Made by a program: the position numbers and the translations under genes. A stretch of 64,000 nt of DNA from Hydrolagus colliei. Taxonomy: Eukaryota. Where the stretch lies: positions 124,001-188,000 of the forward strand of contig JAYJKW010000425.1 of assembly GCA_035084275.1 (NCBI GenBank), given 5' to 3'. Under the pieces are notes generated by a model that was given only the letters and a program-made list of their open reading frames with translations, searched no databases and was not told where the DNA came from. Positions 1-64,000 of this stretch are shown here, piece after piece; position 1 is the first letter of the stretch; each line of letters begins with the position of its first letter.

Positions 1-179
1 GTGAAAATACCAACGCGAACATAAATTCAAACGATTCATAATAACAATAATAACGCAGCCATGTTTCGCCCAGAAAACACATTTGACAGTACAGTCTGTA
101 CAGTGATTTATATCACGACACAAACAAATAACAAACGTTAATCACAGGAACCGCGATGAAAATACTAACGCAAAATAAC

Positions 180-639
180 CCTGGCGTTTGATATGGCGTT
201 TTTCACGACTTATCTGGACCACGTCTCAAAGCGCTTCGCGGGATGGACCGTAGAGCATAGTGACCGAGTGTTTGTGGGAGAGCGCACTCGTACTCACTGT
301 GTAGACACAGGAAGGCTACGAAGGCAGATTGTGTGTGTGTGTATGTGTGTGTGGGGGGGTGGAGTGGACGGGGGGAATTTGGGGGGGGACAGACGCTGCT
401 GTGTGCGATCGGCTGCCGCATTTCGCTCTCCCACGCACGCACAAGGGGAGCTCTCTGCCTCACTCATGTCTATGGCAGTCACGGTCGGGCGGAAACCTTG
501 ACTTCAACTGCCCTGAACGTGGGCGCCTATTTGGGTCAAAATCCCACACGTTTGCCGCTTTGCCTGTTCTTGTGGTTTCACCGCAATCGAGCGAGCCTTG
601 AGGCTATTGAGTTTTGACATAGCGTAACCCAGTTCCATC

Positions 640-688
<49 letters not shown>

Positions 689-930
689 TGGGGAGAGAGA
701 GGGTCCTCTTTGATTTGCAAACGGTTTGCGACTGGCAGAAAGTGTTCCTATCTCTCCGTGGAACAATTTCAATCCAGTCAGTTTCAATCCAACCGACTGT
801 TCGAGGGAGGCTTTCGCCCACACAGCACACGCAGTCACTACACTTTACCGCGTGTCCCCGTGAAGCACTTTGAGACATCTCGAAGACGTGATAAGGCGCT
901 GTATCAAATGCAAGTATTATTATTATTACG
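180..930. mobile_element. Cluster of partial tRNA-derived SINE 3' segments in both orientations with (GA)n
   Basis: Repeated motifs AAGCGCTT...GAGAC...ATCAAATGCAAG(TAT)n and GGCTGCCGC, shared with the full SINE at 17955-18346. Confidence 0.65.
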
Positions 931-1019
931 TATATGTGTTTTCACGTACCTGTGTAGGTCTATACACAAGTCTCCTCACACATACACACACACACACATG
1001 CCTCTGTTTACCCAGCAGT

Positions 1020-2440
1020 AACATCAGCAACAAAATGACATTTATAGAGCACCTTTCACGTCGGGAGGACGTCGGGAGAGAGTTGGGAGGGGGTGGGAGA
1101 GAGTTGAGAGGGGAGGAAATGAGTTGGGAGGGGGTGGGAGAGAGTTGGGAGGGGAGGGAGAGAGAGTTGGGAAGGAGAAAGTTGGGAGGGAGAGAGAGAG
1201 TTGGGAGGGGATGGGAAGAGAGTTCGGAGGGGAGGGAGCGAGTTCGGAGGGGGTGGGGAGAGAGTTGGGAGGGGTGGGAGAGAGTTGGGAGGGGAGAGAG
1301 AGAGAGTTGGAAGTGGGGAGAGCATTGGGAGGGGATAGGGAGAGAGTTGGGAGGGGAGAGAGTTGGGAGGGGATGGGGAGAGAGTTGGGAAGGGAGAGAG
1401 AGAGTTGGGAGTGGAGGGGGATACTTGGGAGGGGTTGGGGAGACAGTTGGGAGGTGAGGGAGAGAGAGATGGGAGGGAATGGGGAGAGAGTTGGGAGTGG
1501 AGGGAGAGAGTTGGGAGCGGATGGGGAGATAGTTGGGAGGGGAGGGAGAGACTTGGGAGGGGATGGGGAGAGAGTTGGGAGGGAGAGAGAGTTGGGAGGG
1601 GAGGGAGAGAGTTGCGAGGGGAGAGAGTTGGGAGGGGATGGGGAGAGTTAGGAGGGGATGGGGAGAGAGTTGGGAGGAGAGGGAGAGAGTTGCGAAGGGA
1701 GAGAGGTGGGAGTGGAGAGAGAGTTTGGGAGGGGATGGAGAGAGTTGGGTGGGGAGAGAGTTGGGGGGGGAGGGAGAGAGTTGGGTGGGTGTGGGGAGAG
1801 AGTTGGTAGGGATGGGGAGATAGTTGGGAGGGGAGGGAGAGAGAGTTGGGAGGGGTTGGGGAGAGTTGGGAGAGGAGAGAGAGAGTTGGGAGTGGAGGTG
1901 GTTGGGAGGGGAGTGAGAGAGTTGGGAGTGGAGGGACAGAGTTGGGAGGGGATGGGGAGAAAGTTGGGAGGGGAGGGAGATAGAGTTGGGAGGGGAGGGA
2001 GATAGAGTTGGGAGGGGATGGGGAGAGAGTTGGGAGGGGATGTGGAGAGAGTTGGGAGGGGAGAGAGAGTTGGGAGTGGAGGGAGAGAGTTGGGAGAGGA
2101 GAGAGAGAGTTGGGAGGGTATGGGGAGAGAGTTGGGAGGGCATGGGGAGAGAGTTGGGAGGGGAGAGAGAGAGTTGGGAGTGGAGGGAGAGAGTTGGGAG
2201 GGCAGGGGGTTGGGAGGGGAGTGGGAGAGTTGGGAGTGGAGGGACAGAGTTAGGAGGGGATGGGGAGAGAGTTGGGAGGGAGAGAGAGATGGGAGGGGAT
2301 GGGGAGAGAGTTGGGAGGGGATGTGGAGAGACATGAGAAGGCACAGTCGAAGAGGAAGGTGTTGAGACAGGCCTTGTAGGGGGAAAGGGAGGAAGTCGAG
2401 GGCGGAGGGATTGTGGGATGGAGTTCCAGTGAGTAGGAAC
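1020..2440 (-). mobile_element. L2-like LINE 3' end split by the minisatellite
   Basis: 1020-1067 is the reverse of the L2 terminal motif and tail (cf. 33560-33616). 2335-2440 is the reverse of the ORF-end segment (LKTFLFDRAF-type). Confidence 0.7.
1068..2330 (+). repeat. G/A-rich minisatellite, unit about 20-22 bp (GGGAGAGAGTTGGGAGGGG[A/G]T)
   Basis: Dozens of variant copies with almost no C on the + strand. It produces the spurious ORF 926..2551. Confidence 0.95.
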
Positions 2441-2859
2441 CTGCTCGTTAGCCAATCGGTGGATCGCTTTCCGGGGGGTAATAATTCCTTCAAAATAATA
2501 ATCATTTGGTCTCTGAATCCATGACTGTTCGTGGGACATTTCTTTTTGCAATTGGCTGCCTCATTTCGCACACGAGATACACAGTCACTGCGCTTGAAAG
2601 TACACTCTGTGAAGCACTTTGAGACGTCCAGAAGAGGTGAAAAGCCGCGATATCAAACGCAATGATGGTATCGCGCCTTGCCATGCCTTCGAGACGTCTC
2701 AAAGCGCTTCACAGGACGTACTGCACAGCACAGTGTAGTGACTGTGTGTTTTTGTGGGCGATACAATTAAAGCATTAATACAAGACCGTTATGGTACATG
2801 ATATGACACAATTAGGATGCAAAACTTTGCTATTGGTATTAAGAATATGAATCTTAAGA

Positions 2860-3150
2860 ACAACACGAATATGAGTGTCAATAGTAATATTAATAAAAGC
2901 AAACAAATTTATAATATCATTAATACTACTAATATTAATACAAATACTAATAATGCTATTAATATTAGTACTATAAATTCATTAATAATAATAAGTAATA
3001 GTAAAAAAAACAATCGATAATACAAGTATTATTAATAATAACAATATTAATATAATTAATAATAACATCGATATGATTAATAACAACACTAATATTGTTA
3101 ATAATAACACTAATAACACTACTAATGGTGTCAATAATAACAACAGCAAA
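2860..3150. repeat. Degenerate (TAA)n/AT-rich array at the tail of a SINE
   Basis: AAT/ATT/ACT triplets directly abutting the SINE 3' end near 3160. Confidence 0.75.
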
Positions 3151-3159
3151 TATTATCTG

Positions 3160-3545
3160 ACAAGTTTTAGCGCCCTCCTCTCCAGCGCACTTCTCACATC
3201 TTCTAGACTGTGTCTCAAAGCGCTTCGCAGAACAGACTGTAAAGCGTAGTGACTGTGTGTCTGTTGGAGAGCGAAATGCGACTGCTGATTGCGCACGGCA
3301 GCGTCTCCCCCCCGCCCCTCCCCCCCCACACACACACACAGCCGTGGATTTGAAAATCACCAATTTTATTATTGTGCGTTATTTTTCTTTAAACGGATTA
3401 TTAATATGCGTGTGTGTGTGTGTGTGTGCATGCATGTGTGTGTGGGCATGTGTGGGCGTGTGTGTGTGCGCGTGTGTGGAGGAAGCAAACTTGCCCGAGG
3501 TTTTGTGCTGACCTGACCTGACCTGGATTCGAAACACGCAGATCC
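3160..3545 (-). mobile_element. tRNA-derived SINE
   Basis: Same module order as 17955-18346, including internal (CA)n and the GGATTCGAA B-box region. Confidence 0.75.
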
Positions 3546-3671
3546 TCGCAGCATTCTTAACCCGGTCTCTGCCCTTTGCAGAATGCGTGCGCGCGAGACA
3601 GCGGGAGTTGCGGATTAGAAACCGGCCGCGTTTCGTCTGGTTTCCCGGCCGACGAGTTTGTCGGATTCGAG

Positions 3672-3717
3672 ATGAGGCCCGGTCTGCTCGCCTGCCTCCT
3701 GGCTCGACTCATCCCAG
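3672..3717 (+). CDS. Leader exon of VJ-C1 receptor (MRPGLLACLLARLIP-V)
   Basis: ATG at 3672, hydrophobic stretch, phase-1 donor G|GTTAGA at 3718. It joins to VAASLA|TLTQTP as a plausible signal peptide. An upstream acceptor (CCCTTTGCAG, 3581) suggests a further 5'UTR exon. Confidence 0.75.
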
Positions 3718-6700
3718 GTTAGAGATTCCTTCAGTCGTTCTAGCAATGATCCGATTATCCTGGCGTTTGTTATCGCGGCTTTTCACACCTTATCCACCGC
3801 GTCTCAAAGTGCTTCGCGGGATAGACTGTAACAGTGTAGTGACTGTACATTTGTGGGCGAATCGCGGCAGCCGATAGCGCACAGCAAGGTGCCCCCCCTA
3901 GCCCACACGCACAGTCGTGGGTTGAAAATTACCAATTTTATTATGGTGGGGGGTTTTTGGAGGGATTATTATTAGGCGTGTGTGTGTGTGTGTATGTGTG
4001 TGTGTGTGTGTTACTGGAGTAAGGAAACTTGCCCGAGGTTTCGCCCTGACCTGACCTGTCTGGATTCGAACACAGAGGTTCGGCGAGCGCTCTAACCATT
4101 GAGCTAAAGGAGCTCCAGGTTTCCTTGCTATACACATACACACACACACACACATGCACACGCATATACACACACACACACACACACACATACGCGTGTC
4201 TAATAATCTGTCCAAAATAAATCACAATCGTAAAAATCGGTCGTAAAAATCCTTGCATTTGATAGTGCACGTTTCACGTCTTGTCGACTGTGTCTCCAAG
4301 CACTTCACAGAATATTCTGTAAAGTGTAGTGACTGCATGTTTGCGGGAGAACGAAACAGCCATATTTGCGCACGGCAGCGTTCCCCCGCCCGCATACAAT
4401 CCTGGATTGAAACGACCGATATGTATTATTGTTTTGGACTTTCTTTNNNNNNNNNNNNNNNNNNNNNNNNNNNNNNNNNNNNNNNNNNNNNNNNNNNNNN
4501 NNNNNNNNNNNNNNNNNNNNNNNNNNNNNNNNNNNNNNNNNNNNNNNNNNNNNNNNNNNNNNNNNNNNNNNNNNNNNNNNNNNNNNNNNNNNNNNNNNNN
4601 NNNNNNNNNNNNNNNNNNNNNAAGGAAACTTGCCTGATCTATCGCCTTGACCTGACCTGCCTGGATTCGAAACACAGGATCTCTCTCTCTCTCTCATGAT
4701 CGCAAAGCGAGCGAGTGAGCGAATGCTCTGAACCCACTGAGCTACAGGACTCTGGTTTCATTCCTCTTCATGTCTTCCCCCCCCACAAGTCGCGGCTTCG
4801 CTCGCGACTCTAACCCAGACGCCGTCGCTACAGACGCAAGCGGTCGGGAGCCTGGTCCAGCTTCATTGTCATCCAGGGAGGATCCGACACGCGCAGCTCA
4901 TGTGGTACAAGCAACAGCGCAACGAGAAGCCCGTGTTCGTCCACAAGACGCGCAAGTATTCGGCTCCAGATGGGAGGTTCTCGGGCGAAATCGACGCTCA
5001 ATCGAACACCTACTCGCTCGCGATCACCAACGCCCAGAAAACGGACTCGGGGACTTACTACTGCGCAGCGAGGAATGCCACAAACAGAGCGTTGCTGTTC
5101 GGTAATGGTTCCAAGGTTGTGATCATCATGGGTAATGTACACTCTGATCATACTGATAATATTAAAATTAAAAATTAAAAATTAAAATTAACATTAAAAA
5201 TAACATTAATATTAATATTAACATTAACGCCAACGCCAACATTAATGCTAACGCTAACATTAACATTAACATTAATATTAACATTGAAATTGAAATTAAC
5301 GCTAACATTAGCATTAGCATTAATATTAATATTAACATTAACATTAACATTGACATGGACATGGACATGGACATGGACATGGACATGGACATGAACATGA
5401 ACATTAATATTAACGCTAACACTAACACTAACACTAATACTAATGCAAAGATTAACATTAACTTTAACATTAGCGCTAATACTAACACTAACATTAACAT
5501 GAACATTAACATTACTATTAACATTAACGCTAACATTAACCCTAACACTAACACCAACATGAACATGAACATTAATATTAACACTAACACTAACACTAAC
5601 ACCGACACCACCATGAACATTAATATTCATATTAACAGTAACACTAATACTAACACGAACAAGAACACGAACACCAACAGCAACACCAACACGAACACTA
5701 GCATTAAAATTAAAATTAATGTTAACACTAACACCAACATTAACTCTAACGCTAACACTAACACTGACACCAACATTAACATTGAAATAAACATGGAAAT
5801 TAAACTAACACTAACACTGACACTAACACTAACAACAATATTAAGATTAACATTAACACTAACACTAACACCAACATGAACATGAATATTAATATTAACA
5901 TTAACACTAACACCGACACCACCATGAACATTAATATTCATATTAACAGTAACACTAATACTAACACGAACAAGAACACGAACACCAACAGCAACACCAA
6001 CACTAGCAGTAAAATTAAAATTAATGTTAACACTAACACTAACACCAACATTAACATTAACATTGAAATAAACATGGAAATTAAACTAACACTAACACTG
6101 ACACTAACACTAACACTAACACTAACACTAACATTAACATTAGTATTAACATTAACACTAACGCTAACACTAACAACAACATTAAGATTAACATTAACAC
6201 TAATACTAACACTAACACCAACATGAACATGAACATTAACATTAATACTAACACCAACATGAACATTAATATTCATATTAACAGTAACACTAATACTAAC
6301 ACGAACACGGACACCAACATTAAAATTGAAATGGAAATGAAAAAGAAGATTAAGACTAAAACTAAGACTAAGACTGAGACTGAGACTGAGACTGAGATTG
6401 AGATTGAAATTGAAATTGAAATTGAAATTGAAATTGAAATTAAAATTAAAATTAACGCTAACACTAACGCTAACGCTAACACTAACGCTAACACCAACAT
6501 TAACTAAAATTAAAACTAATATTAATATTAATATCGTTAATAAACGCCAACATTAATATTAATATTAACGCTAATACTAACATTAACATAAATTTTAATT
6601 TTATTAACTATTAATATGAACATTAATCCTGGCATTTGATATAGTTGCCTTTTCGCATCTTATCCACGTCTCGAAGCGCTTCACAGAATGGACTGTCAGT

Positions 6701-9573
6701 TGTAGTGACCGTGTGTTTGAGGGAGAGCAAAATGCTTCAGCCGATTGCGCACAGCAGCGTAGAGTGTAGTGACTTTGCTGGCGGATGTTTAATCCTGGTT
6801 CTGTTGTCTTTCCGGGACACAGAGGGTTTACCCAGCGTCCGCATCCTAGTGCCTCAGTCGGATACGATGTCCTCATTGGGAAGAGTGTCACTGATGTGCG
6901 TGGTGAGTGGATCAAGCCCCCGATCTCCTCTAATCCTCTGGTACGTATCTGGTCAAAGGGCGCATGGAAGGACTGAACCGGGTATAATAGAGCCGGATGG
7001 GACGTACAGCATCAAAAGCCACATCGAAGTCTCCATTGAGACCTGGAGCAGAGACTCTGTCTACACCTGCGTTCAACCCAACTCCATTGGAAAACAAAGC
7101 GCATCCTATCGCAGAGGTAAGACATATTGGATCCTATTTGCTGGTAGTGAATGGATGGACCTCTCTCGCCCCAAAGGCCTGTAGATGCTCAGTCAGTCCT
7201 TGGAACACATTCAAGACTGAGATTGGGCAAAGGGAATGAGGGAGGGAATTCCAAAGCCTCGGACGGACAGACAGACACACACACACACACAGAGAGACAT
7301 ACTCACACACATGCCCAATAAAAATCCCTCCAAAAATAAACCACAATACTGTAATAAAATTGGTCATTTCAACCCACCGTTGGCTGTGTGTGTGTGTGTG
7401 GGGGGGGGGGGGACGGGGGGGGGGGACGCTGCTGTGTGCAATTGGCTGCCGCGTGTCACTCTCCCACAAATATACAGTCACTTCACTTGACGGTATATTC
7501 TGTGAAGCACTTTGAGACACTAGGAGACGTGAAAAGCCGCGATATCAAATGCGAGGATTCTTCTTATTATTATTATTAGTTCAATGACTTTATTAAACTC
7601 TGTTTGGATCCTCAGTGTCACCTCCGCCTCCCGCCTGCATGTTTGAGCTTCTTGTCCTGGTATCTGTGTCGTCCCTTCTCCTCTTTCCGATGCTGATCGT
7701 GGCTGCCAAAATGGGGTCAAGGAACCGGGAGTCAGGTACGGTCATTCAACAACAACAACAACAACTTGGGTTTATATCACGCCCTCACTCCACGCTTCAC
7801 AGTAACGGAACCCAGGAGTGAGCCAGGGGGAAGGGGGAAGGGGGAAGGTGACCGAAGCTGAGTCCTGAAACTAGGAAGAGAAGGAGCGAGAGCGAAGGAA
7901 GTGAGGAAGGGAGTTTCAGAGCCTCGGGGCGTACTGACTGAAGACTGATGGTGGAGCGGAGAATTCGGGGGTGTGGGGTGGGAGACAAGGAGAGAGGCCA
8001 GGATCGGATGAGCGAAGGCAATGGGGTGCTATGTTGGGGAGAGAGGCGGTCGGAGAGGTAGGGGAAGGATGGTGGGCAGAGGAGTGGAGAGATTTGAAGA
8101 TAAGGGTGAGGATCTTGAAATCGATCCTCTCTGGCTCGGGCCCGGGATCCGTGACTATGAACTCTCTGAGACGCCGTCCGTTTGGCCTGGAGTGAGGGCG
8201 CTGTATAAATCCAAGTTGTCGTTGTTGTCGTCGTCGTGGTTGTCGATTAGTTTTCTTTCGCTCCCACCTTCCTTCTTCGCAACACTGACCTCGGTTTAAT
8301 TCTCTCCTTCGAAACAACAGCCGCTGAAACGAGGGACGGGCGAGTTTCCGACCCGAGACCAAATGAGCTATGGAACGAGGTAAATGCTCGGAATGGAGCT
8401 CACGAATTTCTCTTCGGTTCCCGAGAGACTGTGAATTGTCCTGAAGCACGGTGGTGGTTAGAGCACTCACCTCACGAGCGAGAGACCTGGGTTTGATAGT
8501 AAATGATTAATAACACGAATAGTAATCCCTTGAAAAATTAATAACTTCATTAAAAATGATATGAATGCATTGGTCACTCACTCACTCGCTCACTCGCTCA
8601 CGGGCCCGAGTCAGGGACAATGGGGTAGAAAGGTGACCAAAGGCTCGGTCGAAGAGAAAGGTCTTCAGTTGAGACCTGACACTGGGAAGAGAGGGGGAGG
8701 AGGATTCGGGGGGGGGGACAGGGAGGGCGGCCAGACCCAGTGGAGCGAAAGCAATGGGTGCTGGTTCGAGGAGAGGTCCCATAAGAATCGGAGAAACAGA
8801 AGCAAAAATATCAGATGCAAAGATTATTATCATATTTATAATATTAATATTTAATAATATTATTTATAATAATTATAATATTATTATAATAAATCTCCTT
8901 TCCATTCTTTCACTATTGTCCAACAAACTGGGTGGGATTAATTGACAAATGCATATATTAATTTCTTGCTTGCGATGGCATTCTTTCATCAATGGAACTT
9001 GTGTAGCTCTCAGTGGTTAGAGCGCTCGCCTAACAAGCGTGGTGAGATCTGCGTTCGAATCCAGCCAGATCAGGGCGCAACCTTGGGCAAGTTTCATTAC
9101 TTCACACACACACACACACACACGCACACACACACAGACGCATCTAATAATAATCCCTCCAAAAAAAAACACAATGATAAAAATTGGTCATTTCAACCCA
9201 ATCGGCTGCCGCGTTTCTCCCTCCCACAAATAGACAGTCACTACACTTTACAGTGCATTCTGTGAAGCACTTCACGGAATATAATGTCGCACCTAGATAA
9301 GCAAAGGTGTGTGTGTGTGTGTGTGTGTGTGGAGTACGGAAAGTTGCCTAAGGTTTTGTCCTGTCCTCTTTCCTGGGAATCGAACCCAGCTCCTCTGGCT
9401 TCTGAGATGAGCGCTCTAACTGCTGAGCGACAACAGTCTAGACTATTGTAAACGATAAGCGAGAGTTGTGTAGGTTTTGACTGTGGTTTTGTCTCCCATA
9501 GACTCTGTACGCTCGCCTGGCCATCGGGCAAGATTCTGGGCAGCGAAGTGATCGCAGAGACACAGTCTCGTGA
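3672..9573 (+). CDS. Non-rearranging VJ-C1-TM receptor with ITIM/ITSM-like tail; join(3672..3717,4790..5131,6823..7116,7616..7735,8321..8379,9502..9573), 310 aa
   Basis: Six exons, all with GT/AG borders. Phases are 1,1,1,1,0 and total 933 nt (311 codons) with no internal stop. Domain order: signal peptide, V-set with J motif, C1-set, hydrophobic TM, cytoplasmic tail with TLYARL. Confidence 0.85.
3760..4750 (-). mobile_element. Two SINE copies in intron 1 (second spans the N-gap)
   Basis: GGAGCTCC...TTAGAGCG...TTCGAATCCAG head and AAGCGCTT tail motifs on the minus strand. Confidence 0.7.
4447..4621. other. Assembly gap (N run)
   Basis: Run of n. Confidence 1.
4790..5131 (+). CDS. Germline-joined V-J exon (Ig V-set)
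   Basis: Acceptor CCCCACAAG at 4789. Translation TLTQTP...QLHC...MWYKQQ...RFSG...YSLAITNAQKTDSGTYYCAARNATNRALLFGNGSKVVIIM shows both Cys, the Trp, DxxxYYC and the FGxG J motif in one exon. Donor G|GTAATG at 5132. Confidence 0.95.
5160..6620 (+). repeat. Hexamer-period array (AACATT/AACACT variants) with about 0.3-kb higher-order repeats, in the J-C intron
   Basis: 6-bp periodicity. Block 5590-5880 is repeated at 5905-6220 and partly at 6220-6330. It abuts a SINE tail at 6620. Confidence 0.9.
6620..6780 (-). mobile_element. SINE 3' fragment
   Basis: Reverse of ...AAGCGCTTCGAGACG...ATATCAAATGCC tail. Confidence 0.7.
6823..7116 (+). CDS. C1-set constant-domain exon (Ig/TCR constant-like)
   Basis: EGLPSVRILVP...VSLMCVVSG...LWYVSG...DGTYSIKSHIEVSIETWSRDSVYTC. 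Acceptor ACAG at 6822, donor G|GTAAGA at 7117, phase 1 at both ends. Confidence 0.92.
7616..7735 (+). CDS. Stalk/transmembrane exon
   Basis: VSPPPPACMFELLVLVSVSSLLLFPMLIVAAKMGSRNRES. Acceptor CCTCAG at 7615, donor G|GTACGG at 7736, phase 1-1. Confidence 0.85.
7747..8250 (-). mobile_element. L2-like LINE 3' fragment
   Basis: (CAA)n tail followed by reverse L2 3' motifs. ORF 7916..8470(-) contains the L2-type IDFKILTLIFKSLH. Confidence 0.75.
8321..8379 (+). CDS. Cytoplasmic exon 1
   Basis: Pyrimidine tract plus AACAG acceptor at 8320. AAETRDGRVSDPRPNELWNE, donor GAG|GTAAAT. Phase 1 in, phase 0 out. Confidence 0.7.
8998..9290 (+). mobile_element. tRNA-derived SINE
   Basis: CTCAGTGGTTAGAGCG A-box, GTTCGAATCC B-box, internal (CA)n, conserved body. 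Confidence 0.8.
9502..9573 (+). CDS. Terminal cytoplasmic exon with ITIM/ITSM-like TLYARL
   Basis: Acceptor GTTTTGTCTCCCATAG at 9501. Phase-0 reading TLYARLAIGQDSGQRSDRRDTVS* (TGA 9571-9573). Confidence 0.72.
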   Translation, partial: TLYARLAIGQDSGQRSDRRDTVS

Positions 9574-9974
9574 GGCCGTGGTCTAGGGCATAATTTCCAC
9601 CTGTTTTGCTCTCTATGTTTCTTTCCTCTAACCCCCCCTCCCCCCCTCCCCCACCTCTCCCTTCCCCATCCTGTGTTCACAACAACAACAGCTCACATCT
9701 GTTCAGCGCCTTTCCAATCGGGAGGACGTCCCCCAATAATGGGATCATCACCAAAGGGAGCTTTCACCTCCACCTGGGCGATGTCTGGCTTCCCTGGAGC
9801 TCAAACTGTCCATGACAATGACCTGCAGACCAATCACTGATCCCCACAGCCATTGTAACCTTCCCAGACAAGCAAGATGGTTTCCCTATTAACCAATAAG
9901 CATCCACAGACTTCGGTGAGAGTCCAGGCAATTGGCTCAAGCCATGGGGGAGGGATCTCATGACTTCATGACCA

Positions 9975-11030
9975 TTAAGTGACCAGCCTTGTTATGGATG
10001 ATTTTGAATGGATGGAATTCTTTACCCGCAAAGGGCTGTCAATGCTCAGTCAGTCCTTGAACATATTCAAGACTGAGATTGATAGATTTCTTGCGGATAA
10101 AGGGATTAAGGGATATGTGGACAAGCGGGGGTGGGGTGGGTGGGGGTTCATTTGGAGTTAAGGTTAGAAGATCAGCCATGATCTTACTGAATGGCTGGGC
10201 GGGCTCGAGGGGCTGAATGCCCTACTCCTGCTCCTAGTTCTTATCATAGAATCATAGAATGTTATGGCAGACAAAGAGGCCATTTGGCCCATCGAGTCTG
10301 TGCCGGCACTGTGACCAAGCAAGTCACTTTCATTAGCTCCAATCACCAGCTTTCTCCCCACAACCCTGCAAACCTGTCTTCCCCAGATACCTATCTAGTT
10401 CTCTCTTAAAAGCTGCCATCGAATCGGACCTCACTACCCTTTCAGGCAGCGCATTCCAAATTCCAACAACTCGCTGAGTAAAAAAAATATCTTCTAACCT
10501 CCTCTCTGCTTCTTTTGTTAGATATCGTAGAATATCGCAGACACACCTACCAGCGTAAACAGCTTTTCCCTATCTAGCCCGAGTCGAAACCTTTCATGAT
10601 CTTGAAGACCTCTATCAGATCCCCGCGTAACCTTCTCTGCTCTAATGGGAAAACTCCTAACTTCTCCAGTGTCTGTCCTCATAGCTAAAGTTCCCCGTTC
10701 CTGGTATCATTCTCGTGAATCTCATCTGCGCCCTTTCCAGTGCCTTCATGTCCATCTTGATGTCAGTTGCCCAGAACTGGACGCAGTACTCCAGCTGAGA
10801 TCTAATCAGGGTTTTGTATAGATTAACCATAACCTCCCTACACTTATACTCTACGCCCCAACTAATAAAGCTCAGTGCACCAAATGCCTTTTTTTTACTG
10901 CCTTATCTACCTGCCCTGCTACCTTTAATGATTTGCTTACTTGAACACCCAGATCTCTCTGTACGTTCACCCCCCTTATGATTGAGCTACCAAGTCTATG
11001 TTGCCTCCTATCATTTTTCCTTCCTAAATT
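9975..11030. mobile_element. Two CR1-like LINE 3' fragments joined tail-to-tail at a CATAGAAT repeat
   Basis: GGCTCGAGGGGCTGAATG-CCTACTCCTGCTCC terminal motif and CATAGAATCATAGAAT at about 10245-10260. The rest is reverse CR1 ORF2 end. Confidence 0.75.
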
Positions 11031-11169
11031 GAAATGTAAATCGGACTTGTTCTTAGGTAAGTGAGTGTGCGTGAATGATGTATCAAGCCACCCTGAAGTG
11101 AGCTCCAGAACAGATCAAATAATAAAACTCATTTGAATCTCAATGGTTTCCCAAATTCCTGCTTCTAAT

Positions 11170-11600
11170 TGAGAAGGCGCTGAACTGTCCGGTCGGGACA
11201 CGAACGCTGTGGGGGGGGGGGGGGGGGGGGGGGAGGGTTTGAGGTTGGGGGAAGGAGAAGGAGAGAGTAGGAGAGGGGGGGAGAGATAGGAGGGAAGCAG
11301 AAGGAGTGGTCGAAGAGGAAGGTCTGGAGACCGGCCTTGAAGGAGGAAAGGGAGGAAGCGAGTCGAAGGGATTGCGGGATGGAGTTCCGGAGTGCAGGGT
11401 GGGTGGGGGCAGAGAGAGAGAGAGAGAGGCTGAAAGCCCGGCCACCGATGGTCGGGGACGGTGGGTGTGTGTGGGGGGGGGGGGGGGGGGACATGGAGAA
11501 GGCCAGAGCCCGGTGAACGGAGGGGAAGGGTGGGCTAGTAGGGAGAAAGCACGTCGGAGCGATAGGCATCTTCATGATGGGAGTGCATCCAAAGGGCAGG
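11170..11600 (-). mobile_element. L2-like LINE 3' fragment
   Basis: Translation GGRAFS...LRNSIPQSLRLASSLSSFKAGLQTFLFDHSF matches the L2 ORF end seen at 33330-33460. Confidence 0.8.
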
Positions 11601-13101
11601 CGCAAATAATCAGTGACGTACTTTCTCAATTCTCATCACCATTTTGCTGTAGCCACTTTCTACAGCAGCTCGTGTGGCTTCGTGTTGTCAACTGGGCGCT
11701 GATACTCAAGGAAACCCATCAGCCCCACGCTTCAATGTCTCCAAACGCAACTCAGATGTCCATCCGTCCCAAAGAGCTCAATTTCCATCCACTCAAGGAA
11801 ACCCATCACCCCCACGCTTTAATGTCTCCAAACACAACTGAGATGTCCATCCATCCCATCTACACATGAGAAACCCAAGAGATAGATTGTTGGAATAGAA
11901 CATGCTATCTCTCGCTCTCTCTCTCTCTCTGGAGCTGACCTAATTCTGGAATATCAGGCGTTTGTGTACCCCGCTATGTTCTGGAACTCCCTCCCCCACT
12001 CCCTTCGCCCCCCCCCCCCCCCTCCCCCTCCACCTCACCCCTTCCCTCTCCTCCTAGTTTCACGTCTCAGCTGAAGACCCTTCTCGTTGACCGCGCCTTT
12101 GGTCACCTTTCTACTCCTGCCTCTGGCTCAGGCCCGGGATCCATTATTCTGAAGCACTCTGTAGAATTCTTCTCCCACGATCAAAGGCTCGGAAGCATCC
12201 CAACCGAGATTGCGACTGTCGAGATGCAGTAACTGTGCCTTTTAGGTCAGTCGGAGGAGAGCGATTGTTTTCGCAGAATCCACTGTGTGTTTCGTGGGCG
12301 AAATGTGGCAGCCAATTGCACATGGCAGTGTCCCGCACAAACAGTCATGGATTGAGGGACCAATTTTTTTGGGTGGAAGGAAATATTACCCCGAGAAAAG
12401 CCAATCAAGTCACACCCGGGTTCCTACTGGTTGTTGGTGAACAGGTGTGTGGATTGAGGAAACTTGCCCAACATTTTGTCCCGCCAGGAATCGAACCAAC
12501 GAGTGTCGTGCAACTCACCATTTTGTTTCTCTCCCGCAGAGCGCTCTACGAACGCCTGGCATTCAGTGTGGATTCAGCAGTCAAGCCTTCAGCCTCTCTG
12601 CCCCCAACCCTCTGGAACTCCATCCCACAGTCCATCTAACATAACCCTCTCCTTCCCTCCCTCGACTCCTTGACGACCAACCATGGCCTTCACTCCAACC
12701 CACTCCCACCTCCACACCCTCCAGATACCAACCACCAGCTCAGCCCACAAGCTGATTGCATTCCTCCTTCCACCATTTTGTCTGCCACTCCCTCCATAAG
12801 CAGTACGTTTTATTATTGGTTAATATCAATCCTTGAGTTCGGTACTCAGCCTTATGCACAACTTCGAGATGTGTACAACGTCTCAAAGACGTTTCCCAGT
12901 ATACGCTGTGAAGTGAATCGACTGCTTCACTTGTGGGTGAAACCTGGCAGCCAATTGCGCACAGATTTTATTGTGACGAGATTTTAAAAAATATTTTGAT
13001 TTTTTTTCAAGGAGTTAGTACCTCCCAGAAAAGCGATCAATCAATCAGCTGACCAGTGAGTTCCTTCTTACTGCTCATAAACAGAGGTATGTGTGTGTAT
13101 G

Positions 13102-13133
<32 letters not shown>

Positions 13134-15034
13134 TGTATGTGGATGAAGGAAACTTTGCCCAACTTTTCACACTGTCAGGAATCGAAACTGGATCACTTCG
13201 TTCGCCTACACAACTGAAACATCGCTCTAGAAACTGTAAACAACAACAAGAATAGAACGGCCATGCTCTTATTGAATGGTGGGGCAGGCTTGAGGGGCTG
13301 AATGCCTACTCCTGCTCATAATTCTTACGTCCTGAAGTTCCGAAAATATTACTGGCATTCACGCTGTCCAATCCTTGCGTTTGACACAGTGTCTTGTCAC
13401 TTTAAAGCGTCTGAAAGCGCTTCACAGTATACGCTGTGCAGTGAACTGACTGCATACTTTGTGGGCGAAACACAGCAGTCAATTGTGCATGTCATCGTCC
13501 CCATAAACAGTCGTGGATCAAAGGGACCCAATTTTATATATTTTTTGAGGGTTGCGGGGTGGGTGGGGGTGGGGGTGGGGGGAGAATAATTTATTACAAC
13601 AACAACAACAAAATGACACTTGTATAGACAGAACCTTGCATAGACAGGACATCCCCGATGAGCTGGACATTCAATGCTTCAGACACAGTAAACAGGGGGC
13701 AGAGTCCACAGAGAATACTGTAATGGCCTGTTTAATCATCCCAAACACTATATAGTTGGACTTTTAATTGCAAATTCCAAAAGAACATTTACACCACATC
13801 AGCAGGACGTCCCAAGGCGCTGGACGTCCTCCTGACGTGAAAGGCGCTCTATAAGTTTAATTTGTTGTTGTTGTTGTTGGGCAATCACGGATTTGGACAA
13901 GGGTGGCGGCTGTGATCGGCAAGGGTGGAGGGCAGGGAGGGTAGGGGTAGGAAGGTGACTGGAGGGACAATAAAGTTCCACCTTGTTAGTCCGATGAAAA
14001 TGATGTGTCCGCGTGTTAAAAACACTTGAAATTTCTCCACATCCGCCCAATCCCACCTGTGTTCAAATCCACCTGTGGCCTCCGCGCTATCTAATCCACC
14101 TTCGTTGGCTTGGGCGTCTGTGCTCGCTCCCGCCTGGTTTCTGGATGGCTTGCAAGTCACGAGAAATCCAGGGAGGCGTAAATCGCCAGTGTCTGATCGT
14201 CAGCCTGAGGCTTGGGAAAGAACGGCAACGACAATGACAAGATGACACTTATAGACACTTGGGGACGGGCAGAGCTGATAGGGAGAAAGTAGGTCAGAGA
14301 GATAGGCGGGGTGCTGGGGGGGTACTTGAAGGCGAGGACCAGGATCCAGGATTGAGGACGAGAGACATTGGATAATAATCTGATCATACAAATCCTCGCG
14401 CCCCGTGACAGCAACTCGTCACTTCTTCTTCGAGACATCTCAAAGCGCTTTGCAAGCTGTCATCCACCGCAAAGCGGACGGACCAGACGTTTCGGGTGAA
14501 AATGGCAGCCCATTGTGCACAGAGATGTCCCCTCATCCATTCGTGGGATTGAGTGATCAATGTTTTGTTTCACCTGAAGGAATTATCACCTCCTAGAGAA
14601 GCCCCGTCCCACCTCAGGAATCCAACCCTGGCCCCTCTCTTACAAGGCGAGAGCTCTAACCAATGAGCTCCATCTTTGGGTTGACAGTATGAGGAATAGC
14701 TGGTTGCATAGAGCCTAACGATACAAATTGTCCACCCATTTGGGGCCATTGGCTGAGAAACGCAATACAGAGTGACACTTGTCTATACGCCCTTCAAACC
14801 TGAAAGATAGACACGAGCTGGAAGTCGTGATCGAGAGGGGTGGAGGGCATGGGATGGAGGTGAGATGGTGACCAAAGAGGCATGTCTTTACGATGGCCTG
14901 AAGAATGCAGGGAACAGGTAAGGCAGAGGGACTCTGGGAAAGGCAAGCTCTCATTGGGCAAACCATGTTTCAGACACCGGCAGTCACCACAATAGATACA
15001 CTGGGCTCCTCCCAAGCCTTGGCTCTCTCCAACC

Positions 15035-15530
15035 AACATAAGACCATAAGAACATAAGAAATAGGGGCAGGAGTAGGCCATTCAGCCCCTGAAGCCTGCT
15101 CCGCCATTCAATAAGATCATGGCTTATCCCCATATCCCCTCATCCCTCTATTTTTGAAAAACCTCTCAGTCTCAGCATTGAAAATGTTCAAGGACTGAGC
15201 ATTTGCAGCCTTCTGGGGAGGGAGTGAATTCCATAAACTCACTACCCTCTGAGTGAAGAAATGTTTCCTCAACTCTGTTCTAAAAGGCTGACCCTTCACT
15301 TTAAGACTATGACCCCTGGTTATAGATTCTCCTACCATTGGAAACGGTCCCTCGGGGCCTACTTTATCTAGCCCTTTAAGAATCTTATATGTTTCAATAA
15401 GATCCCCCCTAATTCTTCTGTCCTCTGGAGAATACAGCCCTGGTTTATTCAACTTATCCTCATAAGTCAGTCACCTCATCCCAGGAACTAACCTAGTGAA
15501 TCTGCACTGACCCCCCTCTAAGGCAAGTAT
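15035..15530 (-). mobile_element. CR1-like LINE 3' fragment
   Basis: LYSPEDRRIRGDLIETYKILKGLD...TRGHSLKVKG...FFTQRVVSLWNSLP, with (AAGAACAT) tail. Confidence 0.9.
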
Positions 15531-15532
15531 GA

Positions 15533-15732
15533 NNNNNNNNNNNNNNNNNNNNNNNNNNNNNNNNNNNNNNNNNNNNNNNNNNNNNNNNNNNNNNNNNNNN
15601 NNNNNNNNNNNNNNNNNNNNNNNNNNNNNNNNNNNNNNNNNNNNNNNNNNNNNNNNNNNNNNNNNNNNNNNNNNNNNNNNNNNNNNNNNNNNNNNNNNNN
15701 NNNNNNNNNNNNNNNNNNNNNNNNNNNNNNNN
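15533..15732. other. Assembly gap (N run)
   Basis: Run of n. Confidence 1.
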
Positions 15733-17070
15733 TCCACCCGCACATCCCCACACACACCCACAGCCACACGCACCCACACCCCACACCCCCCACAAACACA
15801 CACACACCTACACACACAACACACACACCCCGCCACCCCCTCCCCACGCCACACACACATCTCGTATACACACACAAACCCCCCCCACACACCTCCACCC
15901 CATGGACACCCCCCTACCCCACACCCACCCACACACAACTCCTCCCCATCCGACAAACACCCCCATACACAAACAGCCACCCCACACACACACACCCACA
16001 CCCCCACCCCACACACACCCACTCCCCCACCCCACACACATGCACACACATCCACACAAACACACATCCACACACACACACAAACATGCTCACACACCCT
16101 CACCCCCACACACCCACATACCTCCCCACCCCAACACACACACACACTCATCCACACAAACACCCACACACTGACACGCACACCCACCCACACATACACC
16201 CGCAAACACCCCCCCACCCCCCTCCGACATACACAAACCCCACACAGACACCCAAGACACACACCCACACCGCACACACACCCCGTCCACACACACACCC
16301 ACCCCCACACACAACCCCCCATGCCACACTCACCCACACACCCACCCCCCTACACACAAACACACCCACCCCACACACCCCCCCCACACAGACCTACACA
16401 TTCCCCTAGCCCTCACACACAAACCCACCCCCCACACACACACACTCCCACACACACAACCCGTGCTCACACATACACCCCACACCCACACACCCACCCA
16501 CACAACACCCTGCCACACACACCCCGTATACACACACATACATACCCACTCCACACAAACACCCCGACAGCAACTACCCCCCCATACACACACCCACACA
16601 CCCCCCCCAACCCCACACACTCACACACACCCCCAACCCCCCCACATACACATCCACACACTCACACCCTCACCCCCAACACACCCACACACACTCCCTC
16701 ACACACAAACACACTGACACACCCACAACCCCCACACACACTCCCCGACCCCACACACATCCACACACAAACCCACCCCACACACATCCACACACACGTT
16801 CACACACCCTCACCCCCATACACACCCACCTCCCCACCCCAACACACACACTCACCCACACATTCACACACAAACACACCCACACACCCACATTCTTCCC
16901 CCACAAACACACCCACCACCCCACACACACCCCTCATACTCCCACACCTACACCCACATATACCCCACCACACACTCCACAGGCACCCCCCCCAACACAC
17001 ACACACACCTCCCACCCACATACATCCACATCCCCACCCCACCCACACCCACACACACACCTACCCACCC
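15733..17070. repeat. Degenerate C/A-rich (CACACC) low-complexity array
   Basis: Almost only C and A on the + strand. It yields the spurious H/T/P-rich ORF 15529..17217. Confidence 0.9.
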
Positions 17071-17954
17071 ACATGTTCCTTCGTTATACCAACTAAAAGC
17101 TTTGTGTCCATTCTGATATCAATCATAATCCTGATGCTGTCTCGCCATCTCAGTTACTTGGTCTCAGTGGAAAGTGAAAGTGTGACTGCCTCAGGGGCAG
17201 AATCTGAGGACGGCTGAAAGATTGACTCAGAGATTACTGATTGGAAACATGTCAGGGGGTTGGTGATCATTGTCGGTTCGTACGTTTATTTAAGAAACAA
17301 ATTTGTCTCTAAACTCATGACGGTTTCTGGGACCAATACTGTGACAAATGGATTGTCCCTTTTAACCACGTTAACTTCACAGTGTAGTCTGGGAAGTGGT
17401 TTTTGGCTCATATTAAAAACCCTCACAAGAATCCCCAGATTAAGCGGCTGTTTCTGAGTAAATCCGTCATCAGGCAGGGAACTCGTGGACATTAGATTGT
17501 CAGGCCTGTGAGCAGATAATTATTATTAAGAGTCTTTATCGTCTTAAAATAAAACACGGCGATCAAAGGTAAAGAGAAGGGATTGAAGATGAACTCTCAT
17601 TACAGTTGATAACAAGAAACCAATACGAAAATGTGCTTTTTTTTCCAAATAATTCAACCCGTTTGCTTTTAACTGAGAACACACAGCTGTGGAGTGACGT
17701 TGCTCTTTGATTAAGCTTTATATGAACAGATGCGATTGTCGACTCTATTGTTCTTGATGTGATTCCTACTCAAGACCGTGACCTCAACCACATCACCAGC
17801 CTCTGATCTGGAGTCAGTCACACTCACGTGTTAACAGGCAGTTGTCGGCTTCTCTTAACACAACAGGCCGGGGTTTAGAGCAGGAAAATGTAGCAGGAAC
17901 AAAAACAGCCGGAACTGGTCTCCTCACAGACAAGCGTCTCAGAGAACTTATAAT

Positions 17955-18346
17955 AATAATAATGTTAATAACAATAATAATAATAATAATCCTTGCATTT
18001 GATATAGCGCTTTCCACATCTTATCAACGTCCCAAAGCGCTTCACAGAATATACTGTAAAGTGAATTGACTGTATATTTGTGGGCGAATCGCGGCAGCCA
18101 ATTGCGCAAAGCAGTGTCCCACGAACAGTCGTGGATTGAAATGACCGATTTTATTATTGTGGTTTTTTTTGGAGGGATTATTATTAAGCGTGTGTGTGTG
18201 TGTGTATATGTGGAGTAAGGAAACTTGCCCAAGGTTTCGCTCTGAGCTGCCTGGATTCGAACACAGGTCACCCCAGCTTGGTCTCCCCAGCTTGGTCTCC
18301 CCAGTTTGCAAGACAAGTGCTCTAACCACTGAGCCACAGGAGCTCC
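17955..18346 (-). mobile_element. Full-length tRNA-derived SINE with L2-like tail (family reference copy)
   Basis: Head GGAGCTCCTGTGGCTCAGTGGTTAGAGCAC, B-box GTTCGAATCC, (CA)n core, tail AAGCGCTATATCAAATGCAAGG(ATT)n. Confidence 0.9.
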
Positions 18347-19061
18347 ACTTAACACTGGCGGAGTCTAACTCTGTGCAGAGGGTGACCATGGTCCAATGCA
18401 AAACTTTTAATTGAGACATGAAAGACGGGAGTCAATTGGGGGAGAGTGTTCCAGGGTTTGGCGTCATTGAAAGCATGAGCTCTGATGGTGGGTCGGCAGC
18501 TGTGAGAGATGAGCAAGAGGATGATGGTAGTCGCGCTGAGGCGACCAGGGGTGGATTGGTGAGCGAACAGTTCGTGCTGATAGTCAACGTTTGCTGGCTT
18601 GGGATCGAACAACACCAATGAGAAGGCGCTCATGATATCACAGCGTGTCAAGCGCAAATGCATCAATTGATAAATAAATGCAAGTAGTTTCTCATGAATA
18701 ATATTTATTATTTTGGCAATAATGGAGAACAATTGTCAGTACAGATCAGATGTTAACAGATCAGATATTATCAGGTGTACCAAACAAATTCTGCATTATT
18801 GCATTGATGTTGTTGTGGCAATCTCGAGAGAGGCTGTCACCAAGAACACAGATAACTGCAATAATTGGACAGTATGTCGGTTCTATCTGTCCAATATTCT
18901 ACTCAAAGCGAATGCCATTTTCTTTGTGGTGATGACACTCGCTCTGTTTTCGCCTATTAAGTGACAATCACAAATCCAACCCTGTTTATAGCAGCTGCAG
19001 CCTGCAACAAAAACCAGCAGCTGGTGGGAACACTGATATCAGTTACACTGATATGAAGAAA

Positions 19062-19248
19062 NNNNNNNNNNNNNNNNNNNNNNNNNNNNNNNNNNNNNNN
19101 NNNNNNNNNNNNNNNNNNNNNNNNNNNNNNNNNNNNNNNNNNNNNNNNNNNNNNNNNNNNNNNNNNNNNNNNNNNNNNNNNNNNNNNNNNNNNNNNNNNN
19201 NNNNNNNNNNNNNNNNNNNNNNNNNNNNNNNNNNNNNNNNNNNNNNNN
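19062..19248. other. Assembly gap (N run)
   Basis: Run of n. Confidence 1.
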
Positions 19249-19799
19249 GGAGGGAGGACGGACAGACGGGAGTGAGGGACGGAGAGTATATCTTTACTCT
19301 ACAGTATACATGTGGGCGAAACCTGGCAGCCAATTGTGCACAGCAGTGTCCCATAAACAGTCATGAATTGAAGTGACTAATTTTTTTGAGTGATTATTAT
19401 TGGATATGTAGAGTAAGGAAACTTATCCAAAGTTTCGCCCTGCCTGTGATTGAACCCAGATCTCTCGCTTGTAGGGCGAGTGCTCCAACCACTGAGCTAC
19501 AGGAATACCTTGTTATGGCTCATCTCCTATATTCAAGGAGTATTCAAATTGTGGCCAGAGCCTCTGGTATTCCTTCCCTTAGCCTCGGTTGCATCCCATC
19601 CAAAAAGATGAACTTTGTAATTTAAGCGGTGAAAGCGATGAGTCGTCACTAATTGTCATAGAATCCTAGCATTATCAAGCACGGATAGAGGCCATTTCAT
19701 CCACCAATCGTCACTGCCACTTTGAAAAGTGCTTTGCATGGGAATGGAATTGGTTTGAAACATAAATTTAAATCAGAATCGCCCTTCATTTAACATTAA

Positions 19800-21000
19800 C
19801 AACTTGGATTCATATGTCTGTTGTGCCTGGCAGTCTCGGGCCAAGAACTCAAGGCTGGGGTAGCAGGGAAGGGGGATGTGCAGATGGATATAGTCGAACA
19901 GGAAGACCTTCGGGCAATACCTGAAAATAGTAATGGAAAGTCTATGGTGACGGAATCAAAGAACAGTTTTCTAGAGTTTCGGGCCTTGGAAAATAAAACT
20001 TAGCCACTAATGCTGGAAGGTAGAGCACGATGGATGAACAGAAGTCCAGAGCCATCGAGTAAATGCAGCAAACTACAGGTTGATGGATAAGCAGGTCGAA
20101 TGTTTCGCAAAATGTCAGGGCATGAAATTATTTGAAAATGCTTCTGAAAATCCTGAAATCAAACCATTCGCCGTTAAGCTTTAACACCATTGGATGTTGG
20201 GATGAAAAGTTGGGATGAATCTCTGGAGTATTGCAGGTGTACGTGTGCCAATTAAGAAGGATAGAGACGTAGAATACAAGACGCCGATGGGAGCCAATGT
20301 GTATTGCTTCTGTCTTGTCAAGAAGGCGATTGTGGTTGAGGAAGAGGTGGGAGGAAAAAGTGTAGGTTTGGGGTACACCATAGTTAACGGAGCCATATTG
20401 TTGTAGGTAAACTGAATGCATTGGGTTGGGTTGGACTCTAATCAGGCTAATGCTTTCTTACTGAGGGGATGGGCGAGAGGAGGTGGTGATTAAGGATGTT
20501 GTGCTTGAATGTGTCGAACACAGTGGAAATGTACAAGAGGGTGAGAAGGCAGAGGGATTCGTGGTCACAGACAGAAAAGACATCGTTCATGATCTTTGCA
20601 AGCAAAATGTTGCAGGCAGGGCTGAAACCAAACTGAAGTGTCTCAATGAGGGGAGTGGAGTGAGAGGAGAGAATGAAGCAGGTTAGTGATAATGCATTCT
20701 AAAGCTTTGACAAAGATGAACAAATTGGAAATGGGCCAGTAGTTTGGGAGGTTGGAAGGGTCAAGGGCAGTGCCAGCTCTTGTAGGTTAACAAAATTTGA
20801 GGAGAACGAATGACTGTGTTCAACAGCAGCGGGAGTGATAGGGAGGTTGGCTGACCAGCGATTGGGTGGGGAGGGAGTTGAAGCAGTATGTGGTCTGCTG
20901 CTTCTAGGAGAAGGTCACTGAGATGGATGTGGGAGCATTCAGGAAAAAGGCACTTTGGGAAGTGTTGAAATTTCCGATCCCGAGGTTGTAAATTTGACTC
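19800..21000 (-). mobile_element. Old degraded L2-like LINE fragment
   Basis: Relic RT translations (VNYGVPQ, DKTEAIHIGS) with many lesions. Confidence 0.55.
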
Positions 21001-21344
21001 GACAATACAATATGTTGCAGTGAGTTTTATTATACGCAGAGTGGATGCAACATGCATTGAATATTATAAAACAAATGTCTAATCAAACCATACTACCTGT
21101 AAGAGCTGATAGCCATGGACCTCGTCTACTTCTCTGGATCTCAATCATTCTCTCTCCTTCTCGCTGGAAAACTTCTCTTCTAACTTTCCTTACCCCACAA
21201 ATGACTTTTTATACCCTACTCTCGGGGCTCATTTTCTAAAAAGCCCTCCCCACTTCTCGTTCTGCACATACTCCATTTAATCAATTTCTGTCTTGGCGCC
21301 AGCCTGACTGAGTGTTGATACTATATTTCTCTTTACATAACGTA

Positions 21345-21495
21345 AAATACTACAGATGCTGGAAGTATGAAACAAAAACAGAGACCTGGCAAAACCGAGC
21401 AGTTCTGATGATGGATTGTGGATGCAAAACGTTGACTCACGTTCCTTTCTCCATGGATGCTGCCTGACCTGCTCAGTTTTCCCAGCTCTTTGATT
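21345..21495 (+). mobile_element. Short Penelope-associated/hammerhead-like repeat (degenerate)
   Basis: CTGATGA at 21405, then AAAACGTTG and CCATGGATGCTGCCTGACCTGCT, which is shared with 31375-31485. Confidence 0.5.
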
Positions 21496-21871
21496 TTTAT
21501 TTTTATTTCTATTTGTCCTGTCGAAGATAGGGCTTTGACTAAGTACGCTTTGTATCTGGTGTTTGTCTGTTTTGTCATGCGAGCCCATTAGTGAATTCCT
21601 TACGCATTTCGAGAGAAGGAGAGAGAGTGATTTGGAGATCTGGAGAAGTAGTTGACCAAAACGGGATATTCCTCTGTTATCAATATCCCGTGATGTTACC
21701 ATAAGTTTCTAACTTAAACGATCTGCTAATTAATTGGGCTTTTTGAGAACATCTTGCTGTTTGTTTGAGAGATCCGAATCTTAAGAGGTGTTGCGCCGAG
21801 AACCTGTATCAGGTTAACTTGGACCGTTAGCTCAAGGTGAATGTGAGGGCTACCATTAATTGGTGATACTT

Positions 21872-23700
21872 GAAACAACAACAACAACTTCGATTTATAT
21901 AGCGGTAGGACGCCGGGCGGTATCTCAGAGGGCGTCACCACAACGCATCTCTGGACTGAGCCAGGGGTGGGGTTAGAAATGTGACCAAAGGCACGGTCGA
22001 AGGGAATGGTCTTCAGCTGGAACAAGCAACTGGGAAAAGAGGGGACGAGGCAGAGGGAATGAGGAAAGGAGTTCCAGAGCCTCAGAGCGTAGTGGCTTAA
22101 AGCACGGCCAACGAGGGCGGAGGATTCGGGGGACAAAATGCAGGCCAGACCTGGATGACCGATGGCAACGGGATCTGGTTTGAGGAGAGAGGAGGTCGAA
22201 TAGATGGGGGGGTTGGGGGTGCAGAGAAGTGGAGAGATTTGAAGACAGGGGTGAGGATCTTGAAGTGGTTCCTATCTGGGCTAGAGAGCCTGTGACGTCT
22301 GGCAAGGACTGAGCTAATGGGGGAGCGAAGTTTGGTGCGGGTGAGAATGTAGGCAGCAGAGTGTTGATTGAGGTGGATTTTATGGATTGTGATGGAGGGG
22401 AGACCGGCGAGGAGGGCGTTGTAATAGTCCAGCCGAGATTTGGCAAAGGCATAGACTAGGGCTTCAGATGCTTCCGGGGCGAGATATTGCTGGAGACTGA
22501 GGTGGAAGAAAACGATGCTGGTGAGGGTCTGGAGGTGAGGGGGGAAGTACAATTGGGGGTCGAACCTGACGCCAAGGTTGCGCACAAGTTCGGAGGATTT
22601 TATGGGCCGGCCAGGAAGGTGGAAGAGGTGAGAGCCATGCGAATGCAGACGTTGACAAGAAACAAAGAGTATGGCTTCTGTCTTGTCAACATTCAGCTGT
22701 CGGACGTTCACGCTCATCCAGCCCTTGGTCTTTACCAAGGGCTGGATGAGCAGGCTGACGTAGTGTCAGGGGACTGGCGGTCGCAAAGTGGCTTGGAAAA
22801 ATAAAGTTCGGTGTCATCTGCGTACATGTTGAAATATACCGAATGTCTGTCGATGGCGTACTTAAGAGGGAGCGTGTAGATGAGGAAGAGGAGGGGACCA
22901 ACAGTTTAGCCTTGGGGTACCCTACAGGTAACTGGGTGAAAGCGAGGGGGAAAGACGTTTGTGGAGTGTATTGCTGACGGTTTTTGCGGTAGGACTCGAA
23001 CTAGGCGAGTTCGGTCCCACTGAGGTGAATGACGGAGGGCAGCCGTGGAGGAGGATGGCATGGCCGATTGTGTGGAATGCAGTGGACAGGTCCAGGAGGA
23101 TAAGGAGGCAGAGGGAGACCTAGTCGCAGATAGAGAGTATATCGTTTGTGGCTTTCTCAAGTGCAGTCTCTGTACTGTGGGAAGGGCAGTAATCGGAATG
23201 GCGTGCTTGCAAAAGGGTGTCATTCGAATGCTTCGGCAAGGATGTCCAGGATTGAAATAGGGTGGTAGTGGCTGGGGTTTGAGGGATCAATGCCAGGATT
23301 TTTGAGTGGGGATTGTTGGCAGCAGTTTTGAGGGGAGCAGGGACTGATATTTTGAGGATGTCAGCTAGCAGTGAGCAAAGGAGCTGGTTGACCAGTAAAT
23401 TGGTGACAAGAGGGTCGAGGCAGCAGTTGGTGGGCTTCGTAGTGGTGATGGCACGTAAGAGGGAGGAAGGAGATACTGCGGAGAAGGAACATAGCAATAG
23501 GTCGTGAAAGGAACGGATAAAGTGGAGGTTGAGGGTTACGGAATGGGGTTGGTGGTTGTGGTCGACGAGAGGCAGGAGGATGATGCTGTCTGGCGGATAT
23601 TGTGGATTTTGGAGGTGAAGAAGTCCATAACCTTCTCGAACTTTTTATTTGAAGTGAAGATTGTGGATGCTTGAATGGGCGCATGGAGGAGGTGGTGGGA
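21872..23700 (-). mobile_element. 5'-truncated L2-like LINE with frameshifted reverse transcriptase
   Basis: RT motifs [37 protein letters not shown], and a (TTG)n tail at about 21875-21890. Confidence 0.9.
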
Positions 23701-24046
23701 AAACTTGCCCCTTTGTTTAAAACGGATCCCCTTATTCCATTTAGTCAGTGAAAACCAGCAGTTGTTTATCCTGTGGCTATCAGCATTTCATACTTTCTAC
23801 ATTGGTTAATTAATGTTCCTTTATTAGTATGCTATAATTTATATATTCTAACAATATGTGTGTTGCTTATACTTCACCGCAAGTTAGCGAATTAAATCTA
23901 CCTGCATGATAAGGGAAAACAAGGTGACCTCTGATGGGGATTCATGTAGGATGCAGATGTTTGGGCAGAAGTAGGAGGAAGAAAATAAAGCACTTACAAA
24001 GACAAAAATACACCATATTTGCTGGTACGTGATTTCATGTCTGACT

Positions 24047-25147
24047 TCAATCCCAAAACCATTTCTCCATATTTCGAGCACATCTATAGTTGATGTTACA
24101 TTTGATATATTCACACGCAGTGCATACTTGTAATTGCCAGCCATCTCTTCTTAAAATTTTGTAGGATTTCCTCCACTTGAAGTAGTTCATGTACTTCACA
24201 GGATCTTTATCAAGATGATGCAAGTATTCTGCCAATTCTCTGGCTGAACTAAAATCATCCACGTGAATGAAAGTTTCGGCTGGAACTAAAGCTTGATAGT
24301 TTTCTCTGGATGGTGCCAAAACCACTGGCACAGTTCCCATATGCAAAGGAGAAAAGAGCTTTTCAGTCACGTAATCCTTATGGATCGAGTTTTGAAAAGC
24401 AAGATAGAATTTACAACTTCTTAATAATGGTTCATAATCACTATCCTGAATGAGTTTTCCAAAGGCGCGCCCATGCACAGAAATATTAATGAACTTCATC
24501 AGTTCGTAATACTACTTTACTCTTTCGAAGTGAGGCCTCCAGTGGCTCACAATCCAACACACCAGCTTGGTCTTCTTGGGTATTTTAAAATCTGAAGTTT
24601 GTGGATCAATAACCAAATTGCCATAAGGCACTGGAATATCTGAATCCCGACGATATGTTAAGGTGAGGTTACACAGTTGGCCGAGCCATTTATTTTTTGG
24701 ACTGTGTGTAGGTGAATCGATATTCCACTAAATCCATCTCTGGAAAGGAGGCCGTGGCTGTTTGGGCAGATTAGACAAGTTTGCATAAATTTGCATATGA
24801 TGCATAATGACAGCATGGGATTTGGAATATAGATTTCTATTGGAAGTTAAACTGCAGCCATCTATGTTGAATCTTGATTTACAAGAATCAAGACTAAATG
24901 GGACACCCCAAGGCCAGAACCAAATGAGTAGAAGCGTGTTCTCCTCAGTCTTTTGCCAAAAGGGGATTGTCAGATTTACAGCTGGTAGTGGGATGTAACT
25001 GCAGCTGTTTGATGGTATTAGGTAGAGCAACAAAAATATTCCAGTGATTCCAAATATGATTATGACAATAAGAAATCTTCGAAAACTTCTTGTATTAAAT
25101 ACTGCCCCCAACGTTTCCTGTGAAAGGAGCACATTTCTATTACACAC
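24047..25147 (-). pseudogene. Alpha-1,3-fucosyltransferase (GT10, FUT9/FUT7-like), single coding exon, two in-frame TAG
   Basis: Type II TM N-terminus, LLIWFWPWG, PRPPFQRWI*WNIDSP, NLTLTYRRDSDIPVPYG, KLVCWIVSHW, KFYLAFQNSIHKDYVTEKLF, FIHVDDF. One continuous frame with stops at 24728-24730 and 24512-24514. Confidence 0.9.
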
Positions 25148-25289
25148 ATCTGGACCATATCGGGTTAATGCAATGGAATGTTTGCGATCAATGAAATCAT
25201 GGTGGCAGAAAGAAAAGCCGTGAAATAATAATAATCATAACAATAGTAACGCGAACGGCGGTTATCCTTGCATTTGATATAATTCCTTA

Positions 25290-25620
25290 ATTCGAGACTA
25301 CAATCACTCCCACCCTCGCCCATCTCCCCTGTCTTGCCATCGCCCAGAGGATAGAATTCAAGATCCTTGTCCTCATTTCAAGGCCATTCACGGCCTATCT
25401 CTCTGACCTAATGTCTCCCTATCAGCCTGCCCGTCCCATCCATTCAGCAGACTCCGGCCTGCTCCGCGTCCACCACCCTTACTGCCCAACCATCGGCGGC
25501 CGGGCTTTCAGCCTCTCTGCTCACACACTGTGGAACTCCATCCCGCAGCCCCTCTGCCTCGCTTCCTCCCTTTCCTCCTTCAAGGCCATTCTGGAGACCT
25601 TCCTCTTCGACTAGGCCATC
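25290..25620 (+). mobile_element. L2-like LINE 3' fragment
   Basis: IEFKILVL...IGGRAFSLSAHTLWNSIPQPLCLASSLSSFKAILETFLFD. Confidence 0.85.
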
Positions 25621-26849
25621 CAAATATCAATTCCATTATACAATAACGCTATATGATCTATAATATCCACCTGAACTGGCAGACAGGCCTTCAGTTTGTT
25701 GAACCATCTGAAGGCATGAAGCAATCTGTATCCATTTTAGTACAATGTACAATATTGTCATTCTAATTAATATACGTTTGCATAGTAGTATAGAGCTTAG
25801 TAACAGATACCTTTGACCCATCAACATACACTACTCGGGTATCAGCTGCAGTGTGTGGCAGCGAATCACATATCTACATTATGATCCCAGGAGAGAAACA
25901 TGTAATATTCATCTTGATGTATTTGGTGATGAACTTTAACGTGTGGCTCTCGTTATTGAATCGCAGCTGGTGGAATTATACTATGTTTAGTTATCCACTA
26001 ATCATTGTCAAATTTGATTACGTCACTTCTAGCACCAATAACTTTAGTGAGAAGCACTTAATCTTCATACCTGAGTAAAAGTTCTCACGCAATATTCCTG
26101 ATAATAAGCCCTCCCGAAAAAAATGAAAGAATAAATTGATCGCTTTAATTCATCAGTGTTTATGCGACATTGCTGTGCGCGACTGGTTGCCAGATGTCAC
26201 CCACAAATCTACAGTCAATACACTTTACAGTTGAACTGACTAGAGGACACGAGAGGTACTATATCACAATGTTTGCTATGATTACTAACATCTGATTTTC
26301 CTTTTATCTTCTGGTGTTAGCTTCAATGTCCAATCGTTGTCCTCCCGCCTCTCAACACCACGATAACACAACCATGGTGCTCAGAGAGGGAGTAGACAGT
26401 TCCAGCCACAATCACGTCACACTTCACCATTGTGTGGAGTGTACCTGAAGTGCTTCTGCCTCCTGTGGTCTCACTGTTTTTGTGCTGTTTCCAGTTCATT
26501 CCCCCAGCCACGGTGACTCTGCTAGGTTAGGGAATTTGGCCGTAAATCTGAAACAAATGCACAATAATAACAAAAGTAATAAAAATTTGCAGTTGACCTA
26601 GCGCTTCACCACATCACGGTGGGCTTATTCTTCTGGATAATCGCATTTAGTGGTCTTTCTTGTGAACAAAATTCAACATCCACACCCATATACTACAAGC
26701 GAAACTAATTGATATGATATAACGTATGTCTGTGTGTAGCATTTCACTCTCCAATTGCTCTCCTTTGTCTAGAGATCCAAAATGTCACCGATCGATCAAA
26801 CTGAGTGCTGACAGTGTAGCTCTGTCGCTCCTATGCTTAAAAACATTCT

Positions 26850-27440
26850 CATTCATATAAGTGTGACAAGGAACATAAGAATATAAGAACATAAAATCAT
26901 AAGAACATACGAACATACAAACATAAGAGCATAAGAATATTAGAGCACCAGAACACCAGATCACAAGAAAACAAGAACATAAAATAACATACGAACATAA
27001 GAAATAGGAGCAGGAGTAGGCCATTTGGCCCATCGAGCCTGCCGAGCCATTCGTTCATGGCTGATATTCTACTCTAACTCCAGCTACATGCATTATCCCC
27101 ATACCCCTCAATCCGTTTATAAATGAGAACTCTATTTAGCTCAGTCTTGAATACGTTCAAGGATCGAGCATCAGCAGCCCTATGGGGTAAAGAGTTCTAT
27201 ATATTTACCACCCTCTGAATGAAGACGTTTTTTTCTCAAATCAGTGTGAAAGGGCTGATGCCTAACTTTAAGACTGTGAACCCTGGTTTTAGATTCTACA
27301 ACCAGGGGAAACAATCTCCCACTATCTACTTTGTCGTGCCCCTTAATAATCTTATAGGTTTCTAAAAGATCTATAAGATTTCTATAAGATTCCCTCTAAT
27401 TCTTCTATATTCCAGAGAATATAGGCCCAAATTAATTAAC
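26850..27440 (-). mobile_element. CR1-like 3' fragment with expanded (AAGAACAT)n tail (about 26870-27005)
   Basis: Terminal motif AATAGGAGCAGGAGTAGGCCATT preceded by many octamer tail copies. Confidence 0.8.
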
Positions 27441-28089
27441 CCATAACTTAATTGGTGACGAAATAATAACTATTTGTTTAATCACTAATCACAAATATAT
27501 TACAATAATTCTTGCATGCAATATGCTCTCCAAACAAATATAATATAATAATTCTTACATGCGGTAAGATCTGTTAAATTATCTAAACGGTAATCGTTAC
27601 CACACAAGGTTGTGAATAAGATGGAACAAATAAAGAAACAGTTTGTGCAACTTGAAGAAAATAATAACCTCATATATTTTCTACATCTAGCATCTGGGAA
27701 CACTATTATTAATCCAAAAAATATTAAATTACGCCAGCATGTTTAACAGCAAAAAAAGAAGTTTTATATATGCTAACAAGCAACAACAATAACAAAATTA
27801 CATTTGTATAGCGCCTTTCTCGTCAGGTGGGTGGCCCAGTGCACTGGACAATTACTTCTTCAGATGGGAGCTGACGACAGCGGGGAATGGATGGATCAAT
27901 GGATGGCAAACTGATCATTGTTGAGCGATTCTGTGCTAAAATTACCGGCCGCTCAAGCATTGTGGATCTATTCACTGTGGGACTTAAGCCTCAGAAGCCA
28001 TTGCGATGTCACCTGAGCCGTAGTCGCATTTGATGTTTTTACCCAACCTGGACCATCTCATCTGAATCAGCAAAACAGCCATAACATGA

Positions 28090-28790
28090 CAATCGTTAGG
28101 GCTTTTCATAGAATCACAGAAGCTTACGGTAAAAAGGGAGGCCATCCGGCGCAAGGAGTCTGGGCTGGCTCTTTGAAAAGCGCAACTGAATCCCACTTCC
28201 CAGCTCTCCGCATAACTGCGAAAAACACAACCTTCTGAAATAAGCATCGAATTCTCTTTTAAACATAGTTGTCGAATCGGCCTCCACCATCCTTTCAGGC
28301 AATGCATTCCAGATTCGAACAACTCGCTAAGTGAGTAGAACCTCCATTCTACTTCTTTTAAAAACTATTTTAAATCTGTGACTCACCCACCAGTGGAACC
28401 AATTTTTCCCTGTTTACCCCATCGAATGTGGAAAACATCTATTCAGTCTTATCATAACATTCTCTGCTCCAATGAGAATAAACCTAGCCTCTCTAGCCTT
28501 TCCTCATAACTGAAGTCCCTCATTCCTGGTACCATCCTGGAAAATCACCTCACATTTCACTTCATAATTAACCTTAAACATCATCTGACATGTATCTGCC
28601 CGTGTTACCATTCTGCCCATATATTCCTGCAGATGGTTACTATCCTTCTCACTGTTCACTATTTTTCATAACCCTGTACCATCTGCAAACTTGAAAATTG
28701 TACTCTTTATACCGAAATCCAGATCGTGAATATCAATTATAAGAGCAGTGGTCCCAATACTGGTCCCTGGGGAACGCCACTATATGCTTC
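28090..28790 (-). mobile_element. CR1-like LINE fragment
   Basis: CATAGAATCACAGAA tail, reverse ORF2-end motifs, GGGAACGCCACT (VPQG region). Confidence 0.7.
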
Positions 28791-30049
28791 CCCACAGTGA
28801 GATATAAAGAGGTGTGTGTCATCCGCACTCCCAATCGATGTAGTTTTATTTATTTTTTAAAAATCTTTAGAGTGCACAATAATTTCACGCACATATTTCA
28901 CTTTGCACAATATTCTGTGAAGCGGTTTGAGATGTCAATATGTGGTGACAAGTTTTATATCAATTGAAGGATTATTATTGTTATTATTAATTAACAACCT
29001 CGTAACCAGGTTATTCTACTGGCTCGGAGGTAAACAGAGATGTGTGGAGCCTAATGTTTCGCCTTTCACAGGAATAAAACACTGGTCGTCACGCTTGGAA
29101 TGCAAATCCTCACCATCAGACACTGATTAGGGAAAAGCTTTCATGAGAATCAGATGGAGAAATGAAAGAAGAGAAGATTTAGCAGATATTTCCTCACCAG
29201 TGACCACTGTGATGGTCTGAGCTGCTCCCGAGGTTGGCCTTTTCCCCAGTGAGTAGAAATCACCAGCACTTTCAACAAGTTCTGTCCTGACCAACAGTCA
29301 GGAAGCACTGGCTGGTTTATTCCAGCCAACCAGCACCAAGCTGTTGGTAATGTGAGACGGGCTGGTTATATGATTGTGTGTGAGAGATGCTCATACCTGC
29401 GTTAACAGGCAGGTTCAGCCAGTCACGCACATTCCATCACTCACTCCTGACATTGGACTCTCAAATAGGGAGCGGCGCTTCTTAGAAAAACAAATGTAAC
29501 CGGTTTGACAAGTGGATGGCTTTTTTTTGCTCCACTTACAATGTTTTAAATGTTTGCACAAACCTCTGAACTGAAATAATAAGTTCAAGAAACATTGTTT
29601 TATACAAAATACAATGAGACACCCACAGTGATAGTGTTATCTGTGCTATAATACTGTTAAAAGATGATCTGTTCCTCAGATATCTGTACCAGCCTTTAGA
29701 GAGATCTAAAATCTGATCTGCTGTAGAGTTAGTCTGGGGAACAAAGGGCCATTATAAAACATGTCTGAACTGACACATGTGCCAATGTGTGCCTTAACTA
29801 TTTCACTGCTGACCATGGCTTGTGTACAGCAGCAAACACTTGGTATACAGGGCACACAGCACTAATTACAATGGGAGAATGGGCCACAATAACAAGATAC
29901 AGTCCCTCTAGTCTCCATCTAAGAGCATTATAAAAAGCACAGTCTAATCGGGTTCACTCTGTTTCTCTCAATAAACTGTCCAATCCCACCATCCCACAGC
30001 TTTAATCCTGTTTTCACACTTGTTCTGGAAAACCACACAATTCACTCCC

Positions 30050-30745
30050 GTTCACCCTATTCCTGCTGATGCAGAACACGGATCGCTTTCTTCCTCTTGT
30101 TCCCCATGAAGGTCACAGTATAATCAGCTCCTCCCCAACCCACCCCGTAAACTACACAACAGTAGCCGTTGCACACTCCACCTCACCGAGCCAGTGTGGA
30201 ACCTTGGGAGTCTTCCTCGACACTCAAATGAAACTTTCTGCCCCACATCCGAAGTCACAATCCTCTGTGCGTTACCCCACCTCCGCAGCATTGCTGGGTT
30301 CTGCCGTTGTCTCACAATTCATGCTGAAGAAACCCTCATACATAGATCTTCATCGATCTTCCAGAACTCAGCAGCCCATTTCCTCTCCCGCACCAGGCCC
30401 CTGACTCACCAGCTTGTCATCACACAGAGTACAGGACAAGATCCTGGCCCTCAACCTCACCCACCCCACCATGGTCGGGTAGGTATTCAGCCACCCTGAA
30501 CCCATCATCCTGAAACCCATCCCGCAATCCCTCCATCCACCTCGCTCTTTCCCTTGCCTCCTTTACAACACATCTCAAGACACGGCGTATTCAACGGCAC
30601 ATTTGATAACCTGCTTCCCCTGCCATCGCTCTCCACTGTCATGGATCCTGACACCCCCCTCCCACCAACCACCAGCTAAACGACAAAATATTGATCCTCA
30701 AGTGCCTTGGGACGTCCTACCGATGTGAAGCGCGCTATAGACATT
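30050..30745 (+). mobile_element. Degraded L2-like 3' fragment
   Basis: Relic NLGVFLD motif and terminal GGGACGTCC...GAAGCGCGCTATAGAC...TTG. Confidence 0.6.
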
Positions 30746-31165
30746 TAATGTTGTCATTGGGATGTGCGCCAGAATGCTGCCCTCATGATCGGCTCTGTAT
30801 AAATGTAAATTGTTGTAGTTCGTGGCAGCGAACCTGGGTGGGCAGCCGAGTCACACGGGGGGTGGTGGGTGGGGGGGGGGGGGGGCAGGAAACCCTCCAG
30901 ATAATCTTGCAGCCAACGCCCTAACTCACAAGCGAGTAGGGCGAGTCCTGGCTGGACAAGCGGCAGGGAAGCTCGGCCAGGATAGTGATACGGTTTGAAA
31001 ACTCACCCAGCGCCGACTCACAGTCCCGCAAACGTCGGCCACCCTCAAAAGGGAATTGGCGCGGTGTGTGTGTGTATGGAACAGCAATGGGTGTTGCTTA
31101 TCAGAGTGTCCGCTGTGTGAGGAAATGTATCCAGACCCGCGGCTGTTGAACACAACAACACAACG

Positions 31166-31360
31166 TGGAGCTCCTGTGGCTCAGTGGTTAGAACACTTGT
31201 CTTGCAAGCTGGGGAGACCAGGCCGGGGAGACCTGTGTTCGAATCCAGGCAGGTCAGGGCGAAACCTTGGGCACGTTTCCTTACTCCACACACACGCCTA
31301 ATAATAATCCCTCCAAAAAACCCACAATATTAAAATTGGTTATTTCAATCCACGACTGTG
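31166..31360 (+). mobile_element. SINE 5' half
   Basis: GGAGCTCCTGTGGCTCAGTGGTTAGAAC...GTTCGAATCCAGGCAGG. Confidence 0.85.
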
Positions 31361-31374
31361 TGTGTCTCTCCAAA

Positions 31375-31485
31375 CAAGCCCCATTTCTAATGAAGGGTTG
31401 TATACCCGAAACGTTGGCTCATTTTCCTTCCTCCATGGATGCTGCCTGACCTGCTGAGTTGACCCCAGCGACGTCTGTTTCTGAA
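31375..31485 (+). mobile_element. Short Penelope-associated/hammerhead-like repeat
   Basis: CTAATGA-A-GGGT(TGTAT)ACCC-GAAACGTT core followed by CCATGGATGCTGCCTGACCTGCTGAGT. Confidence 0.55.
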
Positions 31486-31739
31486 CAGCGGTGGCGGTTG
31501 GTTTGAATGCCTTCCATGTTGGGAGGAGACGTCAGCAGGCGCTTCAATGGATGTCCTGCACAGTGTGGTGACTGCGCGTTAAGTCGGGTGGTCGCAGCTG
31601 CCAATCGCACGCGGCCACCTCCCCGCAAATATTCACAGTCTCCCCTCACGCACACACTGACACTCGGTCACCTGGCACACTCACTGGTCACCGTCTCACA
31701 CACACACTCTAATTCATAGGCTCCAGTCACACATATTCT

Positions 31740-32340
31740 CACACCCTCTGTCACACTGACCGATGTGATGGAGTGTGAGATGAGAGGGGGTGTGAGTGTG
31801 AGAGCGTATGAGTGTGTGACAGGTTGTGAATGTGAAGTGTTATGAGTGTGAGGGGAGTGTGAATTTGAGGGGCTTTGAGTGTGTGACCGGGTGTGAAGGT
31901 GAATGTGTGAGGGGTGTGTGAGTGTAACGGAATATGAGTGTGTGATGGGGTATGTTTGTGAAGGAGTATGAATGTGAGGGGGGTATGAGTGTGAGGGACG
32001 GTAAGTGTGAGGGGTGTGAGTGTGAGGCGGTGTGAGTGTGGGGGCTGTGTGAGGGGGGTGTGAGTGTGAGCGAGTATGAGTGGGTGACAGGGTGTGATTG
32101 TGAGGGGGTGTGAGTGTGAGGGGTGTGCGAGTGTGAGGGGGTTCTTGTGTGAGGGATAGTAAGTGTAAGGATGATGTGTGTGTGAGGGTGTGTGAGGGTG
32201 AGGAAGTGTGAGTGTGACGGTGTGTGACTGTGTGTGTGAGCAGGTTTGAGTGTGAGGGTGTGTGAGGGTGAGGAAGTGTGAGGGTGAGGAAGTTTGATTG
32301 TGAGGGGAGTGTGTGTGTGAGCAGGTGTGAGGGTGTGTGT
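31740..32340. repeat. Degenerate GTGTGA/GAGG low-complexity array
   Basis: G/T/A-rich with dinucleotide-like periodicity. Confidence 0.85.
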
Positions 32341-32342
32341 GA

Positions 32343-33616
32343 GCTGTCTGCTGCGTTCGACACAGACCTGTCTGCTGCGTTCGACACAGTCGATCACACC
32401 ATCCTCCTCCAACGTCTTTCCTCCCACCTCAACCTTCAAGGCACAGTCCTTGACTGGTTCCATTCCTATCTGACCCACCGTTTACATTTTGTTTCTTCCA
32501 ACGTTTTTTTTTCAAACCCCCGCACAGTTTCTCACGGCGTCCCTCACGGCTCTGTCCTCGGCCCCCTCCTTTTCCCCCTTTACACGCTCCCTCTGGGCGA
32601 TGTCATCCGCAACCATGCGGTAAATTTCCACATGTATGCGGACGACACCCAGTTGTACCTTTCTGCCTCATCCCTCAACCCCCAGACCATCGATGTTCTG
32701 ATAGCATGTCTGTCCGACATCGAGTCCTGAACGAGGGAAAACTTCCTGCAATTGAACGTGAGTAAGACCGAGGCCCTCCTGATCGGCTCAAGCCAGCGCC
32801 TCCGCACATCGGGCGCTGCCAGCCTCAACATTAAAGGCTGCACTCTCCACCTCACAAAGCCAATCAGGAACCTCGGCATCATGTTCGACCACAAACTCTC
32901 CTTCCTCCCCCACATCCGCGCCTTGACCGGCACCGTTTATTTCCACCTGAGCAACATTGCCAGGCTCCGCAATTATCTCACCCCCCGCGCTGCCGAAACA
33001 CTCGTGCATGCATACATCACCTCAAGGCTGGACAACGGAAACTCTCACCCCAGCTCCTCCATTCACAGGCTGCAGGTCATCCAAACCTCTGCAGCCCGTG
33101 TATTATCCCGCACCCGCCTTTGCGACCACATAACCCCCACCCTCGCCCGTCTCCAATGGCTCCTCATCCTCCAGAGAATCGAGTTCAAGATCCTCGTCCT
33201 CACGTTCAAGGTCTTACATGGCCTTGCCCTGCCCTATTTAACCAATTTACTCTGCACCTATAAGCCCACCCGGACCCTCCGTTCAGCAGGACTTGGCCTG
33301 CTCCAAGCCCCCCGCCCGAACCCCCACACCATCGGAGGCCGGGCCTTCAGTTTCTCCGCTCCCACCCTATGGAATTCTATCCTCCAATCCCTTCGTCTCG
33401 TTTCCTCCCTTTCCTGTTTCAAGGCTGGTTTAAAGACTTTCCTTTTCGACCGTGCCTTCTGTTCCCCCCCCCTAATTTTTCGACCTCCCCTACCTTTTTC
33501 AACACCCTGCCGAACACTCCCCCCCCAGCTCGGGTTACACGTCTCATGTGCATCGCCTTGGGACGTACTCCCGACGTGAAAGGCGCTCTAGAATTCTAAT
33601 TTGTTGTTGTTGTTGT
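32343..33616 (+). mobile_element. Relatively young 5'-truncated L2-like LINE (RT C-half, 3'UTR, TTG tail)
   Basis: [33 protein letters not shown]. One premature TGA at 32728 (TGG in the 60.37-kb copy). The frame continues to 33579, and (TTG)n lies at 33600-33616. Confidence 0.95.
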
Positions 33617-33666
33617 GTGTGAGTGTATGTGAAAGTTAGATGCAGAGATGTCTGTCAAGCTGTAGC

Positions 33667-33672
33667 TTTATT
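33667..33672 (-). terminator. Polyadenylation signal of the SNAD-like gene
   Basis: AATAAA on the minus strand about 300 nt after the stop, just before the convergent L2 tail. Confidence 0.6.
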
Positions 33673-33699
33673 ACTAATTGTTACATTTTACACTTATCC

Positions 33700-33960
33700 C
33701 CAACCCCCAGCCACCAGCCCCGTGCCCCCACCCCATCCCTCCTCTCTAGCCCCCAGCCCCCAACCCAGCCCCCTCCCCAGCCCCCAAATCCCACTCCATC
33801 CCCCACCCCAGCCCCCACCTCAGCCCCAAACCCCACTCCAGCCCTTACCCCAGCCCCCAACCCAGCCACCACTCCATTCTCCAGCCCCCACACTCCACCC
33901 TAACCCCACCCCAGCACCCACCCAAGCCCCCAAAGCCCAGCTCCAGACCAGAACTCCAGC
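33700..33960. repeat. C-rich (CCCAGCCCC) low-complexity tract in the SNAD-like 3'UTR
   Basis: Repeated CCCAGC/CCCCAA units. Confidence 0.75.
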
Positions 33961-33975
33961 TCTGATCCACACTGC

Positions 33976-35512
33976 TCATTTGCTGGCCATTTGAACCCGA
34001 TTTTTCCCTCTGGAACTCTGCGGGTTCTGCTGATAGATTCCCCCTTTGGGGTTTTGTTTATCCTTACGTGGGGGGTTCTGGTTAATATTCTTGTTCACCT
34101 TGGGTCGGTTCGTTTCCTTGGGCGCCTTATTCTGCTTGGGCTTGTTAGCCTGGGGGGTCCTGCTTGCCCCAGCTTGATTTCTTTCCATTTTCACCTCCTT
34201 CCCCAAACAGAAACGTGGCTCATGGCAGCGTTCACTCTTCTCCAGATTATTCTCCTCCTTCACATCACAGCGATAAACCATGTAGGGATTGTTCTGACTT
34301 CCTCTCAGGAGGCGAGCAAAGTTCTCTGTAATCTTCTTCGGTTCCACTTCAGACACGAGCTCAGGGCAACTTTCGAGGCTTCGCCCTCCCGCACAACACA
34401 CTTTGCTGTACACAAAGTACTGGTGAACATTTGACCAGGAGTCGAACGGAGGATCATATAACTGCTCGACAATGTCAAGCTCTTGTTTGCCACTGAAGCA
34501 CTTTGTCAGACACGGAGTGTTGGTGATGTAGAACACAAGGCAGCCTCCGTTTGCTATGAAGCTGTTGGCTCTCTCTCCCACTTTATCAGCACACGAAGCT
34601 TTACCGTCTTTGCCAAATAGGATCCTATACTCGGTGCAGACATCCCCATGTTTTGGGTACACGGCAATGTAGTTGATTTTGGTTGTAGAGGCTTTGTCTG
34701 GATTCACAAAGTCTTCATCGTTAAAGATTGTTGGAATGGCATTAAATGTGCCGTGCCACATGTACTGCACATCTTCTTTTCCACGGCACTGTTCATCAGT
34801 CAGTACAATCAGGAAACCCATCTGTCCACCAGGAGTTATTTTCTCCCTGTGAAAACTAGTGCAAGGAACAACAACAACAATTTTGTTTGATACAGCGCCC
34901 TCCACGCTGGACGATGGACAGCGTCAGGGGCAGGGGTTAGAAAGGTGACCAAAGTCGCGGTCGGTCGAAGAGAAAGGTCTTTAGCTGGGACCTGAAACTC
35001 GGAAGAGAGAGGGGGAGAGGCGAAGCAGTGAGGAAAGGAGAGTGAGGGAGGGGGATAGAGGGAGGGGAGAGAGAGGTGCGTGAGATGATGGGACTGAGGA
35101 ATGGAGAGGGGGTTAAGAGAGAGAGGATGGGAGGTGGTGAGAGAGGGCGCGAGGCGATGGGAGTGAGGAAGGGAGTTCCAGAGTCTCAGGTCGTCGTGGC
35201 TGAAGGCACGCCCATGAAGATGGAGCAGAGGATTCTGGCAGGAGGCCAGACCCGGTGTAGCAAAGCCAAGCGGTAATGCATACGAGGAGGCATGAGGTCA
35301 GAGAGGCAATGGGCGCTGAAGAGGTTAGAAAGCGGTGGTGGGAGAGACGGAGAGGTAGGGGAGGAGCAGAGAATTGGAAGGATTTGAAATAAAGGGTGAG
35401 GATCTTAAAATTGATCCTCTCTGCGACAGAGAGCCAGTGAAGTCTGGTAAATACTGGGATAATGTGAAAGCGGAGTTTGGTGTGGACCGCAGAGTTTTCA
35501 ATCGGTTGGTTT

Positions 35513-35557
<45 letters not shown>

Positions 35558-38457
35558 TGAGACACAATGAGAGTGATATAGAGCGAGCGGGTACCCAGGC
35601 ACAGAAGGGGAGACAGAGTGAGAGAGGGTGAGTTACAGTGAGAGAGGTTGGGACAAAGCATGTGTGAGATTGAGTCATTGTAAGAGAATTCAGAGTATTA
35701 GTGTGAAACGGAGAGTGTGAAAGGGTGTGAGACAGACAGCATGAGAGTGAGATTTGAGAGAGAAAATGCAAGCAGGAATGTGTGTGTGAGTGAGAGACTG
35801 GGTGAATTATTGTGTATGAGAGAGTATGTGTGCGTGAGTGAGAGTGTATGTGAGAGTATGTGAATGAGCGTGTGTGAGAAAGTGTGAGTGAGAGAGTGTG
35901 TGAGAGGGTGGAATATGTCAGAATGCGTGATAGAGGTGTGAGAGTGAGTGTGTCTGAGATGGTATGTAAGAGAGGATGGTATGCAAGAGAGTGTGTGTGA
36001 GTGTGGTGTGTGTGAGAGAGTGATTTGTATGAGAGGGTGGTTTTTGTGAGAGGGTGTGCATGAGGATGTGGTGTGTGTGATAAGCTGTGTGTGAGAGTGT
36101 GGTGTGTATGAGAGTGTGGTGTGTTTAAGAGGTTATGTGTGAGAGGGTGGTGAGTGAGAGTGTACGTGAGAGGGTATGTGTTAGAGGATATGTGTGTGTG
36201 ATTGTGTAGTGTGTGAGAATGTGATGTTTGTGAGAGTGCATGTGACAGTGGTATGTGTGAGAGCGGTCTGAGAGTGAGAGTGTGACAATGTGGTAAGAGA
36301 ATCATAGAATCATAACTAGTCCTATATTGCCTCCCCTCATTTCTCCTCCCAACATGCATCACTTAACATTCCCCTACATTAATCTTCAACTACCATGTAT
36401 CTGCCCATTTTACCATTCGGTCGATAACCTCTTGAAGTTGACTTCTACACTCCTCACTATTTTTCCTAACTGTTTCATCAGCAAACTTCGAAATGGTTCT
36501 CCCTATATGCAAGTCCAGATCATTAATATAATTTTTAAAAATGCAGTGGCCCCAACACCGATCACTGGGGGATGCCACTGTAGACTTCCCTCCAGTCTGA
36601 CAAGCAGCCGTTCACCACAACCCTATGCTTTCTGTCTCCCAGCCAGTTCTGGATCCATGTGGCCACTGTCCCTTGTAGCCATGGGCCTTTAGTTTCCTTG
36701 TAAGCCTTTCATGTGGCACTTTGTCAAATGCCTTTTGAAAGTTCATATAGGCTACATGACTACTCTCATCCACCCATTCCGCTGCCTCATCAAAAAATTC
36801 GATCAGACATGTATGGCAAGGTTTTCCTTCAGCAAATCCATTTTGGCTGTCCACTATTAACCTATATATTTCTAAGCGAAGATCTCTCATGTCCCTGATT
36901 ATCGTCTCTTGAAGTTTCCACCCCACTGATGTTAGACTGGCCGGTATTTCCCAGGTTTGGCCTTGTACCCCTTCTTATACAGGGGAGTAACATTAGCAAC
37001 CTTCCAATCTTCTGGTACCTCGCCTGTGTCTAAGGAAGTTTGAAAGTATGTGTCCAGAGTCTCTGCTATTTGCTCCCGTACTTCCCTCAGTAGCCCAGTA
37101 TGCATCCCATCCGGACCGGGCTACTTATCTACCTTGAGCGGCGTCAATCTTTTTAGTATATCCTCTCTGTTTATACTTATACTATCCATTTCATCTACCC
37201 TCTCATCTAGTACTGGGGCAAAGGCTGCATCTTCTTCTGTTGTGAAGACAGAGGCAAAGTACTCAGTACATGTGCCATGTCGTCTGCCTCCACACTAAGA
37301 TGGTCTGCTTGGTCCCTATTTGGCCCCACCCTACCTTTCACTAACCTTTTATTCTTGATAAAAGCCTATAAAATGTATCAGTGTTCCCTTTAATGCTACC
37401 TGCTAATCGTTTCTCATGCAGTATTGTTGCCCCTCTAATTTCCCTTTTGAGTTCCCTCGTGCATTTCCTATATTCTGTTTGGTTGCCTTGCGTACTTTGG
37501 GCATGACATTTATATAAGCCTACTTTTTGTTATTCCGAATTACACTAGTTATCCAGGGAGGACTGGATGACCTACCTTTTCACTTCGTGGGAATGTATCT
37601 GTTCTGTGCCCGAAATATCTTCTGCTTTGAGGCTTCCCATTGCTCCTTAGCTGTTTTACCTGCCAATCATTCGTCTATCTTCTTCTACTGTTTGTTGGTC
37701 TATAAAGGAACAGTTACGCTGTTATGGGTATACACCCATAGCAGCGTAACTGTTCCTTTTGTGTTCCTTAACTCTAACCAGATAGATTCTGTTTTCAGGC
37801 CTTCTTGCACCTCGTTCCTTTGTAAGGCTGTAACCGTTTCCTTAATTCGTATCGTCACACGCCTTCCATTTTTTCAGAAAGTGGGTAAGAAAGTGTGCAA
37901 GAGTGTGTTGTAAGAGAGTGGTGTATGTTAAAGTGTAGTGTGTGAGCGAGTGTATGAGAGTACATACACCATGTATATGTGTGTGTCAGAGTGTATGTGA
38001 GGATGTGGTGTGTGTAAGAGAGTGGTGTGTGTGAGGGAGTCTGTGTGAGCGTATGGTGTGTGAGGGTGTGGTGTGAATTTGGTGTGCATGAGAGATAGGT
38101 ATTTAAGTGAGAGAGTGTGTGTAAGAGTGTGGTGTGTCAAATTGGTGTGAGAGAGTGGTGTGAGAGAATGTGTTTGAAGCGAAAGATTGTATACGTGAGT
38201 GATAGTGTATTTACGAGTGAGGAAGTCTGTGTGAGTGAGTGTGTGTGTACGAACTTGTGTGCGAGTGAGTATGTAAGAGTGTGTGAAAGTGAGAGATTGT
38301 GCGAGTGAGAGACAGAGAGATAAAGAGAGAGAGGATCATTCCTCAAAGACACTTACGTGTTCACATCCTTCTGCAGAACATTTTCATTGATGGCTGTGGC
38401 ATCTGAGATGATAGTGAAGATCAGTGTGATCAGGATGCAGGAGAGAACCTTCATCAT
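33976..38457 (-). CDS. Secreted AID/APOBEC-like deaminase (SNAD1 family-like); complement(join(33976..34846,38357..38457)), 323 aa
   Basis: Exon 1 is the signal peptide MMKVLSCILITLIFTIISDATA|INENVLQKDVN with donor AC|GTAAGT (phase 2). The exon 2 acceptor TTTTCACAG|G is in matching phase. Motifs QMGFLIVLTDEQC, CTEYRIL, GCLVFYITNTPCLTKC, FVYSKV and VYRC...C...C follow the SNAD1 pattern (recalled family knowledge, not searched). Total 972 nt. Confidence 0.85.
34865..35510 (-). mobile_element. L2-like 3' fragment in SNAD intron; its (TTG)n tail abuts the exon-2 acceptor region
   Basis: (CAA)n at 34868-34880 followed by reverse L2 3' motifs. Confidence 0.75.
35510..36295. repeat. Degenerate GA/GT low-complexity array
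   Basis: GAGAGTGTG-type periodicity. Confidence 0.8.
36295..37880 (-). mobile_element. CR1-like LINE with degraded RT
   Basis: SQNGFAEGKPC, YMNFQKAFDKVPHERL, ISKFADET, with a CATAGAAT tail at about 36300. Confidence 0.9.
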
Positions 38458-39720
38458 GTCTCCCTTCTCTGTGTGAGAAAGACGGAGAGAGGGTAAGGGG
38501 GAAAGAGAGCGTTAGGGAGACTGTGTGAGGGATTGTGTGTGAGGTGCAGTGAGAGAGCGTGTGAGAGACAGCGTGAGACTGAGAGAGCGTGTGAGAGTGA
38601 GAAAGTGAGACTGCATGTGAATGAGAGTGTGTGAGATACAGTGAGAGAGAGTGTGTGAGATACAGTGAGAGAGTGTGTGAAAGAGGGTGTGCGACTGAGT
38701 GAGAGTTTAAGAGACGGTGAGAGACTGCATGTGAGAGAGAGTATGTGTGATACAGGGAGAGAGAGAGAGAGAGAGAGAGAGAGTTTATGTGTGACTGAGA
38801 GAGTGTGTGCGACTGAGAGAGAGTGTGACAGACAGTGAGACTGCGTGTGAGAAAGTGAGAGACAGTGTATGGAGACCGAGAGAGCGTGTGAGAGTGATTG
38901 TATGAGAGACTGCGTGTGAAAGAGCATAGGTGAGATTCAGTGAGAGAGAATGTGAGAGTGCGCGAATGAAAGAGATTGTGAGAGATGTATGAAGAAGGAG
39001 AGAGAGTTTGAGAGAGTGTATGAAGGAGTGTGTGAGAGTGTGTGAGCGAGAGTGTGTGAGATTGAGTTTGTGAGAGTGTGAAGAAGACTGTTAGAGAGTG
39101 TGTTTGAAGAAGACTGTGAGAGAAATTGTGAGAGCATATGCGAGAGTGAGAGAATGAGAGAGTGCGTTAGAATGAGTGGGAGGGAGAGCATGTATGAGAG
39201 TGTATGTGGGAGAGTGTGTGGGACAAATTGCGTGTGAGACAAAGTGTGTGAGAGAGAGGCAGAGAGAGAGTTTGTGTGAGTATGTGTGAGAGTGTGTGAG
39301 AGAGTGGTTGGAAGAGATTGTGAGAGAGTGTGCGGAAGAGATTGGGAGAGAGTGTGCGACTGAGAGAGATTCTGTGTGACAGACAGTGAGAGAGATAGTG
39401 AGAGAGTGTGTGAAAGACTGAGAGCCTGACAGAGTATGTGTGTGAATGAGACTGAGAGAGAGTGGGAGAGAGAGTATGTGCGAGAGTGTGTGTGGGAGAG
39501 AATGCAAGTGTGGGAGAGAGTGGGAGAGGGTGTGAGAGATAGTGTGTTGGAGAGTGGGAGAGAGATTAAAAGAGAGAGAGAGTGAGAGGGAAAGTGTGTG
39601 AGAGCAAATATGTAACAATGTGTGGGATGTAGTGAATGTAATCCTCTCTCTCTCCCTCTCTCTTCCCCTCATCATGAAATCTGAGGCTAGTTTCCACACA
39701 CACACACACACGCACACACA
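37890..39720. repeat. Degenerate GA/GT arrays flanking SNAD exon 1 on both sides
   Basis: Low complexity at 37890-38330 and 38480-39720. Confidence 0.8.
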
Positions 39721-40538
39721 CACTCACATACAGACACACATACATACCCACAGACACACATATGCCTCTGTTTACCAGCAGTCAGTGGGAACCCGCTTGT
39801 CAGTCGATTGGCGAATCACTTATTACTATTATTAATATAGTATTCATGATGATTAAAACGGTTTATTTATGAGAATTTTAAATAAATATTACTACTCATG
39901 ATATATATTAATTCTTGATAAGTATTCTGACTCACCAGTTACCGATGTAATGGGCAGAATGATCTGAGTCTTGATCGGGCACTGGTATCTTTGTGAGTGT
40001 CTCTGTTTGTCTCTTTCTGTGTCCGTGTCTGTCTCTGTGATTGTCTGCGTCTGCGTGTCTCTGTCGTTCAGTATTTATAACTCTCTCTCTCCCTCTCTGT
40101 TTAAACTCTCTCTGCTGAAGAGTCCTGCTGAATCTCCCCGTTTGTCACTTTCACAATATTGTGGTCTGTGTCACAAGTATGTCCTAACGACCCCCATGAT
40201 CCCCAACATCTCCTTAAGCCCTCCCCTCTCACCCCCTCCATCAGAGTTAGAGACTCAGTAAAGCTACACCGTGCACATCCAGACTCCCAGGTCAGGTCGT
40301 ATATGCGAAGAGAAGGTAAGAGTATAAATTTTAACAACATCTCTGCACCCAATAAGACAACAAAATTGTACACGTGAAACGCTCGAAAAGGAATGAGAGT
40401 TGAACAGCCAGGTCTGACATGGCAACAGAGTTTTGGATGTAAGCTTCAGAATGTGTGCCACAAATCAAATCAAATTCAAACTATTGCCTAATCAGTTGCG
40501 TTTTGGGACACAATTTTCTCATTGTGGCATCAGTGAAC

Positions 40539-41434
40539 TTATAAGGGATATTTAGCTGCTTTGTTTGAATTCCTCGCTGAATTTCGCCTGGTTCACAGCA
40601 TAAATGTGACCCATAAATGTGTATTAGTGCAGCAACTGAGATTCGAAAGCATGCATCCGGTTTCATAAAGTACATAGACTGGATCATTGTAGCCCGAGTC
40701 AGAAAAATACTTTGCAACTTGGCTGTATAGGTAATATATAATATAAGTCATCCACAAAAGTATAAAACTACCGGATATAGCGAAGAGAATTGCGATAGAT
40801 TTTCTCCTGTTCACCATCTCTGTGTCGTTAGTATTTTCAGGGTTGTTGTTGGCGAGCAGACACCTGCGGACTCTGTTTGCTGCTAAAATATGTCTGACGG
40901 TCAGAGTGTTCAACAGCAAAATCAGAACGAAGGCAATGCACGGAGTTAGTATGGTGTAAGACCAGGAATAAACTTCCCACGCAAGTGATTCATAGAAACT
41001 TTCCTTCATCTTACAGAACCATGGTAACGTATTAATTATATACCAAGGCATAAGTGAAATACCAAGGAATGTTTTTGAAGCAGCTCAGAGAGCAAATTAT
41101 TCCTATCACAACAGCCGCTGTTCTCGCAGTGCAATATGTTACTTTCAGCCTCTGACAGCAAATGGCAACAAAGCGATCAAATGTGAACGCCAATGTGAGC
41201 CACACAGAGCAGTCAGTTGCAGCACAAAGCAAACTTTGTGCTGACCTGACTCCAGCGAACACGCTGGAGTCAAGTCAAAGAAACAATTTGGGAAATAAAG
41301 ATAATTTAGTCGAGTCAATATCACGTCGCTGATAATAACGAGACAATCGGCAGATGACATGGAAACCAGATATCGAGTAATGCATCTGGAGAGACATTTT
41401 CCACTGCATAGGATCACAATCGCTCTTATGTTAA
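40539..41434 (-). pseudogene. GPR139-like class A GPCR pseudogene (exon 2)
   Basis: Acceptor CCATACAG at 41435. VNIRAIVILCSGKCLSRC..., AFTFDRFVAICC, NRRKSIAILFAIS, LSCCTN. At least four frameshifting lesions (near 41245, 41050, 40605 and 40560). Confidence 0.9.
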
Positions 41435-43727
41435 CTGTATGGAAATAAGTAGGATGGAAGCTAGTTAGTGTCTAGTTTTGCACAAAAGCAAGAAACCAAC
41501 ACAAATATATACTAAATTTAAAAAAAAAATGATATGAATAATCCAAAGATTCACTTTGAATGCTGGAATAGATCACTTGGAGCAAATCTAATATACTTGG
41601 TAACACCTTTCCTTAGATGTATTATCGATAAAATATTAACAACATCATACATCACCTCTAGAAATAAAATCCCAGTTACTGTTCCTACAAAATAAATGTG
41701 CTGTGGGAGAAACTCAATTTAACTGATTTTCATTTGTAAGTATCGCAAGTTAAAAAGCATCCTTCTTCTCTGAGATCTCACTCTTGTCCCTCACCGAATC
41801 ACAGTGTTACGTGAATGCTGTAGTTGTTGAATAGCAGTGCTTCATAGATTCATAGATTCATAGAATTTTACGGCATAAAAGGAAGCCATTCGGCCCATCT
41901 AGCCTGTGCCGGCTCTTTGAAAAGAGCGATTCAATCCCACTGCCCTACCCGCTCCCCATAGCCTAATAATTTCAGATGAAATATTAAACTCAGGTTCTGT
42001 CTGCTTGTTTATTTTAAAAACAACGCTGCATTTTTCAGGGAAAGAATGGGATTAATCCCGTTGTCTCAGCCACCGTTCCACCGACTAAACTTGATTAATT
42101 CTTCGCCAGCTACCACACACATTTACAAAATACGGTGTCAAGTGATCTTTCTGTATATCTTGCGAATGTCTTCGAGAATTCTTCCTGAATGAAAAGATGA
42201 GTTATCAAACACATTCACTATTTTCGTACTTAAAAATTATGTATGCGCAAATGAGATGAAATGCACCAAGTGTGTGCTGCAGAATCGCAGAAACTGTGCA
42301 GTTCATTATGTCAAAGTATGTTCGTCAGCTAATTTTACGTATTGTTCACTGATTTTTCGCGTGCACTTAAATAAGATTGATTTTCACCCATTTGAATGTT
42401 TTTAGCTACTGTACGGTTTTTACTCTTACTACCAATTGTATTCCCCTGACGATGTTCCACTGAAAATAGCACGTAGTTAATACTGCTTGTTGGATAGAAT
42501 ATAAAGATGCACTTTCTTTCTCATGCATAGTAATGTTGCGACTAATGCAATCGCGTCTGAATCATGGAAAACACCAAACAACACATACACAAATATCTAT
42601 GATTTAATTCTAGAGGTGCAGCAATATATCCAGCATAGGAATAGAGGAATGATGGGGTATAGCGATAAGGCAGGGGAGCAGTAAGATAGCACAACTTGCT
42701 GAGAGCTGATACAAACTAGAGCCAAAGTGGTTCCTACTCTGCTGTTCATTTTTTTGATTCATTTGAAGTCAAGTAAGAAATAACCAAAGAAGGAAAACAT
42801 ATTCTATTGAGTTTCAGAATTTACCAGATTATTGAACTTAGTCTTAGGTTAGAATCCGGTCAGCTGTTAGCTTCGATGTGCATTCAATATATATACCAAC
42901 CATTTATGATATAAGATTTCCGCAAGTTACTCCTACTCTGAAATCCTAAGAAAATTGAATGTGTTTAAAGTCAAATACATTTCACCCTCTCGATGTACGA
43001 CTATAACAGATATGTTCAAGAGAAAGAGGGAGAGACACACACATGCAAACACATCCACACAAATTGTATACCGAGGAAAACATTTAACCCCAAAATATTT
43101 TACTCATTTGCGGCTGATAAGCATTTCACAGCCAAGTGTATACAATGTAAGGCAGTATATTGGAATTGCATGGCAGCATTATCCTTTGTGGAAAGCGTTA
43201 TCACCTTTAACGGGTTAAACTACAGCAGTGACATCAGCGCCCTGTACACACTGTGGTCACAAAAGCCTTTGTCTCGCCCAAGCTGTGACCAATGCTGTAG
43301 GTAATGGTTTCAATGCTGGTGAGTGTCCTCTGTGTAGACAATGTACACACACCCTCCAGGCTGGGGAATACTGTGTGTAGGTGGGGGGGACACACTCACA
43401 TGTGTATCTCTCTGATGGTTTAGATACTTTAACAACAACACGTTGCACTGACACACGGTGGCGTGTGTGGAGTTGTGGGCCTGGGTTTCATCATGGAATG
43501 GACACCGAGCCGCTCCCACATTACATCATTTCGGTGAATTGCGTAACTCAGGGCAGATAATGTTTTGTTTGCACACGGCATAAACTGATCCAGGATCGTT
43601 CGGTAAAATTGCTCAAAGGAGCGTTCCCTATTTCATTTAAATAAGACCCGGTTTTATGCTATTGAGAACCATTGTTTTTTTCGTGAGCTGCCTTTTGTAG
43701 GAGAGGATTCATTTTGTCACCGTAAAC

Positions 43728-43797
43728 ATGCACTATTCGATAATTGGAAGAATAGAAATAATTTACTACCCGATTCTCGCTGCTGTTGGAATTCCTG
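43728..43797 (+). CDS. GPR139-like GPCR coding exon 1 (MHYSIIGRIEIIYYPILAAVGIP)
   Basis: YYPxLAAVGIP TM1 start. Phase-1 donor is the non-canonical G|GCAAGT. Upstream acceptor TTTTGTAG at 43700. Confidence 0.75.
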
Positions 43798-45503
43798 GCA
43801 AGTGATGTATCCAATTCACTATTTAGGTTATTTGCAGTACAATTAGTAGCCTGACTCAATTTAGCAATCTCACCTTTCAATCTGCAAATGGTGGTTTATG
43901 TAATCCTTGAATTTTCCTGGTTTTTCCCTTGAAAACTCCCTGTTGCCTTATTTCGGGATACTGACCATTGACGCTCAAATAGATTGTGAGGACGTGATTT
44001 CTTAATTGAGTACGGTAGCGAGAATAGAACCTCAGTAACAAATCCACAGTCTGTCTGCTTATGTATCAGTGATTTTACGGCGTCGAAGAGAGAAAGAAAG
44101 AAAATAGATCATGTGAACCCGATGTCATTTTTATAATGTAATTTTTCTGATGAGGCAATATAATAATTATTTGGCCATTTAGTAACGGTAGCGAACGGTG
44201 GTTCGCTATTGTGAACATCTCACTCCCGATTTTCCACACAAAATAAAATCAACTGTCTTTGCAGTATATTCCGTGAAGCTATTTCAGAAGAAATTAACAT
44301 ATCATAATATATTATATCAAATACAAGTTTCCAGACTAATCTCTATTGTTCGCAGTTTACCGGCTGAATCAGGGAGGTGTGTGCTTTGTTTCCAGATTCG
44401 CACTTTCGACTACATCAACAACCAAACAATCACTAAAGCGCTTTTCACACAGCGGAGCGTTTGAATATTTACATATAATGCTGGATGAATCGAAGAGGAT
44501 CAATCTCTCTTCTCTTGTTTGCTGCGTTCAGACAGTTCTTTAATTTGAACATATAAATCTAATCAAATTCAATCGAATATGTCCAATCGACTCCTCTAAC
44601 CAAAAGTACCGTTTACAAAGGCATTTTACATTAGCATGTTATACAAACAAACCGATATTGGTTGGAGATTATGGACCCAATAGCTACGATACATACATTT
44701 AATCCAGCGCCATCTGTGGTCGTTTAAAGCTCTCAAAGAATCAGACAGGATTAATGCAAATACTGTATTGTATTCAAATGCAGCAGTGCAGTCAGTGGAG
44801 TCACGTGGATATATTCGATTGTATCTGATGACTTTTTATATTCAAATTAAAGAAAGATCTGAACTCGGTAAATGGTAGAGAAAAGATTGGTTGATCCTCT
44901 GTGCAAACCCAGCGTTGTGTGTAAGCACACAGTGAGGTGAGTGACCGGTGTTGTCTCAGAAAGTTTGGAACAGCGCACGGCGACGTAGTAGCTCCGTTAT
45001 GAGGTGTCTTGAAAAATAGACAATTTGCTGTATCAATCGCTAGGATTGTTTCTTTTATAGCGTTTCTAAATGACCTTCATGTTTCTCGGCGTATCTGAGT
45101 TTGTGCGTATCTCTATTAATGTGACTACTTGCGTATTTGAGCATTTCATTTTCTAAATGTGGCTGTATCTCTGCCAGCACATTTCCCTTTCTATCTGTTG
45201 GTATGTGTCTATTGTGATGCGTGTTTATCCGTGAACAGGAGCGAATATTTCATTCGTTGTCTGTGTTCGTATGCCGTTCGCTTACTGTGTCATTTCTTCT
45301 TTATCTCTCTGAGTGTATATTTGCGTCACCGACAGTGCTCTCTCTCTGTGCCTCCACCCATCTCACGCTATCGCTCAGCCTCTATTTCTTATTATGCATC
45401 CACCCGCCCACCACAAATTCTATCTGTCAGTTTTCCGTGGGCAGTAAGGTGGTAGAGAGTGAGTCAGTTTCATTCTAATATACACTAATTAATCTCTGAT
45501 CTG

Positions 45504-45543
<40 letters not shown>

Positions 45544-45605
45544 GTCTCTCTCTCCATCTCTATCTCTCTCTCTCTCTTTCTCGCTCTATCTCCCTCTCTC
45601 TGTAG

Positions 45606-46360
45606 TCAAACTATTGGCGATTCTGATAATTGCTGCAGGGAAGTGCGGTCTCTCCAAGTGCATCTCCACGTATCTGTTGGCCAAGTCAGTGACTGATCTG
45701 ACGGTGGTTATTTTCACGGTGATTGTTTTTACATTGTTCCTATTTGCTTCAGATTTCCTTTCATGCAAATCAACCGCATTGCGGGTGCTTTTTATACTGG
45801 AATATATAACAAGGGAAACCTCGGTCTGGATCACTATGGCTTTCACTTTTGATCGATATGTCGCCATCGCATAAACTCAAGGCGAAATATTGCACCGAAA
45901 AAACAGCTGCTGCAGTGATAGCGGGGTTGAGTGTTTTCGTCACTGTGAAAAACATTCCATGCTATTTTGTGTATGAACCCAAGGCCATAGTTGACCAGAC
46001 ACTGTGGTGATGCAAAGTGATGCCAAGCTATCACACTTCACTGCCGTGGATAGAGTATGCTTGGCTCGTCGTTATTTCTAAACCCTTTTCTCCCATATAT
46101 TCTGATTTTACTGCTGAACGCCCTGACTGTCAGCCATATACAGATGGCCAGTCTAGCCCGCATTAGATTGCGGGGACACAGCGATGGGGACAGGAATAGA
46201 GGTGAGGGAGACAGTGATCCAGCGATGAACAACAGGAGGAAATCCATCATTTACTCTTTCTGCCAATTTTATAACATTATGAATGACACGCATTCTGTAT
46301 TTCGTACATTGCAAGATTACAAACGACTATATGTTCTTGGGATAATGATCCTAAGTGTAT
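45606..46360 (+). pseudogene. GPR139-like exon 2, disrupted copy
   Basis: (CT)n-CTGTAG acceptor. GKCGLSKCISTYL, AFTFDRYVAI, KYCTEKTAAA. Frameshift near 45870, TGA near 46008, further shifts afterwards. Confidence 0.9.
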
Positions 46361-47811
46361 TAAGACTTCATGTTGCAGCAGTTGAGATCCGGCATAAACA
46401 CAGGGGACAGGTTAGAAAGATAGGCCTGGCAAGCACTTGAGTGGCCCATCTTGACTTATCTATGTTTTCAAATTACCGTCTGTAGGCAGTGAAACGGGAA
46501 CCTGTGATCATTTACTGACTTAGTGAAATATTGGGCAAGTTTACTTTCTCAGAATGCCTCTGTTGATTTACCGATAAGTAGAAATCCGGTTGTTCATTAA
46601 TGGACGGTGTTATCAAAGTTGCAGTAATTCCTTCACAAACAAAATCAACTGGTCACTAAATCCAGAACTGTTTGTGTGATACGTCTGCTCTGGATTGGCT
46701 GCACAGAGAGGGAGAAACTGCGTTTGACTGTATACTGGATAAAAGGGAACACAATGATTGACTCAAGCACACCTTGTTTCCCTTTGAATCCAATAAAATG
46801 TTACCAAATTTCACAAGTATCTCAAATTCCATAAATATATGAAAATTCAGAGGCAAGCGTGACAGTATCCATGGAATCTCCTTGGAGATGAACTGTCTCC
46901 AATATCAGTTGTCATCGGACTGTCAGAAACGAGATCATTCACAGAGTGATTCCAGTCTGTTCCATTTCACTCTGCAAGTCAAAGCTCTGATGGTCGGGGT
47001 GCTTCTGGTGAAGCTGCAGGAATGTTTGTTTGAAGGCAATATGAAGGCATGATACGTGGTTTTAGGTAAAAAGCCTCCAGCTTCAACCCCAAACGAAACA
47101 TGTGGGGTCGCCACGCGCCTGCCAATCTGCAAATAATATTTTTCGGAATTAGCTTACGTTTCCATCCCCAAACCATGGCTATAGAATAATAGAACCATAG
47201 AATTTTACGAGACAAAGGGAGGCCATTCGGCCCGCCTAGTCTGCGCCGGCTCTTTGGAAAAGGCAACTCAATTCCACTCCCCAGCTTTCTTCCCATCACC
47301 TATCAGACTTATTCTCACAAAATTAAGTTTTGTGAGAATTCCATTTTAAAAGCTGTTATCGAATCGGCCTCCAACACCTTTTCAGGCAATGCATTCCAGA
47401 TTCGAACAACTCGCTGAGTGAAAACATTTCTCCTCAGATCCCCTCTGCTTCATTTTTAAACTATTTGTTTTCGAGTCACAGATTCGCCTGTCGGTGGAAA
47501 CAGCGGAAATAAGTTATTATTGTTAAGTTTCTGAGGGATTATTACGAGGCATGTGTATTAAGGAAAGTTGACGAATCCTTTACCGAGACCAGCCCCTGTA
47601 ATTGAATCGCAGTTGCCAGATTATTGGTCACAAGTCAACTAATTGTAGGAATGAATCAATCTAATTGGTAATTTCCCTTTCTCTCTCTGTCTCTTTGACT
47701 CTCTGTCCGTCTGTCTCTCTGTCCGTCTGTCTCTCTGTCCCTCTCTCCGTCTGTCCGTCTGTCTGTGTGTCTGTCTGTCCGTCTGTGTGTCTGTGTGTCT
47801 CTCTCTTTCCT

Positions 47812-47859
<48 letters not shown>

Positions 47860-47864
47860 TGTAG

Positions 47865-48781
47865 CTAACCTGGTGGCCATTGTGATCCTGTCCCGAGGGA
47901 GATGCGGTCTCTCCAAATGTGTCTCTCGCTATCTTATAGCTATGTCAGTGGCTGATCTGATGGTGGTCATTTTCGCGGTGATTTTCGATCCTATTGCTGT
48001 TTATTACTTCCTGTATTCATTCGTGTCCATCACCCCTGTTTGCGCGCTGCTAACTGTGCTTAGTGGTGCAGCATCGGCAATATCTGTCTGGCTAACTGTG
48101 GCTTTCACCTTTGACCGATATGTCGCCATCTGCTGCCAACAACTGAAAAACAAATATTGCACCGAAAAAACAGCTGCTGCAACGATAGCGGGGCTGAGTG
48201 TGTTCTTCATTGGGGAAAAACTTTCATGGTATTTTGTCTATGAACCACAGTTAATAGTGAACAGTATACCGTGGGGATGTGATGTTAAAACAAGCTATTA
48301 CTCATTTATCCCGTGGACAGTGTATGACCTCCTCGACCTTATTTTAACCCCGATGCTCCCATTCTTTGTGATTTTGCTGCTCAACGCCCTGACTGTGAAG
48401 CACATCCTGGTGGCCAGTCGAGCCCGCAGGAGATTGGGGGGACACAGTTATGGGGACAGGAATAGAGGTGAGAGAGACAGTGATCCAGAGATGAAGAGCA
48501 GAAGGAGAGCCATTATTTTACTTTTTGCGATATCGGGCAATTTTATAGTGTTATGGATGGTATATGTTTCATTTTTTTTATACCGGAGAATTTCAGGGTC
48601 AAAATACTTCTCAGGCTACAATGATCCATTGTATATTTTTCGTGAAACTGGCTTCTTGCTGCAGCTTTTGAGCTCCTGTACAAACACGTGCATTTACGCT
48701 GTTACCCAGACTCAATTCAGAGAGGAGATAAATAGAGCGGTGAGATTTTCTTTTGCACTAATTTTAAAATTATTTCATTAG
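47865..48781 (+). CDS. GPR139-like GPCR exon 2, intact; probable gene join(43728..43797,47865..48781), 328 aa
   Basis: (CT)n-CTGTAG acceptor, phase 1. Open frame through TM2-TM7 with AFTFDRYVAICC and CTNTCIY. AATAAA at 49154. Confidence 0.88.
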
Positions 48782-49163
48782 CAATGCACCAAAGTCTAGT
48801 TTAGAGACAGAGAACAGCTCCAGCTACACTGTCCGTTCGGATTCACTTGTCAGTAATAGATACAGATTAAAGATCCCTCAACATTAACAAGGCATGTTGT
48901 GTGTTTAGCGTCTATTAATCAGGAAGGACGTCCAAATGGCTAGTTGTTGACAAACACGGTGAAGTTCCCGCTAAACTGTCAATCAGCATATATGTGTGCA
49001 GTAATCTGTTATAGGATAACTTTATCAATTTTCTTCGTCTTTCAATCTGCATGGCTTTAATCAAACGCTCGGGCGTTTCGGAAGCAAATCAATATAGTAT
49101 TGTTTTAGTTTAATTCAAACACTACCTATCATGCATTAGACAATACAAGCAGCAATAAACTGC

Positions 49164-49166
<3 letters not shown>

Positions 49167-49208
<42 letters not shown>
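49167..49208. repeat. (AT)n microsatellite
   Basis: Pure AT run. Confidence 0.95.
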
Positions 49209-49213
<5 letters not shown>

Positions 49214-50745
49214 GAAACATTGCGAACCTAGCCCAGGTACACGTGGTTGCGTGAATTCAAACTACTGCCTCGGAGTGAATGCTGAAATCACACATAAAGT
49301 ACCGTCAATATAAGATTAATGTCAGGCAGTGTAATCGTGAACCCCAGACCAAAGAGACAGATAAGTAATATACATCTGCAATCATAACTGATGAAATTAG
49401 CAACAGAACAAAAGGTGAACATTAAACAAAATCATTGTCACAGAGAAATCTTTCTGACTGGTAAAGCTGATGGTGGTCTACGGATAAGTAACCCCTAAAT
49501 GTCTAACTGTATTTCAAACTATTCTCCCAAATGTGTTGTTAGTGAACTTTTTGCCGAGTTATTCCAAATAAAGGTTTTAGTTTTGATCAAAATCCGCAAA
49601 CGTCTCATTTTAAAAGCAGAAAGTTCTATTGTTGATGCAAATGAATTCTGCTCTGTCTTTGGATGTTTCCACGAGTGATCAACATAAATAAAATTCAGTT
49701 ACAAATACGATGAAAGTAGTAATTTTGGGGTTTAGTTTTCATTGTCATGAACCTGAATGATTTATCTCCAGTAAGTGTCTTCATTTAGTAACTTTTGAGG
49801 CAAAGACAGAATTATTGTAATGTAACTACACTACAAATATTGGAAGAATATAATATCACAACATTATAGCTTTCGATTCTAACAATGATTCTCAATGTAT
49901 TTTCTGGTCCATCACTTTACCAATTCGATAACACAGCTTTTATTCTGGACTGGCACACATATGTGGAAAATTCTCTACGAATGTCCAAACAATGATTTTC
50001 ACCGTGTTTGAATAATTGGAATTAATAGAGGGCCATTTCTTATTTTCGACCGGCTTCTAAAGCTTGCTCACGTTTCCCGTCCTCTTTCGAGTCTGTATTA
50101 TGCTAAAGGTGATACTCAGGTGCCCACAGTGACAGCCCGCAAACAGCCGTCAAATACATTTATAACTCAACAAGAAATTACTGTACAGGACGCAGGCAGA
50201 AACTCGATTCTCTTCTCAAATTGTTTTCTGGGATTTTCAATGCGATACCAACAAGGCCCCTGCTACCGCTGCTGTTATTCTTCCTCATGTGAATCAATAT
50301 ATAAGTGAATGTTGACCTTGTTGAGAAAGCGGATTGTCTGAAAGCGGCTGAACAAAATTGACACGGTGTGTATTTGAAATCGGACGACAGCAGGGTATCT
50401 GTGCTCGTCAGACAAGAGCAGACAAGATCCAAAGATCATACACTCATAATACCATATCATCGTACGGTACAAAAGGAGGCTATTCGTACCATCGAGTCTG
50501 TGCCGGATCTTTAAAGATAGTAATTTAATGCCATTACCCAGCTTTCTCTCATCCCATAAACTCGCAAACCCGTCCCCCCCAGCTAAATAATACCTCTCTT
50601 TTCAAAGTTGTTATCGATCCGTTCTCCATCACCTTTTCAGGCAATGCATTCCAGATGCTTTCATTTGGAGCTTTCCCAAATTATCAGAGAAAGAAAATAT
50701 TATAATTTTTAAATAGAATCTTTCACCATGGAAACGGCAACAATT

Positions 50746-50827
50746 GTTAAGATAGCGGAGTAGTTAACGCGTTGGACTTCAAATCCAACCGGATTTTCCC
50801 GTGCAGGTTCGAACCCTGCTCGTAGGG
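50746..50827 (+). tRNA. tRNA-Ser(TGA)-derived gene or pseudogene with anticodon TCA
   Basis: 82 nt. D stem GCG/CGC, anticodon stem TTGGA/TCCAA with loop CTTCAAA, variable arm GGA/TCC, perfect T arm GCAGG-TTCGAAC-CCTGC, T5 run after. Acceptor stem is imperfect. Confidence 0.75.
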
Positions 50828-51084
50828 TTTTTGAAATGGAATCTGTTACAGCCACACGATTGGAGACGTGGTCGATATGAATACAAACTTTGTGTTATTT
50901 CTTCATTGATACCTCTGATTTGACCTATTTTCACTTGCATTTCTGGAAATTGCAAAGTGAACTCCGAACTTGTTTGTGCTGATCATCACTAGAAGGAATG
51001 CTAACACATTACAGCTTCAAACAACAAATTTATCATTCCTATGTATCCCAAGAGAATATTAATCGATGTATTCGATATAGAATC

Positions 51085-51400
51085 TTGGAGTCCTGTATCT
51101 CAGCGGCTAGAGCACTCGCCTTACAATCGTGAGACCTGTGTTTCGAATCCAGTCACATCACGGCGAAACTTTGGGCAAGTTTCCTTCCTACACACGCGCC
51201 TAATAAGAATCCTTCCAAAAAATATAGAATAATAAAATTTGTCATTTCAATACATGACTGTTTGTGAGGACACTGCTATGCGTGTTTGGCGGCTGCGATT
51301 CGCTCACGAATATACAGTGGATTCATTTTACAGTTTATTTTGTGAAGTTTTGTGACGCCTAGAAAATGTGAAAATCGCTATATCAACAACATAATAATAT
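51085..51400 (+). mobile_element. tRNA-derived SINE
   Basis: Head, B-box TTCGAATCC and tail motifs of the family. Confidence 0.75.
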
Positions 51401-51829
51401 AAGAACACAAGAAATAGGTGTAGGAATAGACCATTCCGCCCCTCGAGCCTGCCACGCCATTTGACAAGATAATGGCTGATCTTCTGTAGAACTCCAATTA
51501 CCTGCCCCATCCACATATCCCCTCATTCCTCTATTTTTTTTAAAAATCTATCATTCTCAGCCTTAAAAATGTTCAATGACTGAGCATCTACGGGATTTTT
51601 GGGTGGCGATTTCTTAAATTCCATTAATTGAATACTCCAGAGAGTATTCTCTGAGAGTGAAGACATGTTTTCTCAACTCCGTTTTAAAAGTCTGACCCTT
51701 AATTTTGAGACTGAGCACTGGTTATACATTCTCCTACAAGCGGAAACCGTCTCTCATTTTCTACTTTATCCAGCACGCTTAGAATCTTACATGTCGAAAT
51801 AAAATGTCACCTAATTCTGCTGATCAAAA

Positions 51830-52520
51830 AGCTACCCCACCCCCCACACACAAACCTAACAAACACATGCCCTCTCACATGCAAACCGAACCCCCACCCC
51901 ACACACAAACCTAACCTCCCCACCATATACACAAACCTACTCCCCAACACAAACGCAAAACTACAACCACCCACATATATACACACAAAAGTAACCATCA
52001 CAAACACGCAATCCTACCGCTCCCACACACACAAATTTACCCCATCCACTCAGAAACAAACCTACCCCCCACAGGCAATACAAACCTACACCATCACACA
52101 CATAAATCTACGCAGGCACACACACAAATCTACCACTACGCACACACAAACCCAACCACCTCTCGCCCTCCGCATACAAACCTGCACCCCCCCCACACAC
52201 AAACCTTCCTCTCCACCCACATACACAAACCTACCCTCCCATTTACACAAACTTAATCCCCACACACAAAAACCTACCACCCGTCCCCATCCCACGCAGA
52301 CAAACAGGGCCACATACGCAAACATACGCACTCCCACACGCAAACCTACACGTCACAAACACACGAAACTACCAGAACCACAAACACAAACTAACCCCCG
52401 CACAGAAAAGCCGACCACCACACACAAACCTAGCCCCTCCCACACACAAAACTACCCCTCCACACACACAAAAATAACACCACCGTCATCAATCACCCCC
52501 CCCCCCCCCCCACAACAAAC
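51830..52520. repeat. CACAAAC/CCTAC low-complexity array (inverted homologue at 60960-62700)
   Basis: Repeated ACACAAACCTAC units. Confidence 0.8.
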
Positions 52521-52729
52521 ACCCAATCCTACCCTCAAACTTACTAAGCAAAAGAACGTTTATATAATTCAGATTCATGCAGAATTCAAATTGGTTTGCT
52601 CTGGTGCAGTTTAATCCCAAGGCATCTGGTAAAGCTAGAGAACAGGGTTTGTTTCCCGGCAGAGCAATAAGTTGTGAAAGTTCTCTTACTCCTCACACGT
52701 GCCTTAATTTAACTACAGTGATAATATTA

Positions 52730-53040
52730 ATAATAATATTTGCATTTGATATAGCGCTGTTCACAATTGATCGACGTCTCAAAGCGCGTCACAGAAGATA
52801 CTGCACAGTCAATTGACTGTATATCTGTGGTAGAGCGAAGCGCGGCAGCCAGTTGCGCACAGCATTGTCCCACGAACAGCCGTGAGTTGAAATTAGCACT
52901 TTTAAAAAAAACTCTATTTTTGGACGGATTATTATCAGCCTTGAATATATGAAGGAAAGTTGCCCAAGGATTCGACCTCACCTGCCTGGATGCGAACACG
53001 GATCTCATGCTTGGCAGGCGAGTGCTGTAACCAATGATAA
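52730..53040 (-). mobile_element. tRNA-derived SINE
   Basis: Family body and (ATT) tail on the minus strand. Confidence 0.75.
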
Positions 53041-53949
53041 ACATTGATAAACACCAATCCATTGATAGAGCGCCTTTCACCTCCGGAGGATATCGCAAGG
53101 CGCTGAACAGTTAGATCGGGACCGGAACATTGGGTGGTGGGATTTGGGGAGTGTTGGGGGTCTATGTAGCAGTAGGGGAAAGCAGAATAGGAGAATGGGG
53201 GAAAGTTAGGAAGGGAGCAGAGGCACGGTCGAAGAGGAAGGACTTGAGACCGGCCTTGAAGGAAGAAAGGGAGAAAGCGAGGCGAAGCGATTGCAGAATG
53301 GAGTTCCAAAGTGTGGGAGCAGAGAGCCTGAATGCACGGTCAGCAATGGTAGGGCTGTTTCGGTGGGGACACGGGAGCAGCCCAGAGTCGCTGAACAGAG
53401 TTGATGGGCAAACTAATAGGGAGAAAGCAGGTCGGAGAGATAGGAGGAGGCAAGGCCGTGCATTGACTTGACAGAATAGAAAAGATAGATTGTTTTACTA
53501 ATGCATAGAAGAATACAGTGGTTTGTGTTTTCTGCAACAGGATATTTGGCATTCATTACAATAGCGTTAGAATATAAGAGTTGGGAAGTTTTGCTGGAAC
53601 TGTAAACGCCTTTCCTGAGCATGCACCTAGTGTATTGCAGGTTTGGCCTCCTTATTTAAGCAATGAAATACTCGCCTTAGAGGGCGTGCACCACAAGGTT
53701 GGTTCATGGAATGAGGGGGTTCAGGTATGATGATAATATGAGAAATCTAGTCCGATATTCTCAAGAATATCGAAAATTAGATGGGATCTTATCTTAGCCT
53801 ATAAGATTATAAAGGACTAAGACAGAGTAGGCAGTGACAGAATTTTCCCCGAGTTGGAGAAATTATAAACAGGGGTCATTACAATCTTCAAATTAGGGGT
53901 CAGCCCTTCATCAGTGAATTGCCAAAATACCTCTTCAATCAGAGAGTAG

Positions 53950-56930
53950 TACATTTATGGAATTCTCTATTTCTATTAATAAAAATAATGCTTAGAATCG
54001 ATCAAGTCATACTTCCATACGTAATGCATGGCTTCAATATATGAGCTCAATACAAGTGCAATTTTGTTATTGTTATACGTTTGTACATCACCAAATAAAT
54101 TAAACTGTGAATAAATTAATTAATTAACTAAATCCCCAGTGTGTTGTTTGTAAGTGTATGAAAGAGCTATAATGATAGCTCGATGTAGAGAGGCGTATTT
54201 ATTGTCGGGGCAGGCTCGAGGGTCCGAATGGCCTACTCCAGCTCCGAATTCTTATGTTCATATATATTTACCCAGTAAATCCATGCGTACTTGCAGCACA
54301 TCACAGGTCAGTCTGTGAAGCGCTTCGCGAAGCGTCGATGACGCTATCAAACACAATATGTATGCAAGGGTTATTCATATTATTAAAATCATTTGCCTCG
54401 CACCGTCCCCCCCATCCCTTGTCTCTTCCATGTCTCGCCTCAAGACGCTGCCCTTCGATTTCTCCATCGGCACTTCCGAATCTCCACCTTTCCTCTACCT
54501 CCACCTGTCCTCAACTCAGCTTTGAAGCATTAACAGTCCTATGCTTTAGGACGTCCTCTTGACGGAAAAAGCGCTTTAACTCTGTCATTTTGCTATTGTT
54601 ATGGTTGTCTCATCTCATGCCTACGAAATGTATTGGAAGCGATTCACGGTATACACTGTGAAGTGAACTGAGTCGATATTGTGTGGACGACAAGCAGTTA
54701 GAAAGGTGTTGTCATGATTGTTTATTGAATAGCCACAATTCCATATGCAGAAATGGCTTCAATGTATATGCTTTATACATTTCTACAAAAAAAGTAAATT
54801 AAACTGTCAATCAATTATTGGATGATTTTCACTGTGTTGATTACGAATCGTGTTTGTAGACCGAGTTCAAATTATCGCTGCAGTTGGGTTGGGATGTGTG
54901 AAGAACGGAGTGATGAGAGGTAACTTGTCTCATTGTTGGAATGGGGACAAAAAATAAAAAAATTAATACTAGTAATGTTTAGAATCGATAAATTCATTAT
55001 TCCACATATAACACAAGACTTCAATCTATCTATTTATGAGTGTACATTTGTTGTTGTTATACGTTTGTACATCACAAACGTGTAACTTTTATACGACAAT
55101 AAACAAGTAAATTAAACTGTAAATTAATTCGTTGAGAATCATTTTACTAACTGTATGGAAAGAGCTAAAATTCCAGTTGGATATGGAGAGGGGTAGATTC
55201 ACTAGGTAGCTCCATGGGATCAGGGTGCTCAGCGATGAAGAAAGGTTGAGTAAAGTAGGCCTATATTCTGCCGAATATAGAAGAATCAGTAGTTATCTCA
55301 GAGACTCGGATAAGGTTATTCAAAGGCAAACCAGAGTCGACGATGGGAAGCTGTTTCCTCTGGTTGGAGAAACTATAACCAGGGATAAATGTCTTAAAAG
55401 TATGCCTAAGCCCTTTCGCACTGACTTGAGGAAAACCTTCTTCTCTACGAGGGTAGTGAATTTTTGGAGTTCTCTGTCCAAAAAGCTGTAGATGCTCAGT
55501 CATTGAACATATTCAAACCTCACACTGATATATTTATTGTGGATAAAAGAGATATGGGAATAAGGCGGGGGCAGGTTGAATTAGGTTAGAATATCAGAGA
55601 TGATGTTATTGATTGGCGGGGTAGGCTCGAGGGTTTGAATGGCCTACTGCTGCTCCTGATACTTATGTTCTTATATATTTATCCATTAAATCTACATGTA
55701 CCTGCGGCACATTTCAGCACAGAATATGAAGCGCTTGGAGACGTGTCAGTGACGTTATCAAATGCAATAAAATATGCAGGAATTATTCTCACTAAAGTAG
55801 CACTTTAATCGAAGGCCTCCCAGGACGCTAATAAATGATCCCCAAGATCCTGTACTGAAAATATTTTTTGAACTTGAAGCAGTGTATGAAAATTGAAGCC
55901 CCGCCCAAAATCGCCCTACTCTACATCCGTTTCCTCCTATCCCTTTATCAACCTTTCCGCCACCTCCGCTCAGCAGGCCAGTCCCCCGACCCACCCGCCA
56001 CGCCATTGGAGGCCTAGCCTTCAGCCACGTTGCCCCCAACATCTGGAACTCCATCCTCCAGTCGATCTGCTTTGGCGCGTCCATTCGCCAACCCTGATCT
56101 CCTGCAAGTCTCTCCTCAAGACTCTCATTTTCGGTGTTCCCATCGGCAACTCCGAGGCCCCACCCTCCCTCTTCTCCCACCTGTCCTCATCACGGCAGTA
56201 ACTGTCCATCGCCTCGGGACGTCCTCCTGACATGAAAGGTACTTTGCCACAGCCATTTTGTTATTGTAGTGGTTGTCTCATCTCATACCTTCGAAATGTA
56301 TTTGAAGCGATTCACAGGATGCACTGTGAAGAGAGCTGATTCCATATTGTGTGGACAACATGCCGTTAGAACGGTGTGGCCATGCTTGCTTATTGAATAG
56401 ATATAACTAAATATGAATCTCAAGTGTCAAATGTTTGTGCTTTATAGGTTTGTACATCACCAAATAAATTAAACTGTCAACCACGTATCGATTAGTTTCG
56501 CATTGTATTAACTACGAATCTTGTTTGAAGACCGAGTTAAAACGATCGTTTTATGTGGAGTGGGATGTGTGAAGAACTGAGTGAGGAGAGGTAACTTGTT
56601 TCATTCTTGGAATGGAGAAAATGTTAATAATATAAATAATAATAACGTTTGGAATCGATCAAGTCATAATTCCACATGTAACTCAAAGCTTCAATCTACG
56701 AGCTCTGTGCAAGTTTAGTTTTGTTTTTGTTATACGTTTGTACATTACGATGTAAATTAAACTGTGAATTAGATAATTGTTCAGTTCCCAATTGTATTGA
56801 CTGAGAATAACTTTACATGCTGTAAGGAAATATGTAACATTATACCTCAATGTGGAGGAGGTTGTGTGAAGAACGATGACATGAAAGGCACTATGTCTCA
56901 TTCTTGGAATGGGCTATTTGTTCATAATAT
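53950..56930 (+). repeat. Diverged direct tandem duplication (54200-55140 vs 55610-56760); about 140-bp block present three times
   Basis: Collinear matches such as GGTTGTCTCATCTCAT, GAAGCGATTCAC, GACCGAGTT, GGGATGTGTGAAGAAC. Block ...GTTATACGTTTGTACAT...AATTAAACTGT at about 53995, 54985 and 56655. Confidence 0.8.
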
Positions 56931-57357
56931 ATAATAGTCATCCATAGATGCGATATCGCGCCGTACCACTTTATCAAGATGGCTCAAGGCGCTTCAAGGA
57001 ATATACTTTAAAACCAATTGACGTTGGATTGTGTGGGAAAAACGCGGCAGCTAATTGTGCACACTTTCACTCACTCAAACCTTTACATCCATCTTATTCT
57101 CCGCAATCCCACTATCATTTGAGGGATGGACTTCCCAAGAAAATGTTGCTGACACTCGGAAGGTTGGCCCGCAAAACTAGAATGACTCAGGGGAGAATGA
57201 GATAAAGAGACTGAGCGACAGTGAGAGAAGAGGAGCGAGAGCGCAGAAGGTGGAGAGAGAGGGAGAGAGAAAGGGATAGATAGAAACACACAGAGAGAAT
57301 GAGAGAGTTGGATACACCAAAGTGGGAGATATAAACATACCCAAATATACACCCAGG

Positions 57358-57966
57358 TGAGAAGTCAGCTCGTCTGCCATGTACGTTATTTGCTCGTCTG
57401 CTACGCTACGCATAATAGTTGCTTGCAAACCTGCACGTACGCTACGCATAATAGTTACTTGCAAACCTGTACGTACGCTTTGATTTAACCTCTAGCCGAC
57501 ACCTGTGAGACTGTTAAAGAAAGATGCGAATAACAGGGGCCATAAGGGTGTCTGGCAGGCTATGATATAATTGTAAAGCTCTAGGCTTGGTTATCTTATT
57601 CTACTTCTAGGCTATCTTATTATTGTAAGCTGTAGCCGGCCTATATCTCATTAACTCCAAGGCCACGATGTTTTTGTAATACAGCTGCAAGACCATGTTG
57701 TTTGTAACCAAGCATGAGTCATGTAACTAAAAGTGTATAACTACCCATGTAAAGGTTGTTCTAAGTGTGCACTTGGAGTAGACGGACGAGAGTCTGTACC
57801 TAAGGTGTACACCGCTTCGCGAACGCTAAATAAACTAGTTGGATTACACACCCGAGTCACATATTTGTGAACAGAACCACCAACCAAGGTACTGAGACAA
57901 ATCGGAGTTTCACATTTGGCGAACAGAACCAACAACCGATGTACTGAGACGAATCACGGTTTCTCA
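57358..57966 (+). mobile_element. Solo LTR (609 bp) with 4-bp TSD CAGG
   Basis: TGAGAA...TTCTCA termini flanked by CAGG (57354-57357 and 57967-57970). Internal AATAAA. The empty site is homologous to 45290-45325. Strand is inferred from AATAAA. Confidence 0.8.
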
Positions 57967-59439
57967 CAGGGACATGCAGAAGAATCGCCACAGTAAGGGA
58001 AAGAAAGAAGAACAAATATGAAGAGAGTGACAGACAGAGTCTGTCGTTCATGCTCAGAGATAAACACACATCACAATGGAAACAATCACATACAGATAGA
58101 AAGGGAGATGTGCTGGCAGACATACAGCCACTTTTAGAAAATGTTCAGATACAGAAGAAGGCATATTAATAGAGATACGCAGACACTGAGATACTCCGAT
58201 AGACATGAAGGTCATTTAGAAACGCAAAATTAATCAATAAATAATCCTAGCGTTTGATACAGGCAATTGCCTATTTTTCAAGACATCACATAATGGAGCC
58301 ACTAGCTCCATTCCTGTCCCAACCTTTCTGAGATAACACCGGTTACTCACCTCATAGTGTGCTTAAATACAATGCTGGGTTTGTACAGAGGATCAATCAA
58401 TCGCTCCTCTACCATTTGCCGCATTTAGAGAATTATTTAATTTCAATATGAAAAGTCATCAGATACCATCGAATATATCCCCTTGACTCCACTGACTGCA
58501 CTGCTGCATTTGAATACAATACAGTATTTGCATTACTCCTGTCTCATTCTTTGAGAGCTTTGGACTACCACGGATGGCGTTGTATGAAAGGCAAGAATCG
58601 TTGATATTGAGTCTATAATTCTCAACCAATACTGGTCTATCTGTATAACACGCCAATGTAAAATGCCACTGGAAACGGTATTTTTGGTTAGAGGAGTCAA
58701 TTGGATATTTTCGATTGTATCTGATTATATTTAGAATTTCAAAGTAAATAATTCTCTGAATGCGTCATATGGAAGAAGAGAGATTGATCTTCTTTGCAAC
58801 CCAGCATTGGATATAAATATACAAAAGCACCGCTGTGTGAAAGACGCTTCACAAATGATGATTGTTTCGTTGTTGATGGAGTCCACTGTGCGAACATGGA
58901 ACCAAAGCTCACACCTCCCTAATTCAGCCGGTAAACTTGCTGTAATTTGGGGGCAGCTGGTTGTCCATTCCATGATGAAACCCAGGCCCACAACACCACA
59001 CACGCCACCGTGTTGTTGTTGTTAAAGTATTTAAACCATCAGAGAGATGCACATGTGAGTGTGTCCTCCCCACCTACACACAGTATTCCCCAGCCTGGAG
59101 TGTGTGTGTACATTGTCTCCACAGGGGCCACTCACCAGCATTGAACTACAGCATTGGTCACAGCTTGGGAGGGACAAAGGTCTTTGTGACCACAGTGTGT
59201 ACAGGGCGCTGAGGTCACTGCTGTAGTTTAACCCGTTAAAGGTGATAACGCTTTCCACAAAGGATAATGCTGCCGTACAATTCCAATATACTGCCTTACA
59301 TTGTATACACCTGGCTGTGAAATGCTTATCAGCCGCAAAGGAGTAAAATATTGATGGGTTAAATGTGTTGCTCGGTGTACACTTCGTGTATGTGTTTCTG
59401 TGTGTGTGTGAAATCCAGCATCTCCTCGAACGTTCGTTG

Positions 59440-60670
59440 TGAGGAGATGCTGGATTTCCTCGAGTCCAAAATTTAGAAAATCCGCTCTGCGGTTTCTTCC
59501 CCCCACCACTACTCCACCTCCGCGACCTAATCAGCTACCTCAACCCCCACTCACTCCCCATTTCACACTTTCAACCCCACCACCCCGCTTTCAGTCACAA
59601 AAACAATTACCTCCATGAAACCCACCATGTGCTCATTGGACCATCCCTCCTCCGCACCCAGCTCCATTTGTTTGCCCCGCTCATTTCTGACAGCATTAAC
59701 CTTTCCCTCTCCTCAGGAACCGTCCCTACCTCCCTTAAAACAGCCACCATCACCCCTACCCTGAAGAAACCCTCCCTTGATGCGTCGCAACCATCAAGTT
59801 ATCGACCCATCTCCAACCTCCCGTTTCTATCCAAAGTCCTTGAAAGAGTGGTTGCCTCCCAGCTCCGCTCTTTCCTTGCAAACCACTCACTCATTGAACC
59901 CCTCCAATCAGGTTTCCGCCCTATCCACAGCACAGAAACTGCCCTGGTTAAGGCCACAAATGACACCCTAACCGCCTGTGACCAGGGCTCCCTCTGCCTG
60001 CTCGTCCTCCTTGACCTGTCTGCTGCGTTCGACACAGTCGATCACACCATCAACGTCTTTCCTCCCACCTCAACCTTCAAGTCACAGTCCTTGACTGGTT
60101 CCACTCTTATTTGACCCACCGTTTACATTTTGCTTCTTCCAATGGTTTTTCTTCATACCCCCGTACAGTTTCTTACGGCGTCCCTCAGGGCTCTGTCCTC
60201 GGTCCCCTCATTTTCATCCTTTACACGTTCCCTCTGGGCGACGTCATCCGCAGACATGGGGTAAATTTCCACATGTATGCGGATGACACCCAGTTGTACC
60301 TTTCTGCCTCATCCCTCAACCCCCAGATGATCGATGTTCTGACAGCATGTCTGTCCGACATCGAGTCGTGGACGAGGGACAACTTTTTGCAATTGAACGT
60401 GAATAAGACCGAGGTCCTCCTGATTGGCTCAAGCCAGCGCGTCCGCACATCGGGCGCTGCCAGCCTCAATATCCAAGGTTGCACTTTCCACCTCACAAAG
60501 CGAATCAGGAACCTCGGTATCATGTTCGATCAAAAACTTTCCTTCCTCCCCCACATCCGCGCCTTGACCGGCGCCGCCTATTTCCATCTGCGCTGTTGCC
60601 AGGCTCCGTAATCATCTTACCCCCCGAAACACTCGTGATGCATACATCACCTCACGGCTGGACTACGGAA
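59440..60670 (+). mobile_element. L2-like LINE fragment (RT), closely similar to the 32343 copy
   Basis: [64 protein letters not shown]. Frameshifted and 3'-truncated. Confidence 0.93.
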
Positions 60671-61266
60671 ATTCTCAATAATAGATTGACAGTTTAATTT
60701 ACTTGTTGTGTAGAAAAGTATAAAGCACATACATTGAACCCTTGAGCTACATGTGGAATTCAATAAACAACCATGACCACACCTTTCGAACTGCATGTAT
60801 TCCATACTATATGGAGTCATTTCACTTCATAGTGTATCTCGTGAATCGCTTCAAATACATTTCGAAAGCAGGAGATGAGACAACCACAACAATAGCAAAA
60901 TGACAGTGGTAAAGCGCCTTTCTCGTCAGGAGGACGTCCCACAGCAAAGGACGGTTACTGCAAGGGAGAGTGTTGAGGCGAGACTTGGAAAAGGCCTGGG
61001 ATGCGGGGGTAGGGGTGGGGGGGATTGATTGATTGCGGTGGCGTTAAATTTGTACATGTTTGTACAAACGTTTGTGTGGGTGGGACGGGCGTTGTGGTAG
61101 GTTTGTGTGCTTGGAGGGGATAGGTTTGCGTCTGAGATGGGGTAGATTTGCGCATGTGTGTGGGGGGTGGAGGGCGGTGGTAGGTTTGTGTATGGGAGGG
61201 GTAGATTTTTGTGTTTGTAGGGTTAGGTTTGTGTGTGTGGGGGTGGTTATCATTTTGTGTGTGGGG

Positions 61267-62009
61267 TAGGGTCCGTCGATATGGAAAATTTCCGATTAAA
61301 TATATCGATGTGCTCATATCGAAATATCGATATTTTCGGTTTGTTCGTACTGCACATGAGCGCGAGGCGCGCGAATTCCGGGTGCGCGCGAATTCGGGGC
61401 TTATCTCCTCAGTAGGTAAGTATCTTTCTCTCCCTGTGCCTCTCACTCTCTCTATCTCTGTGTTTGCTGTCTGTGTGTCTCTGTGACTCTCTCCCTCTCT
61501 CCTTTCTCACACTTCCCCCCATCTATATCTACCTGTATATTATCACATCCACCCCGTCTCTCCGACCCCCCCGCCGTCCCTCTCTCGCACCCCCCCATCC
61601 CCGCCGTCTCTCTCCCTCCCCTACCACCCAGCCGTCTCTTTCTCCCTCCACACCACCGCCGTCTCACTGTCCCTCCCCCACACAGCCGTCTCTCTCCCCC
61701 TCCCCCGAGCCGTCTTTCCCCCCCTCCCTCTCCCCCCCGCCGTCTCTCTCCCCCTCTCCTCCCCCGCAGCCGTCTTTCTCCCCCTCCCCCTGCCGTCTCT
61801 CTCCCCCTCCCCCCAGCCGTCTCTCTCCCCCTCCCAGCATCCGTCTCTCTCCCACTTCCCCCAGCTGTCTCAGTGTGCACGCATCCCGATCTTTTATCTC
61901 GACAAACGGCCTTTTCGATATATCGATATTTATAAAATATCTATATCGGCGTATCGATCTGAACATTATATCAGGTTCTAGCGATATATCGATATATTGC
62001 CGGACCCTG
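61267..62009. mobile_element. Non-autonomous hAT-type DNA transposon (MITE), 743 bp
   Basis: Termini TAGGGTCCGTCGATAT and rc CAGGGTCCGGCAATAT. 8-bp flanks GTGTGGGG/GTGTAGGG (7/8 match). Subterminal ATCGAT clusters and an internal CCGCCGTCTCTCTCCC minisatellite. Confidence 0.8.
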
Positions 62010-63059
62010 GTGTAGGGGTGTAGGTTTGTGTGGGGCAGTTGTTAGGTTTCTGTCGGGGCATAGGCTTTTGTGGAGGGGTGGTAAGTTTGTGTGTGTGTGT
62101 GGGGGGGGGTAGGTTATATTTGTTGTGCTGGTAAGTTCGTGTATTTGTGACGGGTAGTTTTGTGTCTGGGAGTATGTAAGGTTGTGCATGTGGCCCTGTT
62201 TGTCTGTGTGGGAGGGGGACGGGTGGTAGGTTTTTGTGTGTAGGGATTAGGATTGTGTTTGTGGCAGGGTAGGTGTGTGTAGGTGGAGAGGTATGTTTGT
62301 GTGTGGTGTGGTTTTGTGCGGAGAGCGAGAGGGTGTGTTTTTGTGTTTTCGGAGGGTGGGATGATAGGTTTGTGTATCTGCTTGCGTAGTTTTTTGTGTG
62401 TGGTGGTGTAGTTTGTATGGTGTGTGGGGGTCTAGATTTGTTTTGGGGTGTAGGTTTGTTTCTAGGTGAAAGGGGGGTATATATGCGTGTGTGTGAGCGA
62501 TAGGTTTGCGTGTTTGTGATTGTTACTTTTGTGTGTATATGGGTGGGTGGTTGTAGTTTTGCGTGTTGGGTTGGGGAGTAGGTTTTTATACGTGGGGTGG
62601 GGGCTAGGTTTGTGTGTGTGTGTAGTGGGGGGTGGGTTTGTATTTGGGTGTGTAAGTTTGCGTGTGTAGTTGGTATGTTTGTCTGTGGGGGTGGTAATTC
62701 TTTGTGCAGAAGATCTTATTGCAACATATAAGATTCTTAAATTGCTGATAAAGTAGACAATTTAGATTTTCCTACCTGTTTGCCCAGGTAGGAAAATCCA
62801 GAACCAGTCGTACAGTCTTAGAATTATGGGTCAGCCTTTTATAACAGTTGAGGAAACATTTCTTCACTCAGAGGGTATTGAATTGATGGAATCTGTGGAA
62901 ATCGCTAACCCAGAAGTCGGTAGATGTTCAGCCCGTGACCGATTTCAAGGCTGAGATTGAAAGATTTTTTAAAAAATCTAATGGCGTGGCAGGCTCGAGG
63001 CACCGAATGGCCTACTCCTTCTCATATTTCTTGTATTCTTATGTTATGATGTTATAGGC

Positions 63060-63400
63060 CTTTTCAAATTTTGAAATTTTGAAATTTTCGAGGCGTCATA
63101 AAGCTTCACAAAATAAACTTTCGAGGCGTCATAAAGCTTCACAAAATACACTGTAAAATCAATCCACTGTATACTCATTAGCAAAGCGAAGCCGCCAATC
63201 ACGCACAACATTGTCCCCACAAACAGTCATGTATTGAAATGACCAATTTTATTATTGTGTTTTTTTTGGAAAAATTATTATTAGGCGCGTGTGTGGAGTA
63301 AGGAAACTTACCCAAAGTATTGCCGTGATCTGCCTGGATTCGAAACTGAGTTCGCACGATTGTAAGGCGAGTGCACTAACTGCTGAGATGCAGGAATCCA
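63060..63400 (-). mobile_element. tRNA-derived SINE (duplicate of 51085-51400)
   Basis: Reverse complement of the family body with the same flanks as the 51-kb copy. Confidence 0.75.
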
Positions 63401-64000
63401 CAGATTCTATAATTCTATGAGACTATGGTCCTTGGATCTTGTCTGATCTTCTCCGATTAGCACATTTATCTTGCTGTGGTCCGATTTCAAATACACACCG
63501 TGTCAATTTACTTCAGCCTCTTTTGACAACGCACTTCCTCAACAAGGTCAACCTACACTGATACATTGATTCACTAGAGGAAAAAGAACTGCAGCGGTAG
63601 CAGTGGACGTCTTGGTATCCCATTGGAAATTGCACAAAACAATTTGAGAAGAGAAGCGAGTTTCTGCTTGTGTCACTGCTAGTAATTCTTTGTTCAATTA
63701 TCAGTGTGTCTGATAGCTGTTTTCAGGATGTCACTGTGGGCATTTGAGTGCAGCCTTTACCAACATATAGCCTCCAAAACGGACAGGACAATTGAGGAAG
63801 TTTTAGAGGCGGGTCGAGAACAAGAAATGGCCCTTTAGAAATTCCAATTAATCAAACACAATGAAAAATGTTGCTTGGAATATATAGTACACAGGTCACT
63901 CGTAGACAATTTTCCACTTACGTGTGTAAGTCGAGGATATCAGCTGTGGAGTTTTTAACGTGATGGACCAGAAAATACATTGAGAATCATTGTTTGGATC

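What the first reader, a model, noticed from the sequence alone, without database searches (positions are those of the whole stretch)
33976..38457. Secreted AID/APOBEC-like (SNAD1-type) deaminase with a Cys-x-Glu zinc motif
Seen: a two-exon gene with signal peptide and poly(A) signal. The position of the family HxE reads C-T-E-Y-R-I-L, followed by CLVFYITNTPCLTKC. Established: AID/APOBEC and SNAD deaminases ligate Zn with H(x)E plus PCx2-4C, whereas CxE is typical of free-nucleoside cytidine deaminases. Inference: a three-Cys Zn site in a secreted APOBEC-fold protein is unusual and may mark a distinct clade or altered substrate. His four residues upstream (PKHGDVC) is an alternative ligand.
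Basis: partly seen in the sequence, partly recalled or inferred. Interest (0 to 1): 0.8.

Follow-up and report, generated by a model that had tools for sequence, protein, structure and literature searches.

The report
Secreted APOBEC-like deaminase, all-cysteine zinc site
This is an intact two-exon gene for a secreted relative of the AID/APOBEC mutator enzymes. Its zinc-binding histidine is replaced by cysteine, and the same swap is fixed in a whole, so far undescribed, branch of the family running from sharks to salamanders.

Summary
On the minus strand, exon 1 (38457-38357) encodes a signal peptide and exon 2 (34855-33976) encodes the rest. The splice sites are canonical and AATAAA lies at 33672-33667. 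The 326-aa product passes Pfam SNAD1 (PF18744, 45-46 bits against a cut-off of 25). Its AlphaFold model matches almost only AID/APOBEC structures, though with low TM-scores.

The motif C107-T-E109 occupies the family's H-x-E position. Substituting Cys with His in silico raises the Pfam SNAD1 score by 5.5 bits, while Ala or Asp change it by less than 1 bit. The curated model therefore expects His there.

The Cys is neither an error nor a one-off. Its TGC codon is two bases away from any His codon, and Cys and Glu are invariant in all 32 relatives recovered. These come from at least 8 shark species, coelacanth, two salamanders, sturgeons, gar, bowfin and one teleost.

His103 is not conserved and is rejected as a ligand.

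This copy is a long-branch outlier. It has lost a clade-conserved aromatic residue after strand 4, where it carries a Cys-rich insert. It has also lost one Cys of the C-terminal cluster and gained a 76-aa basic tail.

No activity or substrate is known for any SNAD. I rate it a new variant of a known kind, of moderate interest.

The parts
38357..38457 (-). Exon 1 CDS (residues 1-33 plus two bases of codon 34): signal peptide and the start of the conserved N-terminal segment
   Evidence: Translation. Donor AC|GTAAGT. It aligns to the family consensus A-x-E-L-x-x-x-V-L-x-x-I-V-x-x-F. The S. canicula and Xyrauchen genes have the same exon 1 = aa 1-33 structure.
38398..38457 (-). Predicted signal peptide, residues 1-20 (MMKVLSCILITLIFTIISDA). 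Cleavage after A20 or A22 follows the -3/-1 rule.
   Evidence: Hydropathy scan and position matching the signal peptides of relatives. No dedicated signal-peptide predictor was available.
34856..38356 (-). Single intron (3.5 kb, GT..AG), filled with GTGAGAG-type simple repeats and a LINE reverse-transcriptase fragment
   Evidence: Sequence. ORFs 36612-37105 (-) look like reverse transcriptase by eye; they were not scanned.
33976..34855 (-). Exon 2 CDS (last base of codon 34 to the stop codon): the deaminase domain and the tail
   Evidence: ORF. Pfam SNAD1 45.4 bits. tblastn of the spliced protein back on the window.
34630..34638 (-). C107-T108-E109: first zinc/catalytic motif, at the N-terminus of predicted helix 2, with Cys in the place of the family His
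   Evidence: Codons TGC ACC GAG. Cys and Glu invariant 33/33. Pfam probes. DSSP helix 74-79 in piece numbering.
34498..34515 (-). P148-C149-L-T-K-C153: second zinc motif (PCx3C) in the loop after predicted strand 3
   Evidence: P, C and C invariant 33/33. C to A costs 6.4 bits each in Pfam SNAD1. Strand 104-112 lies just before it.
34648..34650 (-).
   Evidence: The column holds P, K, S, G, I, R, T, Q and others, and His only in the window protein. H to A changes the Pfam score by 0.9 bit.
34366..34398 (-). C187-C188-AGGRSLES-C197: remodelled loop after strand 4. The clade's conserved Tyr/Phe is Cys here, followed by a unique ~10-residue insert with two further Cys.
   Evidence: Column 187 is Y/F in 31 of 33 sequences, and the insert is absent from all 32 relatives. 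C to Y and C to F raise the Pfam score by 1.8 and 2.5 bits. pLDDT is 51-60 here.
34207..34269 (-). C-terminal cysteine cluster C230...C244...C250, lacking the first Cys of the family CxxC (K240/S241 instead)
   Evidence: That column is Cys in 32 of 33 sequences. Putting Cys at 240 or 241 raises the Pfam score by 2.5 and 4.5 bits and extends the match to the end of the model. The four-Cys cluster is described in PMC5889660.
33979..34206 (-). 76-residue K/N/Q/P-rich basic C-terminal tail (residues 251-326, pI 11.2), with no counterpart in relatives
   Evidence: Composition and pI. Relatives end within a few residues of the last Cys or carry unrelated Cys-rich repeats.
33667..33672 (-). AATAAA polyadenylation signal, ~300 nt after the stop and downstream of a G-rich (GGGGCTGGGG-type) 3'UTR repeat
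   Evidence: Pattern search and sequence.

Best explanation
The locus is an intact gene for a secreted, zinc-dependent deaminase-fold protein of the SNAD1 family, the secreted sister group of AID/APOBEC. It belongs to an old, conserved sub-lineage in which the first zinc ligand is Cys instead of His. Shown here: the gene structure, family membership, an APOBEC-type fold, the Cys-for-His replacement and its invariance across the clade. Inferred: after the signal peptide is removed, Zn2+ is held by Cys107, Cys149 and Cys153 plus a water molecule, and Glu109 shuttles the proton for hydrolytic deamination. By analogy with the family, the most likely substrate is cytosine in single-stranded nucleic acid met in plasma or in the secretory/endocytic pathway. 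An all-Cys site of this kind is catalytically competent in tetrameric cytidine deaminases (my own knowledge). The window's copy is a fast-evolving, lineage-specific paralogue. It has a rebuilt loop after strand 4, one missing structural Cys and a new, strongly basic tail that could bind polyanions such as nucleic acids or glycosaminoglycans (inference).
For: Gene model. Family: Pfam SNAD1 at 45-46 bits against a cut-off of 25, and all 16 aligned relatives also hit PF18744. Fold: AlphaFold model with pLDDT 76.7 and pTM 0.81; element order is strand 2, C-x-E helix, strand 3, PCx3C loop, strand 4, helix, strand 5. 47 of the top 50 Foldseek PDB hits are AID, APOBEC1 or APOBEC3A/B/C/F/G/H, the best being 5cqd_C at E=2.9e-4 and probability 0.99. 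Cys for His: probes of the Pfam model. Conservation: C107, E109, C139, P148, C149 and C153 are invariant in 33 of 33 sequences from sharks, coelacanth, salamanders, sturgeons, gar, bowfin and a sucker. An invariant Glu next to the ligand argues for retained catalysis. Secretion: nurse-shark SNAD1 proteins were detected in plasma by LC-MS/MS (PMC9207270). Their best bony-fish hit is gar LOC107075984, which is P0044 (CSE), at 2e-26 to 5e-30. Zebrafish SNAD1 scores only 1e-4 to 0.03 against them. Expression of a relative: the closest relative, P0001, sits on a 943-bp intron-free RNA-type contig.
Against: No SNAD has a demonstrated activity or substrate (PMC8201067; PMC11004436). The structural matches have low TM-scores (0.30-0.38), and helix 3 after PCx3C is barely formed in the model. 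An all-thiolate site in a secreted, oxidising compartment could be oxidised or disulfide-bonded instead. This copy has lost two residues that its relatives conserve and sits on a branch of 1.67 substitutions per site, which also fits relaxed constraint. No transcript evidence exists for this gene or for its tail.
Confidence: 0.6

Rival explanations
1. The window's copy is a decaying or non-catalytic paralogue, for example a binding-only or decoy protein. The family is real, but this gene has lost function while its ORF remains open.
For: It has the second-longest terminal branch in the tree (1.67; at most 38% identity to any relative). The Tyr/Phe after strand 4, conserved in 31 of 33 sequences, is lost. 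The first Cys of the CxxC, present in 32 of 33, is also lost, leaving an odd number of non-ligand Cys. The 76-aa low-complexity tail looks like translation running past the family's usual stop position. Inactive AAD copies arise repeatedly (PMC5889660).
Against: The ORF is intact across both exons, with canonical splice sites, a signal peptide and a poly(A) signal. All four catalytic-site residues and C139, C230, C244 and C250 are retained. SNADs are reported to evolve fast precisely in their substrate loops (PMC5889660).
Confidence: 0.22
2. In this clade Cys107 does not bind zinc. Instead it forms a disulfide, for example with C149 or C153, in the oxidising secretory pathway. The domain would then be a metal-free scaffold with a non-enzymatic role.
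For: The protein is secreted and Cys-rich, with 12 Cys in the mature chain. The literature predicts disulfides in SNADs (PMC5889660). The model shows no regular helix 3 after PCx3C.
Against: Glu109 is invariant in 33 of 33 sequences, two residues after the Cys, which is hard to explain for a purely structural disulfide. Motif spacing and position are those of the zinc site in all deaminases. C-x-E with PCxxC is a known functional zinc site in other deaminase clades (PMC3239186).
Confidence: 0.1
3. His103, four residues upstream, serves as the zinc ligand, so the site is a conventional His-Cys-Cys site displaced by one turn.
For: His is present at -4 in this protein.
Against: The column is not conserved; there are 13 different residues among 33 sequences, and His appears only here. 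H103A changes the Pfam score by 0.9 bit. The residue lies in the loop before the helix.
Confidence: 0.02
4. The Cys codon is a sequencing or assembly error for His.
For: None found.
Against: TGC differs from CAC and CAT at two positions. All 32 relatives from independent genomes and transcriptomes carry Cys at this column.
Confidence: 0.01

Closest known systems
[quoted passage not shown] 2018, PMC5889660; carp and zebrafish SNAD1 of Majewska et al. 2024, PMC11004436)
   Same: Signal peptide and two-exon gene. Pfam match above the gathering score. PCx3C motif, matching the 'CVxxC' spacing reported for fish SNAD1. Conserved Cys at strand 3 and after strand 1. A C-terminal Cys cluster. An APOBEC-like fold with TM of about 0.3-0.4 to APOBEC3, as reported for zebrafish SNAD1.
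   Different: C-x-E instead of H-x-E. Only modest scores against the curated model (37-50 bits for clade members). This copy also lacks one Cys of the four-Cys cluster and the aromatic residue after strand 4, and it adds a basic tail.
Nurse-shark plasma SNAD1 proteins (contigs Seq27503 and Seq44752; PMC9207270)
   Same: Cartilaginous-fish SNAD1-domain proteins. Their best hits are gar LOC107075984 and a Carcharodon paralogue (LOC121272184) whose LOC number suggests it lies next to P0039 (LOC121272186). These are the same kin as the window protein's relatives. They were physically detected in plasma.
   Different: The window protein is not close to any shark sequence (38% identity or less).
Classical AID/APOBEC deaminases (AID, APOBEC1, APOBEC3A-H)
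   Same: Best and almost only structural matches. Helix between strands 4 and 5 (helix-4 division). PCxxC-type second motif and a catalytic Glu.
   Different: They are intracellular, use H-x-E, and their His also stacks on the target cytosine. Sequence identity is 7-13%. Helices 5 and 6 are replaced in SNADs.
CDA/CDD free-nucleoside cytidine deaminases and blasticidin-S deaminase (C-terminal-hairpin division)
   Same: A C-x-E plus PCxxC three-cysteine zinc site (PMC3239186).
   Different: Different topology: there, strands 4 and 5 form a hairpin with no helix 4. There is no Pfam or Foldseek match to them. They are cytosolic and oligomeric.
Bacterial YwqJ-type toxin deaminase clade
   Same: A precedent for both HxE and CxE versions inside one deaminase clade, in secreted proteins (PMC3239186).
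   Different: Bacterial polymorphic toxins of the other structural division. No detectable sequence relationship was tested or seen here.

Membership tests
SNAD1 (Pfam PF18744) | Score above the curated gathering threshold of the family model | tested here: met
   45.4-46.5 bits against 25, E about 1e-11, covering model positions 14-194 of 213.
SNAD1 (Pfam PF18744) | N-terminal signal peptide | tested here: met
   Hydrophobic core of residues 4-17 followed by S-D-A, aligned with the relatives' signal peptides. Tested by inspection only; no SignalP was available.
SNAD1 (Pfam PF18744) | H-x-E zinc/catalytic motif at helix 2 | tested here: not met
   The motif reads C-T-E. The model prefers His by 5.5 bits and scores Cys no better than Ala or Asp.
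SNAD1 (Pfam PF18744) | PCx(n)C second zinc motif after strand 3 | tested here: met
   P148-C149-LTK-C153, invariant in the clade. C to A costs 6.4 bits each.
SNAD1 (Pfam PF18744) | Four-Cys cluster: end of strand 5, CxxC, and a last Cys (Krishnan 2018) | tested here: not met
   Three of four are present (C230, C244, C250). The first Cys of CxxC is K240/S241 here, against Cys in 32 of 33 sequences.
SNAD1 (Pfam PF18744) | [quoted passage not shown] | tested here: inconclusive
   A ~43-residue insert between strand 13-18 and strand 62-65 is present but modelled mostly as short strands and turns. The C-terminal 196-220 has pLDDT 54-56.
AID/APOBEC-like deaminases (helix-4 division) | Deaminase fold with a helix between strands 4 and 5 | tested here: met
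   Model elements are strand 143-151, helix 170-183 and strand 191-195. 47 of the top 50 Foldseek hits are AID/APOBEC, but TM is only 0.30-0.38.
AID/APOBEC-like deaminases (helix-4 division) | Active-site His, described as 'absolutely conserved in active AADs' (PMC5889660) | tested here: not met
   Cys107 occupies this position, in this protein and in all 32 relatives.
AID/APOBEC-like deaminases (helix-4 division) | Aromatic residue in loop 7 that restricts the pocket to pyrimidines | tested here: inconclusive
   The clade's Tyr/Phe three to four residues after strand 4 is Cys187 here, while Y183 at the strand end is kept. Which of them equals APOBEC3A Y130 could not be settled without a residue-level structural alignment.
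AID/APOBEC-like deaminases (helix-4 division) | Cytosine deamination in single-stranded nucleic acid | not testable with these tools
   No biochemical data exist for any SNAD.
CDA/CDD cytidine deaminases | C-x-E plus PCxxC, combined with a strand 4-5 hairpin topology and a match to the family profile | tested here: not met
   Only the motif matches. There is no Pfam hit to cytidine or dCMP deaminase families even at E up to 10. Helix 4 is present. No CDA structure appears among the top Foldseek hits.

The most novel reading that the evidence does not exclude
The C-x-E proteins form a separate, ancient lineage of secreted AID/APOBEC-like enzymes. It would predate the split of cartilaginous and bony vertebrates and would have been lost in most teleosts. 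Its all-cysteine zinc site removes the His that stacks on cytosine, giving a different substrate or chemistry from classical APOBECs. Examples would be free or modified nucleosides/nucleotides, a different base in extracellular nucleic acid, or a redox-switched activity in plasma.
Probability: 0.2. Interest if true: 0.8.

Novelty: new variant of a known kind. Interest (0 to 1): 0.55.

Why it matters
AID/APOBEC enzymes are central to antibody diversification and antiviral defence, and their H-x-E...PCxxC site is treated as a family constant. A conserved branch spanning several vertebrate classes keeps the catalytic Glu and both Cys but has swapped the His for Cys. That shows the constant is not universal, and it splits 'SNAD1' into two zinc-site types. 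Members of this branch are probably the SNAD1 proteins actually seen in shark plasma. They are therefore the natural starting point for the first biochemical test of what secreted deaminases do. Small, secreted, disulfide-stabilised deaminases with an unusual pocket may also interest base-editor engineering.

Tried and rejected
- The word-indexed homologue search with exon 2 found nothing. With the alignment it returned only 10 proteins, and with the sucker protein only 5. None was a canonical H-x-E SNAD1. A direct alignment or tree of C-x-E against H-x-E sequences was therefore not possible, and I probed the Pfam model with point substitutions instead.
- Sequence searches of the PDB gave only spurious hits, to a pilin and an MbtH-like protein.
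- The first AlphaFold model, built from 16 sequences, gave Foldseek hits too weak to use (best E=4.5e-3, TM 0.22-0.29). It was superseded by the 30-sequence model.
- Supplements of the SNAD papers hold no alignments.
- I tested whether the K/R four residues after the Cys (30 of 33 sequences) is a clade-specific charge compensation for the third thiolate, like Arg56 of B. subtilis CDA. The Pfam probe was inconclusive: R to A -1.6, R to K -1.8, R to L -0.9 bits.
- Synteny: there is no second SNAD copy in the window. Only three short, weak nucleotide matches were found, all to the Carcharodon locus and none near the SNAD gene. No other genes are called within 10 kb at the S. canicula or Carcharodon loci.
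- The alternative acceptor (cacAG|G at 34846) is also in phase. I rejected it because it would delete the Phe that 90% or more of the relatives conserve.
- The species of the window could not be determined. The exact protein is not in the 15-billion-protein collection.
Full report
**Gene model.** The finding lies on the minus strand. Translation from 38457 gives MMKVLSCILITLIFTIISDATAINENVLQKDVNT and then meets a consensus donor, AC|GTAAGT. A 309-codon ORF at 34905-33976 holds the rest. A pyrimidine tract followed by AG at 34857-34856 joins it in phase, giving ..DVNT-FHREK... The spliced CDS is 981 nt and encodes 326 aa. A second in-phase acceptor nine bases downstream would remove a Phe that 90% or more of the relatives conserve, so I prefer the first. 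AATAAA lies at 33672-33667, about 300 nt past the stop and beyond a G-rich repeat. The S. canicula and Xyrauchen relatives have the same structure, with exon 1 encoding aa 1-33. The N-terminus has the n-, h- and c-regions of a signal peptide.

**Family and fold.** Exon 2 matches Pfam SNAD1 (PF18744) at 45.4 bits against a cut-off of 25, and matches SNAD2 only weakly. A full HMMER pass over 1.84 billion representative proteins gave 17 hits, 16 of them true relatives, with E down to 1.3e-26. All 16 aligned sequences (the window piece and 15 of these relatives) hit PF18744. An AlphaFold model built on 30 sequences has pLDDT 76.7 and pTM 0.81. Its element order is strand 2, helix starting at C-x-E, strand 3, PCx3C loop, strand 4, long helix, strand 5. 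This is the helix-4 topology of AID/APOBEC and TadA, not the hairpin topology of CDA (PMC3239186). In Foldseek against the PDB, 47 of the top 50 hits are AID, APOBEC1 or APOBEC3 structures. The best is APOBEC3B 5cqd_C at E=2.9e-4 and probability 0.99. TM-scores are only 0.30-0.38, similar to the 0.4 reported for zebrafish SNAD1 against APOBEC3A (PMC11004436). The fold is therefore deaminase-like and specifically APOBEC-like.

**Does C-T-E sit where the family has H-x-E?** I could not obtain canonical SNAD1 sequences, so I probed the curated model with single substitutions.
- In the window protein, C107H raises the SNAD1 score from 46.5 to 52.0 bits and the SNAD2 score from 15.3 to 19.3.
- C107A gives 47.2 and C107D gives 46.9, so both are neutral.
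- E109A costs 3.6 bits. C149A, C153A and C139A each cost about 6.3.
- The same Cys-to-His change raises the score in the S. canicula (+6.1), coelacanth (+11.8) and axolotl (+6.1) proteins. It does not in gar (-0.3), where a long insert probably shifts the alignment.

The curated SNAD1 and SNAD2 models therefore have a His column exactly two positions before the conserved Glu, and Cys is essentially absent from it. The literature agrees. Majewska et al. describe His plus two Cys in nearly all of 38 fish SNAD1s, and Krishnan et al. call the active-site His 'absolutely conserved in active AADs'.

**Is the Cys an oddity of this gene?** No. Every relative recovered carries C-[STA]-E. They are:
- sharks: Scyliorhinus, Carcharodon, Mustelus (3 genes), Heptranchias, Stegostoma, Pristiophorus and Heterodontus (3 genes);
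- coelacanth, axolotl and Pleurodeles;
- sturgeons (Acipenser, Huso), gar and bowfin;
- one teleost, Xyrauchen, plus several unnamed transcript contigs.

In a 33-sequence alignment, C107, E109, C139, P148, C149, C153, C230, C244 and C250 are invariant. The coelacanth protein XP_014353512.1 is one of the two sequences Majewska et al. list as lacking the conserved motif, and it reads KKRCSEYK. The codon TGC is two substitutions from either His codon, so a sequencing error is excluded. His103 is unique to this protein, so it is rejected as a ligand.

**Link to proven secretion.** Two SNAD1-domain proteins were detected in nurse-shark plasma by LC-MS/MS (PMC9207270). In that paper's supplement their best bony-fish hit is gar LOC107075984 (2e-26 to 5e-30), which is the C-S-E protein P0044. 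Zebrafish SNAD1s score only 1e-4 to 0.03 against them. Their best shark hit is Carcharodon LOC121272184, whose LOC number is two away from that of P0039 (LOC121272186). The plasma proteins therefore very probably belong to this clade. This is an inference, because I did not see their sequences.

**What is peculiar to the window's copy.** It has a terminal branch of 1.67 substitutions per site and no relative above 38% identity in the tree alignment (44% over the matched stretches in the phmmer search). It groups only loosely with one shark lineage, an unnamed transcript group and the salamanders. Three features set it apart from its relatives.
- The Tyr/Phe three to four residues after strand 4 (31 of 33 sequences) is Cys187, followed by a unique insert of about 10 residues containing Cys188 and Cys197.
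- The first Cys of the C-terminal CxxC (32 of 33 sequences) is missing.
- A 76-residue K/N/Q/P-rich tail of pI 11.2 follows the last conserved Cys. The domain itself has pI 5.5.

The Pfam model also prefers an aromatic residue and a Cys at the first two of these positions. These changes fit either rapid adaptive change in a substrate loop, as described for SNADs, or relaxed constraint.

**Mechanism.** The most likely reading is a secreted zinc enzyme with a Cys3-water site and Glu109 as the proton shuttle. [quoted passage not shown] The invariance of Glu next to the ligand across the split between cartilaginous and bony vertebrates (my own estimate: roughly 450 million years) is the strongest argument for retained catalysis. 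H-to-C variation within one deaminase clade has a precedent in YwqJ. All-Cys sites work in tetrameric CDA (my own knowledge). In APOBEC3A the His also stacks on the cytosine, so its loss should reshape the pocket. Whether that changes the substrate is untested. No SNAD has yet been assayed.

**Verdict.** The alternative-His idea is rejected. The 'altered substrate' idea remains open. The gene is a new, divergent member of a publicly sequenced but undescribed C-x-E branch of SNAD1.

Noticed in passing
L002:9101-13721 (Xyrauchen texanus CM047306.1) vs L005:9084-15039 (Acipenser ruthenus OV754648.1); also L006: The only teleost members of the clade are two razorback-sucker genes on two chromosome-scale scaffolds, one inside a FISNA-NACHT NLR gene model. 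They are 76% identical in protein to the sterlet gene and nest inside the sturgeon clade, whereas gar against the sucker protein is 54%. The loci align collinearly at 77-93% nucleotide identity through the intron and both non-coding flanks. This is not expected after more than 300 My of vertical descent. It is a candidate fish-to-fish horizontal transfer, or cross-species contamination, which seems less likely because identity is about 85% and the two copies have diverged.
   Followed up: partly
window 24047-25147 (-): A family-10 fucosyltransferase is split into two ORFs. The N-terminal domain (PF17039) is at 24728-25147 and the C-terminal domain (PF00852, E=6e-51) at 24047-24499, with about 230 nt between them. 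This is either a frameshifted pseudogene or an unusual intron.
   Followed up: partly
window 6645-7184 (+): An ORF contains an immunoglobulin C1-set domain (PF07654, E=2e-9), probably an exon of an Ig, MHC or TCR-like gene. An immune-type gene therefore lies about 27 kb from the secreted deaminase.
   Followed up: partly
window 47765-48781 (+) and 40593-41051 (-): Two rhodopsin-family GPCR ORFs (PF00001) lie on opposite strands. One appears full-length and intronless; the other covers only the C-terminal half. They look like paralogues by eye; I did not compare them.
   Followed up: partly
window 32278-33579 (+), 59629-60611 (+), 22097-22738 (-), 36612-37105 (-): LINE reverse-transcriptase fragments. 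One abuts the 3' end of the SNAD gene and one lies in its intron. The copies at 32.3-33.6 kb and 59.6-60.6 kb share near-identical peptide stretches, so the element was active recently.
   Followed up: no
window 33690-33975 (- strand sense): The 3'UTR between the stop codon and AATAAA is almost entirely a G-rich GGGGCTGGGG-type repeat, C-rich on the plus strand. Long GTGAGAG/CTCTCAC simple repeats flank both exons and dominate much of the window, with strong GC-skew swings.
   Followed up: no
P0003, P0004, P0012, P0042-P0045 (bony-fish relatives): The sucker, sturgeon, gar, bowfin and coelacanth members carry a C-terminal extension of about 130-150 residues made of CxxC-type cysteine repeats (..C.NCK....C..C..). 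It is absent from the shark and salamander members and from the window protein, which has an unrelated basic tail instead.
   Followed up: no
window 4447-4621, 15533-15732, 19062-19248: Three runs of N (562 bases in all).
   Followed up: no
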